NCBI GenBank assembly: GCA_002269645.1
Contig: NIVC01000978.1
Location: 248,001-312,000 of the forward strand
From: Macrostomum lignano
Taxonomy: Eukaryota
Direction: 5' to 3'
Length of the DNA stretch: 64,000 bases
The position numbers and the translations under genes were made by a program. Of the stretch, positions 1-64,000 are shown in pieces. Below the pieces are notes generated by a model. That model did not search any database, was not told the origin of the DNA, and was given only the letters and a program-made list of their open reading frames with translations. Every line of letters begins with the position of its first letter. Positions within the stretch are counted from its first letter, which is position 1.

Positions 1-227
1 TCAATTTTCATGACCACACGGTCAAATTTAAAAACTTTTGCTTGTCGCTGCAAATTGGCAATGTATATATGTAGATGTCAAATTCAAACATAGTTAATTG
101 ACTCCAGCAGACAATAAGGCGGCACACGAAATCGCTGCACAACCTTTCCTCTCCTTATTTTATCATAATTGTCTCGTTTATTATATTGCAAATGTCTATT
201 CTGTAATAAGTATTTATGAAACTTCAG

Positions 228-578
228 GTCCAAGAGCAGCTGAAGAGCTCAGACCGAGGCACTCTAAAGAAGGGCCTGCTGGACATGCTTCGGCGGAAAC
301 TGCGCGAACTCGGCCGGAACTGGACCGAATACGGACCGCAGTTTAAAGGCAAATTCTACGACATACCGGAGCTGCTGCCCCGGATCGAGCCCCATCCGGA
401 CTCCGCTCTGCCAACGTTCAGCATGGACGAGACCGCGGCCGCCGCGTCAGCCAAGACTGAACTAGTGGAACCCGATCCTATGGGACCTGCACCCCACGTA
501 GCCATGGATGTGGAAGTGCCAACAAGTGGAAATCAACCGGAAAGTCAACTGGAATTGGCATCGGAACATCAAGATTAG
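228..578 (+). CDS. Probable terminal coding exon of a gene starting upstream of the window; product unknown
   Basis: Acceptor ttcag ends at 227 and an in-frame ORF (VQEQLKSSDRG...SEHQD*) runs to TAG at 578 with GC-rich codon-like composition. No family motif recognised. Confidence 0.4.
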   Translation, partial: VQEQLKSSDRGTLKKGLLDMLRRKLRELGRNWTEYGPQFKGKFYDIPELLPRIEPHPDSALPTFSMDETAAAASAKTELVEPDPMGPAPHVAMDVEVPTSGNQPESQLELASEHQD

Positions 579-999
579 CTGGAAATACAAAGGAATCAGA
601 ATCGAAGCTTGAAGTGTCATTTGCAATTAATTTCGAAAATGAAGTTTAGAAGTGATAATAATATTAATAGAAGTAATAAAAGACAGTAAAAATATCGGTA
701 CCGAAAGTTAAATGGAGGCCATCCACGAAAATGGGACAGAAGCTGAAAACAACATTCTCTGAAATAAGGCTGTAAGGGAAAAAATCGTCAGAAAAAAGAC
801 TGGAACTGAAATCGTGGTCTTGGAACAGAAAGAATCGTCGGAAGATATTTAAAAATGATATTTAAAAAATCAGACTGCAAATAGACAAGTTTAAAGAATC
901 CTTATTAATGAAACAGAAACTGATGACTTCCTTGCAAATGAGACATAAGCCGAAGGAATATTTGTACTTGAAGTAAATGAGCCAAACTAAAAGCAATAA

Positions 1000-2165
1000 T
1001 GGAAATGAGACATAAGCTGAAGGCATCCTTGGAAATGAAATAAGAGCTTGAAGACATTCTTGGAAATGAAGCAGAAGCTGAATACATTCTTTGTAATGAG
1101 ACGGAAGCTGAAGACATTGGAAATGAAGCAGAAGCTGAAGACATCCTTGGAAATGAGACGGAAGCTGAAGACATTGGAAATGAAACAGAAGCTGAAGACA
1201 TCCTTGGAAATGAGACGGAAGCTGAAGACATTGTAAATTTAACAGAAGCTGAATACATTCTTGGTAATGAGACGGAAGCTGAAGACATTGGAAATGAAAC
1301 AGAAGCTGAATACATTCTTGGTAATGAAAGGGAAGCTGAAGACATCCTTGGAAATGAGACGGAAGCTGAAGACATTGTAAATTTAACAGAAGCTGAATAC
1401 ATTCTTGGTAATGAGACGGAAGCTGAAGACATTGGAAATGAAACAGAAGCTGAAGACATCCTTGGAAATGAGACGGAAGCTGAAGACATTGTAAATTTAA
1501 CAGAAGCTGAATACATTCTTGGTAATGAGACGGAAGCTGAAGACATTGGAAATGAAACAGAAGCTGAATACATTCTTGGTAATGAAAGGGAAGCTGAAGA
1601 CATCCTTGGAAATGAGATGGAAGCTGAAGACATTGGAAATTTAACAGAAGCTGAATACATTCTTGGTGATGAGACGGAAGCTGAAGACATTGGAAATGAA
1701 ACAGAAGCTGAATACATTCTTGGTGATGAGACGGAAGCTGAAGACATTGGAAATGAAACAGAAGCTGGATACATTCTTGGTAATGAGACGGAAACTGAAG
1801 ACATTGGAAATTTAACAGAAGCTGAATACATTCTTGGTAATGAGACGGAAACTGAAGACATTGGAAATGAAACAGAAGCTGAATACATTCTTGGTAATGA
1901 GACGGAAGCTGAAGACATTGGAAATGAAACAGAAGCTGGATACATTCTTGGTAATGAGACGGAAGCTGAAGACATTGGAAATGAAACAGAAGCTGGATAC
2001 ATTCTTGGTAATGAGATGGAAGCTGAAGATATTGGAAATGAAACAGAAGCTGGATACATTCTTGGTAATGAGATGGAAGCTGAAGATATCCTTGGAAATA
2101 CGACGGAAGCTGAAGACATTGTAAATTAAACAGAAGCTGAATACATTCTTGGTAATGAGACGGTT
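1000..2165. repeat. Codon-phased 27/30-bp tandem repeat (GAAGCTGAAGACATTGGAAATGAAACA and variants)
   Basis: Units are multiples of 3. The + frame reads ETEAEDIGN/ETEAEYILGN without stops from about 1050 to 2129; the - strand is also open (905-2119). Confidence 0.9.
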
Positions 2166-2761
2166 TAATTGCATGGTAACCACCACTGACTCAACTGATT
2201 TTGCAATGTACTAGTAAGTTCAAAGCTTAAACAGAACTCCTAGTTTTAATTTACTAAGCTATCCGATCAAATGAGAGGTTCCTTTGATTTTTTCGCGGTA
2301 AGTGAAACTGACTTTGTGATTTATGCTTTATGCATCGTACGTTCACTATACTCTTTAACTTAATGTTTTTATCCGTAATTTAAAAAAAATTCGTTGTTTT
2401 AACGCTACCAACTCATTGATTTTCCAAACTGTTTAATTTCGAGTATATTTAATACCTTAGCTTAAGCTTAGCTTATTGTACATGTACCTTTTGTCATAAT
2501 ATTCAAACTTGATATAAACCATAGGCTCTCAACTTTAGATGTCATGACTATTAGCGGGACAAAAGTTACGAGCTACTATCCAACTTGCCTTCCCAAGTAG
2601 TTTACGCTAGAAATGTCTGTGCACATCAAAATTCGGCCATTTGTTTAGCGTTAACGCGCTTTTAATCGTGCAGTATTAATTATTCCATTTGTTTGTATTG
2701 TCACTTTATTTTGAAAAAGCTATTTTTAGTTTCCATAACAATAATTAACATAATTAGACTA

Positions 2762-3650
2762 CGTGGGCTGTGCGATACGAAGGAAAGGGTTGGTGTACAG
2801 GTATTGGCTTGGGCTGCGCGATAGGAAGGAAGGGGTGGGCGTTCAGATTTTGTGCTGGGGGCTGCGCTATACGAAGGAAGGGGTGGGTGTACAGATAATG
2901 GCTCGGGGCTGCGCGATAGGAAGGGAGGGGTGAGTGTTCAGATTTTGTGCTGGGGGCTGCGCGATACGAAGGAAGGGGTGGGTGTACAGATAATGGCTCG
3001 GGGCTGCGCGATAGGAAGGAAGGGGTGGGTGTACAGATAATGGCTCGGGGCTGCGCGATAGGAAGGGAGGGGTGGGTGTTCAGATTTTGTGCTGGGGGCT
3101 GCGCGATACGAAGGAAGGGGTGGGTGTACAGATAATGGCTTGGGGCTGCGCGATAGGAAGGGAGGGGTGGGTGTTCAGATTTTGTGCTGGGGGCTGCGCG
3201 ATAGGAAGGAAGGGGTGGGTGTTCAGATTTTGTGCTGGGGGCTGCGCGATACGAAGGAAGGGGTGGGTGTTCAGATTTTGTGCTGGGGGCTGCGCGATAG
3301 GAAGGAAGGGGTGGGTGTTCAGATTTTGTGCTGGGGGCTGCGCGATACGAAGGAAGGGGTGGGTGTACAGATAATGGCTCGGGGCTGCGCGATAGGAAGG
3401 GAGGGGTGAGTGTTTAGATTTTGTGCTGGGGGCTGCGCGATACGAAGGAAGGGGTGGGTGTACAGATAATGGCTTGGGGCTGCGCGATAGGAAGGGAGGG
3501 GTGGGTGTTCAGATTTTGTGCTGGGGGCTGCGCGATAGGAAGGAAGGGGTGGGTGTTCAGATTTTGTGCTGGGGGCTGCGCGATACGAAGGAAGGGGTGG
3601 GTGTTCAGATTTTGTGCTGGGGTTGCGTGATAAGAAGGGAGGGGTGGAGC
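2762..3650. repeat. G-rich ~47-48-bp minisatellite with two unit variants
   Basis: Repeated GGGCTGCGCGATA(G/C)GAAGGAAGGGGTGGGTGT(T/A)CAGAT...; measured period 48 at 3178/3226. Confidence 0.9.
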
Positions 3651-3773
3651 GACTGACAAAAACACAGCAAGGGTCGTCAAGGACTGCTATTTATCTAGGT
3701 AGTTTAATAATTACTCACCTGTCTTGGTGATCTCTTTCAGAGAAGCTAAAAAAGAACCAATTTAATTCCGAAA

Positions 3774-6700
3774 ATGCAGCAGCAGCAGAACCCAGATCTC
3801 CAAGCTGAGCAGCAGCAACAGCAGCAATCAAACCAGCCGGCACGAGCAAGCAATCAAAAGTCGTCTTTCGTTCAATCGGTTCCATTTTATCTGACCGATT
3901 TTCACGATCGCAATTATACAGACGACGATTTAATCGGAGATTTAGAGGCCGATTTAGCCAGGTACAGCGAAGCGGATCAGGTTGAGAGGGAGTTGGCGGA
4001 CAAGCGGCAGCAGGTTCAGCAGGCTAAGCAGAGCTGGCAGCAGGTTCAGCAGGCTAAGCAGAGCTTGCAGCAGCAGAAGGCTTCGACAGTTAGCGTTGAA
4101 AGGCGTCGCCGAGTGCAGCAACGGCAGGTCAGCCATGCCGAGACTCGGACGGCGGCGAAGCGACTGGCCGAGGCCTACCGGCTGGCAACCCTGCTGCAGT
4201 GAGGATTGGGGCCGATTCAGAGTTCAGTGTCAGTTTCAGGTAGTTGAGTGCCAGTTACAGATAGTAGTTGATGTTTCAGGTAGTTAAGTATCAGTTTCAG
4301 GTAGTTGAGTGTCAGTTTCAGGTAGTTGAGTGTCAGTGTCAGGTAAGCGCTAGCTGTGAAGACGCAGTTTCTCCGTTGTATCTTAATTCGCCACTGTCAA
4401 TCACGCCATCTCTTTCGCAGCTTCCTCAAAGTGGAAATGTCCAGAGAAGGGGAGGCAAAAATCTTGGAAGCAGCAGTTTCCGAAGAACTTGGCTGCAGAC
4501 ACCGGCCCTACTTCACCCTGTGGATCACTGGCGTTCACGTGATCCTGTTTGCAGTGTCCCTGCTGATGTTTGGCATTGTGACTCCCGGCATCAACACCGT
4601 TGTTCACCAGGACAAGATTGTGAAGGACAGGCACAATTTCAAGGTTAAGGTTAGTACTGTTTGTCTGTCTGTATGTCTGAGAGATGTCTGTCTGTATGTC
4701 TGAGAGATGTCTGTCTGTATGTCTGAGAGATGTCTGTCTGTATGTCTGAGAGCTGTCTGTCGACTGTATGTCTGAGAGGTGTCTGTCTGTATGTCTGAGA
4801 GATGTCTGTATGCACTGAATTTCTGTAAACGCAATCTGCCGCTTTGCTCTTCAATCGCAGATGTGCACCATAGACTATCCAAACTTTCTGATTGGCCCGC
4901 GACTGCCCGACCTGGTCAGGCTAGGGGCCAAGTACGGACCGTGCATGCGTCGGTACTCGAGTCTGTATAGGGATGTTTTAGATCGGCTGCGATTGGATGA
5001 AGCCGCTAGCGGTTGCTGCATTCATAACGACGGTTCCGCTTGCTATCAGAGTGACATGGCCGACTGTCCGGAGCATTTAGGCACCTGGCTTAAGTGGGAC
5101 AATGCTAGCAGGGTAAGTCACTTTTAAGTAAACTGTATGTATACGACTCGAATGTAAGTTGTAAAGTGATGGTAGCCATATAGAGCTCTATGGGGTGGGG
5201 GTTGGGGAAAAGTGGAGCTCTATAGGGTGTAAGGTTGGGGCAAGTAGAGCTCTATGGGGTGTGGGGTTGGGGCAAGTAGAGGTCTATGGGGTGTGGGGTT
5301 GGGGCAAGTGGAGGTCTATGGGATGTGGGGTTGGGGCAAGTGGAGGTCTATGGGGTGTGGGGTTGGGGCAAGTAGATGTCTATGGGGTGTGGGGTTGGGG
5401 CAAGTGGAGCTCTATGGGGTGTGGGGTTGGGCCAAGTGGAGGTCTATGGGGTGTGGGGTTGGGGCAAGTAGATGTCTATGGGGTGCGGGGTTGGGGCAAG
5501 TGGAGGTCTATGGGGTGTGGAGTGGGGGCAAGTGGAGCTCTATGGGGTGTGGGGTTGGGGCAAGTGGAGGTCTATGGGGTGTAGTGTTGGGGCAAATTGA
5601 GCTCTATGGGGTGTGGGGTAGGGGCAAGTGGAGCTCTATGGGGTGTGGGGTTGGGCCAAGTGGAGGTCTATGGGGTGTGGGGTTGGGGCAAGTAGAGCTC
5701 TATGGGGTGTGGGGTTGGGGCAAGTAGAGGTCTATGGGGTGTGGGGTTGGGGGCAGATGGAGCTCTATGTGGTGTGGTGTGGGGTTGGAACAAATGGAGC
5801 TCTATGGGGTGTGGGGTTGGGGCAAGTGGAGGTCTATGGGGTGTGGTGTTGGGGCAAATTGAGCTCTATGGGGTGTGGGTTAGGGGCAAGTGGAGCTCTA
5901 TGGGGTGTGGGGTTGGGGCAAGTGGAGGTCTATGGGGTGTGGTGTTGGGGCAAATTGAGCTCTATGGGGTGTGGGGTTGGGGCAAGGGGACGTCTATGGG
6001 GTGTGGGGTTGGAACAAATATAGCTCTATGGGGTGTGGGGTTGGGGCAAGTGAAGCTCTGGGGTGTGGGGTTGGGGCAAGTGGAGGTCTATGGGGTGTGG
6101 GGTTGGGGCAAGTGGAGGTCTATGGGGTGTGGGGTTGGGGGCAAATGGAGCTCTATGGGTGTGGGGTTGGGGGCAAATTGAGCTCTATGTGGTGTGGGGT
6201 TGGAACAAATGGAGCTCTATGGGGTGTGGGGTTGGGGCAAGGGGAGGTCTATGGGGTGTGGTGTTGGCAAATGGAGCTCTATGTGGTGTGGGGTTGGGGC
6301 AAGTGGAGCTTTATGGGGTGTGGGGCAAGTGGAGCTCTATGGGGTGTGGTGTTGGGTGCAAATGGAGCTCTATGTGGTGTGGGGTTGGGGCAAGTGGAGC
6401 TCTGGGGTGTGGGGTTGGGGCAAGTGGAGGTCTATGGGGTGTGGGGTTGGGGCAAATGGAGGTCTATGGGTGTGGGGTTGGGGGCAAATGGAGCTCTATG
6501 GGTGTGGGGTTGGGGGCAAATTGAGCTCTATGTGGTGTGGGGTTGGAACAAATGGAGCTCTATGGGGTGTGGGGTTGGGGCAAGGGGACGTCTATGGGGT
6601 GTGGTGTTGGCAAATGGAGCTCTATGTGGTGTGGGGTTGGGGCAAGTGGAGGTCTATGGGGTGTGGGGTTGGGGCAAGTGGAGGTCTATGGGGTGTGGGG

Positions 6701-9700
6701 TTGGGGGCAAATGGAGCTCTATGGGTGTGGGGTTGGGGGCAAATTGAGCTCTATGTGGTGTGGGGTTGGAACAAATGGAGCTCTATGGGGTGTGGGGTTG
6801 GGGCAAGTGGAGCTCTATGGGGTGTGGGGCAAGTGGAGCTCTATGGGGTGTGGGGTTGGGGCAAGTGGAGCTCTATGGGGTGTGGGGCAAGTGGAGCTCT
6901 ATGGGGTGTGGTGTTGGCAAATGGAGCTCTATAGGGTGTTGGGCAAGTGGAGCTCTATGGGGTGTGGGGCAAGTGGAGCTCTATGGGGTGTGGGGTTGGG
7001 GCAAGTGGAGCTCTATGGGGTGTGGGGCAAGTGGAGCTCTATGGGGTGTGGTGTTGGCAAATGGAGCTCTATAGGGTGTTGGGCAAGTGGAGCTCTATGG
7101 GGTGTGGGGCAAGTGGAGCTCTATGGGGTGTGGTGTTGGGTGCAAATGGAGCCCTATGTGGTGTGGGGTTGGGGCAAATGGAGCTCTATGTGGTGTGGTG
7201 TTGGGTGCAAATGGAGCTCTATGTGGTGTGGGGTTGGGTGCAAATGGAGCTCTATGTGGTGTGGGGTTGGGGCAAATGGAGCTCTATGTGGTGTGGTGTT
7301 GGGTGCAAATGGAGCTCTATGTGGTGTGGGGTTGGGTGCAAATGGAGCTCTATGTGGTGTGGGGTTGGGGCAAATGGAGCTCTATGTGGTGTGGGGTTGG
7401 GGCAAATGGAGCTCTATGGGGTGTGGGGCAAGTGGAGCTCTATGGGGTGTGGTGTTGGGTGCAAATGGAGCTCTATGTGGTGTGGGGTTGGGTGCAAATG
7501 GAGCTCTATGTGGTGTGGGGTTGGGGCAAATGGAGCTCTATGTGGTGTGGGGTTGGGGCAAATGGAGCTCTATGTGGTGTGGGGTTGGGGGCAAATGGAG
7601 CTCTATGTGGTGTGGGGTTGGGGGCAAATGGAGCTCTATGTGGTGTGGGGTTGGGGCAAATGGAGCTCTATGGGGTGTGCTGTTGGGGGCAAATGGAGCT
7701 CTATGTGGTGTGGGGTTGGGGCAAATGGAGCTCTATGGGGTGTGCTGTTGGGGGCAAATGGAGCTCTATGTGGTGTGGGGTTGGGGCAAATGGAGCTCTA
7801 TGGGGTGTGCTGTTGGGGGCAAATGGAGCTCTATGTGGTGTGGGGTTGGGGCAAATGGAGCTCTATGGGGTGTGCTGTTGGGGGCAAATGGAGCTCTATG
7901 TGGTGTGGGGTTGGGGCAAATGGAGCTCTATGGGGTGTGCTGTTGGGGGCAAATGGAGCTCTATGTGGTGTGGGGTTGGGGCAAATGGAGCTCTATGGGG
8001 TGTGCTGTTGGGGGCAAATGGAGCTCTATGTGGTGTGGGGTTGGGGCAAATGGAGCTCTATGGGGTGTGCTGTTGGGGGCAAATGGAGCTCTATGTGGTG
8101 TGGGGTTGGGTGCAAATGGAGCTCTATGTGGTGTGGGGTTGGGGCAAATGGAGCTCTATGTGGTGTGGTGTTGGGTGCAAATGGAGCTCTATGTGGTGTG
8201 GGGTTGGGTGCAAATGGAGCTCTATGTGGTGTGGGGTTGGGGCAAATGGAGCTCTATGTGGTGTGGGGTTGGGGCAAATGGAGCTCTATGGGGTGTGGGG
8301 CAAGTGGAGCTCTATGGGGTGTGGTGTTGGGTGCAAATGGAGCTCTATGTGGTGTGGGGTTGGGGCAAATGGAGCTCTATGTGGTGTGGGGTTGGGGGCA
8401 AATGGAGCTCTATGTGGTGTGGGGTTGGGGCAAATGGAGCTCTATGTGGTGTGGGGTTGGGGGCAAATGGAGCTCTATGTGGTGCGGGGTTGGGGCAAAT
8501 GGAGCTCTATGTGGTGTGGGGTTGGGGGCAAATGGAGCTCTATGTGGTGTGGTGTTGGCAAATGGAGCTCTATGTGGTGTGGGGTTGGGGGCAAATGGAG
8601 CTCTATGTGGTGTGGGGTTGGGGCAAATGGAGCTCTATGTGGTGTGGGGTTGGGGGCAAATGGAGCTCTATGTGGTGTGGGGTTGGGGCAAATGGAGCTC
8701 TATGTGGTGTGGGGTTGGGGCAAATGGAGCTCTATGTGGTGTGGGGTTGGGGCAAATGGAGCTCTATGTGGTGTGGGGTTGGGGGCAAATGGAGCTCTTT
8801 GGGGTGTGGTGTTGGCAAATGGAGCTCTATGTGGTGTGGTGTTGGCAAATGGAGCTCTATGTGGTGTGGGGTTGGGGCAAATGGAGCTCTGAACCTACGG
8901 GCAAGAGACCTGCACTTGATTGACTCGTATAACCTTAGATGAGTATCAGCTGATCTCATTGACGCACTCCCTCGCTAAAAAATCGCAGGGACCGGATGGC
9001 CGACTCAGCGGCCCCGTATGCGGAGCGGACCCTCGCACCTGCGATCAGCCGCTGTCGCTTCTCGGCGGTGGCGTCAGCGTCTGGGCCGACGATGTGACTC
9101 GATGGCCGGCCTGCCAGAGGCAGACTCCGCTAGCGCCTGTGCCTGGGGAGTTGAACCACCTGGCCTGTCCGGTCAGCGCCAGGCCCTGTTGCTTCGGCTT
9201 GATCGGTGAGTAGCGATGGTAGATGGGCAATTCACCTGGTTGAACCATTTGGGGGCATTCAATTTGCAAAATAATGCTTTCAGGGATCATGCGAGCGTAC
9301 ATGTAAAGCCGTAAAGACGGTCTCTGACTGTTTTTACCCTGGCTGCCTCTCTGGTAGCTTGTCTTAGGGTTGTGCGCAATCCGATTGGCCTGGCTTCGGC
9401 TAGCCCAATTTTTTAAGGGTCCGCCCGGAGGGGCTGTGCCCATTAAAAAAATAACCCAATTTTTCATTCCAATTATTTCGGCCCTCGGCCCTGGTTTAGG
9501 GGGGGGGGTGTACCTGGAGTGAGTGTGTACTCTGGACTGCAGTGTGGCTAGAACGGGGCTTGAGCCCCCCGGTCGTACCCGCCCTGCAGGAAAGAATGAC
9601 CATTCACGAAGGTTTACGGTAGAGCCTAGTTGATGCCAGCCCTGAGGCTGTGCCCCTGGAAGCAGGTCAGTAAGCAGCCTGCTAAGTAGGGTTCAGGTGC

Positions 9701-12700
9701 TTCTCCGTCCTGTTTTTATCACCATTACTTGTATATTGGTTTTATTAATGTAAGGCCTTTGACTGCCGCTCCAATTTTCCGGAGTTATGAGCTCTGCCCT
9801 CCCTGCCCGGTCCATCCTGCGCTGTCCTTGGTCCATCTGCTGGCTCCTCTGGCTGTCTCCCTGCCTAAGTGTCTCTGGCTCTCATCCTGACAGTGGATTG
9901 GTGTCCTGGGTTGGATGTTCGTCCCGAATCGGGGATACCGGCTGAGTCCGGGTCCTCTTGCTCCTTGTGCCCCTTTCCCGACCCCTTGGCCTGGCCTCCA
10001 ATATTGAGCTGGATAGGCGATACCCTTGGGTTTGTAGCCGGTAGACGGTCTTCCTGCCTGGAGTCTCGCCCTCGGAAACAAGCCTTCCAGACTCGTTCCA
10101 ATAGCAAAGCCTTTTCCGTAGACTTCGGGGTTTCCCCGCTCTCGGACCGCTCTCAGTAGTAACCCAAGCTTTTTTTCGCATTTCCATTTTTTTCTGCGCA
10201 CTCCCGAGGACTTGTCTGCTGGGGGGTGGCCTGGGTGGACTCGGTCTCAGCACCGTCCCTGATTCCACTTTTGGGTTGGCGGTGTCTTGTACCGTAGGTT
10301 TGGGCTAGTAGCACCAATTCACTAGGCTCTCACCAGAGTCCTGAGCTCTGGTCCCAATTGTGGCCTCTCGGGCTACATGCCCCTGGTAGTATGGCCCACA
10401 GACAGATCCCTGCGGTAGAGCCCCCTTTCGGGCTGATCCGCGGCAAGCCCCTGGCTTTCCACCCCCGTTTAACAACAACAACAACATGTAAAGTTAGGAA
10501 TTGATGCAGACCTGCATTACACTACTGATAGTAGCTGCAGAATTAAAAATAGTTAAGGATGGTTTGAAACGGCGCCAACAAGAGATAAGCAATCAACCAT
10601 TTTTAGCCGCTATTTTACTCAGCCTAGCTTAATCAGCTCAGATACTCTGGTTATATGGCTGCAGTGTTTCAGCATTTGGGGATGAGGGCAGAAAAGTTTA
10701 TACGCAAGCTTTTAACTTGATTTCTTGCATTCAGTTTATTCATCTCCGAGGACAGGGAGATCGAGAAGTTGCGATGGAATTGTGAATAGTTTCCAGTCTG
10801 AGACAGCCTATTTATTGGGACAGCATACAGTAGTCAAATCAACTGGGACAGCCTACAGTAGTCAAATCAACTGGGACAGCCTACAGTAGTCAAATCAACT
10901 GGGACAGCCTACAGTAGTCTGATCAACTGGGACAGCCTACAGTAGTCAAATCAACTGGGACAGCCTACAGTAGTCTGATCAATTGGGACAGCCTACAGTA
11001 GTCTGATCAACTGGGACAGCCTACAGTAGTCAAATCAACTGGGACAGCCTACAGTAGTCTGATCAACTGGGACAGCCTACAGTAGTCAAATCAACTGGGA
11101 CAGCCTACAGTAGTCTGATCAACTGGGACAGCATACAGTAGTCAAATCAACTGGGACAGCCTACAGTAGTCAAATCAACTGGGACAGCCTACAGTAGTCA
11201 AATCAACTGGGACAGCCTACAGTAGTCAAATCAACTGGGACAGCCTACAGTAGTCAAATCAACTGGGACAGCCTACAGTAGTCTGATCAACTGGGACAGC
11301 ATACAGTAGTCAAATCAACTGGGACAGCCTACAGTAGTCAAATCAACTGGGACAGCCTACAGTAGTCAAATCAACTGGGACAGCCTACAGTAGTCAAATC
11401 AACTGGGACAGCCTACAGTAGTCAAATCAACTGGGACAGCCTACAGTAGTCTGATCAACTGGGACAGCCTACAGTAGTCAAATCAACTGGGACAGCCTAC
11501 AGTAGTCTGATCAACTGGGACAGCCTACAGTAGTCAAATCAACTGGGACAGCATACAGTAGTCAAATCAACTGGGACAGCATACAGTAGTCAAATCAACT
11601 GGGACAGCCTACAGTAGTCAAATCAACTGGGACAGCCTACAGTAGTCTGATCAACTGGGACAGCCTACAGTAGTCAAATCAACTGGGACAGCATACAGTA
11701 GTCAAATCAACTGGGACAGCCTACAGTAGTCAAATCAACTGGGACAGCCTACAGTAGTCAAATCAACTGGGACAGCCTACAGTAGTCTGATCAACTGGGA
11801 CAGCCTACAGTAGTCAAATCAACTGGGACAGCCTACAGTAGTCAAATCAACTGGGACAGCCTACAGTAGTCAAATCAACTGGGACAGCCTACAGTAGTCA
11901 AATCAACTGGGACAGCCTACAGTAGTCAAATCAACTGGGACAGCCTACAGTAGTCTGATCAACTGGGACAGCCTACAGTAGTCAAATCAACTGGGACAGC
12001 CTACAGTAGTCTGATCAACTGGGACAGCCTACAGTAGTCAAATCAACTGGGACAGCCTACAGTAGTCAAATCAACTGGGACAGCCTACAGTAGTCAAATC
12101 AACTGGGACAGCCTACAGTAGTCAAATCAACTGGGACAGCATACAGTAGTCAAATCAACTGGGACAGCCTACAGTAGTCAAATCAACTGGGACAGCCTAC
12201 AGTAGTCTGATCAACTGGGACAGCCTACAGTAGTCAAATCAACTGGGACAGCCTACAGTAGTCTGATCAACTGGGACAGCCTACAGTAGTCAAATCAACT
12301 GGGACAGCCTACAGTAGTCAAATCAACTGGGACAGCCTACAGTAGTCAAATCAACTGGGACAGCCTACAGTAGTCAAATCAACTGGGACAGCATACAGTA
12401 GTCAAATCAACTGGGACAGCCTACAGTAGTCAAATCAACTGGGACAGCCTACAGTAGTCTGATCAACTGGGACAGCCTACAGTAGTCAAATCAACTGGGA
12501 CAGCCTACAGTAGTCTGATCAACTGGGACAGCCTACAGTAGTCAAATCAACTGGGACAGCCTACAGTAGTCAAATCAACTGGGACAGCCTACAGTAGTCA
12601 AATCAACTGGGACAGCCTACAGTAGTCTGATCAACTGGGACAGCCTACAGTAGTCAAATCAACTGGGACAGCCTACAGTAGTCTGATCAACTGGGACAGC

Positions 12701-15700
12701 CTACAGTAGTCAAATCAACTGGGACAGCCTACAGTAGTCTGATCAACTGGGACAGCCTACAGTAGTCTGATCAACTGGGACAGCCTACAGTAGTCAAATC
12801 AACTGGGACAGCCTACAGTAGTCAAATCAACTGGGACAGCCTACAGTAGTCTGATCAACTGGGACAGCCTACAGTAGTCAAATCAACTGGGACAGCCTAC
12901 AGTAGTCTGATCAACTGGGACAGCCTACAGTAGTCAAATCAACTGGGACAGCCTACAGTAGTCTGATCAACTGGGACAGCCTACAGTAGTCAAATCAACT
13001 GGGACAGCATACAGTAGTCAAATCAACTGGGACAGCCTACAGTAGTCTGATCAACTGGGACAGCCTACAGTAGTCTGATCAACTGGGACAGCCTACAGTA
13101 GTCTGATCAACTGTTACAGCCTACAGTAGTCAAATCAACTGGGACAGCCTACAGTAGTCTGATCAACTGGGACAGCCTACAGTAGTCTGATCAACTGGGA
13201 CAGCCTACAGTAGTCTGATCAACTGGGACAGCATACAGTAGTCAAATCAACTGGGACAGCCTACAGTAGTCAAATCAACTGGGACAGCCTACAGTAGTCA
13301 AATCAACTGGGACAGCCTACAGTAGTCAAATCAACTGGGACAGCCTACAGTAGTCTGATCAACTGGGACAGCCTACAGTAGTCAAATCAACTTGGACAGC
13401 CTACAGTAGTCTGATCAACTGGGACAGCCTACAGTAGTCTGATCAACTGGGACAGCCTACAGTAGTCTGATCAACTGTTACAGCCTACAGTAGTCAAATC
13501 AACTGGGACAGCCTACAGTAGTCTGATCAACTGGGACAGCCTACAGTAGTCAAATCAACTGGGACAGCCTACAGTAGTCTGATCAACTGGGACAGCCTAC
13601 AGTAGTCAAATCAACTGGGACAGCCTACAGTAGTCAAATCAACTGGGACAGCCTACAGTAGTCTGATCAACTGGGACAGCCTACAGTAGTCAAATCAACT
13701 GGGACAGCCTACAGTAGTCAAATCAACTGGGACAGCCTACAGTAGTCTGATCAACTGGGACAGCCTACAGTAGTCTGATCAACTGGGACAGCCTAAAGTA
13801 GTCAAATCAACTGGGACAGCCTACAGTAGTCTGATCAACTGGGACAGCCTACAGTAGTCTGATCAACTGGGACAGCCTACAGTAGTCTGATCAACTGGGA
13901 CAGCCTACAGTAGTCTGATCAACTGGGACAGCCTACAGTAGTCTGATCAACTGGGACAGCCTACAGTAGTCTGATCAACTGGGACAGCCTACAGTAGTCA
14001 AATCAACTGTTACAGCCTACAGTAGTCAAATCAACTGAGACAGCCTACAGTAGTCTGATCAACTGGGACAGCCTACAGTAGTCAAATCAACTGGGACAGC
14101 CTACAGTAGTCTGATCAATTGGGACAGCCTACAGTAGTCAAATCAACTGGGACAGCCTACAGTAGTCAAATCAACTGGGACAGCCTACAGTAGTCTGATC
14201 AACTGGGACAGCCTACAGTAGTCAAATCAACTGGGACAGCCTACAGTAGTCAAATCAACTGGGACAGCCTACAGTAGTCTGATCAACTGGGACAGCCTAA
14301 AGTAGTCAAATCAACTGGGACAGCCTACAGTAGTCTGATCAACTGGGACAGCCTACAGTAGTCTGATCAACTGGGACAGCCTACAGTAGTCTGATCAACT
14401 GGGACAGCCTACAGTAGTCAAATCAACTCTTACAGCCTACAGTAGTCTGATCAACTGGGACAGCCTACAGTAGTCAAATCAACTGGGACAGCCTACAGTA
14501 GTCTGATCAATTGGGACAGCCTACAGTAGTCAAATCAACTGGGACAGCCTACAGTAGTCAAATCAACTGGGACAGCCTACAGTAGTCTGATCAACTGGGA
14601 CAGCCTACAGTAGTCAAATCAACTGGGACAGCCTACAGTAGTCAAATCAACTGGGACAGCCTACAGTAGTCTGATCAATTGGGACAGCCTACAGTAGTCT
14701 GATCAACTGGGACAGCCTACAGTAGTCAAATCAACTGGGACAGCCTACAGTAGTCAAATCAACTGGGACAGCCTACAGTAGTCAAATCAACTGGGACAGC
14801 CTACAGTAGTCTGATCAATTGGGACAGCCTACAGTAGTCTGATCAACTGGGACAGCCTACAGTTGTCAAATCAACTGGGACAGCCTACAGCAGTCAAATC
14901 AACTGGGACAGCCTACAGTAGTCTAATCAACTCTTACAGCCTACAGTAGTCAAATCAACTGTTACAGCCTACAGTAGTCAAATCAACTCTTACAGCCTAC
15001 AGCAGTCAAATCAACTGGGACAGCCTACAGTAGTCATATCAACTGGGACAGCCTACAGTAGTCAAATCAACTGGGACAGCCTACAGTAGTCTGATCAACT
15101 GGGACAGCCTACAGTAGTCAAATCAACTGGGACAGCCTACAGTACTCAAATCAACTGGGACAGCCTACAGTAGTCTGATCAATTGGGACAGCCTACAGTA
15201 GTCTGATCAACTGGGACAGCCTACAGTAGTCAAATCAACTCGGACAGCCTACAGTAGTCAAATCAACTGGGACAGCCTACAGTAGTCTGATCAACTGGGA
15301 CAGCCTACAGTAGTCTGATCAACTGGGACAGCCTACAGTAGTCTGATCAACTGGGACAGCCTACAGCAGTCAAATCAACTGGGATAGCCTACAGTAGTCA
15401 AATCAACTGTTACAGCCTACAGTAGTCAAATCAACTGAGACAGCCTACAGTAGTCAAATCAACTGGGACAGCCTACAGTAGTCAAATCAACTGGGACAGC
15501 CTACAGTAGTCAAATCAACTCTTACAGCCTACAGTAGTCAAATCAACTGGGACAGCCTACAGTAGTCAAATCAACTGGGACAGCCTACAGTAGTCAAATC
15601 AACTGGGACAGCCTACAGTAGTCAAATCAACTGGGACAGCCTACAGTAGTCTAATCAACTGGGACAGCCTACAGTAATCTGATCAATTGGGACAGCCTAC

Positions 15701-18700
15701 AGTAGTCAAATCAACTGTTACAGCCTACAGTAGTCAAATCAACTGAGACAGCCTACAGTAGTCAAATCAACTGGGACAGCCTACAGTAGTCAAATCAACT
15801 GGGACAGCCTACAGTAGTCAAATCAACTCTTACAGCCTACAGTAGTCAAATCAACTCTTACAGCCTACAGTAGTCAAATCAACTGGGACAGCCTACAGTA
15901 GTCTGATCAACTGGGACAGCCTACAGTAGTCAAATCAACTGGGACAGCCCACAGTAGTCAAATCAACTTGGACAGCCTACAGTAGTCTGATCAACTGGGA
16001 CAGCCTACAGTAGTCTGATCAACTGGGACAGCCTACAGTAGTCAAATCAACTGGGACAGCCTACAGTAGTCTAATCAACTGGGACAGCCTACAGTAGTCT
16101 GATCAACTGGGACAGCCTACAGTAGTCTGATCAATTGGGACAGCCTACAGTAGTCAAATCAACTGGGACAGCCTACAGTAGTCAAATCAACTGGGACAGC
16201 CTACAGTAGTCAAATCAACTGGGACAGCCTACAGTAGTCAAATCAACTGGGACAGCCTACAGTAGTCTGATCAACTGGGACAGCCTACAGTAGTCAAATC
16301 AACTGGGACAGCCTACAGTAGTCTGATCAACTGGGACAGCCTACAGTAGTCTGATCAACTGGGACAGCCTACAGTAGTCAAATCAACTGGGACAGCCTAC
16401 AGTAGTCAAATCAACTGGGACAGCCTACAGTAGTCAAATCAACTGGGACAGCCTACAGTAGTCAAATCAACTGGGACAGCCTACAGTAGTCTGATCAACT
16501 GGGACAGCCTACAGTAGTCAAATCAACTGGGACAGCCTACAGTAGTCTGATCAACTGGGACAGCCTACAGTAGTCTGATCAACTGGGACAGCCTACAGTA
16601 GTCAAATCAACTGGACAGCCTACAGTAGTCAAATCAACTGGGACAGCCTACAGTAGTCAAATCAACTGGGACAGCCTACAGTAGTCAAATCAACTGGGAC
16701 AGCCTACAGTAGTCAAATCAACTGTTACAGCCTACAGTAGTCTGATCAACTGGGAGGTTTTATTAGAAGAGTTTTAGCTCCGGGTTTTAGTTCCAGATCT
16801 CTTTGGTTGAGGAAGGCCTCTGACGCCGCTTCCACCCCTCCATCTCCAACTTCGCATCAGCTTGGCCACTCTTCCGATAATAAAAAATGACCGACCATTG
16901 ATGCCACCTCGCCAATTTATGCAATAATCGTTATTTTATAAGGCTACCGCAGTTCCATTTTATAATTACTCTGCAACTCGCAGGGCCAAGCATTTGTTTG
17001 CTTAGAAGAGCCAATTTAATCAATATAGCGATGCCGCACGGAGTGGGATTGTATTTATAGCTAAAGCATCGCTATTTCGCAAATTTATCTCTTTAGCTTT
17101 TAGTCAGCCCTCAATTTGTTTTTTACTGTTTCTGCACTAGTCTGACTGCAGACAGATTCTCGGTAGCTTCTTACTATGGACCAATATTGAGCTCTTATTG
17201 AAAATTGTCTCCACATTCAAAAAAACAAAAAACACATTTTTAAAAGATGAAATTTAAATTCGGTTTTAAGAGGTTATAAAACTTGACGATACATTTATAA
17301 AGCCAGGTGAAGCAATTGCAAGCTTGTTCAATAGACAAGCATTAACAATCGGTGCTTGAAAGAGCTGTTACAAAACTCACGATACCTTTATAAAACAGGT
17401 GAATTAATTACGAGCTTGTTCAATACACAAGCATTAACAATCGGTGCTTAAAAGAGCTGTTACAAAACTCACGATACCTTTATAAAACAGGTGAATTAAT
17501 TACGAGCTTGTTCAATACACAAGCATTAACAATCGGTGCTTAAAAGAGCTGTTACAAAACTCACGATACCTTTATAAAACAGGTGAATTAATTACGAGCT
17601 TGTTCAATACACAAGCATTAACAATCGGTGCTTAAAAGAGCTGTTACAAAACTCACGATACCTTTATAAAACAGGTGAATTAATTACGAGCTTGTTCAAT
17701 ACACAAGCATTAACAATCGGTGCTTAAAAGAGCTGTTACAAAACTCACGATACCTTTATAAAACAGGTGAATTAATTACGAGCTTGTTCAATACACAAGC
17801 ATTAACAATCGGTGCTTAAAAGAGCTGTTACAAAACTCACGATACCTTTATAAAACAGGTGAATTAATTACGAGCTTGTTCAATACACAAGCATTAACAA
17901 TCGGTGCTTAAAAGAGCTGTTACAAAACTCACGATACCTTTATAAAACAGGTGAATTAATTACGAGCTTGTTCAATACACAAGCATTAACAATCGGTGCT
18001 TAAAAGAGCTGTTACAAAACTCACGATACCTTTATAAAACAGGTGAATTAATTACGAGCTTTTTCAATACACAAGCATTAACAATCGGTGCTTGAAAGAG
18101 CTGTTACAAAACTCACGATACCTTTATAAAACAGGTGAATTAATTACGAGCTTGTTCAATACACAAGCATTAACAATCGGTGCTTAAAAGAGCTGTTACA
18201 AAACTCACGATACCTTTATAAAACAGGTGAATTAATTACGAGCTTGTTCAATACACAAGCATTAACAATCGGTGCTTAAAAGAGCTGTTACAAAACTCAC
18301 GATACCTTTATAAAACAGGTGAATTAATTACGAGCTTGTTCAATACACAAGCATTAACAATCAGTGCTTAAAAGAGCTGTTACAAAACTCACGATACCTT
18401 TATAAAACAGGTGAATTAATTACGAGCTTGTTCAATACACAAGCATTAACAATCGGTGCTTAAAAGAGCTGTTACAAAACTCACGATACCTTTATAAAAC
18501 AGGTGAATTAATTACGAGCTTGTTCAATACACAAGCATTAACAATCGGTGCTTAAAAGAGCTGTTACAAAACTCACGATACCTTTATAAAACAGGTGAAT
18601 TAATTACGAGCTTGTTCAATACACAAGCATTAACAATCGGTGCTTAAAAGAGCTGTTACAAAACTCACGATACCTTTATAAAACAGGTGAATTAATTACG

Positions 18701-21700
18701 AGCTTGTTCAATACACAAGCATTAACAATCGGTGCTTAAAAGAGCTGTTACAAAACTCACGATACCTTTATAAAACAGGTGAATTAATTACGAGCTTGTT
18801 CAATACACAAGCATTAACAATCGGTGCTTAAAAGAGCTGTTACAAAACTCACGATACCTTTATAAAACAGGTGAATTAATTACGAGCTTGTTCAATACAC
18901 AAGCATTAACAATCAGTGCTTAAAAGAGCTGTTACAAAACTCACGATACCTTTATAAAACAGGTGAATTAATTACGAGCTTGTTCAATACACAAGCATTA
19001 ACAATCGGTGCTTAAAAGAGCTGTTACAAAACTCACGATACCTTTATAAAACAGGTGAATTAATTACGAGCTTGTTCAATACACAAGCATTAACAATCGG
19101 TGCTTAAAAGAGCTGTTACAAAACTCACGATACCTTTATAAAACAGGTGAATTAATTACGAGCTTGTTCAATACACAAGCATTAACAATCGGTGCTTAAA
19201 AGAGCTGTTACAAAACTCACGATACCTTTATAAAACAGGTGAATTAATTACGAGCTTGTTCAATACACAAGCATTAACAATCGGTGCTTAAAAGAGCTGT
19301 TACAAAACTCACGATACCTTTATAAAACAGGTGAATTAATTACGAGCTTGTTCAATACACAAGCATTAACAATCGGTGCTTAAAAGAGCTGTTACAAAAC
19401 TCACGATACCTTTATAAAACAGGTGAATTAATTACGAGCTTGTTCAATACACAAGCATTAACAATCGGTGCTTAAAAGAGCTGTTACAAAACTCACGATA
19501 CCTTTATAAAACAGGTGAATTAATTACGAGCTTGTTCAATACACAAGCATTAACAATCGGTGCTTAAAAGAGCTGTTACAAAACTCACGATACCTTTATA
19601 AAACAGGTGAATTAATTACGAGCTTGTTCAATACACAAGCATTAACAATCGGTGCTTAAAAGAGCTGTTACAAAACTCACGATACCTTTATAAAACAGGT
19701 GAATTAATTACGAGCTTGTTCAATACACAAGCATTAACAATCGGTGCTTAAAAGAGCTGTTACAAAACTCACGATACCTTTATAAAACAGGTGAATTAAT
19801 TACGAGCTTGTTCAATACACAAGCATTAACAATCGGTGCTTGAAAGAGCTGTTACAAAACTCACGATACCTTTATAAAACAGGTGAATTAATTACGAGCT
19901 TGTTCAATACACAAGCATTAACAATCGGTGCTTGAAAGAGCTGTTACAAAACTCACGATACCTTTATAAAACAGGTGAATTAATTACGAGCTTGTTCAAT
20001 ACACAAGCATTAACAATCGGTGCTTAAAAGAGCTGTTACAAAACTCACGATACCTTTATAAAACAGGTGAATTAATTACGAGCTTGTTCAATACACAAGC
20101 ATTAACAATCGGTGCTTAAAAGAGCTGTTACAAAACTCACGATACCTTTATAAAACAGGTGAATTAATTACGAGCTTGTTCAATACACAAGCATTAACAA
20201 TCGGTGCTTAAAAGAGCTGTTACAAAACTCACGATACCTTTATGAAACCAGGTGAAAGTCTAGAAAGATATATTATAATAGTATTAAAAACTTTAAACCA
20301 TGTGGACACCAAGCTTAAAAGTAGAAATCATCGACTTTCATTAAAAATTATTTGGCATTAAATAATTCTATCGATACTTGCTTTCGTGCGTTTAAAACAA
20401 ATGTTCAAAATAGCTTTACAAAGCTGACTTCGCTCAATTAGTATGAAGCATTTTGAATTGTTTGTTAGTTCAAACAAGCGGATCGATGCACTCGCACAGG
20501 CACTTTAGAACATTGGTGTAGCTCTCGGTGAGGTCGTTGATTCCATAGCTGTGCGTGTACCAGATATTCCCTCGATACGACGAATCGCCCATATTTGGCT
20601 GACCAGGGTTCCAGACCTCAGGCAGGAAGGTGAAATTGCAGTGCTCCCAAATCCAGGTGCCAGTGCTATAGCTACCGATTCTGTAGCCGCCAATGAGATA
20701 GCCAGAGCCGGTGCTTTCTTGAGTCTTCAGCCAGTGCATGTATTCAACTTCGGCTCTGTCCAGTCCATCAGCGTACTTGGTCAGTCCAGGCTCTGAGTTG
20801 CACTTCTAAGATCCTTCAGTCCAGGTGCTTGCCGGATAGAACTTATAGGTCATGCCGTGATTTTCATAGCCGTAGCCGCTTGGGCACAACTGGCCATTGG
20901 GCAGGTTCTTCATGTTGCGAACAAATGCCCAGCCAAAGTCGGTGCAGTTCGGCTTTTTAGGCATGTGAGTGCACGCGTCGAATAGGAACATCTGGCAGCC
21001 GAGGCCGTTGCCGCCAGGCTGACGGAAGCCGCGGCAAGATGGGCCCCGCTCGGTGCAGGCGAACGCGCACTGCATCTCCGTGGCCTTGTCCAATTCGGCC
21101 GGTTCAACAATGAGCTCCGGCTTCAGGCAGAGTCGGATGTACTTTTCCACGAACGTGTTGTCGGGTTGGCTGTACAAGACAGCGAGTGGTAGGCTTGTAA
21201 TTAGCATCATCAGAATTGACAGGCAGATCGATGGAGCGGCTGAAAGTAAAAAGAAAATAATTATCTAATTAAAGTGAGCAATAGTGGTACTGAGTGGCAC
21301 TTTTAATATTGTGAATTTCAATATTATATTATACTCACAGGTAGTTTCCATGATGAAGAAATCGACTCAGAGTTGCTGCTTTTAGATTTTAATTTGACGC
21401 AAAATTATCGTGTGAGTAGGCTTACGACTAAATTTTTAGTGTTTGGGATCAATTTTCCAACCAATGGAGAGCAAGGCGAGAAACAGAAGAAAGCTTGCTC
21501 TGCTCAATTATTTGCTCTAAGTCTAGGTAATCGCCAGAGGCTTCAAGGCTCAGCCACTGCGTGGTTGGCCGTTCCTAATTTAAGCAGCAGTAAATGATTG
21601 TATTTGCTTTATTGGTTACCATGCAACGGAAGAGATGGCATTGCCTAGTGAGTACGTATATTAGGTAAAATATGGGGAGCGGAGCGGGGCGGAGCGGAAG

Positions 21701-21704
21701 CAGT

Positions 21705-21735
<31 letters not shown>

Positions 21736-22122
21736 GACACTGACTGACTGACTGACTGACTGACTAACGAGCTAAATAACTGACAATAATAATATAATAA
21801 TTAAATACACCTGCCCTAATGAGCATATGTGCAACCGACAGCTCAGCCGCAGCTATTGTGCGGCGCATCTGAAGGCTGCGTACGGCTGTTCAGTCCAAGA
21901 ACTGGGGGGTCGCCACACACACCCTCAGTTACCCCAGCTAATGCTGGCACCCATTTTACAGCTGGGTAAACTGAAGCAATGCGGATTTAAGTGTCTTGCT
22001 CAAGGACACAAATTGTTCCAATGGGATCGGGAATCGAACCCCTGACCTTTTAGTCGTGAGTGCGACGCTCTAACCACTAGGCTGCAACCTCTTGGAACAA
22101 CTTGAACAACTGACAAGCTGAC

Positions 22123-22158
<36 letters not shown>

Positions 22159-22163
22159 TTAAT

Positions 22164-22204
<41 letters not shown>

Positions 22205-22205
22205 T

Positions 22206-22252
<47 letters not shown>

Positions 22253-22273
22253 GACTAACTAACTAACTAACTT

Positions 22274-22328
<55 letters not shown>

Positions 22329-25300
22329 GACTAACTATTGAATAATTAATTAACTATTCGTCACACCCCGACCCCCGCCGCAGGCGAGTGCGCCATCGTG
22401 TCGCGACTCCGCTGCCAGCAGTTGCGCGGTTTCTACCATCCAGACAGCCAGCTGTGCTCGCAGGTCAACTGCCTGGCTGACGCCTGCGGCATGCTCGGCT
22501 TTTCCAATCTTCAGCAGCCGAACCAGTTCTATCGCCTGGCAACCAGCCAGTTCCTGCACGCAGGGCTGGCCACCCTCCTGGTCACTCTGCTGCACCACGG
22601 CTTTTATCTGAGGCGCTTGGAACGCCTGGCTGGTTGGAGGCGGACAGCCTGTCTGTACTTTGGCTGCGGCCTGTCCGGCTGCCTGCTGTCCGCCATCGCC
22701 TTGCCCGCAGCTGTGGATGTTGGACCTGCGGCTGCTCAGGTGCCCAGACTGGCTGCTCCTCTGCTTTTGCATTGCTCGTATTGATCACCGCTTGGCTTTG
22801 GCTGTTGCTGTGTATGCGTGTGTTTGCCTGCACTTCTCGGAATATATCTCATCTATCCTCTCTACTCCTGTCCTCTCCTATCTCCTCTCTCTTCTCTCCT
22901 CCTCTCTCTCCTCTCCTCTCCTCCTCTCTCCTCTCCTCTCCTCTCCTCTCATCCTCTCTCCTCTCCTCTCCTCCTCTCTCCTCTCCTCTCCTCTCCTCTC
23001 CTCTCCTCTCTTCTCCTCTCTCATCTCTCCTCTCCTCTCTCCTCTCTCCTCTCCTCTCCCTCCTCTCTCCTCTCCTCTCCTCTCCTCTCCTCCTCTCTCC
23101 TCTCCTCTCCTCTCTCCTCTCCTCTCCTCTCCTCTCCTCCTCTCTCCTCTCCTCTCCTCTCCTCTCCCTCCTCTCTCCTCTCCTCTCCTCTCCTTTCCTC
23201 TCTCATCTCTCCTCTCCCTCCTCTCCTCTCCTCTCCTCTCCTCTCCTCTCTCTCCTCTCCTCTCCTTTCCTCTCCTCTCCTCTCCCTCCTCTCGTCTCCT
23301 TCTCATCTCTCCTCTCTTCTCCTCTCCTCTCTCCTCTCTCTTCTCCTCTCCTCTCTCTCCTCTCCTCTCCTCTCCTCTCTCCTCTCTCCTCTCCCTCCTC
23401 TCCTCTCCTCTCTCCTCTCTCCTCTCCTCTCCTCTCCTCTCCTCTCCTCTCCTCTCCTCTCCTCTCCCTCCTCTCGTCTCCTTCTCATCTCTCCTCTCTT
23501 CTCTTTTCTCTACTCTACTCTACTCTACTCTCCTAACTCTTCTCTTCTCTGATCTCCTCTCCTCTCCTGACGTCATTTTTGGGCTTTGCTAGAATTTGAT
23601 ATACTCTCGCGTCGCATCTCTTAATGCATATAAGAACTATTAAATGTGTTAGATCGGTTTCGATCTTCGAGACTTTTCGAGCTTTTTTGACTTTGCCTAC
23701 CTAATTAACTCAATTGTGACCATAATTAATTTCCACCACAGGTTGGCTCGCTGGCAGCGGTACTAGTCGAGTACATCACTGCCTGGCCGTATGTTGAAAG
23801 CCGAGTAAAATCCACGGCTCTGCTGTTGCTGTGTCTGTTGATTCTCCTGCTGCTTGGCGTGTCGCCATGGCTGGACCTGTTTTCCAGCGTTGGCGGCTTC
23901 GTTGCGGCTGTCTGCTGTGCTCTGCCGGCCTGCTGCCCCACTTGAGGCTGCTCTACTGTTGCGGCGACGCCAGCTTTGAAGACGAAGTGGATGGAGATAA
24001 TATTGATGAAGAAGAGGAAGCTGCATCGGCAGCCGTTGTTGAGGACAACGCTGACGACTTTGACGGTTCAATTTTTAGTGCTACTAGTGATAGTTATAAA
24101 AATTATCATAATAATAGCAATAGTAAAGAGGCTGATGTCATAGCTTCTCCAACTGCTGCGGGCAGGGCCACAGCCTTTGGCGCGGTGGCCTGGCGGTCCT
24201 TGGCTCGAATCTGCGCGGCCGTCTATCGGATTTGGGTTGCGAGTGTCCTGCCCAGGCTGAGGACTTGGTGGGTTCTTCGTTTGGTTTCATTGCTGGGATT
24301 CGGGTGTGGGGATTGTTTCTTTGGGATTAGGGATCTGGGGATTGTTTTTTAGGGATTTGGGATCTGGGGATTGTTTCTTGGGATTTGGGATCTGGGGATT
24401 GTTTCTTTGGGATTTGGGATCTGGGGATTGTTTTTTGGGGATTTGGGATCTGGGGATTGTTTCTTTGGGATTTGGGATCTGGACATTGTTTCCTTTGGGA
24501 TTAGGGATCTGGGGATTGCTTCTTTGGGGATTTGGGATCTAGGGATTGTTTCTTTGGGGATTTGGGATCTGGGGATTGTTTCTTTGGGGATTTGGGATCT
24601 GGGGATTGTTTCTTTGGGATTAGGGATCTGGGGATTGTTTCTTTGGGGATTTGGGATCTGGGGATTGTTTTTTGGGGATTTGGGATCTGGGGATTGTTTC
24701 TTTGGGAATTTGGGATCTGGCGATTGTTTTTTGGGGATTTGGGATCTGGGGATTGTTTTTTGGGGATTTGGGATCTGGGGATTGTTTCTTTGGGGATTTG
24801 GGATCTGGCGATTGTTTCTTTGGGGATTTCGGATCAGGGGATTGTTTCTTTGGGATTAGGAATCTGGGGATTGTTTCTTTGGGGATTTGGGATCTGGGGA
24901 TTGTTTCTTTGGGATTTGGGATCTGGGAATTGTTTCTTTGGGATTTGGGATCTGGAGATTGTTTCTTTGGGATTTGGGATCTGGGGATTGTTTCTTTGGG
25001 ATTTGGGATCTGGGGATTGTTTTTTGGGGATTTGGGATCTGGGGATTGTTTCTTTGGGGATTTGGGATCTGGCGATTGTTTCTTTGGGGATTTGGGATCA
25101 GGGGATTGTTTCTTTGAAATTAGGGATCTGGGGATTGTTTCTTTGGGGATTTGGGATCTGGGGATTGTTTCTTTGGGATTTGGGATCTGGGAATTGTTTC
25201 TTTGGGATTTGGGATCTGGAGATTGTTTCTTTGGGATTTGGGATCTGGGGATTGTTTCTTTGGGATTTGGGATCTGGGGATTGTTTCTTTGGGATTTGGG

Positions 25301-28289
25301 ATCTGGAGATTGTTTTTTTGGGATTAGGGATCTGGAGATTGTTTCTTTGGGATTTGGGATCTGGCGATTGTTTCTTTGGGATTAGGGATCTGGAGATTGT
25401 TTCTTTGGGATTTGGGATCTGGGGATTGTTTCTTTGGGATTTGGGATCTGGGGATTGTTTTTTTGGGATTAGGGATCTGGGGATTGTTTCTTTGGGGATT
25501 TGGGATCTGGCGTTTGTTTCTTTGGGATTTGGCATCTGGGGATTGTTTCTTTGGGATTTGGGATCTGGAGATTGTTTCTTTGGGATTTGGGATCTGGGGA
25601 TTGTTTCTTTGGGATTTGGGATCTGGAGATTGTTTCTTTGGGATTTGGGATCTGGCGATTGTTTCTTTGGGATTAGGGATCTGGAGATTGTTTCTTTGGG
25701 ATTTGGGATCTGGGGATTGTTTCTTTGGGATTTGGGATCTGGGGATTGTTTCTTTGGGATTTGGGATCTGGGGATTGTTTCTTTGGGATTTGGGATCTGG
25801 AGATTGTTTCTTTGGGATTTGGGATCTGGAGATTGTTTCTTTGGGATTTGGGATCTGGGGATTGTTTCTTTGGGATTTGGGATCTGGATATTGTTTCTTT
25901 GGGATTTGGGATCTGGGGATTGTTTTTTTGGGGATTTGCGATCTGGCGATTGTTTCTTTGGGATTTGGGATCTAGGGATTGTTTCTTTTGGGATTTGGGA
26001 TCTGGCGATTGTTTCTTTGGGGATTTGGGATCTGGCGATTGTTTCTTTGGGGATTTGGGATCTGGGGATTGTTTCTTTGGGATTAGGGATCTGGGGATTG
26101 TTTCTTTGGGGATTTGGGATCTGGGGATTGTTTCTTTGGGATTTGGGATCTGGGGATTGTTTCTTTGGGATTTGGGATCTGGGGATTGTTTCTTTGGGAT
26201 TTGGGATCTGGGGATTGTTTCTTTGGGATTTGGGATCTGGAGATTGTTTTTTTCGGATTAGGGATCTGGAGATTGTTTCTTTGGGATTTGGGATCTGGCG
26301 ATTGTTTCTTTGGGATTAGGGATCTGGACATTGTTTCTTTGGGATTTGGGATCTGGGGATTTTTTCTTTGGGATTTGGGATCTGGCGATTGTTTCTTTGG
26401 GATTTGGGATCTGGGGATTGTTTTTTTGGGGATTTGGGATCTGGCGATTGTTTCTTTGGGATTTGGGATCTAGGGATTGTTTCTTTGGGGATTTGGGATC
26501 AGGGGATTGTTTCTTTGGGATTTGGGATCTGGCGATTGTTTTTTTTTGGGATTTGGGATCTGGAGATTGTTTCTTTTGGGATTTGGGATCTGGATATTGT
26601 TTCTTTGGGATTTGGGATCTGGGCATTGTTTCTTTGGGATTAGGGATCTGGAGATTGTTTCTTTGGGATTTGGGATCTGGGGATTGTTTCTTTGGGATTT
26701 GGGATCTGGAGATTGTTTCTTTGGGATTTGGGATCTGGAGATTGTTTCTTTGGGATTTGGGATCTGGGGATTGTTTCTTTGGGATTTCGGATCTGGCGAT
26801 TGTTTCTTTGTGATTTGGGATCTGGGGAATGTTTTTTTTGGGATTTGGGATCTGGGGATTGTTTCTTTGGGATTTGGGATCTGGGCATTGTTTCTTTGGG
26901 ATTAGGGAACTGGGGATTGTTTCTTTGGGGATTTGGGATCTGGGGATTGTTTCTTTGGGGATTTGGGATCTGGGGATTGTTTCTTTGGGATTTGGGATCT
27001 GGAGATTGTTTCTTTGGGATTTGGGATCTGGGGATTGTTTCTTTGGGATTTCGGATCTGGCGATTGTTTCTTTGTGATTTGGGATCTGGGGAATGTTTCT
27101 TTGGGATTTGGGATCTGGGGATTGTTTCTTTGGGATTTGGGATCTGGGCATTGTTTCTTTGGGATTAGGGATCTGGAGATTGTTTCTTTGGGATTTGGGA
27201 TCTGGGCATTGTTTCTTTTGGGATTTGGGATCTGGAGATTGTTTCTTTTGGGATTTGGGATCTGGAGATTGTTTCTTTGGGATTCGGGTGTGGGGATTGT
27301 TTCTTTGGGATTTGGGATCTGGAGATTGTTTCTTTGGGATTTGGGATCTGGGGATTGTTTCTTTCTTTGGGATTTGGGATCTGGGCATTGTTTCTTTGGG
27401 ATTTGGGATCTGGGGATTGTTTCTTTGGGGATTTGGGATCTGGGGATTGTTTCTTTGGGATTTGGGATCTGGGCATTGTTTCTTTGGGATTTGGGATCTG
27501 GAAATTGTTTCTTTGGGATTTGGGATCTGGGGATTGTTTCTTTGGGAATTGGGATCTGGGGATTGTTTCTTTGGGATTTGGGATCAGGGCATTGTTTCCT
27601 TTGGGATTAGGGATCTAGGGATTGTTTCTTTGGGGATTTGGGATCTGGGGATTGTTTCTTTGGGATTTGGGATCTAGGGATTGTTTCTTTGGGATTTGGG
27701 ATCTGGGGATTGTTTCTTTGGGATTTGGGATCTGGAGATTGTTTCCTTTGGTATTTTGGATCTGGGGATTATTTCCTTTGAGATTTGGGATCTGGGAATT
27801 GTTTTATTGGGATTTGGAATCTGGGAATTGTTTCCTTGGGATTTGGGATCTGGGATTTGTTTTTTGGGATTTGGGATCTGGGGATTTTCGGCGAGGTTTG
27901 GGGTCTGATATGTTTTTTAGAAATTACAGACTTTTTTCTGAGAGATAAAGATTAGGAATGGCTCAGGTTTTAGTCTGCATGTAATTCTCTTGAAAATATT
28001 TCACAACTGCGTACAAAGTGTACAATGCACTTCTTATTGACGCTTCCTCAGGCATCGGACTGGCCAGCTGAGACGCCTGGCATTCCTGTCAATCTGGTTG
28101 GCGATGACTGTAGCACTCCTGCTGCTGCTCTTCCTACCTGCCGATCTGCCCTCCGTCTGCCTCTGGTGTCGCCAGGCAAACTGCTTCTTCACCTGGCTGC
28201 AGTCGGCGTTTCCCAACGATATTCACGACAGTCACTGCGGAGTGGCTTACGGGACCAGGTTTGAGCGGAGCAAGTGCAGACCGTTGTAG
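3774..28289 (+). CDS. iRhom (inactive rhomboid, RHBDF-like) paralog A; exons 3774-4198, 4421-4649, 4861-5112, 8989-9205, 22384-22739, 23742-24267, 28052-28289; apparent 1-nt deletion near 23906
   Basis: iRhom motifs HRPYFTLWIT, NFLIGP..LVRLGAKYGPC, SGCCIHND, PVCGADPRTC, WADDVTRWP, RPCC, PNQFYRL, DVGPAAAQ (GPx signature). All junctions are GT-AG with matching phases. Exons total 2243 nt, one short of 748 codons, consistent with a single frameshift. Exon 1 and the end of exon 6 are less certain. Confidence 0.85.
4225..4345. repeat. 21-bp repeat (CAGTTTCAGGTAGTTGAGTGT) in iRhom A intron 1
   Basis: About 5 imperfect copies visible. Confidence 0.75.
4662..4810. repeat. 23-bp repeat (TGTCTGTCTGTATGTCTGAGAGA) in iRhom A intron 2
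   Basis: Period 23 at 4681/4704. Confidence 0.85.
5185..8890. repeat. 3.7-kb G-rich minisatellite, ~26-34-bp units (GAGCTCTATGTGGTGTGGGGTTGGGGCAAATG), iRhom A intron 3
   Basis: Continuous array; explains the GVG/WG-rich ORFs in the track. Confidence 0.95.
9308..9441 (+). ncRNA. Spliced-leader-RNA-like sequence (head of the retroposon)
   Basis: GCCGTAAAGACGGTCTCTGACTG matches at 22/23 the 5' end of the M. lignano leader as I recall it (GCCGTAAAGACGGTCTCTTACTG...). Donor-like CTG|GTAGC at 9353/9354 lies in stem GCTGCC/GGTAGC. A cUUCGg hairpin (9386-9407) precedes an Sm-like AATTTTTTAAG (9407-9417), followed by a 3' hairpin (9417-9441). Confidence 0.6.
9308..10485 (+). mobile_element. Non-autonomous retroposon candidate with SL-RNA-like 5' head, 3' hairpin, (AAC)5 tail and 10-bp TSD
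   Basis: ACATGTAAAG occurs at 9299-9308 and 10484-10493, exactly flanking the unit. Tail AACAACAACAACAAC at 10471-10485. Hairpin GCGG-tag-AGCCC-cctttc-GGGCT-gat-CCGC at 10412-10441. No recognisable enzyme ORF. Confidence 0.75.
10815..16755. repeat. 5.9-kb 28-bp satellite (AACTGGGACAGCCTACAGTAGTC[AAATC/TGATC]), roughly 210 copies
   Basis: Highly homogeneous array with two interspersed unit variants; no ORFs. Confidence 0.97.
17310..20255. repeat. 92-bp tandem repeat, about 32 near-identical copies
   Basis: Period 92 (GAATTAATTA at 17401, 17493, 17585). Confidence 0.97.
20470..21351 (-). pseudogene. Secreted PAN/apple-like + C-type lectin gene, copy 1, with in-frame TAG; exons 21351-21339 and 21239-20470; nested antisense in iRhom A intron 4
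   Basis: ATG GAA ACT ACC T|gtgag, acceptor tttcag, signal peptide METTSAPSICLSILMMLITSLPLAVLYS. Motifs QCAFAC...CRGF...CQMF (PAN-like) and WNPGQPN / IND (CTLD-like). TAG at 20808-20806 where copy 2 has CAG; the frame continues to 20470. Confidence 0.8.
21787..22093 (-). mobile_element. tRNA-derived SINE with CORE-like central domain
   Basis: On the - strand: A box (cagcctagtggtta), B box (ggttcgattccc), TGTCCTTGAGCAAGACACTT...CAGTTTACCCAGCTGTAAAATGGG core, AT-rich tail. Homologous over ~300 bp to 31096-31400. Confidence 0.85.
22120..22360. repeat. (ACTA)n microsatellite upstream of the iRhom A exon 5 acceptor (also 21705-21770)
   Basis: Direct reading. Confidence 0.95.
22850..23570. repeat. 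(CTCTC)n-type polypyrimidine tract, iRhom A intron 5
   Basis: Direct reading; source of the LSSP/REE ORFs. Confidence 0.95.
24295..27890. repeat. 3.6-kb 29/30-bp minisatellite (GGGATTGTTTCTTTGGGATTTGGGATCTG), iRhom A intron 6
   Basis: Continuous array; same unit recurs at 44180-44570. Confidence 0.97.
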
Positions 28290-28409
28290 TGTGCGCTTTT
28301 TCATTTTTTCCTGCGTATTTCTCTGTCTGGCATTTCTAGGAATTTGGTGCCATTCGCTTGCATTTTTACCGATTTTATTTCTAGCCATTATTGTTTGTCT
28401 GGTATCTGT

Positions 28410-28715
28410 CATCCTATCGTCTCACCTGACATCCCATCGTCTCACCTGACATCCCATCGTCTCACCTGACATCCCATCGTCTCACCTGACATCCCATCGT
28501 CTCACCTGACATCCCATCGTCTCACCTGACATCCCATCGTCTCACCTGACATCCCATCGTCTCACCTGACATCCCATCGTCTCACCTGACATCCCATCGT
28601 CTCACCTGACATCCCATCGTCTCACCTGACATCCCATCGTCTCACCTGACATCCCATCCTCCCACCTGATATCCTATCCTCTCAAGTTCACCTGACATCC
28701 CATCGTCTCACCTGA
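28410..28715. repeat. 20-bp repeat (CATCCCATCGTCTCACCTGA)
   Basis: About 14-15 copies downstream of the iRhom A stop. Confidence 0.93.
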
Positions 28716-29339
28716 CCCTCAGTCTTCTCAACTGACACCTTTGAGAGTTTATTTTTATCAGTTGATATCAGTTGATATTGCAGATGAGTTTTTTCAAGTC
28801 AGTTTATGACCTCATGCATTTTAATTTTGTTATTGCTTTTTTCAGAGAAACTTTATTCTCTTGAATAATTTGCTTCTTCTTTTCATAGAAATAACGCCGT
28901 ATACTCCAAGTTTAAAAAGATACCTTTAAAATGATTTCAGTAAAAATACAGTCATAGTCAACAATCTGTTTTTATCAAAGCAGAATTTACCTGTGCCGTC
29001 TTCGTTTTTCATATTTTTACCTTCGTTCTAATCATAGATAATTGAACACTCTGCTTGAGATTTTGTCCATGCTACTCAGAATCAGTAGTCCTTATCATAT
29101 CAGTAAGACAATTTATAATTCAATAAACAGATGGATAATAGCTAGGCTATTATGTGTTAGCTATACATATCAAGTTGTTACGAGATATCTTAGTGGCTAT
29201 CAGCTCCTTGTATTTGTTTCATCTTGCGCAGTTACTTTTTAGCTATTGCTATACTTGTAATTGGAATACGAGTGGAGCTCGCCTCAGCGTATCTTGTTCA
29301 AGATTCTATGAAGCTCCACCCTCATCTTACCCTTATTCC

Positions 29340-29670
29340 CAGCCTCACCCTCCTTAACCACCCTCTCACCCTCCTTTCCTACCCTCTCACCCTCCTTTCC
29401 CACCCTCTTACCCTCCTTACCCACCCTCTTAACATCCTTTCCCACCCTCTTAACATCCTTTCCCAGCCTCTTACCCTCCTTATCCACCCTCTCACCCTCC
29501 TTTCCCACCCTCTTACCCTCCTTACCCACCCTCTTACCCTCCTTATCCACCCTCTCACCCTCCTTTCCCACCCTCTTACCCTCCTTACCCACCCTCTCAC
29601 CCTCCTTTCCCACCCACTTACCCTCCTTACCCACCCTCTCACCCTACTTTCCCACCCTCTTACCCTCATT
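29340..29670. repeat. 21-bp C-rich repeat (CACCCTCTTACCCTCCTTTCC)
   Basis: About 15 copies upstream of iRhom B. Confidence 0.9.
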
Positions 29671-29873
29671 TAAGTCAGGAGAAATGACCAGAATAATTGC
29701 ATTTACGCAATCCAACTATTGCATGCTGAGCCGATTAAATCAATGATAAGTAACGGCAATGTTTCCATTACGCCAGAGATAGCTTGGATCAGCGATAAGA
29801 ACTGTATCAACTGTTTTACAAAAGGCCCATTCGCATCACACGTGAAGATAAAATTTGAGAGTGAAAAACCAAG

Positions 29874-32800
29874 ATGAAACCTCGGCCAAAGAACAGCAGC
29901 GGCTCGACCAGCCTGGAACTGCAACAGCAGCCGCTGTCGGCCGCTTCGCCTTTGACCTCGGCAAGTCGTCAGCGCACGAACAGCTACAGGCGTCGGCCCA
30001 GTGTGAGCCTGCTCCGCCAGGTGTCCACCAGGGCTGGCAACAGCTGCATGACGGCTCTGGGCTTGAGGCCCGAACTGCCTGAGGCCAGTCAGAAATGGAA
30101 CCAGCGCCGGCTGCAGCTGCTGTCCAGCTATGGCAACCTGCGCGTTAGTCAGCTGCCTGCCGCTTCGGGCACGTCAGCGGCTGCCAGAGTTCAGCCGCCC
30201 TGTCGCCGACCAATCGATCGGCAGCTGTCCTGCCCGACGCCTAGGATTCCGCAGCGGCTGGAAGCTGCCCCGCCGACTGCCCCAGCCGATGTCGAGTCGC
30301 CACTGCTGTTGCGTCCGCCTTCTTCGGCAGCTTCTGCTGCACGAAATTCGCCGTCAGTAGATTTTGTCGACGCTACTGATAGCGGTTTTCAGTTGCGAAA
30401 GCAGAAATCCTTGCGCAAGGAAAACGCTATCAAGTGCCTGTTTCGCGGTGTTCGCTCGCTGTCTTCTGGCGGCGGAAGCAGGAGCAATTCGAGCCAGCAG
30501 CTGCCGCAGACACCGAAGCAGGAGCCAGCAGCAGCAGCTGACCGCAGTGAAGACAACACTGAGTGCCAGCTTCCAGCTGTTCCGGAAGAGCAACCAGCTG
30601 GAGGGTCGGGTCAAGAGTCTGGTCAGGATGTTGTGGACGGTGTCACCATAAGCGAAGTTGGGTCTTCAGTGCGGCCCAGATCAACGGGCAACGTTTTTGC
30701 CGAGGATTTCAATAGGAAAATAGAAGAGCTCACAAGCAAATCTGGAGACTTGTTGGCAGGGCGTCAGTTGGCTCCTGCGATCGCTGCGCCGCCGCCTCAG
30801 CCTCCGTCGCCCAGTCTGCTGGCCCGACTTCGCCTGTCCTGCCTGACCAGCTCCGACACCAGCGAGCTCAAAGCCAGTATTGATGCTCACCTGCTATTCA
30901 GGCCCTACTTTACGTATTGGATAACGCTGATTCATATTGTCATATTTATTGCCACTGTGGTGCAGTTCGGCTTCGCGCCAATCGGAGTCACCCTGTTGAG
31001 CACCAGGACAGCTACGGTTGTGAATAGGAATACGCTGCAGGCTAAGGTTCGTGAATATGTTGCAATTTGTTATCAAAACATTTAATCAACAATTAAAGAG
31101 GTTGTAGCCCAGTGGTTAGAGCGTCCACTCGCGACTTGAAGATCGGGGGTTCGATTCCCGATCCCACTCGGAACAATTTGTGTCCTTGTGCAAGAAAACT
31201 CTGCATTGCTTCAGTTCACCCAGCTGTAGAATGGGTGCCAGCATTAGCTGGGGTAATTGAGGGTGTGTGTGGCGACCCCCAAGTCATTGGACTGAACAGC
31301 CGTACGCAGCCTTCAGATGCGACGTGCAATAGCTGCGGCCGGGCTTTCGGTTGCACGTCTGCCCATTCGGGCAGGTGTAATCAATAATTATTATTAATTA
31401 TTGTAATTGTGAAGAGAAACTTTGAAAGCAGACCAGCAGTCAAAAAGGAGGCAGAAAAAATAATAAAATTTTTAAATAGACAACGAAGTAGGTTTTGACC
31501 TTGCTTGGAATCGCTATTGTTAACATCGCAAGTGAAATGATGTTTAAGCCAGCTGTCTACTAAGATATCGGCATCCCCTGTGACCTTTGGCATCAAAGCC
31601 TCTCTGCTCCTGCAAGGGCTGATCAGAGTCTTATTTAACAATCTGCGGTCATAGACATAGTCTATAGTTGCCTGTGCATAGTCAGGGCTTGATGAGTCGT
31701 AACTCAACTCCTAGAACACTTAGCAAAGCCAAAATGTTTACCTAATGACTACAATTGATTAGGTTGATTTGGAAACAGCAGGAGCCAGTAGGGTTAGTGT
31801 AGTGGGCCAGTGGGAGGTCAAAACCTCGTCTGAATTGAATAAATCTTATACCAGGTATTGTATAAGCCACTCACTGATTATAATGCTTGATGCGTTCGAA
31901 CTAAACAAATTTTGACATAAAAATGTTTCAGTAGTATAAACGCGCATTTTGTTGTTTTTAAGCTATATAGAGAAATATTCCCCCCTCCTGTGGCCACAGG
32001 TTTGCGCCATAGACTACCACAATTTGTTCCTCGGTCCGCGCATGTCCGACCTAATTCGAGTTGGCGCCAAGTACAGCCTCTGTATGCGCCGTTACGACAG
32101 TCTTTATACTCAGATTCTGGACAGGCAGAGGATTAACGAGTCCAACAGCGGCTGCTGCGTTCACAACGACAGGTCGGCCTGCTATCAGAGCCAGAGGGCC
32201 GGCTGTCCCAAGTGGCTGGGCACCTGGCTTAAGTGGAACAATTCTACCAAGGTTGGTGTGCAGCCTGACTTGGAGTGCGACTTCTAGTCTCTATCTACCC
32301 CCTCCCATCTCTTCTCTCATCTCTCCCCTCCCATCTCTCCCCTCCTATCTCTAACCCCATCTCTCTCTTTTCCATCTTTCAGTTCCATCTCTCCCCTCTC
32401 ATCTCTCCCCTCACATCTCTCCCCTTATCTCTCCCCTCACATCTCTCCCCTCTCATCTCTCGCCTCATCTCTCCCCTCTCATCTCTCCCCTTATCTCTCC
32501 CCTCACATCTCTCCCCTCTCATCTCTCCCCTCTCATCTTTCCCCTCTCATCTCTCCCTCTCATCTCTCCCCTCTCATCTCTCCCTTACCATACCTCCCCT
32601 CTCATCTCTCCCCTCTCATCTCTCCCTTACCATATCTCCCCTTACATCCCTACCCTTCCATCTCTCCCACGCATGCAGCTCACAAATCAGGTCAATTAAT
32701 CCACAGACTTCGCACGGCCGACTTAGCGGACCGGTGTGCGGTCAGGATCCTCGCACCTGTCTGGAGCCGCTCTCCCTGCCCGGCGATCCCAACGCTTGGC

Positions 32801-34693
32801 CAGATGACGTGTCACGTTGGCCGCCCTGTCATCGTCAGCAGACGCTGTCGAACAACAACAGCTCCAATGCTTTGCTTAGCGACGATTTGGCTCACCTGGT
32901 TTGTCCTATCAGCGCCAGGCCTTGCTGCGTTGGGATCAAGGGTAGGTTATATTTTATCAAATCTGATTAGATGGCGAGGCATTTTTGTAGTGAAATACTG
33001 TTATAGTTGCTCCCGCCGTTTACTTTTAAATGTGCTAAATCGATGACGAGGCAACAATATCAGTCATAGTTGCTCCCGCCGTTTACCTTATTATAACAAA
33101 ATATTACTTTTGACTTTCAATCCAGGCGAATGCGTTATCACGTCGCAGCAGCGTTGCGAATTCATGCGCGGCTCATTTTTCCCAGATCGGCAGCTTTGCT
33201 CGCAGGTGAACTGCATGAGCGAAACCTGCGGCATGCTCGGCGTGGCGGATCCCCAGCAGCCCAACCAGTTCTATCGGGTGCTCACCAGCCTGTTCCTGCA
33301 CTCGGGCCTCATCACCCTGGCCGTCACTCTGGTGCATCATCTGCTGTTCCTGCGCAAACTGGAGCAGAGCCTGGGCTGGCACAGGACCGCCTTCATCTAC
33401 CTGGGCTCCGGCGTGGTTGGCAACCTGGTGTCCATGATATTCCTGCCCTATCTGGTTGACGTGGGTCCGACTAGCGCTCAGATCGGCTCTCTGGCGCCGA
33501 TTCTGATTGAGCTGGGCATGTCCTGGAGTCACTACGAGAGCAAGGTGAGAGGGTGATTTGAGTCGCTCTGGTTTAAATGGTTCACAACTTGCTTGAGATA
33601 GTTTGGTTTATCATTGAAATTGGGACTAGAATCTACAATTTGGCCTCTTAAACTTAACTTAACTTATCTTTAAACTCATTTAAATCCCACAATAAACTCA
33701 ATTTAAAATAAATTCACCCATAAACTCAACAGAAATCTCACCCATAAACTCAACAGAAATCTCACCTATAAATTCAACAGAAATCTCACCCATAAACTCA
33801 ACAGAAATCTCACCCATAAACTCAAAAGAAATCTCACCCATAAACTCAAAAGAAAACTCACCCAAAAACTCAACAGAAATCTCACCTATAAACTCAACAG
33901 AAATCTCACCCATAAACTCAAAAGAAATCTCACCCATAAACTCAACAGAAATCTCACCCATAAACTCAACAGAAATCTCACCCGTAAACTCACAGAAATC
34001 TCACCCATAAACTCAAAAGAAATCTCACCCATAAACTCAATAGAAATCTCACCCATTAACTCAACAGAAATCTCACCCATAAACTCAACAGAAATCTCAC
34101 CCGTAAACTCAACAGAAATCTCACCCGTAAACTCAACAGTAATCTCACCCGTAAACTCAACAGAAATCTCACCCGTAAACTCAATAGAAATCTCACCCGT
34201 AAACTCAACAGAAATCTCACCCATAAACTCAATAGAAATCTCACCTATAAACTCGGCAACCCCACCTCCCAAATCCCAGGTGCGGCCGCTCTGCCTGTTC
34301 TTCCTGTCCCCCCTAGTCCTAATCCTATTCGGCTTCTTTCCCTGGTTCGACAATTTCGCTAATCTTGGCGGATTAGCGAGCGGCCTGCTGCTATCGGTGG
34401 TGCTGATGCCCTACGTGAGCTATGGCAGCTCGCCCAATGCCGTCATGCTGTGCCGCCGCATCAGCGTCGCCATCTGCCTAACAGTCTGGTTGCTGCTCCT
34501 AGTAGGCCTGTTTGCCGCTTTCTACCTGGCCCCGCTAGCGTCCTGCGATTTCTGTGTGTACTTCAACTGCGGCCCGAAATGGTTTGACGGCTACTTCTCT
34601 GATCAGAGCCACGTTGATTATTGCGGCAATGTGAATTTGAGCAATCTCGAGCCCACCAGATGCATTGAGTCGCTTTCGCATCAGCTGACTTGA
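29874..34693 (+). CDS. iRhom (inactive rhomboid, RHBDF-like) paralog B, 830 aa; exons 29874-31046, 32000-32251, 32707-32941, 33126-33544, 34280-34693
   Basis: Exons sum to 2493 nt = 831 codons with GT-AG junctions. Conserved iRhom N-tail segment KWNQRRLQLLSSYGNLR. Motifs FRPYFTYWITLIH, LFLGP..DLIRVGAKYSLC, SGCCVHND, QDPRTC, WPDDVSRWP, PNQFYRVLTSLFLHSG, GSGVVGNLVSMIFLPY, DVGPTSAQ, FPWFDNFANLGG. Confidence 0.93.
31096..31400 (+). mobile_element. tRNA-derived SINE, same family as 21787-22093, in iRhom B intron 1
   Basis: TAGCCCAGTGGTTA (A box), GGTTCGATTCCC (B box), shared core and 3' region, (ATT)-rich tail. Confidence 0.85.
32290..32670. repeat. CT-rich ~14-bp repeat (CTCTCCCCTCTCAT), iRhom B intron 2
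   Basis: Direct reading. Confidence 0.85.
33705..34255. repeat. 24-bp repeat (AAACTCAACAGAAATCTCACCCAT), iRhom B intron 4
   Basis: About 23 copies. Confidence 0.93.
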
Positions 34694-34734
34694 CTTGATG
34701 CTTTGCTTTTGGTGTTGATGACGTTTAGAGTTTT

Positions 34735-35440
34735 CTGGTGGGTAGCTGTTGTCTACAGGTGGGTAGCTGTTATCTACAGGTGGGTAGCTGTTATCTACAG
34801 GTGGGTAGCTGTTATCTACAGGTGGGTAGCTGTTATCTACAGGTGGGTAGCTGTTATCTACAGGTGGGTAGCTGTTATCTACAGGTGGGTAGCTGTTATC
34901 TACAGGTGGGTAGCTGTTATCTACAGGTGGGTAGCTGTTATCTACAGGTGGGTAGCTGTTATCTACAGGTGGGTAGCTGTTATCTACAGGTGGGTAGCTG
35001 TTATCTACAGGTGGGTAGCTGTTATCTACAGGTGGGTAGCTGTTATCTACAGGTGGGTAGCTGTTATCTACAGGTGGGTAGCTGTTATCTACAGGTGGGT
35101 AGCTGTTATCTACAGGTGGGTAGCTGTTATCTACAGGTCGGTAGCTGTTATCTACAGGTCGGTAGCTGTTATCTACAGGTGGGTAGCTGTTATCTACAGG
35201 TGGGTAGCTGTTATCTACAGGTGGGTAGCTGTTATCTACAGGTGGGTAGCTGTTATCTACAGGTGGGTAGCTGTTATCTACAGGTGGGTAGCTGTTATCT
35301 ACAGGTGGGTAGCTGTTATCTACAGGTGGGTAGCTGTTATCTACAGGTCGGTAGCTGTTATCTACAGGTCGGTAGCTGTTATCTACAGGTGGGTAGCTGT
35401 TATCTACAGGTGGGTAGCTGTTATCTACAGGTGGGTAGCT
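34735..35440. repeat. 21-bp repeat (GGGTAGCTGTTATCTACAGGT) just 3' of the iRhom B stop
   Basis: About 33 nearly identical copies. Confidence 0.96.
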
Positions 35441-35639
35441 CGTAGCTGTCTTTTTATTGTCGGCTCTTTACCTAAATTTTTTATGACCGATCTAATATTT
35501 TGTAAATTTTGGCAAGTTTTTAATAATTACATGTAGTTTTGTGATTAATCCTTGTATAATTTACTGAATTTGCGATTTTTTGACCAGCTTGCATTGCATT
35601 TAGCCTTAGTTCTGCATAACAGATATAGATATCTTGTTC

Positions 35640-36430
35640 AAATACATGTACTTCTACTTGACCAGTTACTGAAACAGGTACTGGAACAGGTATTAGGACT
35701 AGGATTGGAACAGGTATTAGAGCAGGGGCTTGAACAGGTACTGAAACAGGTACTTGAACAGGTACTGAAACAGGTACTTGAACAGGTACTCAATAAGATA
35801 CATTTACGAATAAGTAATCAAATTGTTGCAATAAGTCACGGCGTTAAAGAACCCACAACTTCCCAATGTTAACTGGCCAATACTGACGCATTCATTCGTG
35901 TATTTGTTCAGAACTTTTTATATTATATTGAATAGTTGTTATCCTATAAATGAGCTGCCTGATTTTGGCATTGCAATCATTAAAATTTTCTCCAAATCAA
36001 TTACTTGTGTACTTTTAATTTAGCTAAAGCCTTCACTCGCAACTTTTAAATTGGTTAAGTTTAAATTATTCCAAAATGGCGCCTATTCGCCCATGAATCT
36101 ACGAGTTTTGCTACTAGCAGTAGCGCTGCTGGATTTTAGCAATCAATTTATTGAACAAAACTCGCATCTGTTTATAATTTGTTTTAGTAAAATTTTATAC
36201 TGTAATCTTGTACGCTTTATAAACTGTTTTTCTAATTGTGCCCAAAGCCAACGCAAATTATGCATGCAACACGCGCATTATTCAGAAACTTTCTAAAATT
36301 AATTTGCTCATTAATGGGAATGTTTTTTTGCTATTTGTCCCACGCGTGTTTAAATAAACGGTCAAACTGTGCCTTTGACTTAAGCATGACTTGGTATTTT
36401 ATTATAATTTAATTTGAATATATTGCGGCT
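35640..36430 (+). repeat. ~0.8-kb block duplicated in direct orientation at ~45590-46410 (includes 12-bp AACAGGTACTGG repeats)
   Basis: Colinear shared stretches, e.g. GTTAACTGGCCAATACTGAC, TTTAATTTAGCTAAAGCC, GTCCCACGCGTGTTTAAATAAACGGTCAAACTGTGCCTTTGACTTAAGCA. Confidence 0.9.
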
Positions 36431-37183
36431 TCTTATATATAACTCTTGTGGTATAGTTTCAATATTTCAGCATTTTGGGATGAGGGCAGAAAAATTTTAA
36501 CCGTAGGCAATTACTTAATTGATTGCCTTTAATTTATTTGTTCTCGCGAGGTCAATTGTGAATATTTTTATTTGGTCTTTTTCAGCCTTTAGTAGCGTTT
36601 CATTCTAGCAGTAGAACTGCCAGAAGTCGCCCCTGACCATTTTTGCTGCTGAGCAATGCAGGCACACGAAACCCCATAACGCAGACAAACTTTTTGTTGT
36701 GCATCTTTTCAAATAAATATTAAGTCACCAGCCCTCCAGACCGTCGAGATATTAAAAATTCGCCTCAGTGCAGCCTTGCCAAGTCTCCAAACTCTTAAAA
36801 CGGTAAGCCGACGGATGTCCCGAATACGGGAATACGGGACAAGCAGCCACTTCTGCTGCAGCCGAAAACTTAAAACTAAGCTCTATGGTCAAAACTGCAG
36901 CTGCGCTGCACTGCCGTTGCCGATGGCTGTGTCCCAAAAACGGGACACACAGCTTTATTTTAATTTAAAATAAGTGAAAGTGCTAACAGAACAGAAACAG
37001 GATTAGAACAGATAATTTTGGATTGACACCATAGCAACGGAAAGCTCCTTGTTAGGGTACTCCATAAATATTTAAATTTTATTCAAGGGTGGGGACAAAA
37101 AGGGAGCGGGTTAGGAATGGAAAGAGCAAAGTCAACCGAGGGTGTGGAAGAAAAAAACATGAAGACGAGAAGTTCTGTAACAG

Positions 37184-38405
37184 TCAGTGCGGTTGGCTGT
37201 GCCAGTTTCTGAAGCACTGGCCTATACAAAGTGCTGGTACTCCCGGACAATCAGGGCATATGTACACTGTCTTCTTCGCGATTCGGTTCTCGCTGCACAC
37301 GCGGCATCGATTACACGGCCGAACATGGGCAGCGTTCAATGGAGCTTTGGTCGGCAAATGCTGTACTGCAGGGCCGTCACCTGCCGGTCCGACTGCTGCA
37401 GGACGGCCTGCCCTGACAGCGAAATGGCGCCTGCTCCTGCCAGTCTCCTCCACCAAGATGCTGACCGCTTTGCGCAGAAACGCCAGGAAAGTCTTGGTAC
37501 CTCCGTGCTGGCGGTAGACGATCCACGAGTTACGAACCAGAAGCAGCAGCAGGTAAAACGCGAGTTTCTGAAACCAGCGCTGCGTTTTCCGGCTGGCCAG
37601 GTAGGGGTTCGCTGCCGAATCCATACGGTCCACGCCGCCCATACTCTTCGAGTAGGTGACCACTGTCACTGGCTTCGCAATCACCTGCTGCTCGCCTCCC
37701 CGACGGACTCGTGGCACGTTCACACAGGCAGCCTGCCCAGCAGTGTCCAGGAGATACACGGTCTTTGTTCCGCTGCTCTTCCTGTCCGCTGGATCTTGGC
37801 CAAGGGCCCTTCCTGGACATCCGTGCAGTCGTAGAAACGAAGGCAGGAAAGCAGCTGCTTGAACCTATCTCTCGAGAGGGCATTGGGCATGGACAGAAAG
37901 GAGCAATGGAAAACAGGGTCCTGGCTCCAGTAGCTGCTGATCTCCGGCTTTTTGTCCAGGCCCATCAACAGAACAGCTTCCTCACCTCATCATCTGTACA
38001 ATCTCTCCAGTTCTTTACCAGCTTCGGCAACTGCTCTTCGTCAGCACACTCCTCGAATATCTTCCACGCCCTACGATTCGTCCAGGTTTTCACGCTTGCA
38101 ATGATTCCATCAGTGAGGTAGAGACGCAGAAACTCCTCTTCGTTTCCATCAGCTGAAGCTTGAGGCCTCCAATCTGGGTGAACCCCTGGTGTTCCCAGAA
38201 ACTCGGCTTCATTCGGCACAGCATCCATTCCTGTCTGAACAAAGTGCCACTCTGGTACATCACCAACTTCCTCTGTCTGCATGCCTTCTTCTTCTTCTTC
38301 TTATTCTTCGCCTTCTTCCTCCATCAACTCGTCCTCGATTCTATCTAGCGACTCCAGCGAGTCGTCATCAGTGAAAATGTCTGCGTATTCGTTTTCAGAT
38401 TCCAT
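37184..38405 (-). mobile_element. Internally deleted piggyBac (PGBD4-like) transposase pseudogene
   Basis: Acidic N-terminus with a TAA, then FLRLYLTD..., MGLDKKPEISSYWS, MSRDRF-like LSRDRFKQLLSCLRF, KPVTVVTYSKSMGGVDRMD, RKTQRWFQKLAFYLL and C-terminal CRD (CRVC...CPDC...LC...CF..WH). Frameshifted; central catalytic region missing; TIRs/TTAA not identified. Confidence 0.85.
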
Positions 38406-38769
38406 GGCAATAACAACGCGAGTAAGCGCAGCAGCCAGTGAGACAGTAAATATATAGTTAGAGTGAAAGTGCAGGAAAAATAAGAGAGGCTATTTAATTG
38501 TAATTGGACAGGGCCCTAAACGAATATATTTAAAAGACATTAAACTAGGGAGGGGGAGTGCAGATAATAAAAAAGGGGATGGAACTCGCGACTAAAAGAG
38601 GCGAGGTTGAAGAGCCAATCAGAAGGCAGCGAGGGAAACAGATAAAAATAACAAGACTGAACTGGACAAAGAGGGAAAAAACAGTAAACAGAGACAAGTG
38701 CAGATAAAATTAAGAAATGACTAAGACAGTCGCGACAGAGAGAAACCGGCGGGAAAGGGGGTGCTGCAG

Positions 38770-39717
38770 CAGCAACTTTAGCGACTGTTCAATAGTCTAT
38801 GACCCGATTTCGGGACAGCCGTCGGCAACAGGGGTGATGCTAAACGTAGCGACGAGCTGGCAGAGATTCTCGGGCCTGAAAACGTCGGAGCCTGTCCTGA
38901 GTAAAGGCGAGGCATTCACAGATGAAGTGCTTCGAATTCTCGACACTAGAGAGGCAGAGAGGGTATTCCTTGCTACGGATTTTTCCCTGGAGGTGGCGAT
39001 GCCTGGCAAAACAGCCATGACCCGAGAGGGCCATGGTCACCGCCCTGATGTCCCTGCGGTTGAGTCCAAGCAGGGCGGAGGAAGGACAGGGGACCGCCGC
39101 GCGGCATTGCCGGCAGTCGGGGGCGTTAGCCAACCTCCGTGTGCTTTGAAGCCACCCACTGGTTGATCCGAGTGGTGACAACGGCGGTGGGTGTGGGGGC
39201 CACGGGCAGGGGACCAGTAAAAGAACCGGTCGAGCCAGCCTTGGCCAGGCGATCGGCCAACTCGTTGCCGGGGTGGCCCGAGCGCCCGAGGATCCACCTT
39301 AGTGACACCTTGTTAGAGGCGCCTAAGCGGTTGAGCTGCCCGATGCAATCGAGGACTGTACGCGAGCAGGTGGTGGTGCGCGCAAGAGCGTCGATCGCCG
39401 CTTGACTGTCCGAGTGGAGGGTAATCTCCTTCCCCCAGACGCGCCGATTGTACAGCTCCATGGTACTTCGCGATGGCGAGAAATTCGTTCTGGAAAACGG
39501 TGGAGCAGGTGCCGGTGTGCTGGGAGAAGGTCACCTCGGTTCTCCCTCCAGACACGATGAAGTAGCCGTAGTCAGATGCGGAGTAGATTTGGGACCCGTC
39601 AGTGAAGCAGTGGATTTCACGTGGTTTCCAATTGTTCCTTGCTTCATGACGTGTTAGAATGCTGGTGAAGCTTTCAGATCTCGCAGGCTGGGTTCGTCGG
39701 TTCTGCTGCCTATGCAA
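38770..39717 (-). mobile_element. 5'-truncated non-LTR retrotransposon fragment: RNase H plus C-terminal Cys/His region
   Basis: [53 protein letters not shown] (non-LTR RNase H pattern), then LSGHGCF...HFICEC; broken by frameshifts. Confidence 0.88.
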
Positions 39718-40253
39718 AAGTCAATCAAATTATTTAAACGATTTCGCACAGAGTTGGTTTCTACTCGTAGTTAAGCTAGTGCATCGCTATTTCCCAAATT
39801 CATCTAATTTGCCCTTAACCTGCACTACTGGTTTGACTTGGAGACAGATTCTCAGTAGCCTCTTAATATAGACCAATATAAAGCTCTTATTAAAAAGAAC
39901 TTCAGCAGTTTATTTTGCTCAATATATCTATATAAATTCGGATTAAAAGAAAAATGAACAGAGAAAAAAAAACAAAATTTAACATCGGAGTTTAAAATAA
40001 GTAACCGAATTTGCACAAAACCTTTATAAAGCAAAGGTGAAATTCTATGAAAATATAGTATAGCAAAATTACACTGATAAAACCATGTGGACAACAATTA
40101 AGCTTAAAATTAAGAATTATCGACTTTCATAGGCAATTATTTGGTTTGAAATAATCAGAGAGTTGTTTTCATGCGTTCAAAAAGCTGTTAAGATATCTTC
40201 ACAAAGCTTACTTCGCTCGATTAATATTTAAACATTTTGAATTGTTTGTCAGT

Positions 40254-41150
40254 TCAAACAAACGGATCGATGCACTCGCACAGGCACTTTTCAACATTGG
40301 TGTAGCTCTCAGTGAGGTCGTTGATTCCGTAGCTGTGCGTGTACCAGATATTCCCTCGATACGACGAATCGCCCATATTTGGCTGGCCAGGGTTCCAGAC
40401 CTCAGGCAGGAAGGTGAAGTTGCAGTGCTCCCAAATCCAGGTGCCAGTGCTAAAGCTACCGATTCTGTAGCCGCCAATGAGATAGCCATATCCAATGCTT
40501 TCTTGTGTCTTCAGCCAGTGCATGTATTCAATTTCGGCTCTGTCCAGTCCATCAGCGTACTTGGTCAGTCCGGGCTCTGAGTTGCACTTCTGAGATCCTT
40601 CAGTCCAGGTGCTTGCCGGATAGAACTTGTAGGTCATGCCGTGATTTTCATAGCCGTAGCCGCTTGGGCACAACTGGCCATTGGGCAGGTTCTTCATGTT
40701 GCGAACAAATGCCCAGCCAAAGTCGGTGCAGTTCGGCTTTTTAGGCATGTGAGTGCACGCGTCGAATAGGAACATCTGGCAGCCGAGGCCGTTGCCGCCA
40801 GGCTGACGGAAGCCGCGGCAAGATGGGTCCCGCTCGGTGCAGGCGAACGCGCATTGCATCTCCGTGGCCTTGGCCAATTCGGCCGGTTCAACAATGAGCT
40901 CCGGCTTCAGGCAGAGTCGGATGTACTTTTCCACGAACGTGTTGTCGGGTTGGCTGTACAAGACAGCGAGTGGTAGGCTTGTAATTAGCACTGCCAGAAT
41001 TGACAGGCAGATCGATTGAAGAACTGCTGAAAAAATGAAAATAATTATAAAATTAGATTTTAGGCGCCTCACAGAGTCACAGTCAAGTTCAAAGCGTAAT
41101 ACTTTTATCATTTTGGATGTTAATAATATAATATATTATAGTATATATAT

Positions 41151-41187
<37 letters not shown>

Positions 41188-41206
41188 GCTCACAGGTAGT
41201 TTCCAT
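40254..41206 (-). CDS. Secreted PAN/apple-like + C-type lectin protein, copy 2, 261 aa; exons 41206-41194 and 41026-40254
   Basis: ATG GAA ACT ACC T|gtgag, acceptor tttcag, 786 nt = 262 codons, signal peptide METTSVLQSICLSILAVLITSLPLAVLYS, uninterrupted frame, WNPGQPN motif. Confidence 0.85.
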
Positions 41207-41635
41207 GATGAAGAGTGCGTCTCAAAACTGCTGCTGTTAGATTTCTATTTCACAAAACATAGAGCGTGACTTGGGCTTGCGCAAGCGCGGGACGTTATGA
41301 AATTTTTCTAAAGCCTTAGAATATATCCATAAGGATAAAAAATGAGTTGAGAAGTGCTTGGCCAATAGTAAACGGATAAAATGAATGTCTTTAGGACCAA
41401 ATTTCCAACCAATGAAGAGCAAGGCTTTAAGGCTTAAAGTCTCAGCCACTGCGTGGTTGGCCCTTCCTAATTTAGGCAGTAGTAAATGATTGTATTTCTG
41501 GTTACCAAGGGACGGAAAGCAATCACTTTTTTCGGGTTTCTTAGTCATCTATTCCAACTCTGATCTAGTCATGCGTTCAATCATCTATCCGATTATCAAT
41601 AATTTCCCAATTGTCTAATGATACAGTAGTTAACA

Positions 41636-41636
41636 C

Positions 41637-41672
<36 letters not shown>

Positions 41673-41789
41673 GACTAACTAACTAACTAACTGACTAACT
41701 AACTAACTAACTAACTAACTGACTGACTAACTAACTAACTAACTAACTAACTAACAAACTAACTAACTAACTAACTAACTAACTGACTG

Positions 41790-41823
<34 letters not shown>

Positions 41824-41851
41824 AAACAAACAAACTAACTAACTAACTAAT

Positions 41852-41884
<33 letters not shown>

Positions 41885-41907
41885 GACTAACTAATTAACT
41901 AACTCAT

Positions 41908-41938
<31 letters not shown>

Positions 41939-41946
41939 TTAACTAG

Positions 41947-41988
<42 letters not shown>

Positions 41989-41989
41989 G

Positions 41990-42040
<51 letters not shown>

Positions 42041-42071
42041 GACTAACTAACTAACTAACTAACTAACTAAT

Positions 42072-42107
<36 letters not shown>

Positions 42108-42115
42108 AAACTAAT

Positions 42116-42156
<41 letters not shown>

Positions 42157-42157
42157 G

Positions 42158-42216
<59 letters not shown>

Positions 42217-42221
42217 GACTG

Positions 42222-42272
<51 letters not shown>

Positions 42273-42337
42273 GACTGACTAACAAACTAACTAACTAACT
42301 AACTGACTGACTAACTAACTAACTAACTAACTAACTG

Positions 42338-42379
<42 letters not shown>

Positions 42380-42457
42380 AAACTAACTAACTAACTGACT
42401 GACTAACTAACTAACTAACTAACTGACTAACTAACAAACTAACTAACTAACTGACTG

Positions 42458-42520
<63 letters not shown>

Positions 42521-42565
42521 GACTAACTAACAAACAAACAAACAAACAAACTAACTAACTAACTG

Positions 42566-42600
<35 letters not shown>

Positions 42601-42717
42601 GACTAACTAAAAGACTAACTAACTGACTAACTAACTAACTAACTAACTTACAGACTAACTAACTGACTAACTAACTAACTGACTAACTAACAAACAAACA
42701 AACAAACTAACTAACTG

Positions 42718-42762
<45 letters not shown>

Positions 42763-42770
42763 TTAATTAA
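41636..42770. repeat. 1.1-kb (ACTA)n/(ACTG)/(ACAA) microsatellite
   Basis: Direct reading. Confidence 0.97.
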
Positions 42771-42804
42771 GTAACTATTCGTCACATTCCGACCCCTGCG
42801 ACCG

Positions 42805-42948
42805 GCGAGTGCGCCATCGTGTCGCGACTCCGCTGCCAGCAGTTGCGCGGTTTCTACCACCCAGACAGCCAGCTGTGCTCGCGGGTTAACTGTCTGGTCG
42901 ACGCCATCAGCATGCTCGGCTTTTCCAATCCTCAGCAGCCGAATCAGT
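42805..42948 (+). pseudogene. Truncated relic of iRhom A exon 5
   Basis: ECAIVSRLRCQQLRGFYHPDSQLCSRVNCLVDAISMLGFSNPQQPNQ. Acceptor AG is changed to CG, a conserved Cys to Ile, and homology ends abruptly at ~42948. Confidence 0.9.
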
Positions 42949-44179
42949 CCCGGCCCATAGATAAGATAATAGAACACCCCAGTATGTTCAGTAGGGAAGA
43001 AGGAACGACAAAAGCCGAGGTGGCCCACAGCGAAGCAACTCCAACAGGCAGCAACTCCGCAGAGTCGCAGAGGCAACAGAAGCACAGAAGAAACGCAACA
43101 GGTAACACCAGAACACCAGACGGATCTCGCCTCTTTCCTTAGTCGCGAACTCCACCCCTCCTTTTATTATCTGCACTCGCACCCCCCACCTACTCAAGTT
43201 GACTTATAAATATACCCGTTTGGGTCCGGTGCACCACTGTTCAATTTAACAAATTTAAATTTACGCTCGTAAATAGTCTCTTTTCTTTATAAACACGCTT
43301 ATAATTCTTTTTTGACTCTGCTATACGAGTATAACAATCCTGTCCCGCTTCTAATATTGTTTTCTGTTTCCTATTGATAAAGCAGATATAGCAGATAGGG
43401 GGAGCAGGGGGATGATACCTCGTTAGGGGCTTATAAAGAGTTGAAGCCTAAGTGCAGTACCCAGTTAGTGAGGCATGGCTAGAGTAAATTTATTAGGCGG
43501 GCAAAAATGAGGCACCCAAAACAATACCGTAGAATCCAGCAAGCAAGCAAGGCAGGAAATTGACCGAAGCAGTTGACAGGCGGACGCGGCCGGCCGGCCG
43601 GTGGAATATTAAATGAGCCCGGCACGGAGGCCGCTCCTGGGAAGGGGCAGCGGACGCACCCAGGACAGAAGGCCAACCCCCAGGGCGCGTAGCAACCGAG
43701 GGGTGGACGCGCGGACCAGCCCGCACAAGAGGACAGCATAAGAACGTAGGACTGACCCCCCCCCCCAATACTCTAATTCAACCAACTAATTCAGGCCAGA
43801 ATCTGGTGGAACGCAACCGCTTAACCTTCGCCCCTGTAGCAACATGCGTGCTTATCGCTGATTCTATTGGATGCATGTTTTGTAAACCACGTGATGTTCC
43901 ACCCCCATCAGCGGCACGGGATGAAATTGTGGGGCTTTATTAAATGGATGAACTTTGAGCCCAGAGCGGCACTTCTCTTCCTCCACGCTTTTTAGAGAAT
44001 CCTATCTCTCAGCAATCGCTTATGCATTGAATTTTGCAACTTTCTTTGAGTTTGAGTTAAACTACAGAAAATATAGCCAACCGCAATCTCGTTTGTGAGG
44101 CTCTCTCACTCTCCAGGGCACTGCAGAATCCTCAGGAACAAGTAGCTAAGCATAAATGAGAGGGAAAAGAGAGTCCTAC

Positions 44180-44570
44180 ACTGGGGATTGTTTCTTTGGG
44201 GTTTGGGATCTGGGGATTGTTTCTTTGGGATTTCGGATCTGGGGATTGTTTCTTTGGGATTTCGGATCTGGGGATTGTTTCTTTGGGATTCGGGATCTGG
44301 GGATTGTTTCCTTGATATTTGGAATTAGGGGATTGTTTCTTTGGGATTCGGGATCTGGGGATTGTTTCCTTGATATTTGGAATTAGGGGATTGTTTCTTT
44401 GGGATTCGGGATCTGGGGATTGTTTCTTTGGGATTCGAGATCTGGGGATTGTTTCTTTGGGATTTGGGATCTGGGGATTGTTTCTTTCGGATTTGTGATC
44501 TGGGGATTGTTTCTTTGGGATTTGGGATCTGGGGATTGTTTCTTTGGGATTTGGGATCTGGGATTGTTTC
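44180..44570. repeat. Short array of the same 29-bp unit as iRhom A intron 6
   Basis: GGGATTGTTTCTTTGGGATT(T/C)GGGATCTG units in the same orientation. Confidence 0.93.
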
Positions 44571-45578
44571 ATTGTTAATTATTACCACAATTTTAGGGAC
44601 CAATTCTTCTCTGCGCTGCTGCTTGCCAATTGGAATAACCTCGCCAGCCAACCAATGATAAGGTTCGCTGCGTCGATCGATCCACCTCAGTCGGCAAAGC
44701 TCAAGCGTTTCCCCACACTATAGAAATGATATCATTCATTTCCACTAGTTAATCTCACTCAATAGAAGTTGTGCCGAAGAGCTATCAAGCGTGTTGTACT
44801 CGTCACGTCAATGAAAGAACATTTGTTTGGAATTTCCCTGGGTTGGGACGTGGCTACACTGAGATACATGTACATGTACAATTAATGCATCTAGGAATGC
44901 GAGCTGATGCGGCAAATTATAGTTTAGAATGTTTTGTTCAGAATAAAAAGCAATAGCGTTACAAAATAGCAATGCAGGCACTGGGATGGGACACGGATCG
45001 CTCTGAATTTCTGCAGCAGTAAGCAGAGACAATTGAGCTCAGTGGTGCCTGACCCGCTTTTATCATCTGCCTTAGTCTGCAACAAAACCATGCGAGACAT
45101 TTCCATTGACACAGAAACACGGCATACAGAATCTATTCTTCTTTTCACTTTACATTTCCCATGTGCCATAAGACGCAGAAATATGGCTAACTAAATGCAA
45201 TGCAAGCTAATTGCAAATTCAGTAAATTGGACAAAGATTACCCTTAAAACTATTTTTAAAAATGATGAGGACGCACTTTTTTCCAAATCCCGCGCTAGCA
45301 CATGGGCTCTAAACTTACTAGCCTACTAACAGTGGGCAATGGGCATTTTTATCCTTTTTCTACGAATTGTCATAGAATCTATAATAGATATAATGTTTGG
45401 TCATACTAGTAGTCATAATAACATAGGCGCAGCTTTTTGGGTCATAAATCATTGCTTTCGAAGCTGGTCTGACAGCCACCTGCGCCTCACTCAGTGTTGA
45501 GGCGGGCGCCAGATGGTCTGAGGGGATGCGAATGATAGCTTTTTTTTCATCATTTTTGACAGGCCATCAGATTTATGA

Positions 45579-45907
<329 letters not shown>

Positions 45908-48900
45908 TTACATTTTTATCCTTTAAATTAGTTGGCTTTGCTAATTTTGGCATTGCAATGATTAAAATGTTTCTCCAAATCAAACTTGTGTACTTTAATT
46001 TAGCTAAAGCCATCTGCACTCGCAACTTTTAAATTGGTTAAACTTAATTGTTTCAAAATGGCGCCTTTCTCTTCGCCGATGGATGTGCGAGTTTTGCTAC
46101 TAGCAGTAGCGCTGTTAAACTTTAGCAATCAATTTATTGAATAGAACTCCAATCTTTTTATATAATTATTTTGTAAAATTTTATTCTGTAATCTTGTACG
46201 TTTTATAAAAAATTTTCTAATTGTGCCCAAAGCCAACGCAAATTATGCTTATGACGCATTCTTCAGACACTTTCTAAAATTAATTTGCTCACTAATGGTA
46301 TATTTTTGCAATTTGTCCCACGCGTGTTTAAATAAACGGTCAAACTGTGCCTTTGACTTAAGCACGGCTTGATATTTTATTGTGATTAAATTTGAATATA
46401 TTACGGCTTCATTGTTAAAACTTATTTAATTACTGAGATCCACTGTGTACATTTTTGATTATTAAATCGATGCTATGGAGACAATAATTATTGAGGCTGG
46501 TAAGGCAGGAATTTACAGTGAAAGAATGGGGCCGCTGTGGGTCCTGCTCAAGCTCCAAAAATGGCTGCAGCATTTCCATGTGTGGTGTGTGTGCAGCCTA
46601 CACACACAGTTACTATATGAAGCAATTGAATGCTCACACAGCAGTGCCGCAATTAGCGGCATCTTGAATGCAATAGCCGCGTCTCACCTGTGCAATATGA
46701 AGTCGTGCAAGGCATTCATAAAGTTTTTTTGGCTGTGCAATCGGTGCAACTGGTCAGCAGGTGTAGCAGTGCAAGCACCTGTGCAGATCGCAGCGGACCA
46801 CAGGTTGTTGCCGCAACAGCTCATTTTTGCCAGAGATTTTCCTGCATCAATATCCCTGGTTTTTTGGACGCTGGGGTTCGATCATTTGGCCATCAGGCAA
46901 AAATAAATCAGTGGATCTGATAGCGATAATCTGCTCATATGGTGAAATGTGTAATTCCAGCTCCATTTTTCATCACATATACCTTGGAAGTTTGGAGCTC
47001 GAAAACTATACTAAATTTACTAAACTATAACTACATCAGCTCAGCAACAGAATTCTTGAGTCATATGCAATAATGCTATAATGGTCAATAGCAATAATAA
47101 TGAATGAATTGATTGATTGCATAACACTGAACTAAGTGATCCAGTAAGGAAAAAATACAATATCCCCCAATGCTAGTTGTGCTCTTATGTAGTAATTTCC
47201 AAGCTTATTCTTTCACTAATACTAACTGATCTCCTCAGTTAGCAAACAGATGTTAGTAAACAGACAGCATAGAAAGTCTTGGATACTGGAGATTGCAGAG
47301 AATGAGACAAACACTTCAAACACTGCTGACCTAGCAACCATATTATTGCATGTAGCTAATTATATCGCAGTGAAGTTGCTACGCGATAATATTGAACAGA
47401 AAAAATGTAGTTTGCTCTGTTTGTTATAAGTGAGTTTTTACATGTGTGTCATAAAGTGAGGCAGAACAAGCATGCTGGTTTAAACCAACCACTTTTTCTA
47501 TATAGTGATCACTATTGCGATTGTCTCTTGCGATAAAATTTGGGGTTGCGCAACTTATTCTATTCGAGCGTATTTATGCAAACAATAAATCATTGAGTCG
47601 CAAACTGACTGCCGAAACGATATGGAATCAGATAGAAAAAAACCAACAAGATAATGCACAAAGCGTAACACGGGGGAAGAGATGAGGGTTCGAGATGAGC
47701 TATTCTGGCCATTATAATCATAAACATGCAATTATCGACTATAACAGTCTGAAACTTGCTTGCATGGAGTCTTCCATTATGCCCTCGAATAAAAGTAGAA
47801 CAATGAAATTAAAATGCGTAATAACCATAAGTCTGGGTCTAAGTTTTTGTCCGCTTAAAGCGACTGTAAGTGCAAAAATTGCTATTCGGGTTTTCATTTC
47901 ACTGCATGACAGCTAGTGTATAGGTGTGCTATAGGTGTACATCCGAGGAGAATAAGAATGGAATTGACACGTAAGAAAACCCAGTTGTTGCGTCCTGCCT
48001 CTTGGCAGGGATCGGGGCCCGGCGGCTGAAAGATTGAAGAATATATATTTTTCAGGTCTTTGAAAGCTAAATTTATCACATCTTCCCTGCCTAGACATAA
48101 TTTGGTGCATATACCCTCTAGATTCCAATCTCCAAGCCCCACCCTCTACTCGACCCTCTCCCTCTACTGCATCCTCAAACCCCACCCTCTAATAAACCTC
48201 CAGCCCTACCCTCTGCGCGAAGACCATGCACGCAGCCTCACGAGTTCAACCCCTGAATTTTTAATCCGTCTTCTAGTTACAATAAAGCCTGCAATCTGAA
48301 ATATTGTTTTGAAATATGCATGTCTCTACTATCTGTGTCTATTGCCAGTTTATAATGTACAAGCTTAATTATAACTCGAGCGTATTAGGCTTAATTAGGC
48401 TACCATTCAAAAGCTACCCTAAACTGGATAGTTTGGCAAATGAGGTAGTAGGTTGAGGTGGGGGGAATTACATGTAATTGATGAGAGAGCTCGACCCCTT
48501 TAATTTACCCTACTACCGTACCCCCCTCCCTCAAAACCATGATATAAAAGAGTTATTGGCCGTGGATCTAGCAGCTTCTATTTGTTCTCAGATTAAGTGT
48601 ATAAAACGAATAAAAGACGACTAATTATAGTAGCTACTTCTGATTATAGTTATGATGAACTTAAGAAGTCTGAAATATTACGATTAGGAGGATACAGGCA
48701 AATTTTGCGACAAACAAATTCGGCGACAGAAATTTAACACGGACAAAATCTGTGAATTTGCTTAATTGTAAAGCAAGTTAAATGTAAGGTTTTTTTAAAT
48801 TCGCTTTGCATTTCCTTTTCCTTGGAAGATCCGAACCGATTCTGGCTCTGGAATTGGTAATGTGAAAAGCCTAATAGAAAAATTGCGTTCGATCGAATTA

Positions 48901-50099
48901 ATTGGACATCGCGCGTCTTCGAAAATGAACGAACATTTCTTGGAAAGAGAGAATAAATAACAAGAAATCATGAATCATAAGAATGAATAATATGGTGATT
49001 GACGAACAAGGACAACTTAAGTAGACGTAGACTTGAGTAGGATTAAATAGGCCTAGTCCTTGATAGGAATCTCTGTCGCCGAAATGGTCAGCACCCAAAT
49101 ATTAGAGCCTATGGAGCCTAGAGGTAGGCCTAGGTAGGCCTTGGATATCTCGTTTTGAATCTCATCATATCATATAATCTAATTATCCTCTTGAATGTCA
49201 TCTTGAACATAATCTTACTATAGGCCCTATGTTGCTACCACTTGTAAAAATATAATATTCTAACCATATTCCATAGGCCTATTGCCCAGGCCATAGGCAT
49301 AGCACTGCTAGCTAGATCCATACCTATTAGGGCCTAGGCCTAGCAAATGGGTTCTGGTGCTGGGACTCTAGTCTTCAAATCTTCTAGTCTTCTAGTCTCA
49401 TGTAAAATGTCATTTTTACATGCAATATAACATTATATTATTAATTATTTGGTTTAGTTTAGTATATAGTATAATGTCTAATGTCAATACAGTAATGTTA
49501 AGCCTAAGGCTAAGCCAAGGCCTCTTTCGGCCTAGTGAGTATGAGACTTTAAAAGTTATTTTTAGGCCTAGGCCTTTTTTCTAAATTCTATATTGTCATT
49601 TTGATAATTAATTCTCATTAGATTATAAAGTAAGGGTCTAAGGCTAAGCCTACCATTTGCTAGAGCTAAAGGCAAGGCTAAATAAAATAGGCCTAATACT
49701 AATACCTCATTTCCTTTTTTAAAAATGGTCAAATAATGAATCGATTATTTTTATTATAAAACTTTTTATATCTAAAGCCTGATTTAAAAGAATGTTCAAT
49801 TTAAAAATTTTTATAAGCCAACAAGCTGTTGAAATCCACGGATTTTGAACCCAGGGAATTCCAATCCCCAGAACTACTTTTGCATGTATTCTGAAATCAA
49901 AGGCCATACACAAACAAAAACTTGTTAATAGTTAGTAGGATAGAGGTAGACATAAAATGAAGCACATTTGCATAAAATTAGGATTTGAGGCAAACATTAA
50001 TATTGTTGGCTGGGGTACTGCGCAGAATGTCAGGCAATATCTGTCTGACTCTAAAACATGTATGGGCAAACTCTGGCCTCTCCCTGCCTCTCCCTATGT

Positions 50100-50676
50100 C
50101 CCTTGGATCCTTTAAAATTTCTATCATCTCTTCTGTTTCCTCTCTTCTCTCTCGTCCCTCGTCTCTCCTCTCTCATTTCTCCTTTCTTCTCTCATATCTT
50201 CCCTCATCTCTCTTCTCTTTCATTTCTCTTCTCTTTCATCTCTCTTATCTCATCTCTTGTCTCTTCTTTTCTCTCTCCTCTCCTCTCTCCTCTCTACTCT
50301 TTCATTTCTCCTTCCTCTCCTCTCTCCTCTCTCCCATCTTTTCTCGTATCTTCCCTCATCTCTCTTCTCTTTCATATCTCTTATCTCATCTCTTCCCTCT
50401 TCTTTTCTCTCTCCTCTCCTCTCTCCTCTCTCCCCCTCTTCTCTTGTCTCTTCCTTCTCTCTATTCTCTTCTCTCTTCTTTTAACTGTCTCCTCTACTCT
50501 CTCATCTCTCCTCTCTACTCGTTCCTCTCTTTCTCCTCTCATCTCTTCTTTCCTCTCTCTTCTCTCCCCTCTTCTCTCGTCTCTTCTCTCACCTCTTTTC
50601 TCTCTCGCCTTTGCTCTCTCATCTTTCCTTTCTCTTCTTTTATCTTTTCTCTCTTATCTCTTCTCATTTCTCTCTG

Positions 50677-50718
<42 letters not shown>

Positions 50719-51700
50719 TCTGTCTTTCTCTCTTATCTCTCCTCCTCTCTCTACTCTCTCCCCTCTCCATTCTCTTTCCTCTTTCCTCACTCACTTCTCT
50801 ACATTTGTCTCTCCTCTCTCCTCTCGTCTCTGTAATCTCTTATCTCTCCTCTCATACATGCGCAACAGTCGGCCGAGTCGGCCGATCCGGCCGACCGATT
50901 TGGCGGCCAATCAAGGAAGTCGCAAGAATGCCCACCCAAAAAATAACCCGAGTAGTAGTACTAAGTAGCTGACGAGGCATTTTAGCTTAATAAAACAGTC
51001 ATAGTTACTCCTGCCGTTTACCCAAAGTTGTGTTAATTTTGCTTTCGGGTTTTTTTATATGTAAGTCGCATTTTTGGCCAAAAACTACGTCGCATTTTTG
51101 TTAAAACTAAGTCGCACGGCTGACCGAATTTTGGAGGTTGCACATGTATGTCTCCTCTGTTCTCAATAATCACTTCAAAGGTACCATCTTTCCTATCTTT
51201 CATCTGCTCACTCTCATCTCTGCTCTCTCATCCCCCTCTTTAATCTGGCATCTCTGTCTTATATGTTCTTTCACCTCTCTCCTTTGTAATCTTTTCTTTC
51301 CCCTCTTTTGACTCCTCACTTTCCTTTCTCCTTACTTTTTTCTCTTCTCTTCTCTTTTCTATACTCTCTCTCCCTCTCTTCTCTCTCTCGAGTCTCCTCT
51401 CTCCTTTATCTCTCATCTCTCCTTCCACCTCTCTTATCTCTACAACCTTAGAGATGTAGAGATGTATCTTTATCTTTTCTTTCTTCCCTTTACTCTCTGC
51501 TCTCCTCTCTGCTGTCTCCTCTCATCTGCAGCTCTCTGCTCTCATCTCTATTCTCTCCTCTCACTTTTCCTCTCTCCCCTCTTCTCCCCTTTTTTCATTG
51601 TCCCCTCATCTCTCCTATCATCTTTTATTTTTTCTTTTATCCCCTCTGTCGCTTCTCCTCTCTTCGAATTGTCGATTCCTTCTTCTTTCCACTCTCATCT
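50100..51700. repeat. Two CT-rich low-complexity tracts (~50100-50855 and ~51180-51700)
   Basis: Direct reading; source of the S/L-rich ORFs. Confidence 0.9.
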
Positions 51701-52990
51701 GCCCCTCAGCCATGAGCTGGATTCTTTATCTGGCCACTCACATGGTTGTTCTCATGCTTTGATCACATCATCTTTCTTGCCAATTCGCAGCCCTGAAAGG
51801 AATTTGTGTATCTTCAGCTCCACTGCAGTCTGCATCAGTCTAACAACCAAGGAAATACGCATTTCTTAGGAGGCCATTTAAAATTTACACAGTACCTTTA
51901 ACAGAAACCTAAAATTTCCATGGTGTGCCTAATTTAGTTAGTAGGGTTGTATTGCATTGCATCGCATCGCCTTTTCATAAATCTTTCGCTTTTACAAACC
52001 ATGCTGGATTCCCTCGATTTGCCAATTGCCATCCACTGTTAAACTGCTGCAAAGTTTGCCAATACAGAGGGGAGGGCAGTGGTTAGAATTTCTCACTAAA
52101 CTGTTATGGCTAAATGTAGCCTCTCCACTCTCAGGGTGCAGAGAAGGCTATAAAGTTATTCCAAAAGTTTAAGGCTCTAAAGTTATTCCAAAACACTGTA
52201 CATTTGCTATGTACATTCAGTCCTATCGCCTGACCCTTCGTCTAGCTCTGGGGGAATGAGTGAGTGAGTGGCACAAACAACAGAAAAAGCAGACAAACTT
52301 CTCATGCTTACAGTTTCTTTTTCAGTTGAGTTACAGAGTTGAAACTTTATATTTAGATAGGGAATAGGTCAATGAAGAATTGTGTCAAGTTTGAAGTCAA
52401 TCGCTTTACGTGAAGCAAACTTATGGCAGCTGAAAGTTAGTCAATTTTGAAACCCTCTTACACATTTGGGCCAAGATTGGGAAAGAGAAGCAGACAGGCA
52501 GAGGTTGGGGTGGTTGCTATGCTGAAAAAAACAGCCCAACTTTAAAAGTGCACAGCGCTGTTCAGGATTAATTTTGAGACTCAAAATTTTACACAATTGT
52601 GTCAAAATAGTTGAAAATTGTCTGTGTCAAATTTGAAGAGAATCGGTAGAAGTGGAGCGGCGCTATGGAGGATTTAGTGAAAAAATCACACATTTTGAGC
52701 AGTTTTTTGCACTTTTAGGTGGGAAGACTCAAATTTAGGAATTTTTAAGGTAAGCCTATGACACTTTCTGTAGTGAATTTAGGGTGGGTGCATAATTTGG
52801 TGTAATTTGGTTGAGCGGTTTGGGAGTCTATAGCAAAGTAATTTGTACACAGACACACACAGAGAATTTTCATTTTTATAGGTAGAGATAGGCCCTAATA
52901 GGCTATAGTACTTTTTTCTATTAGTATTAGGCCTAGGGTAGAAACACTGTGATAACTTGGTTAAAAAACTTATAAATATATGTTATTTTG

Positions 52991-54770
52991 GGCAATCTTC
53001 TCAAATCGTTTGTTAAACTATTTTTTCTATGTTTTTTGTATTTTCTCCATTCTAGAAGCTGATTTTAGCATGTTTGGATATCTCTCAAGCTATTAAAATA
53101 TTAAAATTAACAACTTTGTTTTTTATGCACTTTTTCTGTCTCTAGCAAATCCTAACAATTCCTAACAGTTCAAAGTTTCGAAGTTATTGATTTCAGATTG
53201 GTGTGAAAACATAGGAAACAATGAAACAACTAATTAGAAACAGTGATACAATAAGTGTCAATACTCGTGTCAAAACTTTGCAAGGATAATAATGGGCAAT
53301 CCAATATATGTGGCCAAAAGCATTGATAGGGTGAAGCTGGCACCAAAGAAATTCCTCCAGATCCATGGCAAACAGTGCATCACTAGTTCTATGCATGTAG
53401 CAAAATTTGGCCTTCATGTGGGCCCAAGTTCCCTCAATGAGGTTTGTATAGATGTACAATACATTAAGGTCAACAAAATGCAAGCAATGGTTGACTATCA
53501 GGTGGTTTGGCAGTGTGTTATATGCCTGCTAGCCGTCTGTTATGATGCATGACCCTGGTCAAAGAGAATGCCCAATGATAAAGAGCATAGTGGCAGCTGT
53601 GCAGTCTGGAACAACTACCATCATGCACTTTGTTGAATCAAGCTCCGCCATGCTGAGCACCCATTAACCTGGTTGGAAGGCACCCTGATAAAACTTACAG
53701 TGCATGAAGCAAGACTCATCGACCTCCATATCAACACCATGGCCACCAAGCTAGATTGGGTGGTCCTCCATCACCTAGGCACATACCTCGTGAATAAATT
53801 GCTAGTCTACCATAGCCTAGTGGCCAACACCTGTCTGGATATAGCACTTACTGTTTTGCTTACAGTGCCCACCAATACACAAGATGTAAAATCTGCTTCA
53901 AGGACAGCTTTGATGCTTCAAAGAACGAATCCTTTTGCACAGACACCTGACTATGGCATGCTATGCAGGCCTAGGCGATACCATCAATGTACTGGTCTCT
54001 AGCACGGCATTGTAGATGCATGGGTGCATCACCAGCCTCATAGACACAGTCGTGCTAGCTCTTAAGGAGTGGGCAGGTTGCCAGCCATTCAATAATTTTC
54101 TGGGAATCCCATGTCAGCCCAGCTAACTCTACCAATAGCATGTTTCTCTCAGTTAGCTCAATGGTATTGTGTAGCAAGTTTGGATTTACAATAAATGATA
54201 GTGCTGCCAGGCAGCCTCTTGGCATGGTGTTGATAGACAATGATTAATGGTCTTTCGCAAGAATGATAATTAGCATGCAAGAACATAAGTCTAAGTGCTC
54301 AGACTTCCTTTCCTTCTAACCAACTCATCCCTTTGGGCCATAGACACTCCCAACAAGCATTGGTACCACATCAGACAACACATCAGATTTCTATCCTTCA
54401 AAAGTTTGTACTTTCTGTTTTGCAATTCAGCCTTGTACTTTTCAGTTAGCCGGCTCCCTTCATCTACCATGCTCTTCCCCACAGACAATCCCAACCATTA
54501 TTTTGCCACAGATATTTTAGCTAACCTATTTTTTATATTAGTATAAATACAAGTTCAACTTTGTTTCACTGCATTTTTGCACCAATCTGAAATCAAAAAC
54601 TGAAACTTCAAATTGTTAGGAATCGTTAGGACTTGCTAGAGATAGAAAAGGTGCTTAAAAAACTGCAATTGCTTGGGGAATATCCAAACATGCTAAAATT
54701 GGCTTCTAAAGTAGAGAAAATGGGAAAGACATTGAAAAAATAGTTTAACAAATGATTCAAGAAGATTGCC
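52991..54770 (-). mobile_element. Merlin (IS1016/IS1595-like) DNA transposon, 1780 bp, decayed transposase ~54141-53250
   Basis: 8-bp TSD TTATTTTG at 52983-52990 and 54771-54778. Imperfect ~230-bp TIRs begin GGCAATCTTCT. Motifs SFFEASKLSLKQILHLVYWW, LGGHGVDMEVDES, IITDG*QAY, IVNH..HFVD, TNLIEGTW, LEEFLW; many stops. Confidence 0.92.
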
Positions 54771-56166
54771 TTATTTTGTTAATTTATGTTTTAATGTTTA
54801 GGCTATTATAAATATTTTTGTTTTATTACAAAGGTTCCGTAGCCAAAATTAGGACTGTTTTAATAAATCAGTAGCAATGCATGCAAACAAAATGAAAGTT
54901 TAGTTATTTTTTAAAAGTCACCACCTTTCTCTAGACATTGCTTCTATCTTACCTCACTAGCCATTATTTTGTACAATATATGTTTTGCTGAATACATAGT
55001 ATTGTTAGGTAGAATATTTGCAAGAATCAATAGGGTATAAAAGATACAAAATACAGTATAAATTGGAACACAATGTAAAAAGTCTAAAAAGCTAGAAAAA
55101 AATAACTAAAGAACTTAAAAAATTGAAATGCATATTGCTGCCTCTCCTTGCTAATTTACAACATTAAGAGAGGGTTTGCATCTTTGATATGTAAGGCTTC
55201 TAATATAAAGGTGCTTAGTGCAATTGATAATTTTAAATTTGTAAGTAAGTTTTAAATTAGCATTAGCACAATATTATGATAGGCTTTGTATAATATTCAA
55301 TCATCATAGTAACCATTTATTATTACTCTATCTTATTGATATAAAAACAAATTTTGATTCATGATTATGACTTATGGAATTTCAACCTGTGATTATGATT
55401 TTCTTGTTTCTTTGAATTCAAATTTTTTATGGATTTTAATAAAGTGTTTTGGTAGAAATTATAAAAAAATATAGTAAGTGCCTTTTAGTATTAAATTATT
55501 AGGCCAATTATTAGGCCCTAGCTTACTTAAAATGAGACTCGATCACACCTAGAATTACAATTCTCTTGTGTGCCTTTCAAAAAGTAGGAGGTCACAAAAA
55601 TCTTGATCTAAAAATGCCAAGAATCTGAGATAAAAAATAGAGTAAAATAAAGAGCCCTAGGTTGAATACGAATATTCTGATTAAGCATAAATTACCTACA
55701 CATCAATATAAACTCATTAAATTCAAAATAAATCAAAGCAGTACCAAAAATTCAATTTGATTTAGTGTTATCTGTATTAAGGGATTTGGAAAAAATGGTG
55801 CACCCCAAAAATCTGTGTTTTTTACAAATTAAAGGTGGTGATTTTCAACAAGAGTACACAAAATTTACTCTTGTTTTTCAAAAATAAAATTTTATATTAA
55901 TGGAACTGCTATTTTTAGTTTTTAGCTTTGTCTTATTTAAGTTTTTAGCTTCATCAGTGATTAGTGATTAGCAAATGACATTGGCAATAATTTTCACAAT
56001 CATGATAAAAATCACATCCAACAAAAATGAAATTACAAAATTTCATGCACACGCACAAAGGTGTTTTTCTATATCTTCCACTGCAGACAGCCAGCATTAA
56101 ATATTTAAATAATCAAGAAGTCTCACAGCCTTTTAAATCTATTTGTATAAAAACTTTCTAGCAACA

Positions 56167-58479
56167 ATGAGTGGTCCCCGCTACACAGTTGAGTACACAG
56201 GCGGAGGAGGCTGCTCAAATGAGGATGGCCAAGGCCGCTCAGAGCCAGCTTTCATTCGGCAATTCAAACAGAGAGCTGGGATCCTGCCCGATGCCAAATT
56301 AGCTGACAAATTTGCCAATAGCGATGATAACAGCAGCAGCGGTAAAGGACTTGGAAAGGCTAAGCCAAGAGCTGATAGTGCTGATGAAGGTCGAGAGCCT
56401 GCAGCTAGGAATGAGGAAGAGATGCCGCAGATTGTGCTGTCAGCTGATAGCGGCATCTCGGAGTCTGAGCTGGCTGTTGTGCAGGTAAGGTTACAGAATC
56501 TCTTTTGCTTCTTTCTGAGACTTGCTCCAGTATTCTGAATTGGAACTCCAGTAATCTCAATTAGAACTCCACTAGTCTCAATTAGAACTCCAGTAGTCTC
56601 AATTAGAACTCCAGTAGTCTCAATTAGAACTCCAGTAGTCTCAATTAGAACTCCAGTAGTCTCAATTAGAACTCCAGTAGTCTCAATTAGAACTCCACTA
56701 GTCTCAATTAGAACTCCAGTAGTCTCAGTTAGAACTCCAGTAGTCTCAATTAGAACTCCACTAGTCTCAATTAGAACTCCACTAGTCTCAGTTAGAACTC
56801 CACTAGTCTCAATTAGAACTCCAGTAGTCTCAGTTAGAACTCCACTAGTCTCAATTAGAACTCCAGTAGTCTCAATTAGAACTCCCAGTAGTCTCAGTTA
56901 GAACTCCACTAGTCTCAATTAGAACTCCAGTAGTCTCAATTAGAACTCCAGTAGTCTCAATTAGAACTCCCAGTAGTCTCAGTTAGAACTCCACTAGTCT
57001 CAATTAGAACTCCAGTAGTCTCAATTAGAACTCCACTAGTCTCAATTAGAACTCCAGTAGTCTCAATTAGAACTCCACTAGTCTCAGTTAGAACTCCACT
57101 AGTCTCAATTAGAACTCCAGTAGTCTCAGTTAGAACTCCACTAGTCTCAATTAGAACTCCAGTAGTCTCAATTAGAACTCCCAGTAGTCTCAGTTAGAAC
57201 TCCACTAGTCTCAATTAGAACTCCAGTAGTCTCAATTAGAACTCCACTAGTCTCAATTAGAACTCCAGTAGTCTCAATTAGAACTCCACTAGTCTCAGTT
57301 AGAACTCCACTAGTCTCAATTAGAACTCCAGTAGTCTCAGTTAGAACTCCACTAGTCTCAATTAGAACTCCAGTAGTCTCAATTAGAACTCCCAGTAGTC
57401 TCAGTTAGAACTCCACTAGTCTCAATTAGAACTCCAGTAGTCTCAATTAGAACTCCACTAGTCTCAATTAGAACTCCAGTAGTCTCAATTAGAACTCCAG
57501 TAGTCTCAATTAGAACTCCACTAGTCTCAATTAGAACTCCAGTAGTCTCAGTTAGAACTCCACTAGTCTCAATTAGAACTCCAGTAGTCTCAATTAGAAC
57601 TCCACTAGTCTCAGTTAGAACTCCACTAGTCTCAATTAGAACTCCAGTAGTCTCAGTTAGAACTCCACTAGTCTCAATTAGAACTCCAGTAGTCTCAATT
57701 AGAACTCCCAGTAGTCTCAGTTAGAACTCCACTAGTCTCAATTAGAACTTCCAGTAGTCTCAATTAGAACTCCAGTAGTCTCAATTAGAACTCCCAGTAG
57801 TCTCAGTTAGAACTCCACTAGTCTCAATTAGAACTCCAGTAGTCTCAATTAGAACTCCAGTAGTCTCAATTAGAACTCCAGTAGTCTCAATTAGAACTCC
57901 AGTAGTCTCAATTAGAACTCCAGTAGTCTCAATTAGAACTCCAGTAGTCTCAATTAGAACTCCAGTAGTCTCAATTAGAACTCCAGTAGTCTCAATTAGA
58001 ACTCCAGTAGTCTCAATTAGAACTCCAGTAGTCTCAATTAGAACTCCAGTAGTCTCAATTAGAACTCCACTAGTCTCAATTAGAACTCCAGTAGGCTCAA
58101 TTAGTCTCAGTTACAGCTCATAGAATTGTCTGCTTTTTCAAACAAAGCCTATTAACGATGCCCCCTCCCCCGCTAGGCTCGAATCCGTGAGGCCGGCGAG
58201 GAGGCCAAATTCGAGGAGGCCCGCAGCCGGGTTCGCTTCGTTCGGCCAGCCATTGGCGGCAACAGCGGCGGCAGCAGGAAGACCAAGCTGGGCGGTGGAG
58301 TGATCTCAGCTAGCAGCGGGTCCGGCGCTGGAGCCTCTGCCGCCGACAGTGAGGTCAGCTCAGCCAAGCGGCCTCGTCAGCAGTCCAATTCCGCCACATC
58401 TGGCTCAAATTCTAGGTCTTCTTCAAGCGTCTGCAACAAAAAGTTGCTATCGTTTGATGAAGAGGAAGGCGATGACTGA
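56167..58479 (+). CDS. KIAA1143: KIAA1143-like (DUF4604) protein, 206 aa; exons 56167-56484 and 58177-58479
   Basis: EPAFIRQFKQRAG, EEEMPQIV, RVRFVRP and C-terminal KKLLSFDEEEGDD*, all matching the KIAA1143 pattern. Phase-0 GT-AG intron; AATAAA overlaps the stop. Confidence 0.85.
56535..58105. repeat. 21-bp minisatellite (AATTAGAACTCCAGTAGTCTC) filling the KIAA1143-like intron
   Basis: Period 21, roughly 75 copies. Confidence 0.96.
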
Positions 58480-58744
58480 ATAAAAAATTCGTTTCTTAGA
58501 AATATTTATTGTTCAAGTATAATGCCCTTCCGAGCTTGGCTGGGTTTGCATTTTCGATAAAACCTACTCTAAGTAGAAGAAAGTGTAAATTTCGTGTAAT
58601 TTTAGTATTCTTTATTAATTATGTACCAGTAACTGTTAAAAATCTGTAAATATACAGCACTTTCTTTATAAATGCGTCCTTTAATTATCTTTTTTTGTAT
58701 CCCTCTCAACTTTTATAGGAGATCTGATGATAAAAAACTTGCTG

Positions 58745-59580
58745 GCTTGGGGCACCAGCTACAGAGGGGGTTGGGGCACAGCTACAGATGGGGTTGGGGC
58801 ACCAGCTACAGATGGGATTGGGGCACCAGCTACAGATGGAGTTGGAGCACCAGCTACAGATGGGGTTGGAGCACCAGCTACAGATGGGATTGGGGCACCA
58901 GCTACAGATGGGGTTGGAGCACCAGCTACAGATGGGATTGGGGCACCAGCTACAGATGGGGTTGGGGCACCAGCTACAGAGGGGGTTGGAGCACCAGCTA
59001 CAGATGGAGTTAGAGCACCAGCTACAGATGGGGTTGGAGCACCAGCTACAGATGGGGTTGGAGCACCAGCTACAGATGGGGTTGGGGCACCAGCTACAGA
59101 TGGGGTTGGGGCACCAGCTACAGGTGGGGTTGGGGCACCAGCTACAGATGGGGTTGGGGCACCAGCTACAGGTGGGGTTGGGGCACCAGCTACAGATGAG
59201 GTTGGGGCACCAGCTACAGGTGGGGTTGGGGCACCAGCTACAGATGGGATTGGGGCACCAGCTACAGATGGGGTTGGGGCACCAGCTACAGAGGGGGTTG
59301 GAGCACCAGCTACAGATGGAGTTAGAGCACCAGCTACAGATGGGGTTGGAGCACCAGCTACAGATGGGGTTGGAGCACCAGCTACAGATGGGGTTGGGGC
59401 ACCAGCTACAGATGGGGTTGGGGCACCAGCTACAGGTGGGGTTGGGGCACCAGCTACAGATGAGGTTGGGGCACCAGCTACAGGTGGGGTTGGGGCACCA
59501 GCTACAGATGGGGTTGGGGCACCAGCTACAGGTGGGGTTGGGGCACCAGCTACAGATAAGGTTGGGGCACCAGCTACAGA
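58745..59580. repeat. 24-bp repeat (GGGGTTGGGGCACCAGCTACAGAT) between the KIAA1143-like and TRF-like genes
   Basis: About 35 copies; reads GVGAPATD in one frame. Confidence 0.95.
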
Positions 59581-59744
59581 GGAAGACATTGACATTGACA
59601 TTTGAAGAGAAGATGAAGAGAATTGACATTTAATATTTTTTACAATGTTTGTTGCATGCTGCCGCAACTGTCTGCCTCCTAGCGGAAGTATCTTGTCGGT
59701 GTGTACCTGTGAAAAAAAACACAAAGAAAAATAAAATATAAAAA

Positions 59745-62352
59745 ATGCAGGCACCCAGGTGCCTGTTTCGAATCTGTTTTGAGCCTTTGCTGAAGCAGCC
59801 CGACAGTCCGAAGTATCTGCATCAATATGTGCTCAGTCTGAGACACCTGTTAGAATGTAACGATGAGTTGGGTTTTTCAACTCGAGCCCAATGGTTAGAA
59901 TATTTGCAGTCGGCTCTGTTGGCCGCTTGTCGTCTGTTTGCGCTGTGCTCAAGGACTGCAGCCCAGTCAGCTTGGCCGCACATTTCCAAGTCTCATTTGA
60001 GCAAGATTCGTCGAGCAGTGATAGAAGGATTAACTCAACTGAATAGGGTGTTGCGCAATCCTAGTCCGGAGCTGGTGGCCGCCTGGAAACTGCTGTCTTC
60101 TGCTGGGGAATCCGTTAATGTGAGACTTTCTGTCTGTCACTCTTCGCTGGCACTGTTTGTCATGTCTCACACTATTTTCGCTTGCTATCATTTGGCACTC
60201 TCTAGTATCTGTCACTCCTTGTCATTTAGCACTCTATCTGTCACTCCTTCTCATTTAGTACTCTATCTGTCACTCCTCATTTAGTACTCTATCTGTCACT
60301 CCTCATTTAGTACTCTATCTGTCACTCCTCATTTAGTACTCTATCTGTCACTACTTGTCATTTAGCACTCTATCTGTCACTACTTGTCATTTAGCACTCT
60401 ATCTGTCACTACTTGTCATTTAGCACTCTATCTGTCACTACTTGTCATTTAGCACTCGTGACAGATACCAGAGTGCTAGATGACAGGGGAGTGACAGATA
60501 CAAGAGAGTGCAAGATGACAGGGAGTGACAGATACAAGAGAGTGATAGATGACAGGGGAGTGACAGATATCAGAGTGCTAGATGACAGGGAGTTACAGAT
60601 ACAAGAGAGTGATAGATGACAAGGGAGTGACAGATTTGAGAGAGTGCTAGATGACAGGGGAGTTGCAATCTGTCACTACTTGTCATCTAGCACTCTCTTG
60701 TATCTGTCACTCCCCTGTCATCTAGCACTCTCTTGTATCTGTCACTCCCTGTCATCTTGCACTGTCTTGTATCTGTCACTCCCTGTCATCTTGCACTCTC
60801 TTGTATCTGTCACTCCCTGTCATCTATCACTCTCAAATCTGTCACTGCCTGTCATCTAGCGTCTGTCACTCGCCAATTCCTAATGTTCGGTCACTCCTTT
60901 AAATGACGTCACCTGAACAGACGCAATTTATTAGCAACCTGAATTGTCCACCTCAGCTCGGCGAGCTGGACAACCAGCTGACAGCCTGGTTCAACAGGAT
61001 CGGCTCCAGCGGTCTGGCTCTGCTCAGCGCACAGACAGCCAGGGCCGGAGCACTGGACTCAACGCCAGACTTGGAGAAGCGTCAGCTCTGTCAGGCCCGT
61101 CAGCTGTTCGAACACCTGGGCGTCAGGAACCTGCAGGAAGCGTCAGCGTCTCTAGGCAACGGCATGGAGCAGTTTCTGCGCTGTCTGTCGGCTGGAACTG
61201 AAGCCGGCGATACAGACTGCGAGCTGTTTCGCAACTGCGCTAATAAGCTGCAATCGGGCTTGCGAACTGCGCTTGACGAACTGGAGGCGACGGCTTTGAA
61301 GGCCATTGTTGCTGCTTCATCTGCTGCTGCATCTCCAACTGAACCTGCTGCGGTAATTGATTGCTCTTTATACTTTTTTTCCATACATATCGGGTAATAG
61401 GCATAGCTCTACCCTGCCATCGAAGATTATGTTTATTTCGATACATATCGGGTAATAGGCATAGCTCTACCCTGCCATCGAAGGTTATGTTTATTTCGAT
61501 ACATATCGGGTAATAGGCATAGCTCTACCCTGCCATCGAAGATTATGTTTATTTCGATACATATCGGGTAATAGGCATAGCTCTACCCTGCCATCGAAGG
61601 TTATGTTTATTTCGATACATATCGGGTAATAGGCATAGCTCTACCCTGCCATCGAAGATTATGTTTATTTCGATACATATCGGGTAATAGGCATAGCTCT
61701 ACCCTGCCATCGAAGGTTATGTTTATTTCGATACATATCGAGTGATAGGCATAGCTCTACCCTCCCATCGAAGCTTATATTTACTTCGATACATATCGAG
61801 TGATAGGCATAGCTCTATCCTCCCATCGAAGCTTATATTTACTTCGATACATATCGGGTAATAATTCTACAGCGCCATCAAAGGTTTTATTTACTTTACG
61901 TTTTTATCAATTGGCTGTTAAATGTCGGATCGATACATATCGCCAAATAATACATTACTATGATTTTTTAACTAAACGCACTACTTAATCACTCCTTAAT
62001 CAAGGCGCCTGAGCAGCCTGCTGTTGTTGCGGCTCCTCTGCCCACGGCGGCTGCCACCAAGCGCAGCGTCCATCCGGCGGCCTCTCGTAGCTGCCAGCAG
62101 CCGCAAAAAGCGGCAGCCACGAGCGAAGAATGCGGTGGCAGCGGCGGCAGCGGCGTTGTTTATCGACGCCTGCTGCGCTGCAGCATGAACACTCCTGCCG
62201 TCAGCGAGTCGTTAATGGACATTGGAGTCGATGCTACCAGCACCCCGTCGCCTAGGAAGCAGCCGATGCTGCGACAGAATGCTGCTGTGAGCACTGTTTA
62301 TCTATACTGTCTGTCTGTCTGTCTGTCTGTCTGTCTTTCTGTTTATCTATAC

Positions 62353-62385
<33 letters not shown>

Positions 62386-62405
62386 GCCTTTCTGTTTATC
62401 TATAC

Positions 62406-62480
<75 letters not shown>

Positions 62481-62490
62481 TTATCTATAC

Positions 62491-62525
<35 letters not shown>

Positions 62526-62535
62526 TTATCTATAC

Positions 62536-62586
<51 letters not shown>

Positions 62587-62612
62587 TTGTCTGTCTTTCT
62601 GTTTATCTATAC

Positions 62613-62647
<35 letters not shown>

Positions 62648-62686
62648 TTATCTATACTGTCTGTATGTCTGTCTGTTTATCTATAC

Positions 62687-62745
<59 letters not shown>

Positions 62746-62828
62746 TTGTCTGTCTTTCTGTTTATCTATACTGTCTGTCTGTCTGTCTGTCTTTCTGCTT
62801 ATCTATACTGTCTGTCTGTCTGTCTGCC

Positions 62829-62873
<45 letters not shown>

Positions 62874-62940
62874 TTCTGCTTATCTATACTGTCTGTCTGT
62901 CTGTCTGCCTGTCTGTCTGTCTGTCTGTCTGTTTATCTAT

Positions 62941-62971
<31 letters not shown>

Positions 62972-63679
62972 TTCTATACTGTCTGTCTGCCTGATGCCCA
63001 AATGTCACACTGGTTGCTAATCTCATTGCAGCCCGAGCAACAGCAGCAGCCGCAGGAAACTGCAATTAACAGCAATCCACCCGTAGTTGTTATTGACAAC
63101 AGTGCCAATGACAGAAATAGCAGCAAGAACAAAGGCAATAGCACCAATCGTAGCAACTCAGACAAGCCAGCAGGTTCAGGTAACAACAACAACAACAACA
63201 ACAACAGCAGCAGCAGTAGCAGCATCAGCTCGGATGGCATCAGCTCAGATCCCGACGATGTCCAGGTTGTCCAGAGCTCGCCAAATGCCTCGTCAGCGGT
63301 GGCCGCCAGACCCGGCGCCAGCCGTCGCCCAGTCCTGGACCTGTCGCAGGAGATGCGCGGCCGATTCACCAGCTCCGCCTCCTCAGTCAGGCAGCGCCGG
63401 CCTTGGAACGAGCGCGACTCGTTTCTGCTATACATCGGGCACGCGCGCTACGGATCTGACTGGGTGAACATTCGCAACCGGCTGCTGAGCCACGCCGCTC
63501 GCACCAATGTCCAGATTAAAGATCGCTGGCGCAATATGCTGAATCGCAACATCCCAGGCAGAATCAGCCGCCGCCTGCGGCAATTGGGATTTAGCGATGA
63601 GGACATCCGAGCTGTTGAAATTGAGGACCTGATGGAGCAGCTGCGTTCCGACTTGGATTTGCGCTCCATCTTTCTGTGA
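59745..63679 (+). CDS. Single C-terminal telobox-type Myb protein (TRF1/TRF2-like architecture), ~566 aa; exons 59745-60119, 60957-61352, 62005-62286, 63032-63679
   Basis: Four phase-0 GT-AG-joined exons sum to 567 codons. Myb RRPWNERDSFLLYIGHARYGSDWVNI...RTNVQIKDRWRNM carries the RTxVxIKDRWRxM telobox pattern. Helical-looking N-terminal half and S/N/Q-rich linker. Confidence 0.75.
60190..60860. repeat. Forward-reverse-forward array of a ~26-34-bp unit in TRF-like intron 1
   Basis: TAGCACTCT..ATCTGTCACT units forward (60190-60455), their reverse complement GTGACAGAT..AGAGTGCTAGATGACA (60458-60665), then forward again. Confidence 0.85.
61383..61860. repeat. 58-bp repeat, ~8 copies, TRF-like intron 2
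   Basis: Period 58 (61383, 61441, 61499). Confidence 0.93.
62290..62990. repeat. (TCTG)n microsatellite with TTTATCTATAC interruptions filling TRF-like intron 3
   Basis: Direct reading. Confidence 0.95.
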
Positions 63680-64000
63680 CTTGAAGATCAGTTCAGCGTA
63701 CTGGTCATTAGACTCCATGCTTGCGGGACGTGTTTGTTTTGTGTTTGGTTCTGTAGTGTTCAAATTTTCCAAAATATATATGCTATCCATACTATAATAC
63801 ATTGTTGCATTTACCTGTCTGACTTGCGAGACAGGTGTGGCCATTGACAGCACACTCAAATTTCTGACTTAGAGGCCAGCAAACCTAGGATTCGACCAGA
63901 GAATATCGAGTTTAAACTCAGTGTCTATGGCCAAACAGTAGAGTACCGGAAGGAACGAAAATCGGCTTCACTTTAGACCTCTCTCCTCTCTATTGTCATT

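Follow-up and report, generated by a model that had tools for sequence, protein, structure and literature searches.

In the genome of Macrostomum lignano, a ~1.18-kb non-coding RNA ending in (AAC)n was reverse-transcribed into a staggered nick at ACATGTAAAG, and this RNA started no more than one base away from the start site of the spliced-leader (SL) RNA, carrying SL nt 1-22/23 followed by unrelated sequence. We put at about even odds (probability roughly 0.5) that this is a young LINE-type (target-primed) insertion of an RNA polymerase II (Pol II) non-coding RNA with an SL-type start site, derived from the master copy of a non-autonomous retroposon. The insert is probably a non-autonomous retroposon copy, and not the classical SINE or the SL-RNA mimic that the initial annotation had envisaged. 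One copy cannot establish a new mobile-element family; an SL-headed insert is nonetheless unusual.

Anatomy of the insertion

The features of the insertion and its surroundings, numbered along the window (the whole 64-kb stretch of DNA that was analyzed), are as follows.

8995..9168, + strand: exon-1-like remnant of a rhomboid-family paralogue (54% amino acid identity to A0A1I8H3A3, residues 3-66)
9299..9308, no strand: left target-site duplication (TSD) copy ACATGTAAAG, whose last G is possibly the first base of the inserted RNA
9308..9330, + strand: SL-derived 5' tag, matching a genuine M. lignano-type SL RNA gene from its 5' end on at 22 of 23 nt
9308..9451, + strand: structured head of ~140 nt with five predicted hairpins, folding on the + strand only
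9311..9337, + strand: predicted 12-bp 5' hairpin (two G.U pairs, loop UCU) that pairs SL bases with subsequent non-SL bases
9452..10470, + strand: non-coding body with no protein domain and no SL RNA similarity, mostly unstructured
10412..10441, + strand: 3' stem-loop named by the initial annotation (4+5 bp, internal loop)
10471..10485, + strand: (AAC)5 microsatellite tail, whose final AC overlaps the right TSD copy
10484..10493, no strand: right TSD copy ACATGTAAAG, 10/10 identical to the left copy

The two TSD copies, which bracket a unit of 1175 bp, lie where the initial annotation had placed a perfect 10-bp duplication and are the only occurrences of ACATGTAAAG on either strand of the window. 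By itself, a repeated 10-mer is weak evidence of insertion; three such direct repeats, all exact, occur in the 1.4-kb region, and at 0.43% of non-satellite positions the preceding 10-mer recurs 300 to 3000 nt downstream. The weight of the TSD evidence rests on where the copies sit: the left one adjoins the SL-identical start, and the right one adjoins, with a 2-nt overlap, the (AAC)5 run that had likewise been reported at the end of the unit and that is one of just five trinucleotide runs in the 64 kb to reach four units or more. The AC common to tail and target is a microhomology of the kind expected from target-primed reverse transcription. With the start of the unit no more than 1 nt from the SL RNA 5' end, the features of LINE-mediated insertion are all present (a short perfect TSD, a tail abutting it with microhomology, and an intact template 5' end), and the anatomy, with its TSD, microsatellite tail and lack of an open reading frame, supports a retroposed non-coding insertion.

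At 55.7% GC, the element is indeed GC-rich, as first described, relative to its immediate flanks (43.5% in the 70 nt before it and 40% in the 320 nt after it), but GC content marks a boundary only in part, with 8891-9229 upstream reaching 62%. The rhomboid-family exon remnant shares the strand of the insertion and lies 140 bp upstream of it. Both flanks have paralogues inside the window, upstream 8993-9197 resembling 32711-32933 and downstream 10644-10792 resembling 36442-36568; as candidate empty sites these were rejected, the sequence near the insertion point being too diverged. About half of the window is minisatellite.

The spliced-leader tag and the structured head

The window contains an exon 100% identical to UniRef A0A1I8H3A3 (M. 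lignano), and CCGTAAAGACGGTCTCT at 9309-9325 reproduces 17 nt of the published leader of that species without a mismatch. This 17-mer is unique in the window even when three mismatches are permitted, and its chance expectation is ~1e-5 per 64 kb. A metagenome scan with the leader 17-mer returned 47 loci, 46 of which represent chance and one of which (L044) is a real SL RNA gene, specifying a 109-nt RNA (615-723) with a GTAAG donor that matches the description in PMC8629364. Against positions 615-637 of this gene, and including the ambiguous G at 9308, the tag agrees at 22 of 23 nt, the sole mismatch being a T>G at 9326; the same count, given in the initial annotation, is thereby confirmed. SL homology begins at the insertion boundary and breaks off at 9330, and the DNA upstream of the boundary is unrelated to SL. 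Judged by this identity, the 5' end of the unit really does derive from the species' own spliced leader, from the 5' end of the SL RNA on.

The likeness goes no further. Allowing up to two mismatches, the element matches no 14-mer from leader nt 13-44; it lacks the 3' half of the leader with its terminal AUG, the GTAAG donor, and the intron of the SL RNA, and its first 100 nt contain no ATG; and similarity to SL past nt 23 is nonsignificant against shuffles in two tests (p = 0.13 and 0.8). An SL RNA gene has a complete leader exon ending in AUG and then a GU donor, and here identity stops at nt 22/23. Relative to the L044 SL RNA, with which the element shares a 5' end and those first nucleotides, there is no significant intron similarity, and the predicted fold of the head has five hairpins as opposed to three. 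Reading the whole head as a diverged SL RNA, with a donor-like GGTAGC at nt 46/47 and an Sm-like U tract, is unsupported by alignment statistics and by the fold. In an SL RNA, the intron part has an unpaired Sm-like site flanked by two hairpins; the U-rich tract of the element, at first suggestive of such a site, is base-paired in the predicted fold, and AAUUUUUUAAGG at 9408-9419 resembles AUUUUUAG of L044 but is predicted to pair with 9440-9450. With neither a GTAAG donor nor an SL intron and with the U tract predicted to be paired, nothing suggests the capacity for Sm/snRNP assembly or trans-splicing that had been proposed for an SL-RNA mimic. As far as its sequence and modeled fold indicate, the element is not an SL RNA, and it gives no sign of donating a leader or of binding Sm proteins.

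Predicted structure is concentrated at the 5' end and on one strand. The first ~150 nt fold with z scores of -3.6 to -4.0 on the + strand, compared with -0.3 on the - strand, and the head closes with ATTAAA and A7 (9442-9451), which may mark an old junction or be an A-rich linker. The 5' hairpin has a predicted dG of -13.2 kcal/mol, whereas the 5' end of the true SL reaches -5.6; the lone mismatch to SL contributes a closing C-G pair, a gain of 2.7 kcal/mol. Random continuations of the tag were as stable in 0.3-1.6% of trials (p ~0.003-0.016), a modest statistic obtained post hoc. The 3' stem-loop fares differently from how it was first described: formerly called strong, it lies in a 3' stretch of 104 nt that folds no better than shuffles (z = -0.12). 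A telomerase-RNA-like structured RNA was also considered and rejected, there being no template-like repeat and structure being limited to the first 150 nt and 9509-9658.

Element class and source RNA

Six-frame searches of the unit returned no Pfam domain, consistent with the initial finding of no reverse transcriptase or endonuclease frame, and Rfam searches returned no family at E <=10. The unit is non-coding and TSD-flanked with a LINE-type 3' tail, as SINEs are, but it possesses neither an internal Pol III promoter head nor a body that Pol III could transcribe. T runs are numerous on the + strand (T5 at nt 23-27, T6 at nt 101-106, and eight more of at least four, many of them in the body), and those of T5-T7 are Pol III terminators, which rules out Pol III transcription. 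Together with its length of 1175 bp and the absence of a tRNA or Rfam head, this sets the element apart from classical SINEs, with which the initial annotation had compared it. A search for a tRNA head found no tRNA in the element, and the U1-like 5' sequence UUACCCUGGC has no Rfam U1 match. CCAAT motifs number eight on the + strand over the whole element.

Neither poly(A) nor AATAAA/ATTAAA occurs near the 3' end of the element, and it is therefore not an ordinary mRNA retrocopy. Nor is it simply a 5'-truncated LINE, since more than 1.1 kb upstream of the tail contains no reverse transcriptase remnant. A DNA transposon or Helitron was rejected for the lack of terminal inverted repeats and the presence of a TSD. 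Within the window, blastn detected no other copy of the element, and no partner LINE with the same 3' end was found; the only LINE remnant there, at 38.8-39.5 kb (RNase H, 39231-39431), shares no 3' end with the element and has no (AAC)n. Protein searches with the element's open reading frames and exact look-ups of frames from the element and from the window likewise revealed no copies, in collections that do not include the M. lignano genome and hence carry little weight either way. Two weak matches in the protein search (E about 1e-3) are unrelated repetitive proteins. A 20-mer from the head had no match in bacterial or archaeal genomes or in viral contigs (collections again without the M. 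lignano genome).

How such an RNA may have arisen can be outlined as follows. The source RNA would have been transcribed by Pol II, like SL and snRNA genes, because the T5 run at nt 23-27 would terminate Pol III. The SL tag would be an integral, evolved part of the source element and not an accident of one insertion, because it is locked in the 12-bp hairpin with non-SL bases and heads a 140-nt domain structured on one strand. If the tag is integral, origin from a master copy of a non-autonomous retroposon is most likely, its 3' end with (AAC)n being presumably recognized in trans by a LINE reverse transcriptase. The tag itself could be what is left of an ancestral SL RNA gene that kept only its start-proximal 22 nt, or could have been acquired by residence inside an SL RNA gene, with transcription from the SL promoter. 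Counting against a retroposon are the single copy seen, a length of 1175 bp that is long for a non-autonomous retroposon, and the fact that a 22-nt tag could come from a single chimeric event.

Somewhat short of an even chance, we would tentatively entertain a whole M. lignano family of Pol II-transcribed, LINE-mobilized non-coding retroposons headed by the first 22 nt of the SL in a 5' hairpin. In such a family the tag may act as a start-site or promoter-proximal element taken over from the SL RNA gene, or may mark a lineage that dwells in SL RNA genes and is driven by their promoter.

Competing explanations and known systems

Unlikely, but the foremost competitor, is a one-off chimeric retrocopy, in which a LINE reverse transcriptase, at work on an unrelated non-coding RNA (or an untagged non-autonomous element), switched near the 5' end to SL RNA or to an SL-capped transcript and ran off its 5' end, comparable to mammalian U6-L1 chimeras. 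Such an event would fit the abrupt end of SL homology after nt 22 with no trace of the SL remainder, the exact coincidence of the two 5' ends, the LINE machinery indicated by TSD and tail, and the single copy in the available data. Known LINE chimeras, however, contain the complete small RNA, since the enzyme switches to the small RNA's 3' end, and here it would have to enter the acceptor internally, at nt 22. The pairing of post-junction bases with SL bases in the 12-bp hairpin (p about 0.003-0.016) also argues against a chimera, as does the strengthening of that hairpin by the lone SL mismatch, unexpected for a random junction in a young insertion with a perfect TSD.

Less probable still is a retroposon resident in the SL gene, whose master would sit inside an SL RNA gene at leader nt 22/23 and be driven by the SL promoter, the present copy being an off-target insertion; SLACS, CZAR, and CRE of trypanosomatids and NeSL-1 of nematodes offer parallels. 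Residence accounts for a start exactly at that of SL and for the sudden loss of homology, with no need for an internal promoter. Site-specific non-LTR elements are known to target SL exons, and flatworms harbor the NeSL-related LIN/R5 lineage (PMC4640811); the 35-nt query behind the published SL gene count spans nt 22 and would miss interrupted genes (PMC8629364). The present target, moreover, ends in GTAAAG (the last 6 nt of the left TSD copy), which equals SL nt 3-8, but is otherwise unlike SL around nt 22 near 9308. The copy is not in an SL gene, its flanks and the rest of the window contain none, it encodes no reverse transcriptase or endonuclease, and the model does not predict a junction-spanning hairpin. 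The element may nevertheless be a non-autonomous derivative of an SL-gene-specific non-LTR retrotransposon.

We regard as improbable the retrocopying of a trans-spliced transposon or non-coding-gene transcript with the full 44-nt leader, the 3' half of the leader being lost by reverse transcriptase skipping or later deletion. Trans-splicing affects ~30-39% of M. lignano genes and also transposon transcripts in Hydra, and this mechanism has been put forward for 597 parasitic-flatworm loci at which partial leader sequences adjoin LINE or LTR elements (PMC12582326), loci that also weaken the initial annotation's claim that the head type is new among described elements. A retrocopied trans-spliced mRNA should show the full leader or its 3' part and a poly(A) signal and tail, none of which is present here, nor is any coding remnant. 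The 5' truncation common in LINE insertions keeps the 3' part of the leader, so the loss of nt 23-44 calls for an extra event, and the perfect TSD speaks against extensive later decay. Finally, although 10-mer direct repeats are common in this repeat-rich region, the absence of any mobile insertion, with repeat and SL-like 17-mer both coincidental or an assembly artefact, is very hard to credit given that an exact leader 17-mer is expected about 1e-5 times in 64 kb and that one repeat copy lies precisely at the SL start and the other where one of the five trinucleotide runs ends.

Were the family reading true, flatworms would have their first described retroposon that is headed by SL or associated with SL genes. 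SL RNA would join the few cellular RNAs that lend retroposons a 5' end, a Pol II, snRNA-type route to non-autonomous retroposition would be demonstrated, and the first 22 nt of the leader would be dispersed across the genome of an animal that trans-splices the transcripts of about a third of its genes. Tagged copies would lead to spurious SL RNA gene calls, and a search with the full leader would overlook SL genes that are interrupted. A single chimera would be a curiosity, showing only that this worm's LINE enzymes can capture the 5' end of SL RNA.

Among known systems, SINEs (derived from tRNA, 7SL, or 5S, and the snRNA-derived SINEU) share with the element a non-coding, TSD-flanked structure, a small nuclear RNA 5' end, and a LINE-type microsatellite tail, whereas the element keeps only 22-23 nt of the small RNA, is 1175 bp long, has Pol III terminators from nt 23 on, and lacks an A/B-box type head. 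The flatworm partial-SL loci (PMC12582326) and the SL-relic retrogenes of dinoflagellates (PMC6050394) resemble it in having a DNA-encoded leader piece 5' of a retroposed sequence in a trans-splicing host; being read as copies of trans-spliced transcripts, they are expected to carry the whole leader or its 3' part, whereas the element has the 5' half only, a non-coding body, and an (AAC)n rather than a poly(A) tail. RNAs of SLACS, CZAR, CRE1/2, and NeSL-1 can also start with the first bases of the leader, because these elements sit in the leader exon and use the SL RNA promoter, and in them too the leader breaks off at a fixed internal position; the present copy, in contrast, lies outside an SL gene with a 10-bp TSD at an unrelated site and has no reverse transcriptase or endonuclease. 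LINE chimeras (U6-L1 and the U3-, 5S-, and 7SL-mRNA fusions) likewise join a small nuclear RNA 5' end to another RNA within one TSD-flanked insertion, but theirs is a full-length small RNA with a poly(A) tail, and the element described here combines a 22-nt 5' fragment with an (AAC)n tail.

Anatomy of the insertion

Within the window, the 10-mer ACATGTAAAG occurs only at 9299-9308 and 10484-10493, and the 1175 bp between its two copies (9309-10483; GC content, 55.7%) constitute an element that starts with GCCGTAAAG and ends in (AAC)5 (10471-10485); the whole 64 kb has just five trinucleotide runs of this kind (at least 4 units). A 10-mer direct repeat is by itself unremarkable: three exact ones lie in the 1.4 kb that includes the element, and at 0.43% of nonsatellite positions in the window, the preceding 10-mer recurs 300 to 3000 nucleotides (nt) downstream. 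The significance of this pair derives from its placement, with the left copy ending where the match to the spliced leader (SL) starts and the right copy starting where (AAC)5 ends, 'AC' being common to both. The paired duplication and the microhomology between tail and target are the anatomy of target-primed reverse transcription, and we take the pair to be a genuine target-site duplication (TSD) of 8 to 10 bp, whose perfect state marks the insertion as young. GTAAAG, with which the TSD ends (9303-9308 and 10488-10493), is also SL nt 3-8, which come two bases later; this identity could be coincidental or could point to a preference for SL-like targets.

As the initial annotation stated, the element has no reverse transcriptase or endonuclease open reading frame (ORF): Pfam searches of all six frames returned no domain, and its ORFs, none longer than 153 amino acids, are without relatives. 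Its 3' end has neither a poly(A) signal nor a poly(A) tail and so is not that of an ordinary mRNA retrocopy. T runs on the + strand (T5 at nt 23-27, T6 at nt 101-106, and eight others) mean that Pol III could not transcribe the element, which excludes a classical SINE head by function as well as by sequence (Rfam returned nothing for the element at gathering thresholds or at E ≤ 10, and ARAGORN found no tRNA). The supposedly strong 3' hairpin (10412-10441) is a stem of 4 + 5 bp with an internal loop, and shuffled sequences fold as well as the last 104 nt do (z = -0.12).

The spliced-leader tag

The published leader of Macrostomum lignano is CCGTAAAGACGGTCTCTTACTGCGAAGACTCAATTTATTGCATG (PMC5173321), and its SL RNA is 109 nt long, has a GTAAG donor, and is present in 8 copies in the deduplicated genome (PMC8629364). 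A metagenome scan with a leader 17-mer gave 46 chance matches and one contig, L044, that contains exactly the published leader and, after it, GTAAGA, a hairpin, AUUUUUAG, and another hairpin. This contig, which supplied the reference SL RNA gene for our comparisons, has the following features, whose joint presence shows that Macrostomum DNA occurs in that JGI metagenome.

L044 (JGI metagenome contig Ga0302322_100095745), 615-723: SL RNA gene, M. lignano type
Same contig, 1774-2922: intronless ORF for a Na/K-ATPase beta chain

The SL tag of the element (window 9308-9330) is identical to L044 615-637 at 22 of 23 positions. Homology starts at the G/C of the insertion boundary and the DNA 5' of it is unrelated, so the inserted RNA began at, or at most one base from, the start of the SL RNA. 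The retroposed insertion is genuine and recent, and its 5' tag truly derives from the SL, bearing out the TSD-bounded, SL-headed insertion originally described; the element is not, however, a classical SINE.

The resemblance goes no farther. None of the 14-mers from leader nt 13-44 has a match in the element; past nt 23, the head (9308-9451) aligns globally with the SL RNA no better than shuffles do (p = 0.13), and local alignment of the rest of the SL RNA to the whole element gives a best match of the quality expected by chance (p = 0.8). Neither an AUG nor, at the homologous position, a GTAAG is present; a U-rich tract (9408-9419) considered as an Sm site is predicted to pair with 9440-9450. 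Given this loss of similarity past nt 22/23 and the absence of any Rfam or tRNA match, the unit is SL-tagged, not the SL-RNA mimic of the initial annotation: of the proposed SL-RNA-derived retroposon, the retroposed anatomy and the 5' tag stand, and SL similarity beyond the tag does not.

The first ~150 nt fold strongly on the + strand only (z = -3.6 to -4.0, versus -0.3 for the other strand), with a predicted 12-bp hairpin that pairs tag nt 3-14 with nt 18-29, including two G.U pairs. Its ΔG is -13.2 kcal/mol, compared with -5.6 for the 5' end of the genuine SL RNA; seven pairs use non-SL bases, random continuations were as stable in 0.3 to 1.6% of trials, and the C-G pair that closes the stem is due to T>G at 9326, the sole difference between tag and leader. 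At the end of the head, ATTAAA + A7 (9442-9451) resembles an old junction or linker. The element (9309-10483) has 8 copies of CCAAT on its + strand, with ~1 expected (maximum of 6 in 5000 Markov-1 simulations, a post hoc comparison), and the genuine SL RNA has two.

Genomic neighborhood

The 1.9-kb spacer that contains the element separates a 32-mer from a 28-mer array; about half of the window is minisatellite (units of 20 to 92 bp, up to 212 copies).

5175-8890 (32-mer), 10816-16755 (28-mer), 17273-20256, 24294-27886, 44181-44574, 56525-58104, and others: minisatellite arrays
8995-9168, + (the element's strand): lone exon-1-like remnant of a rhomboid-family paralogue, ending 140 bp upstream of the element
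21044-24061, 32707-34480, 40828-42947: rhomboid-like gene, tandem diverged paralogues (as is the remnant)
37199-37974, -: piggyBac-type transposase remnant (DDE_Tnp_1_7 and zinc finger)
39231-39431, -: LINE-type RNase H fragment adjoining the transposase
62307-62993 and 63044-63679: Myb/SANT-domain exon and, ahead of it, a 690-bp (CTGT)n-based repeat

The 29-mer unit of the array at 24294-27886 is found again at 44181-44574. M. lignano A0A1I8H3A3 (UniRef) matches an ORF at 33047-33553 with 100% identity, and its remaining exons map to 32707-32904 and 34271-34480; overall, the rhomboid-like copy at 32.7 to 34.5 kb is 97 to 100% identical to that protein. The Myb/SANT-exon protein has no match in a collection of 5.8 billion proteins.

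Origin of the element

That the tag differs from the leader at one base and is woven with the bases that follow into a stable, strand-specific structure suggests that the junction between SL(1-22) and body predates the present insertion and was already part of the source RNA. We therefore favor, at a probability of about 0.5, a copy of a nonautonomous retroposon, whose Pol II transcript, with the junction already present, would be mobilized by a LINE recognizing its (AAC)n-tailed 3' end. The 64-kb window contains one copy only; its sole LINE remnant, the RNase H fragment, has nothing in common with the element and is not followed by an (AAC)n tail, and its paralogous segments have diverged too far near the insertion site to stand in for an empty one. 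A one-off template-switch chimera is unlikely, if the best of the alternatives.

Less probable is transcription of the source RNA from an SL RNA gene that a site-specific element had interrupted at nt 22/23. SLACS, CZAR, CRE, and NeSL-1 are precedents for such interruption, and the NeSL-related LIN/R5 elements occur in flatworms (PMC4640811). We doubt still more that the element copies a trans-spliced transcript whose leader lost its 3' half, the mechanism proposed for 597 partial-leader loci adjoining LINE/LTR elements in parasitic flatworms (PMC12582326), which predicts retention of the 3' part, the opposite of what is seen. Coincidence or assembly artifact is very improbable. The parasitic-flatworm loci make leader fragments at retroelement ends less novel; the 3' part of the leader is expected there, whereas the element has the 5' part only.
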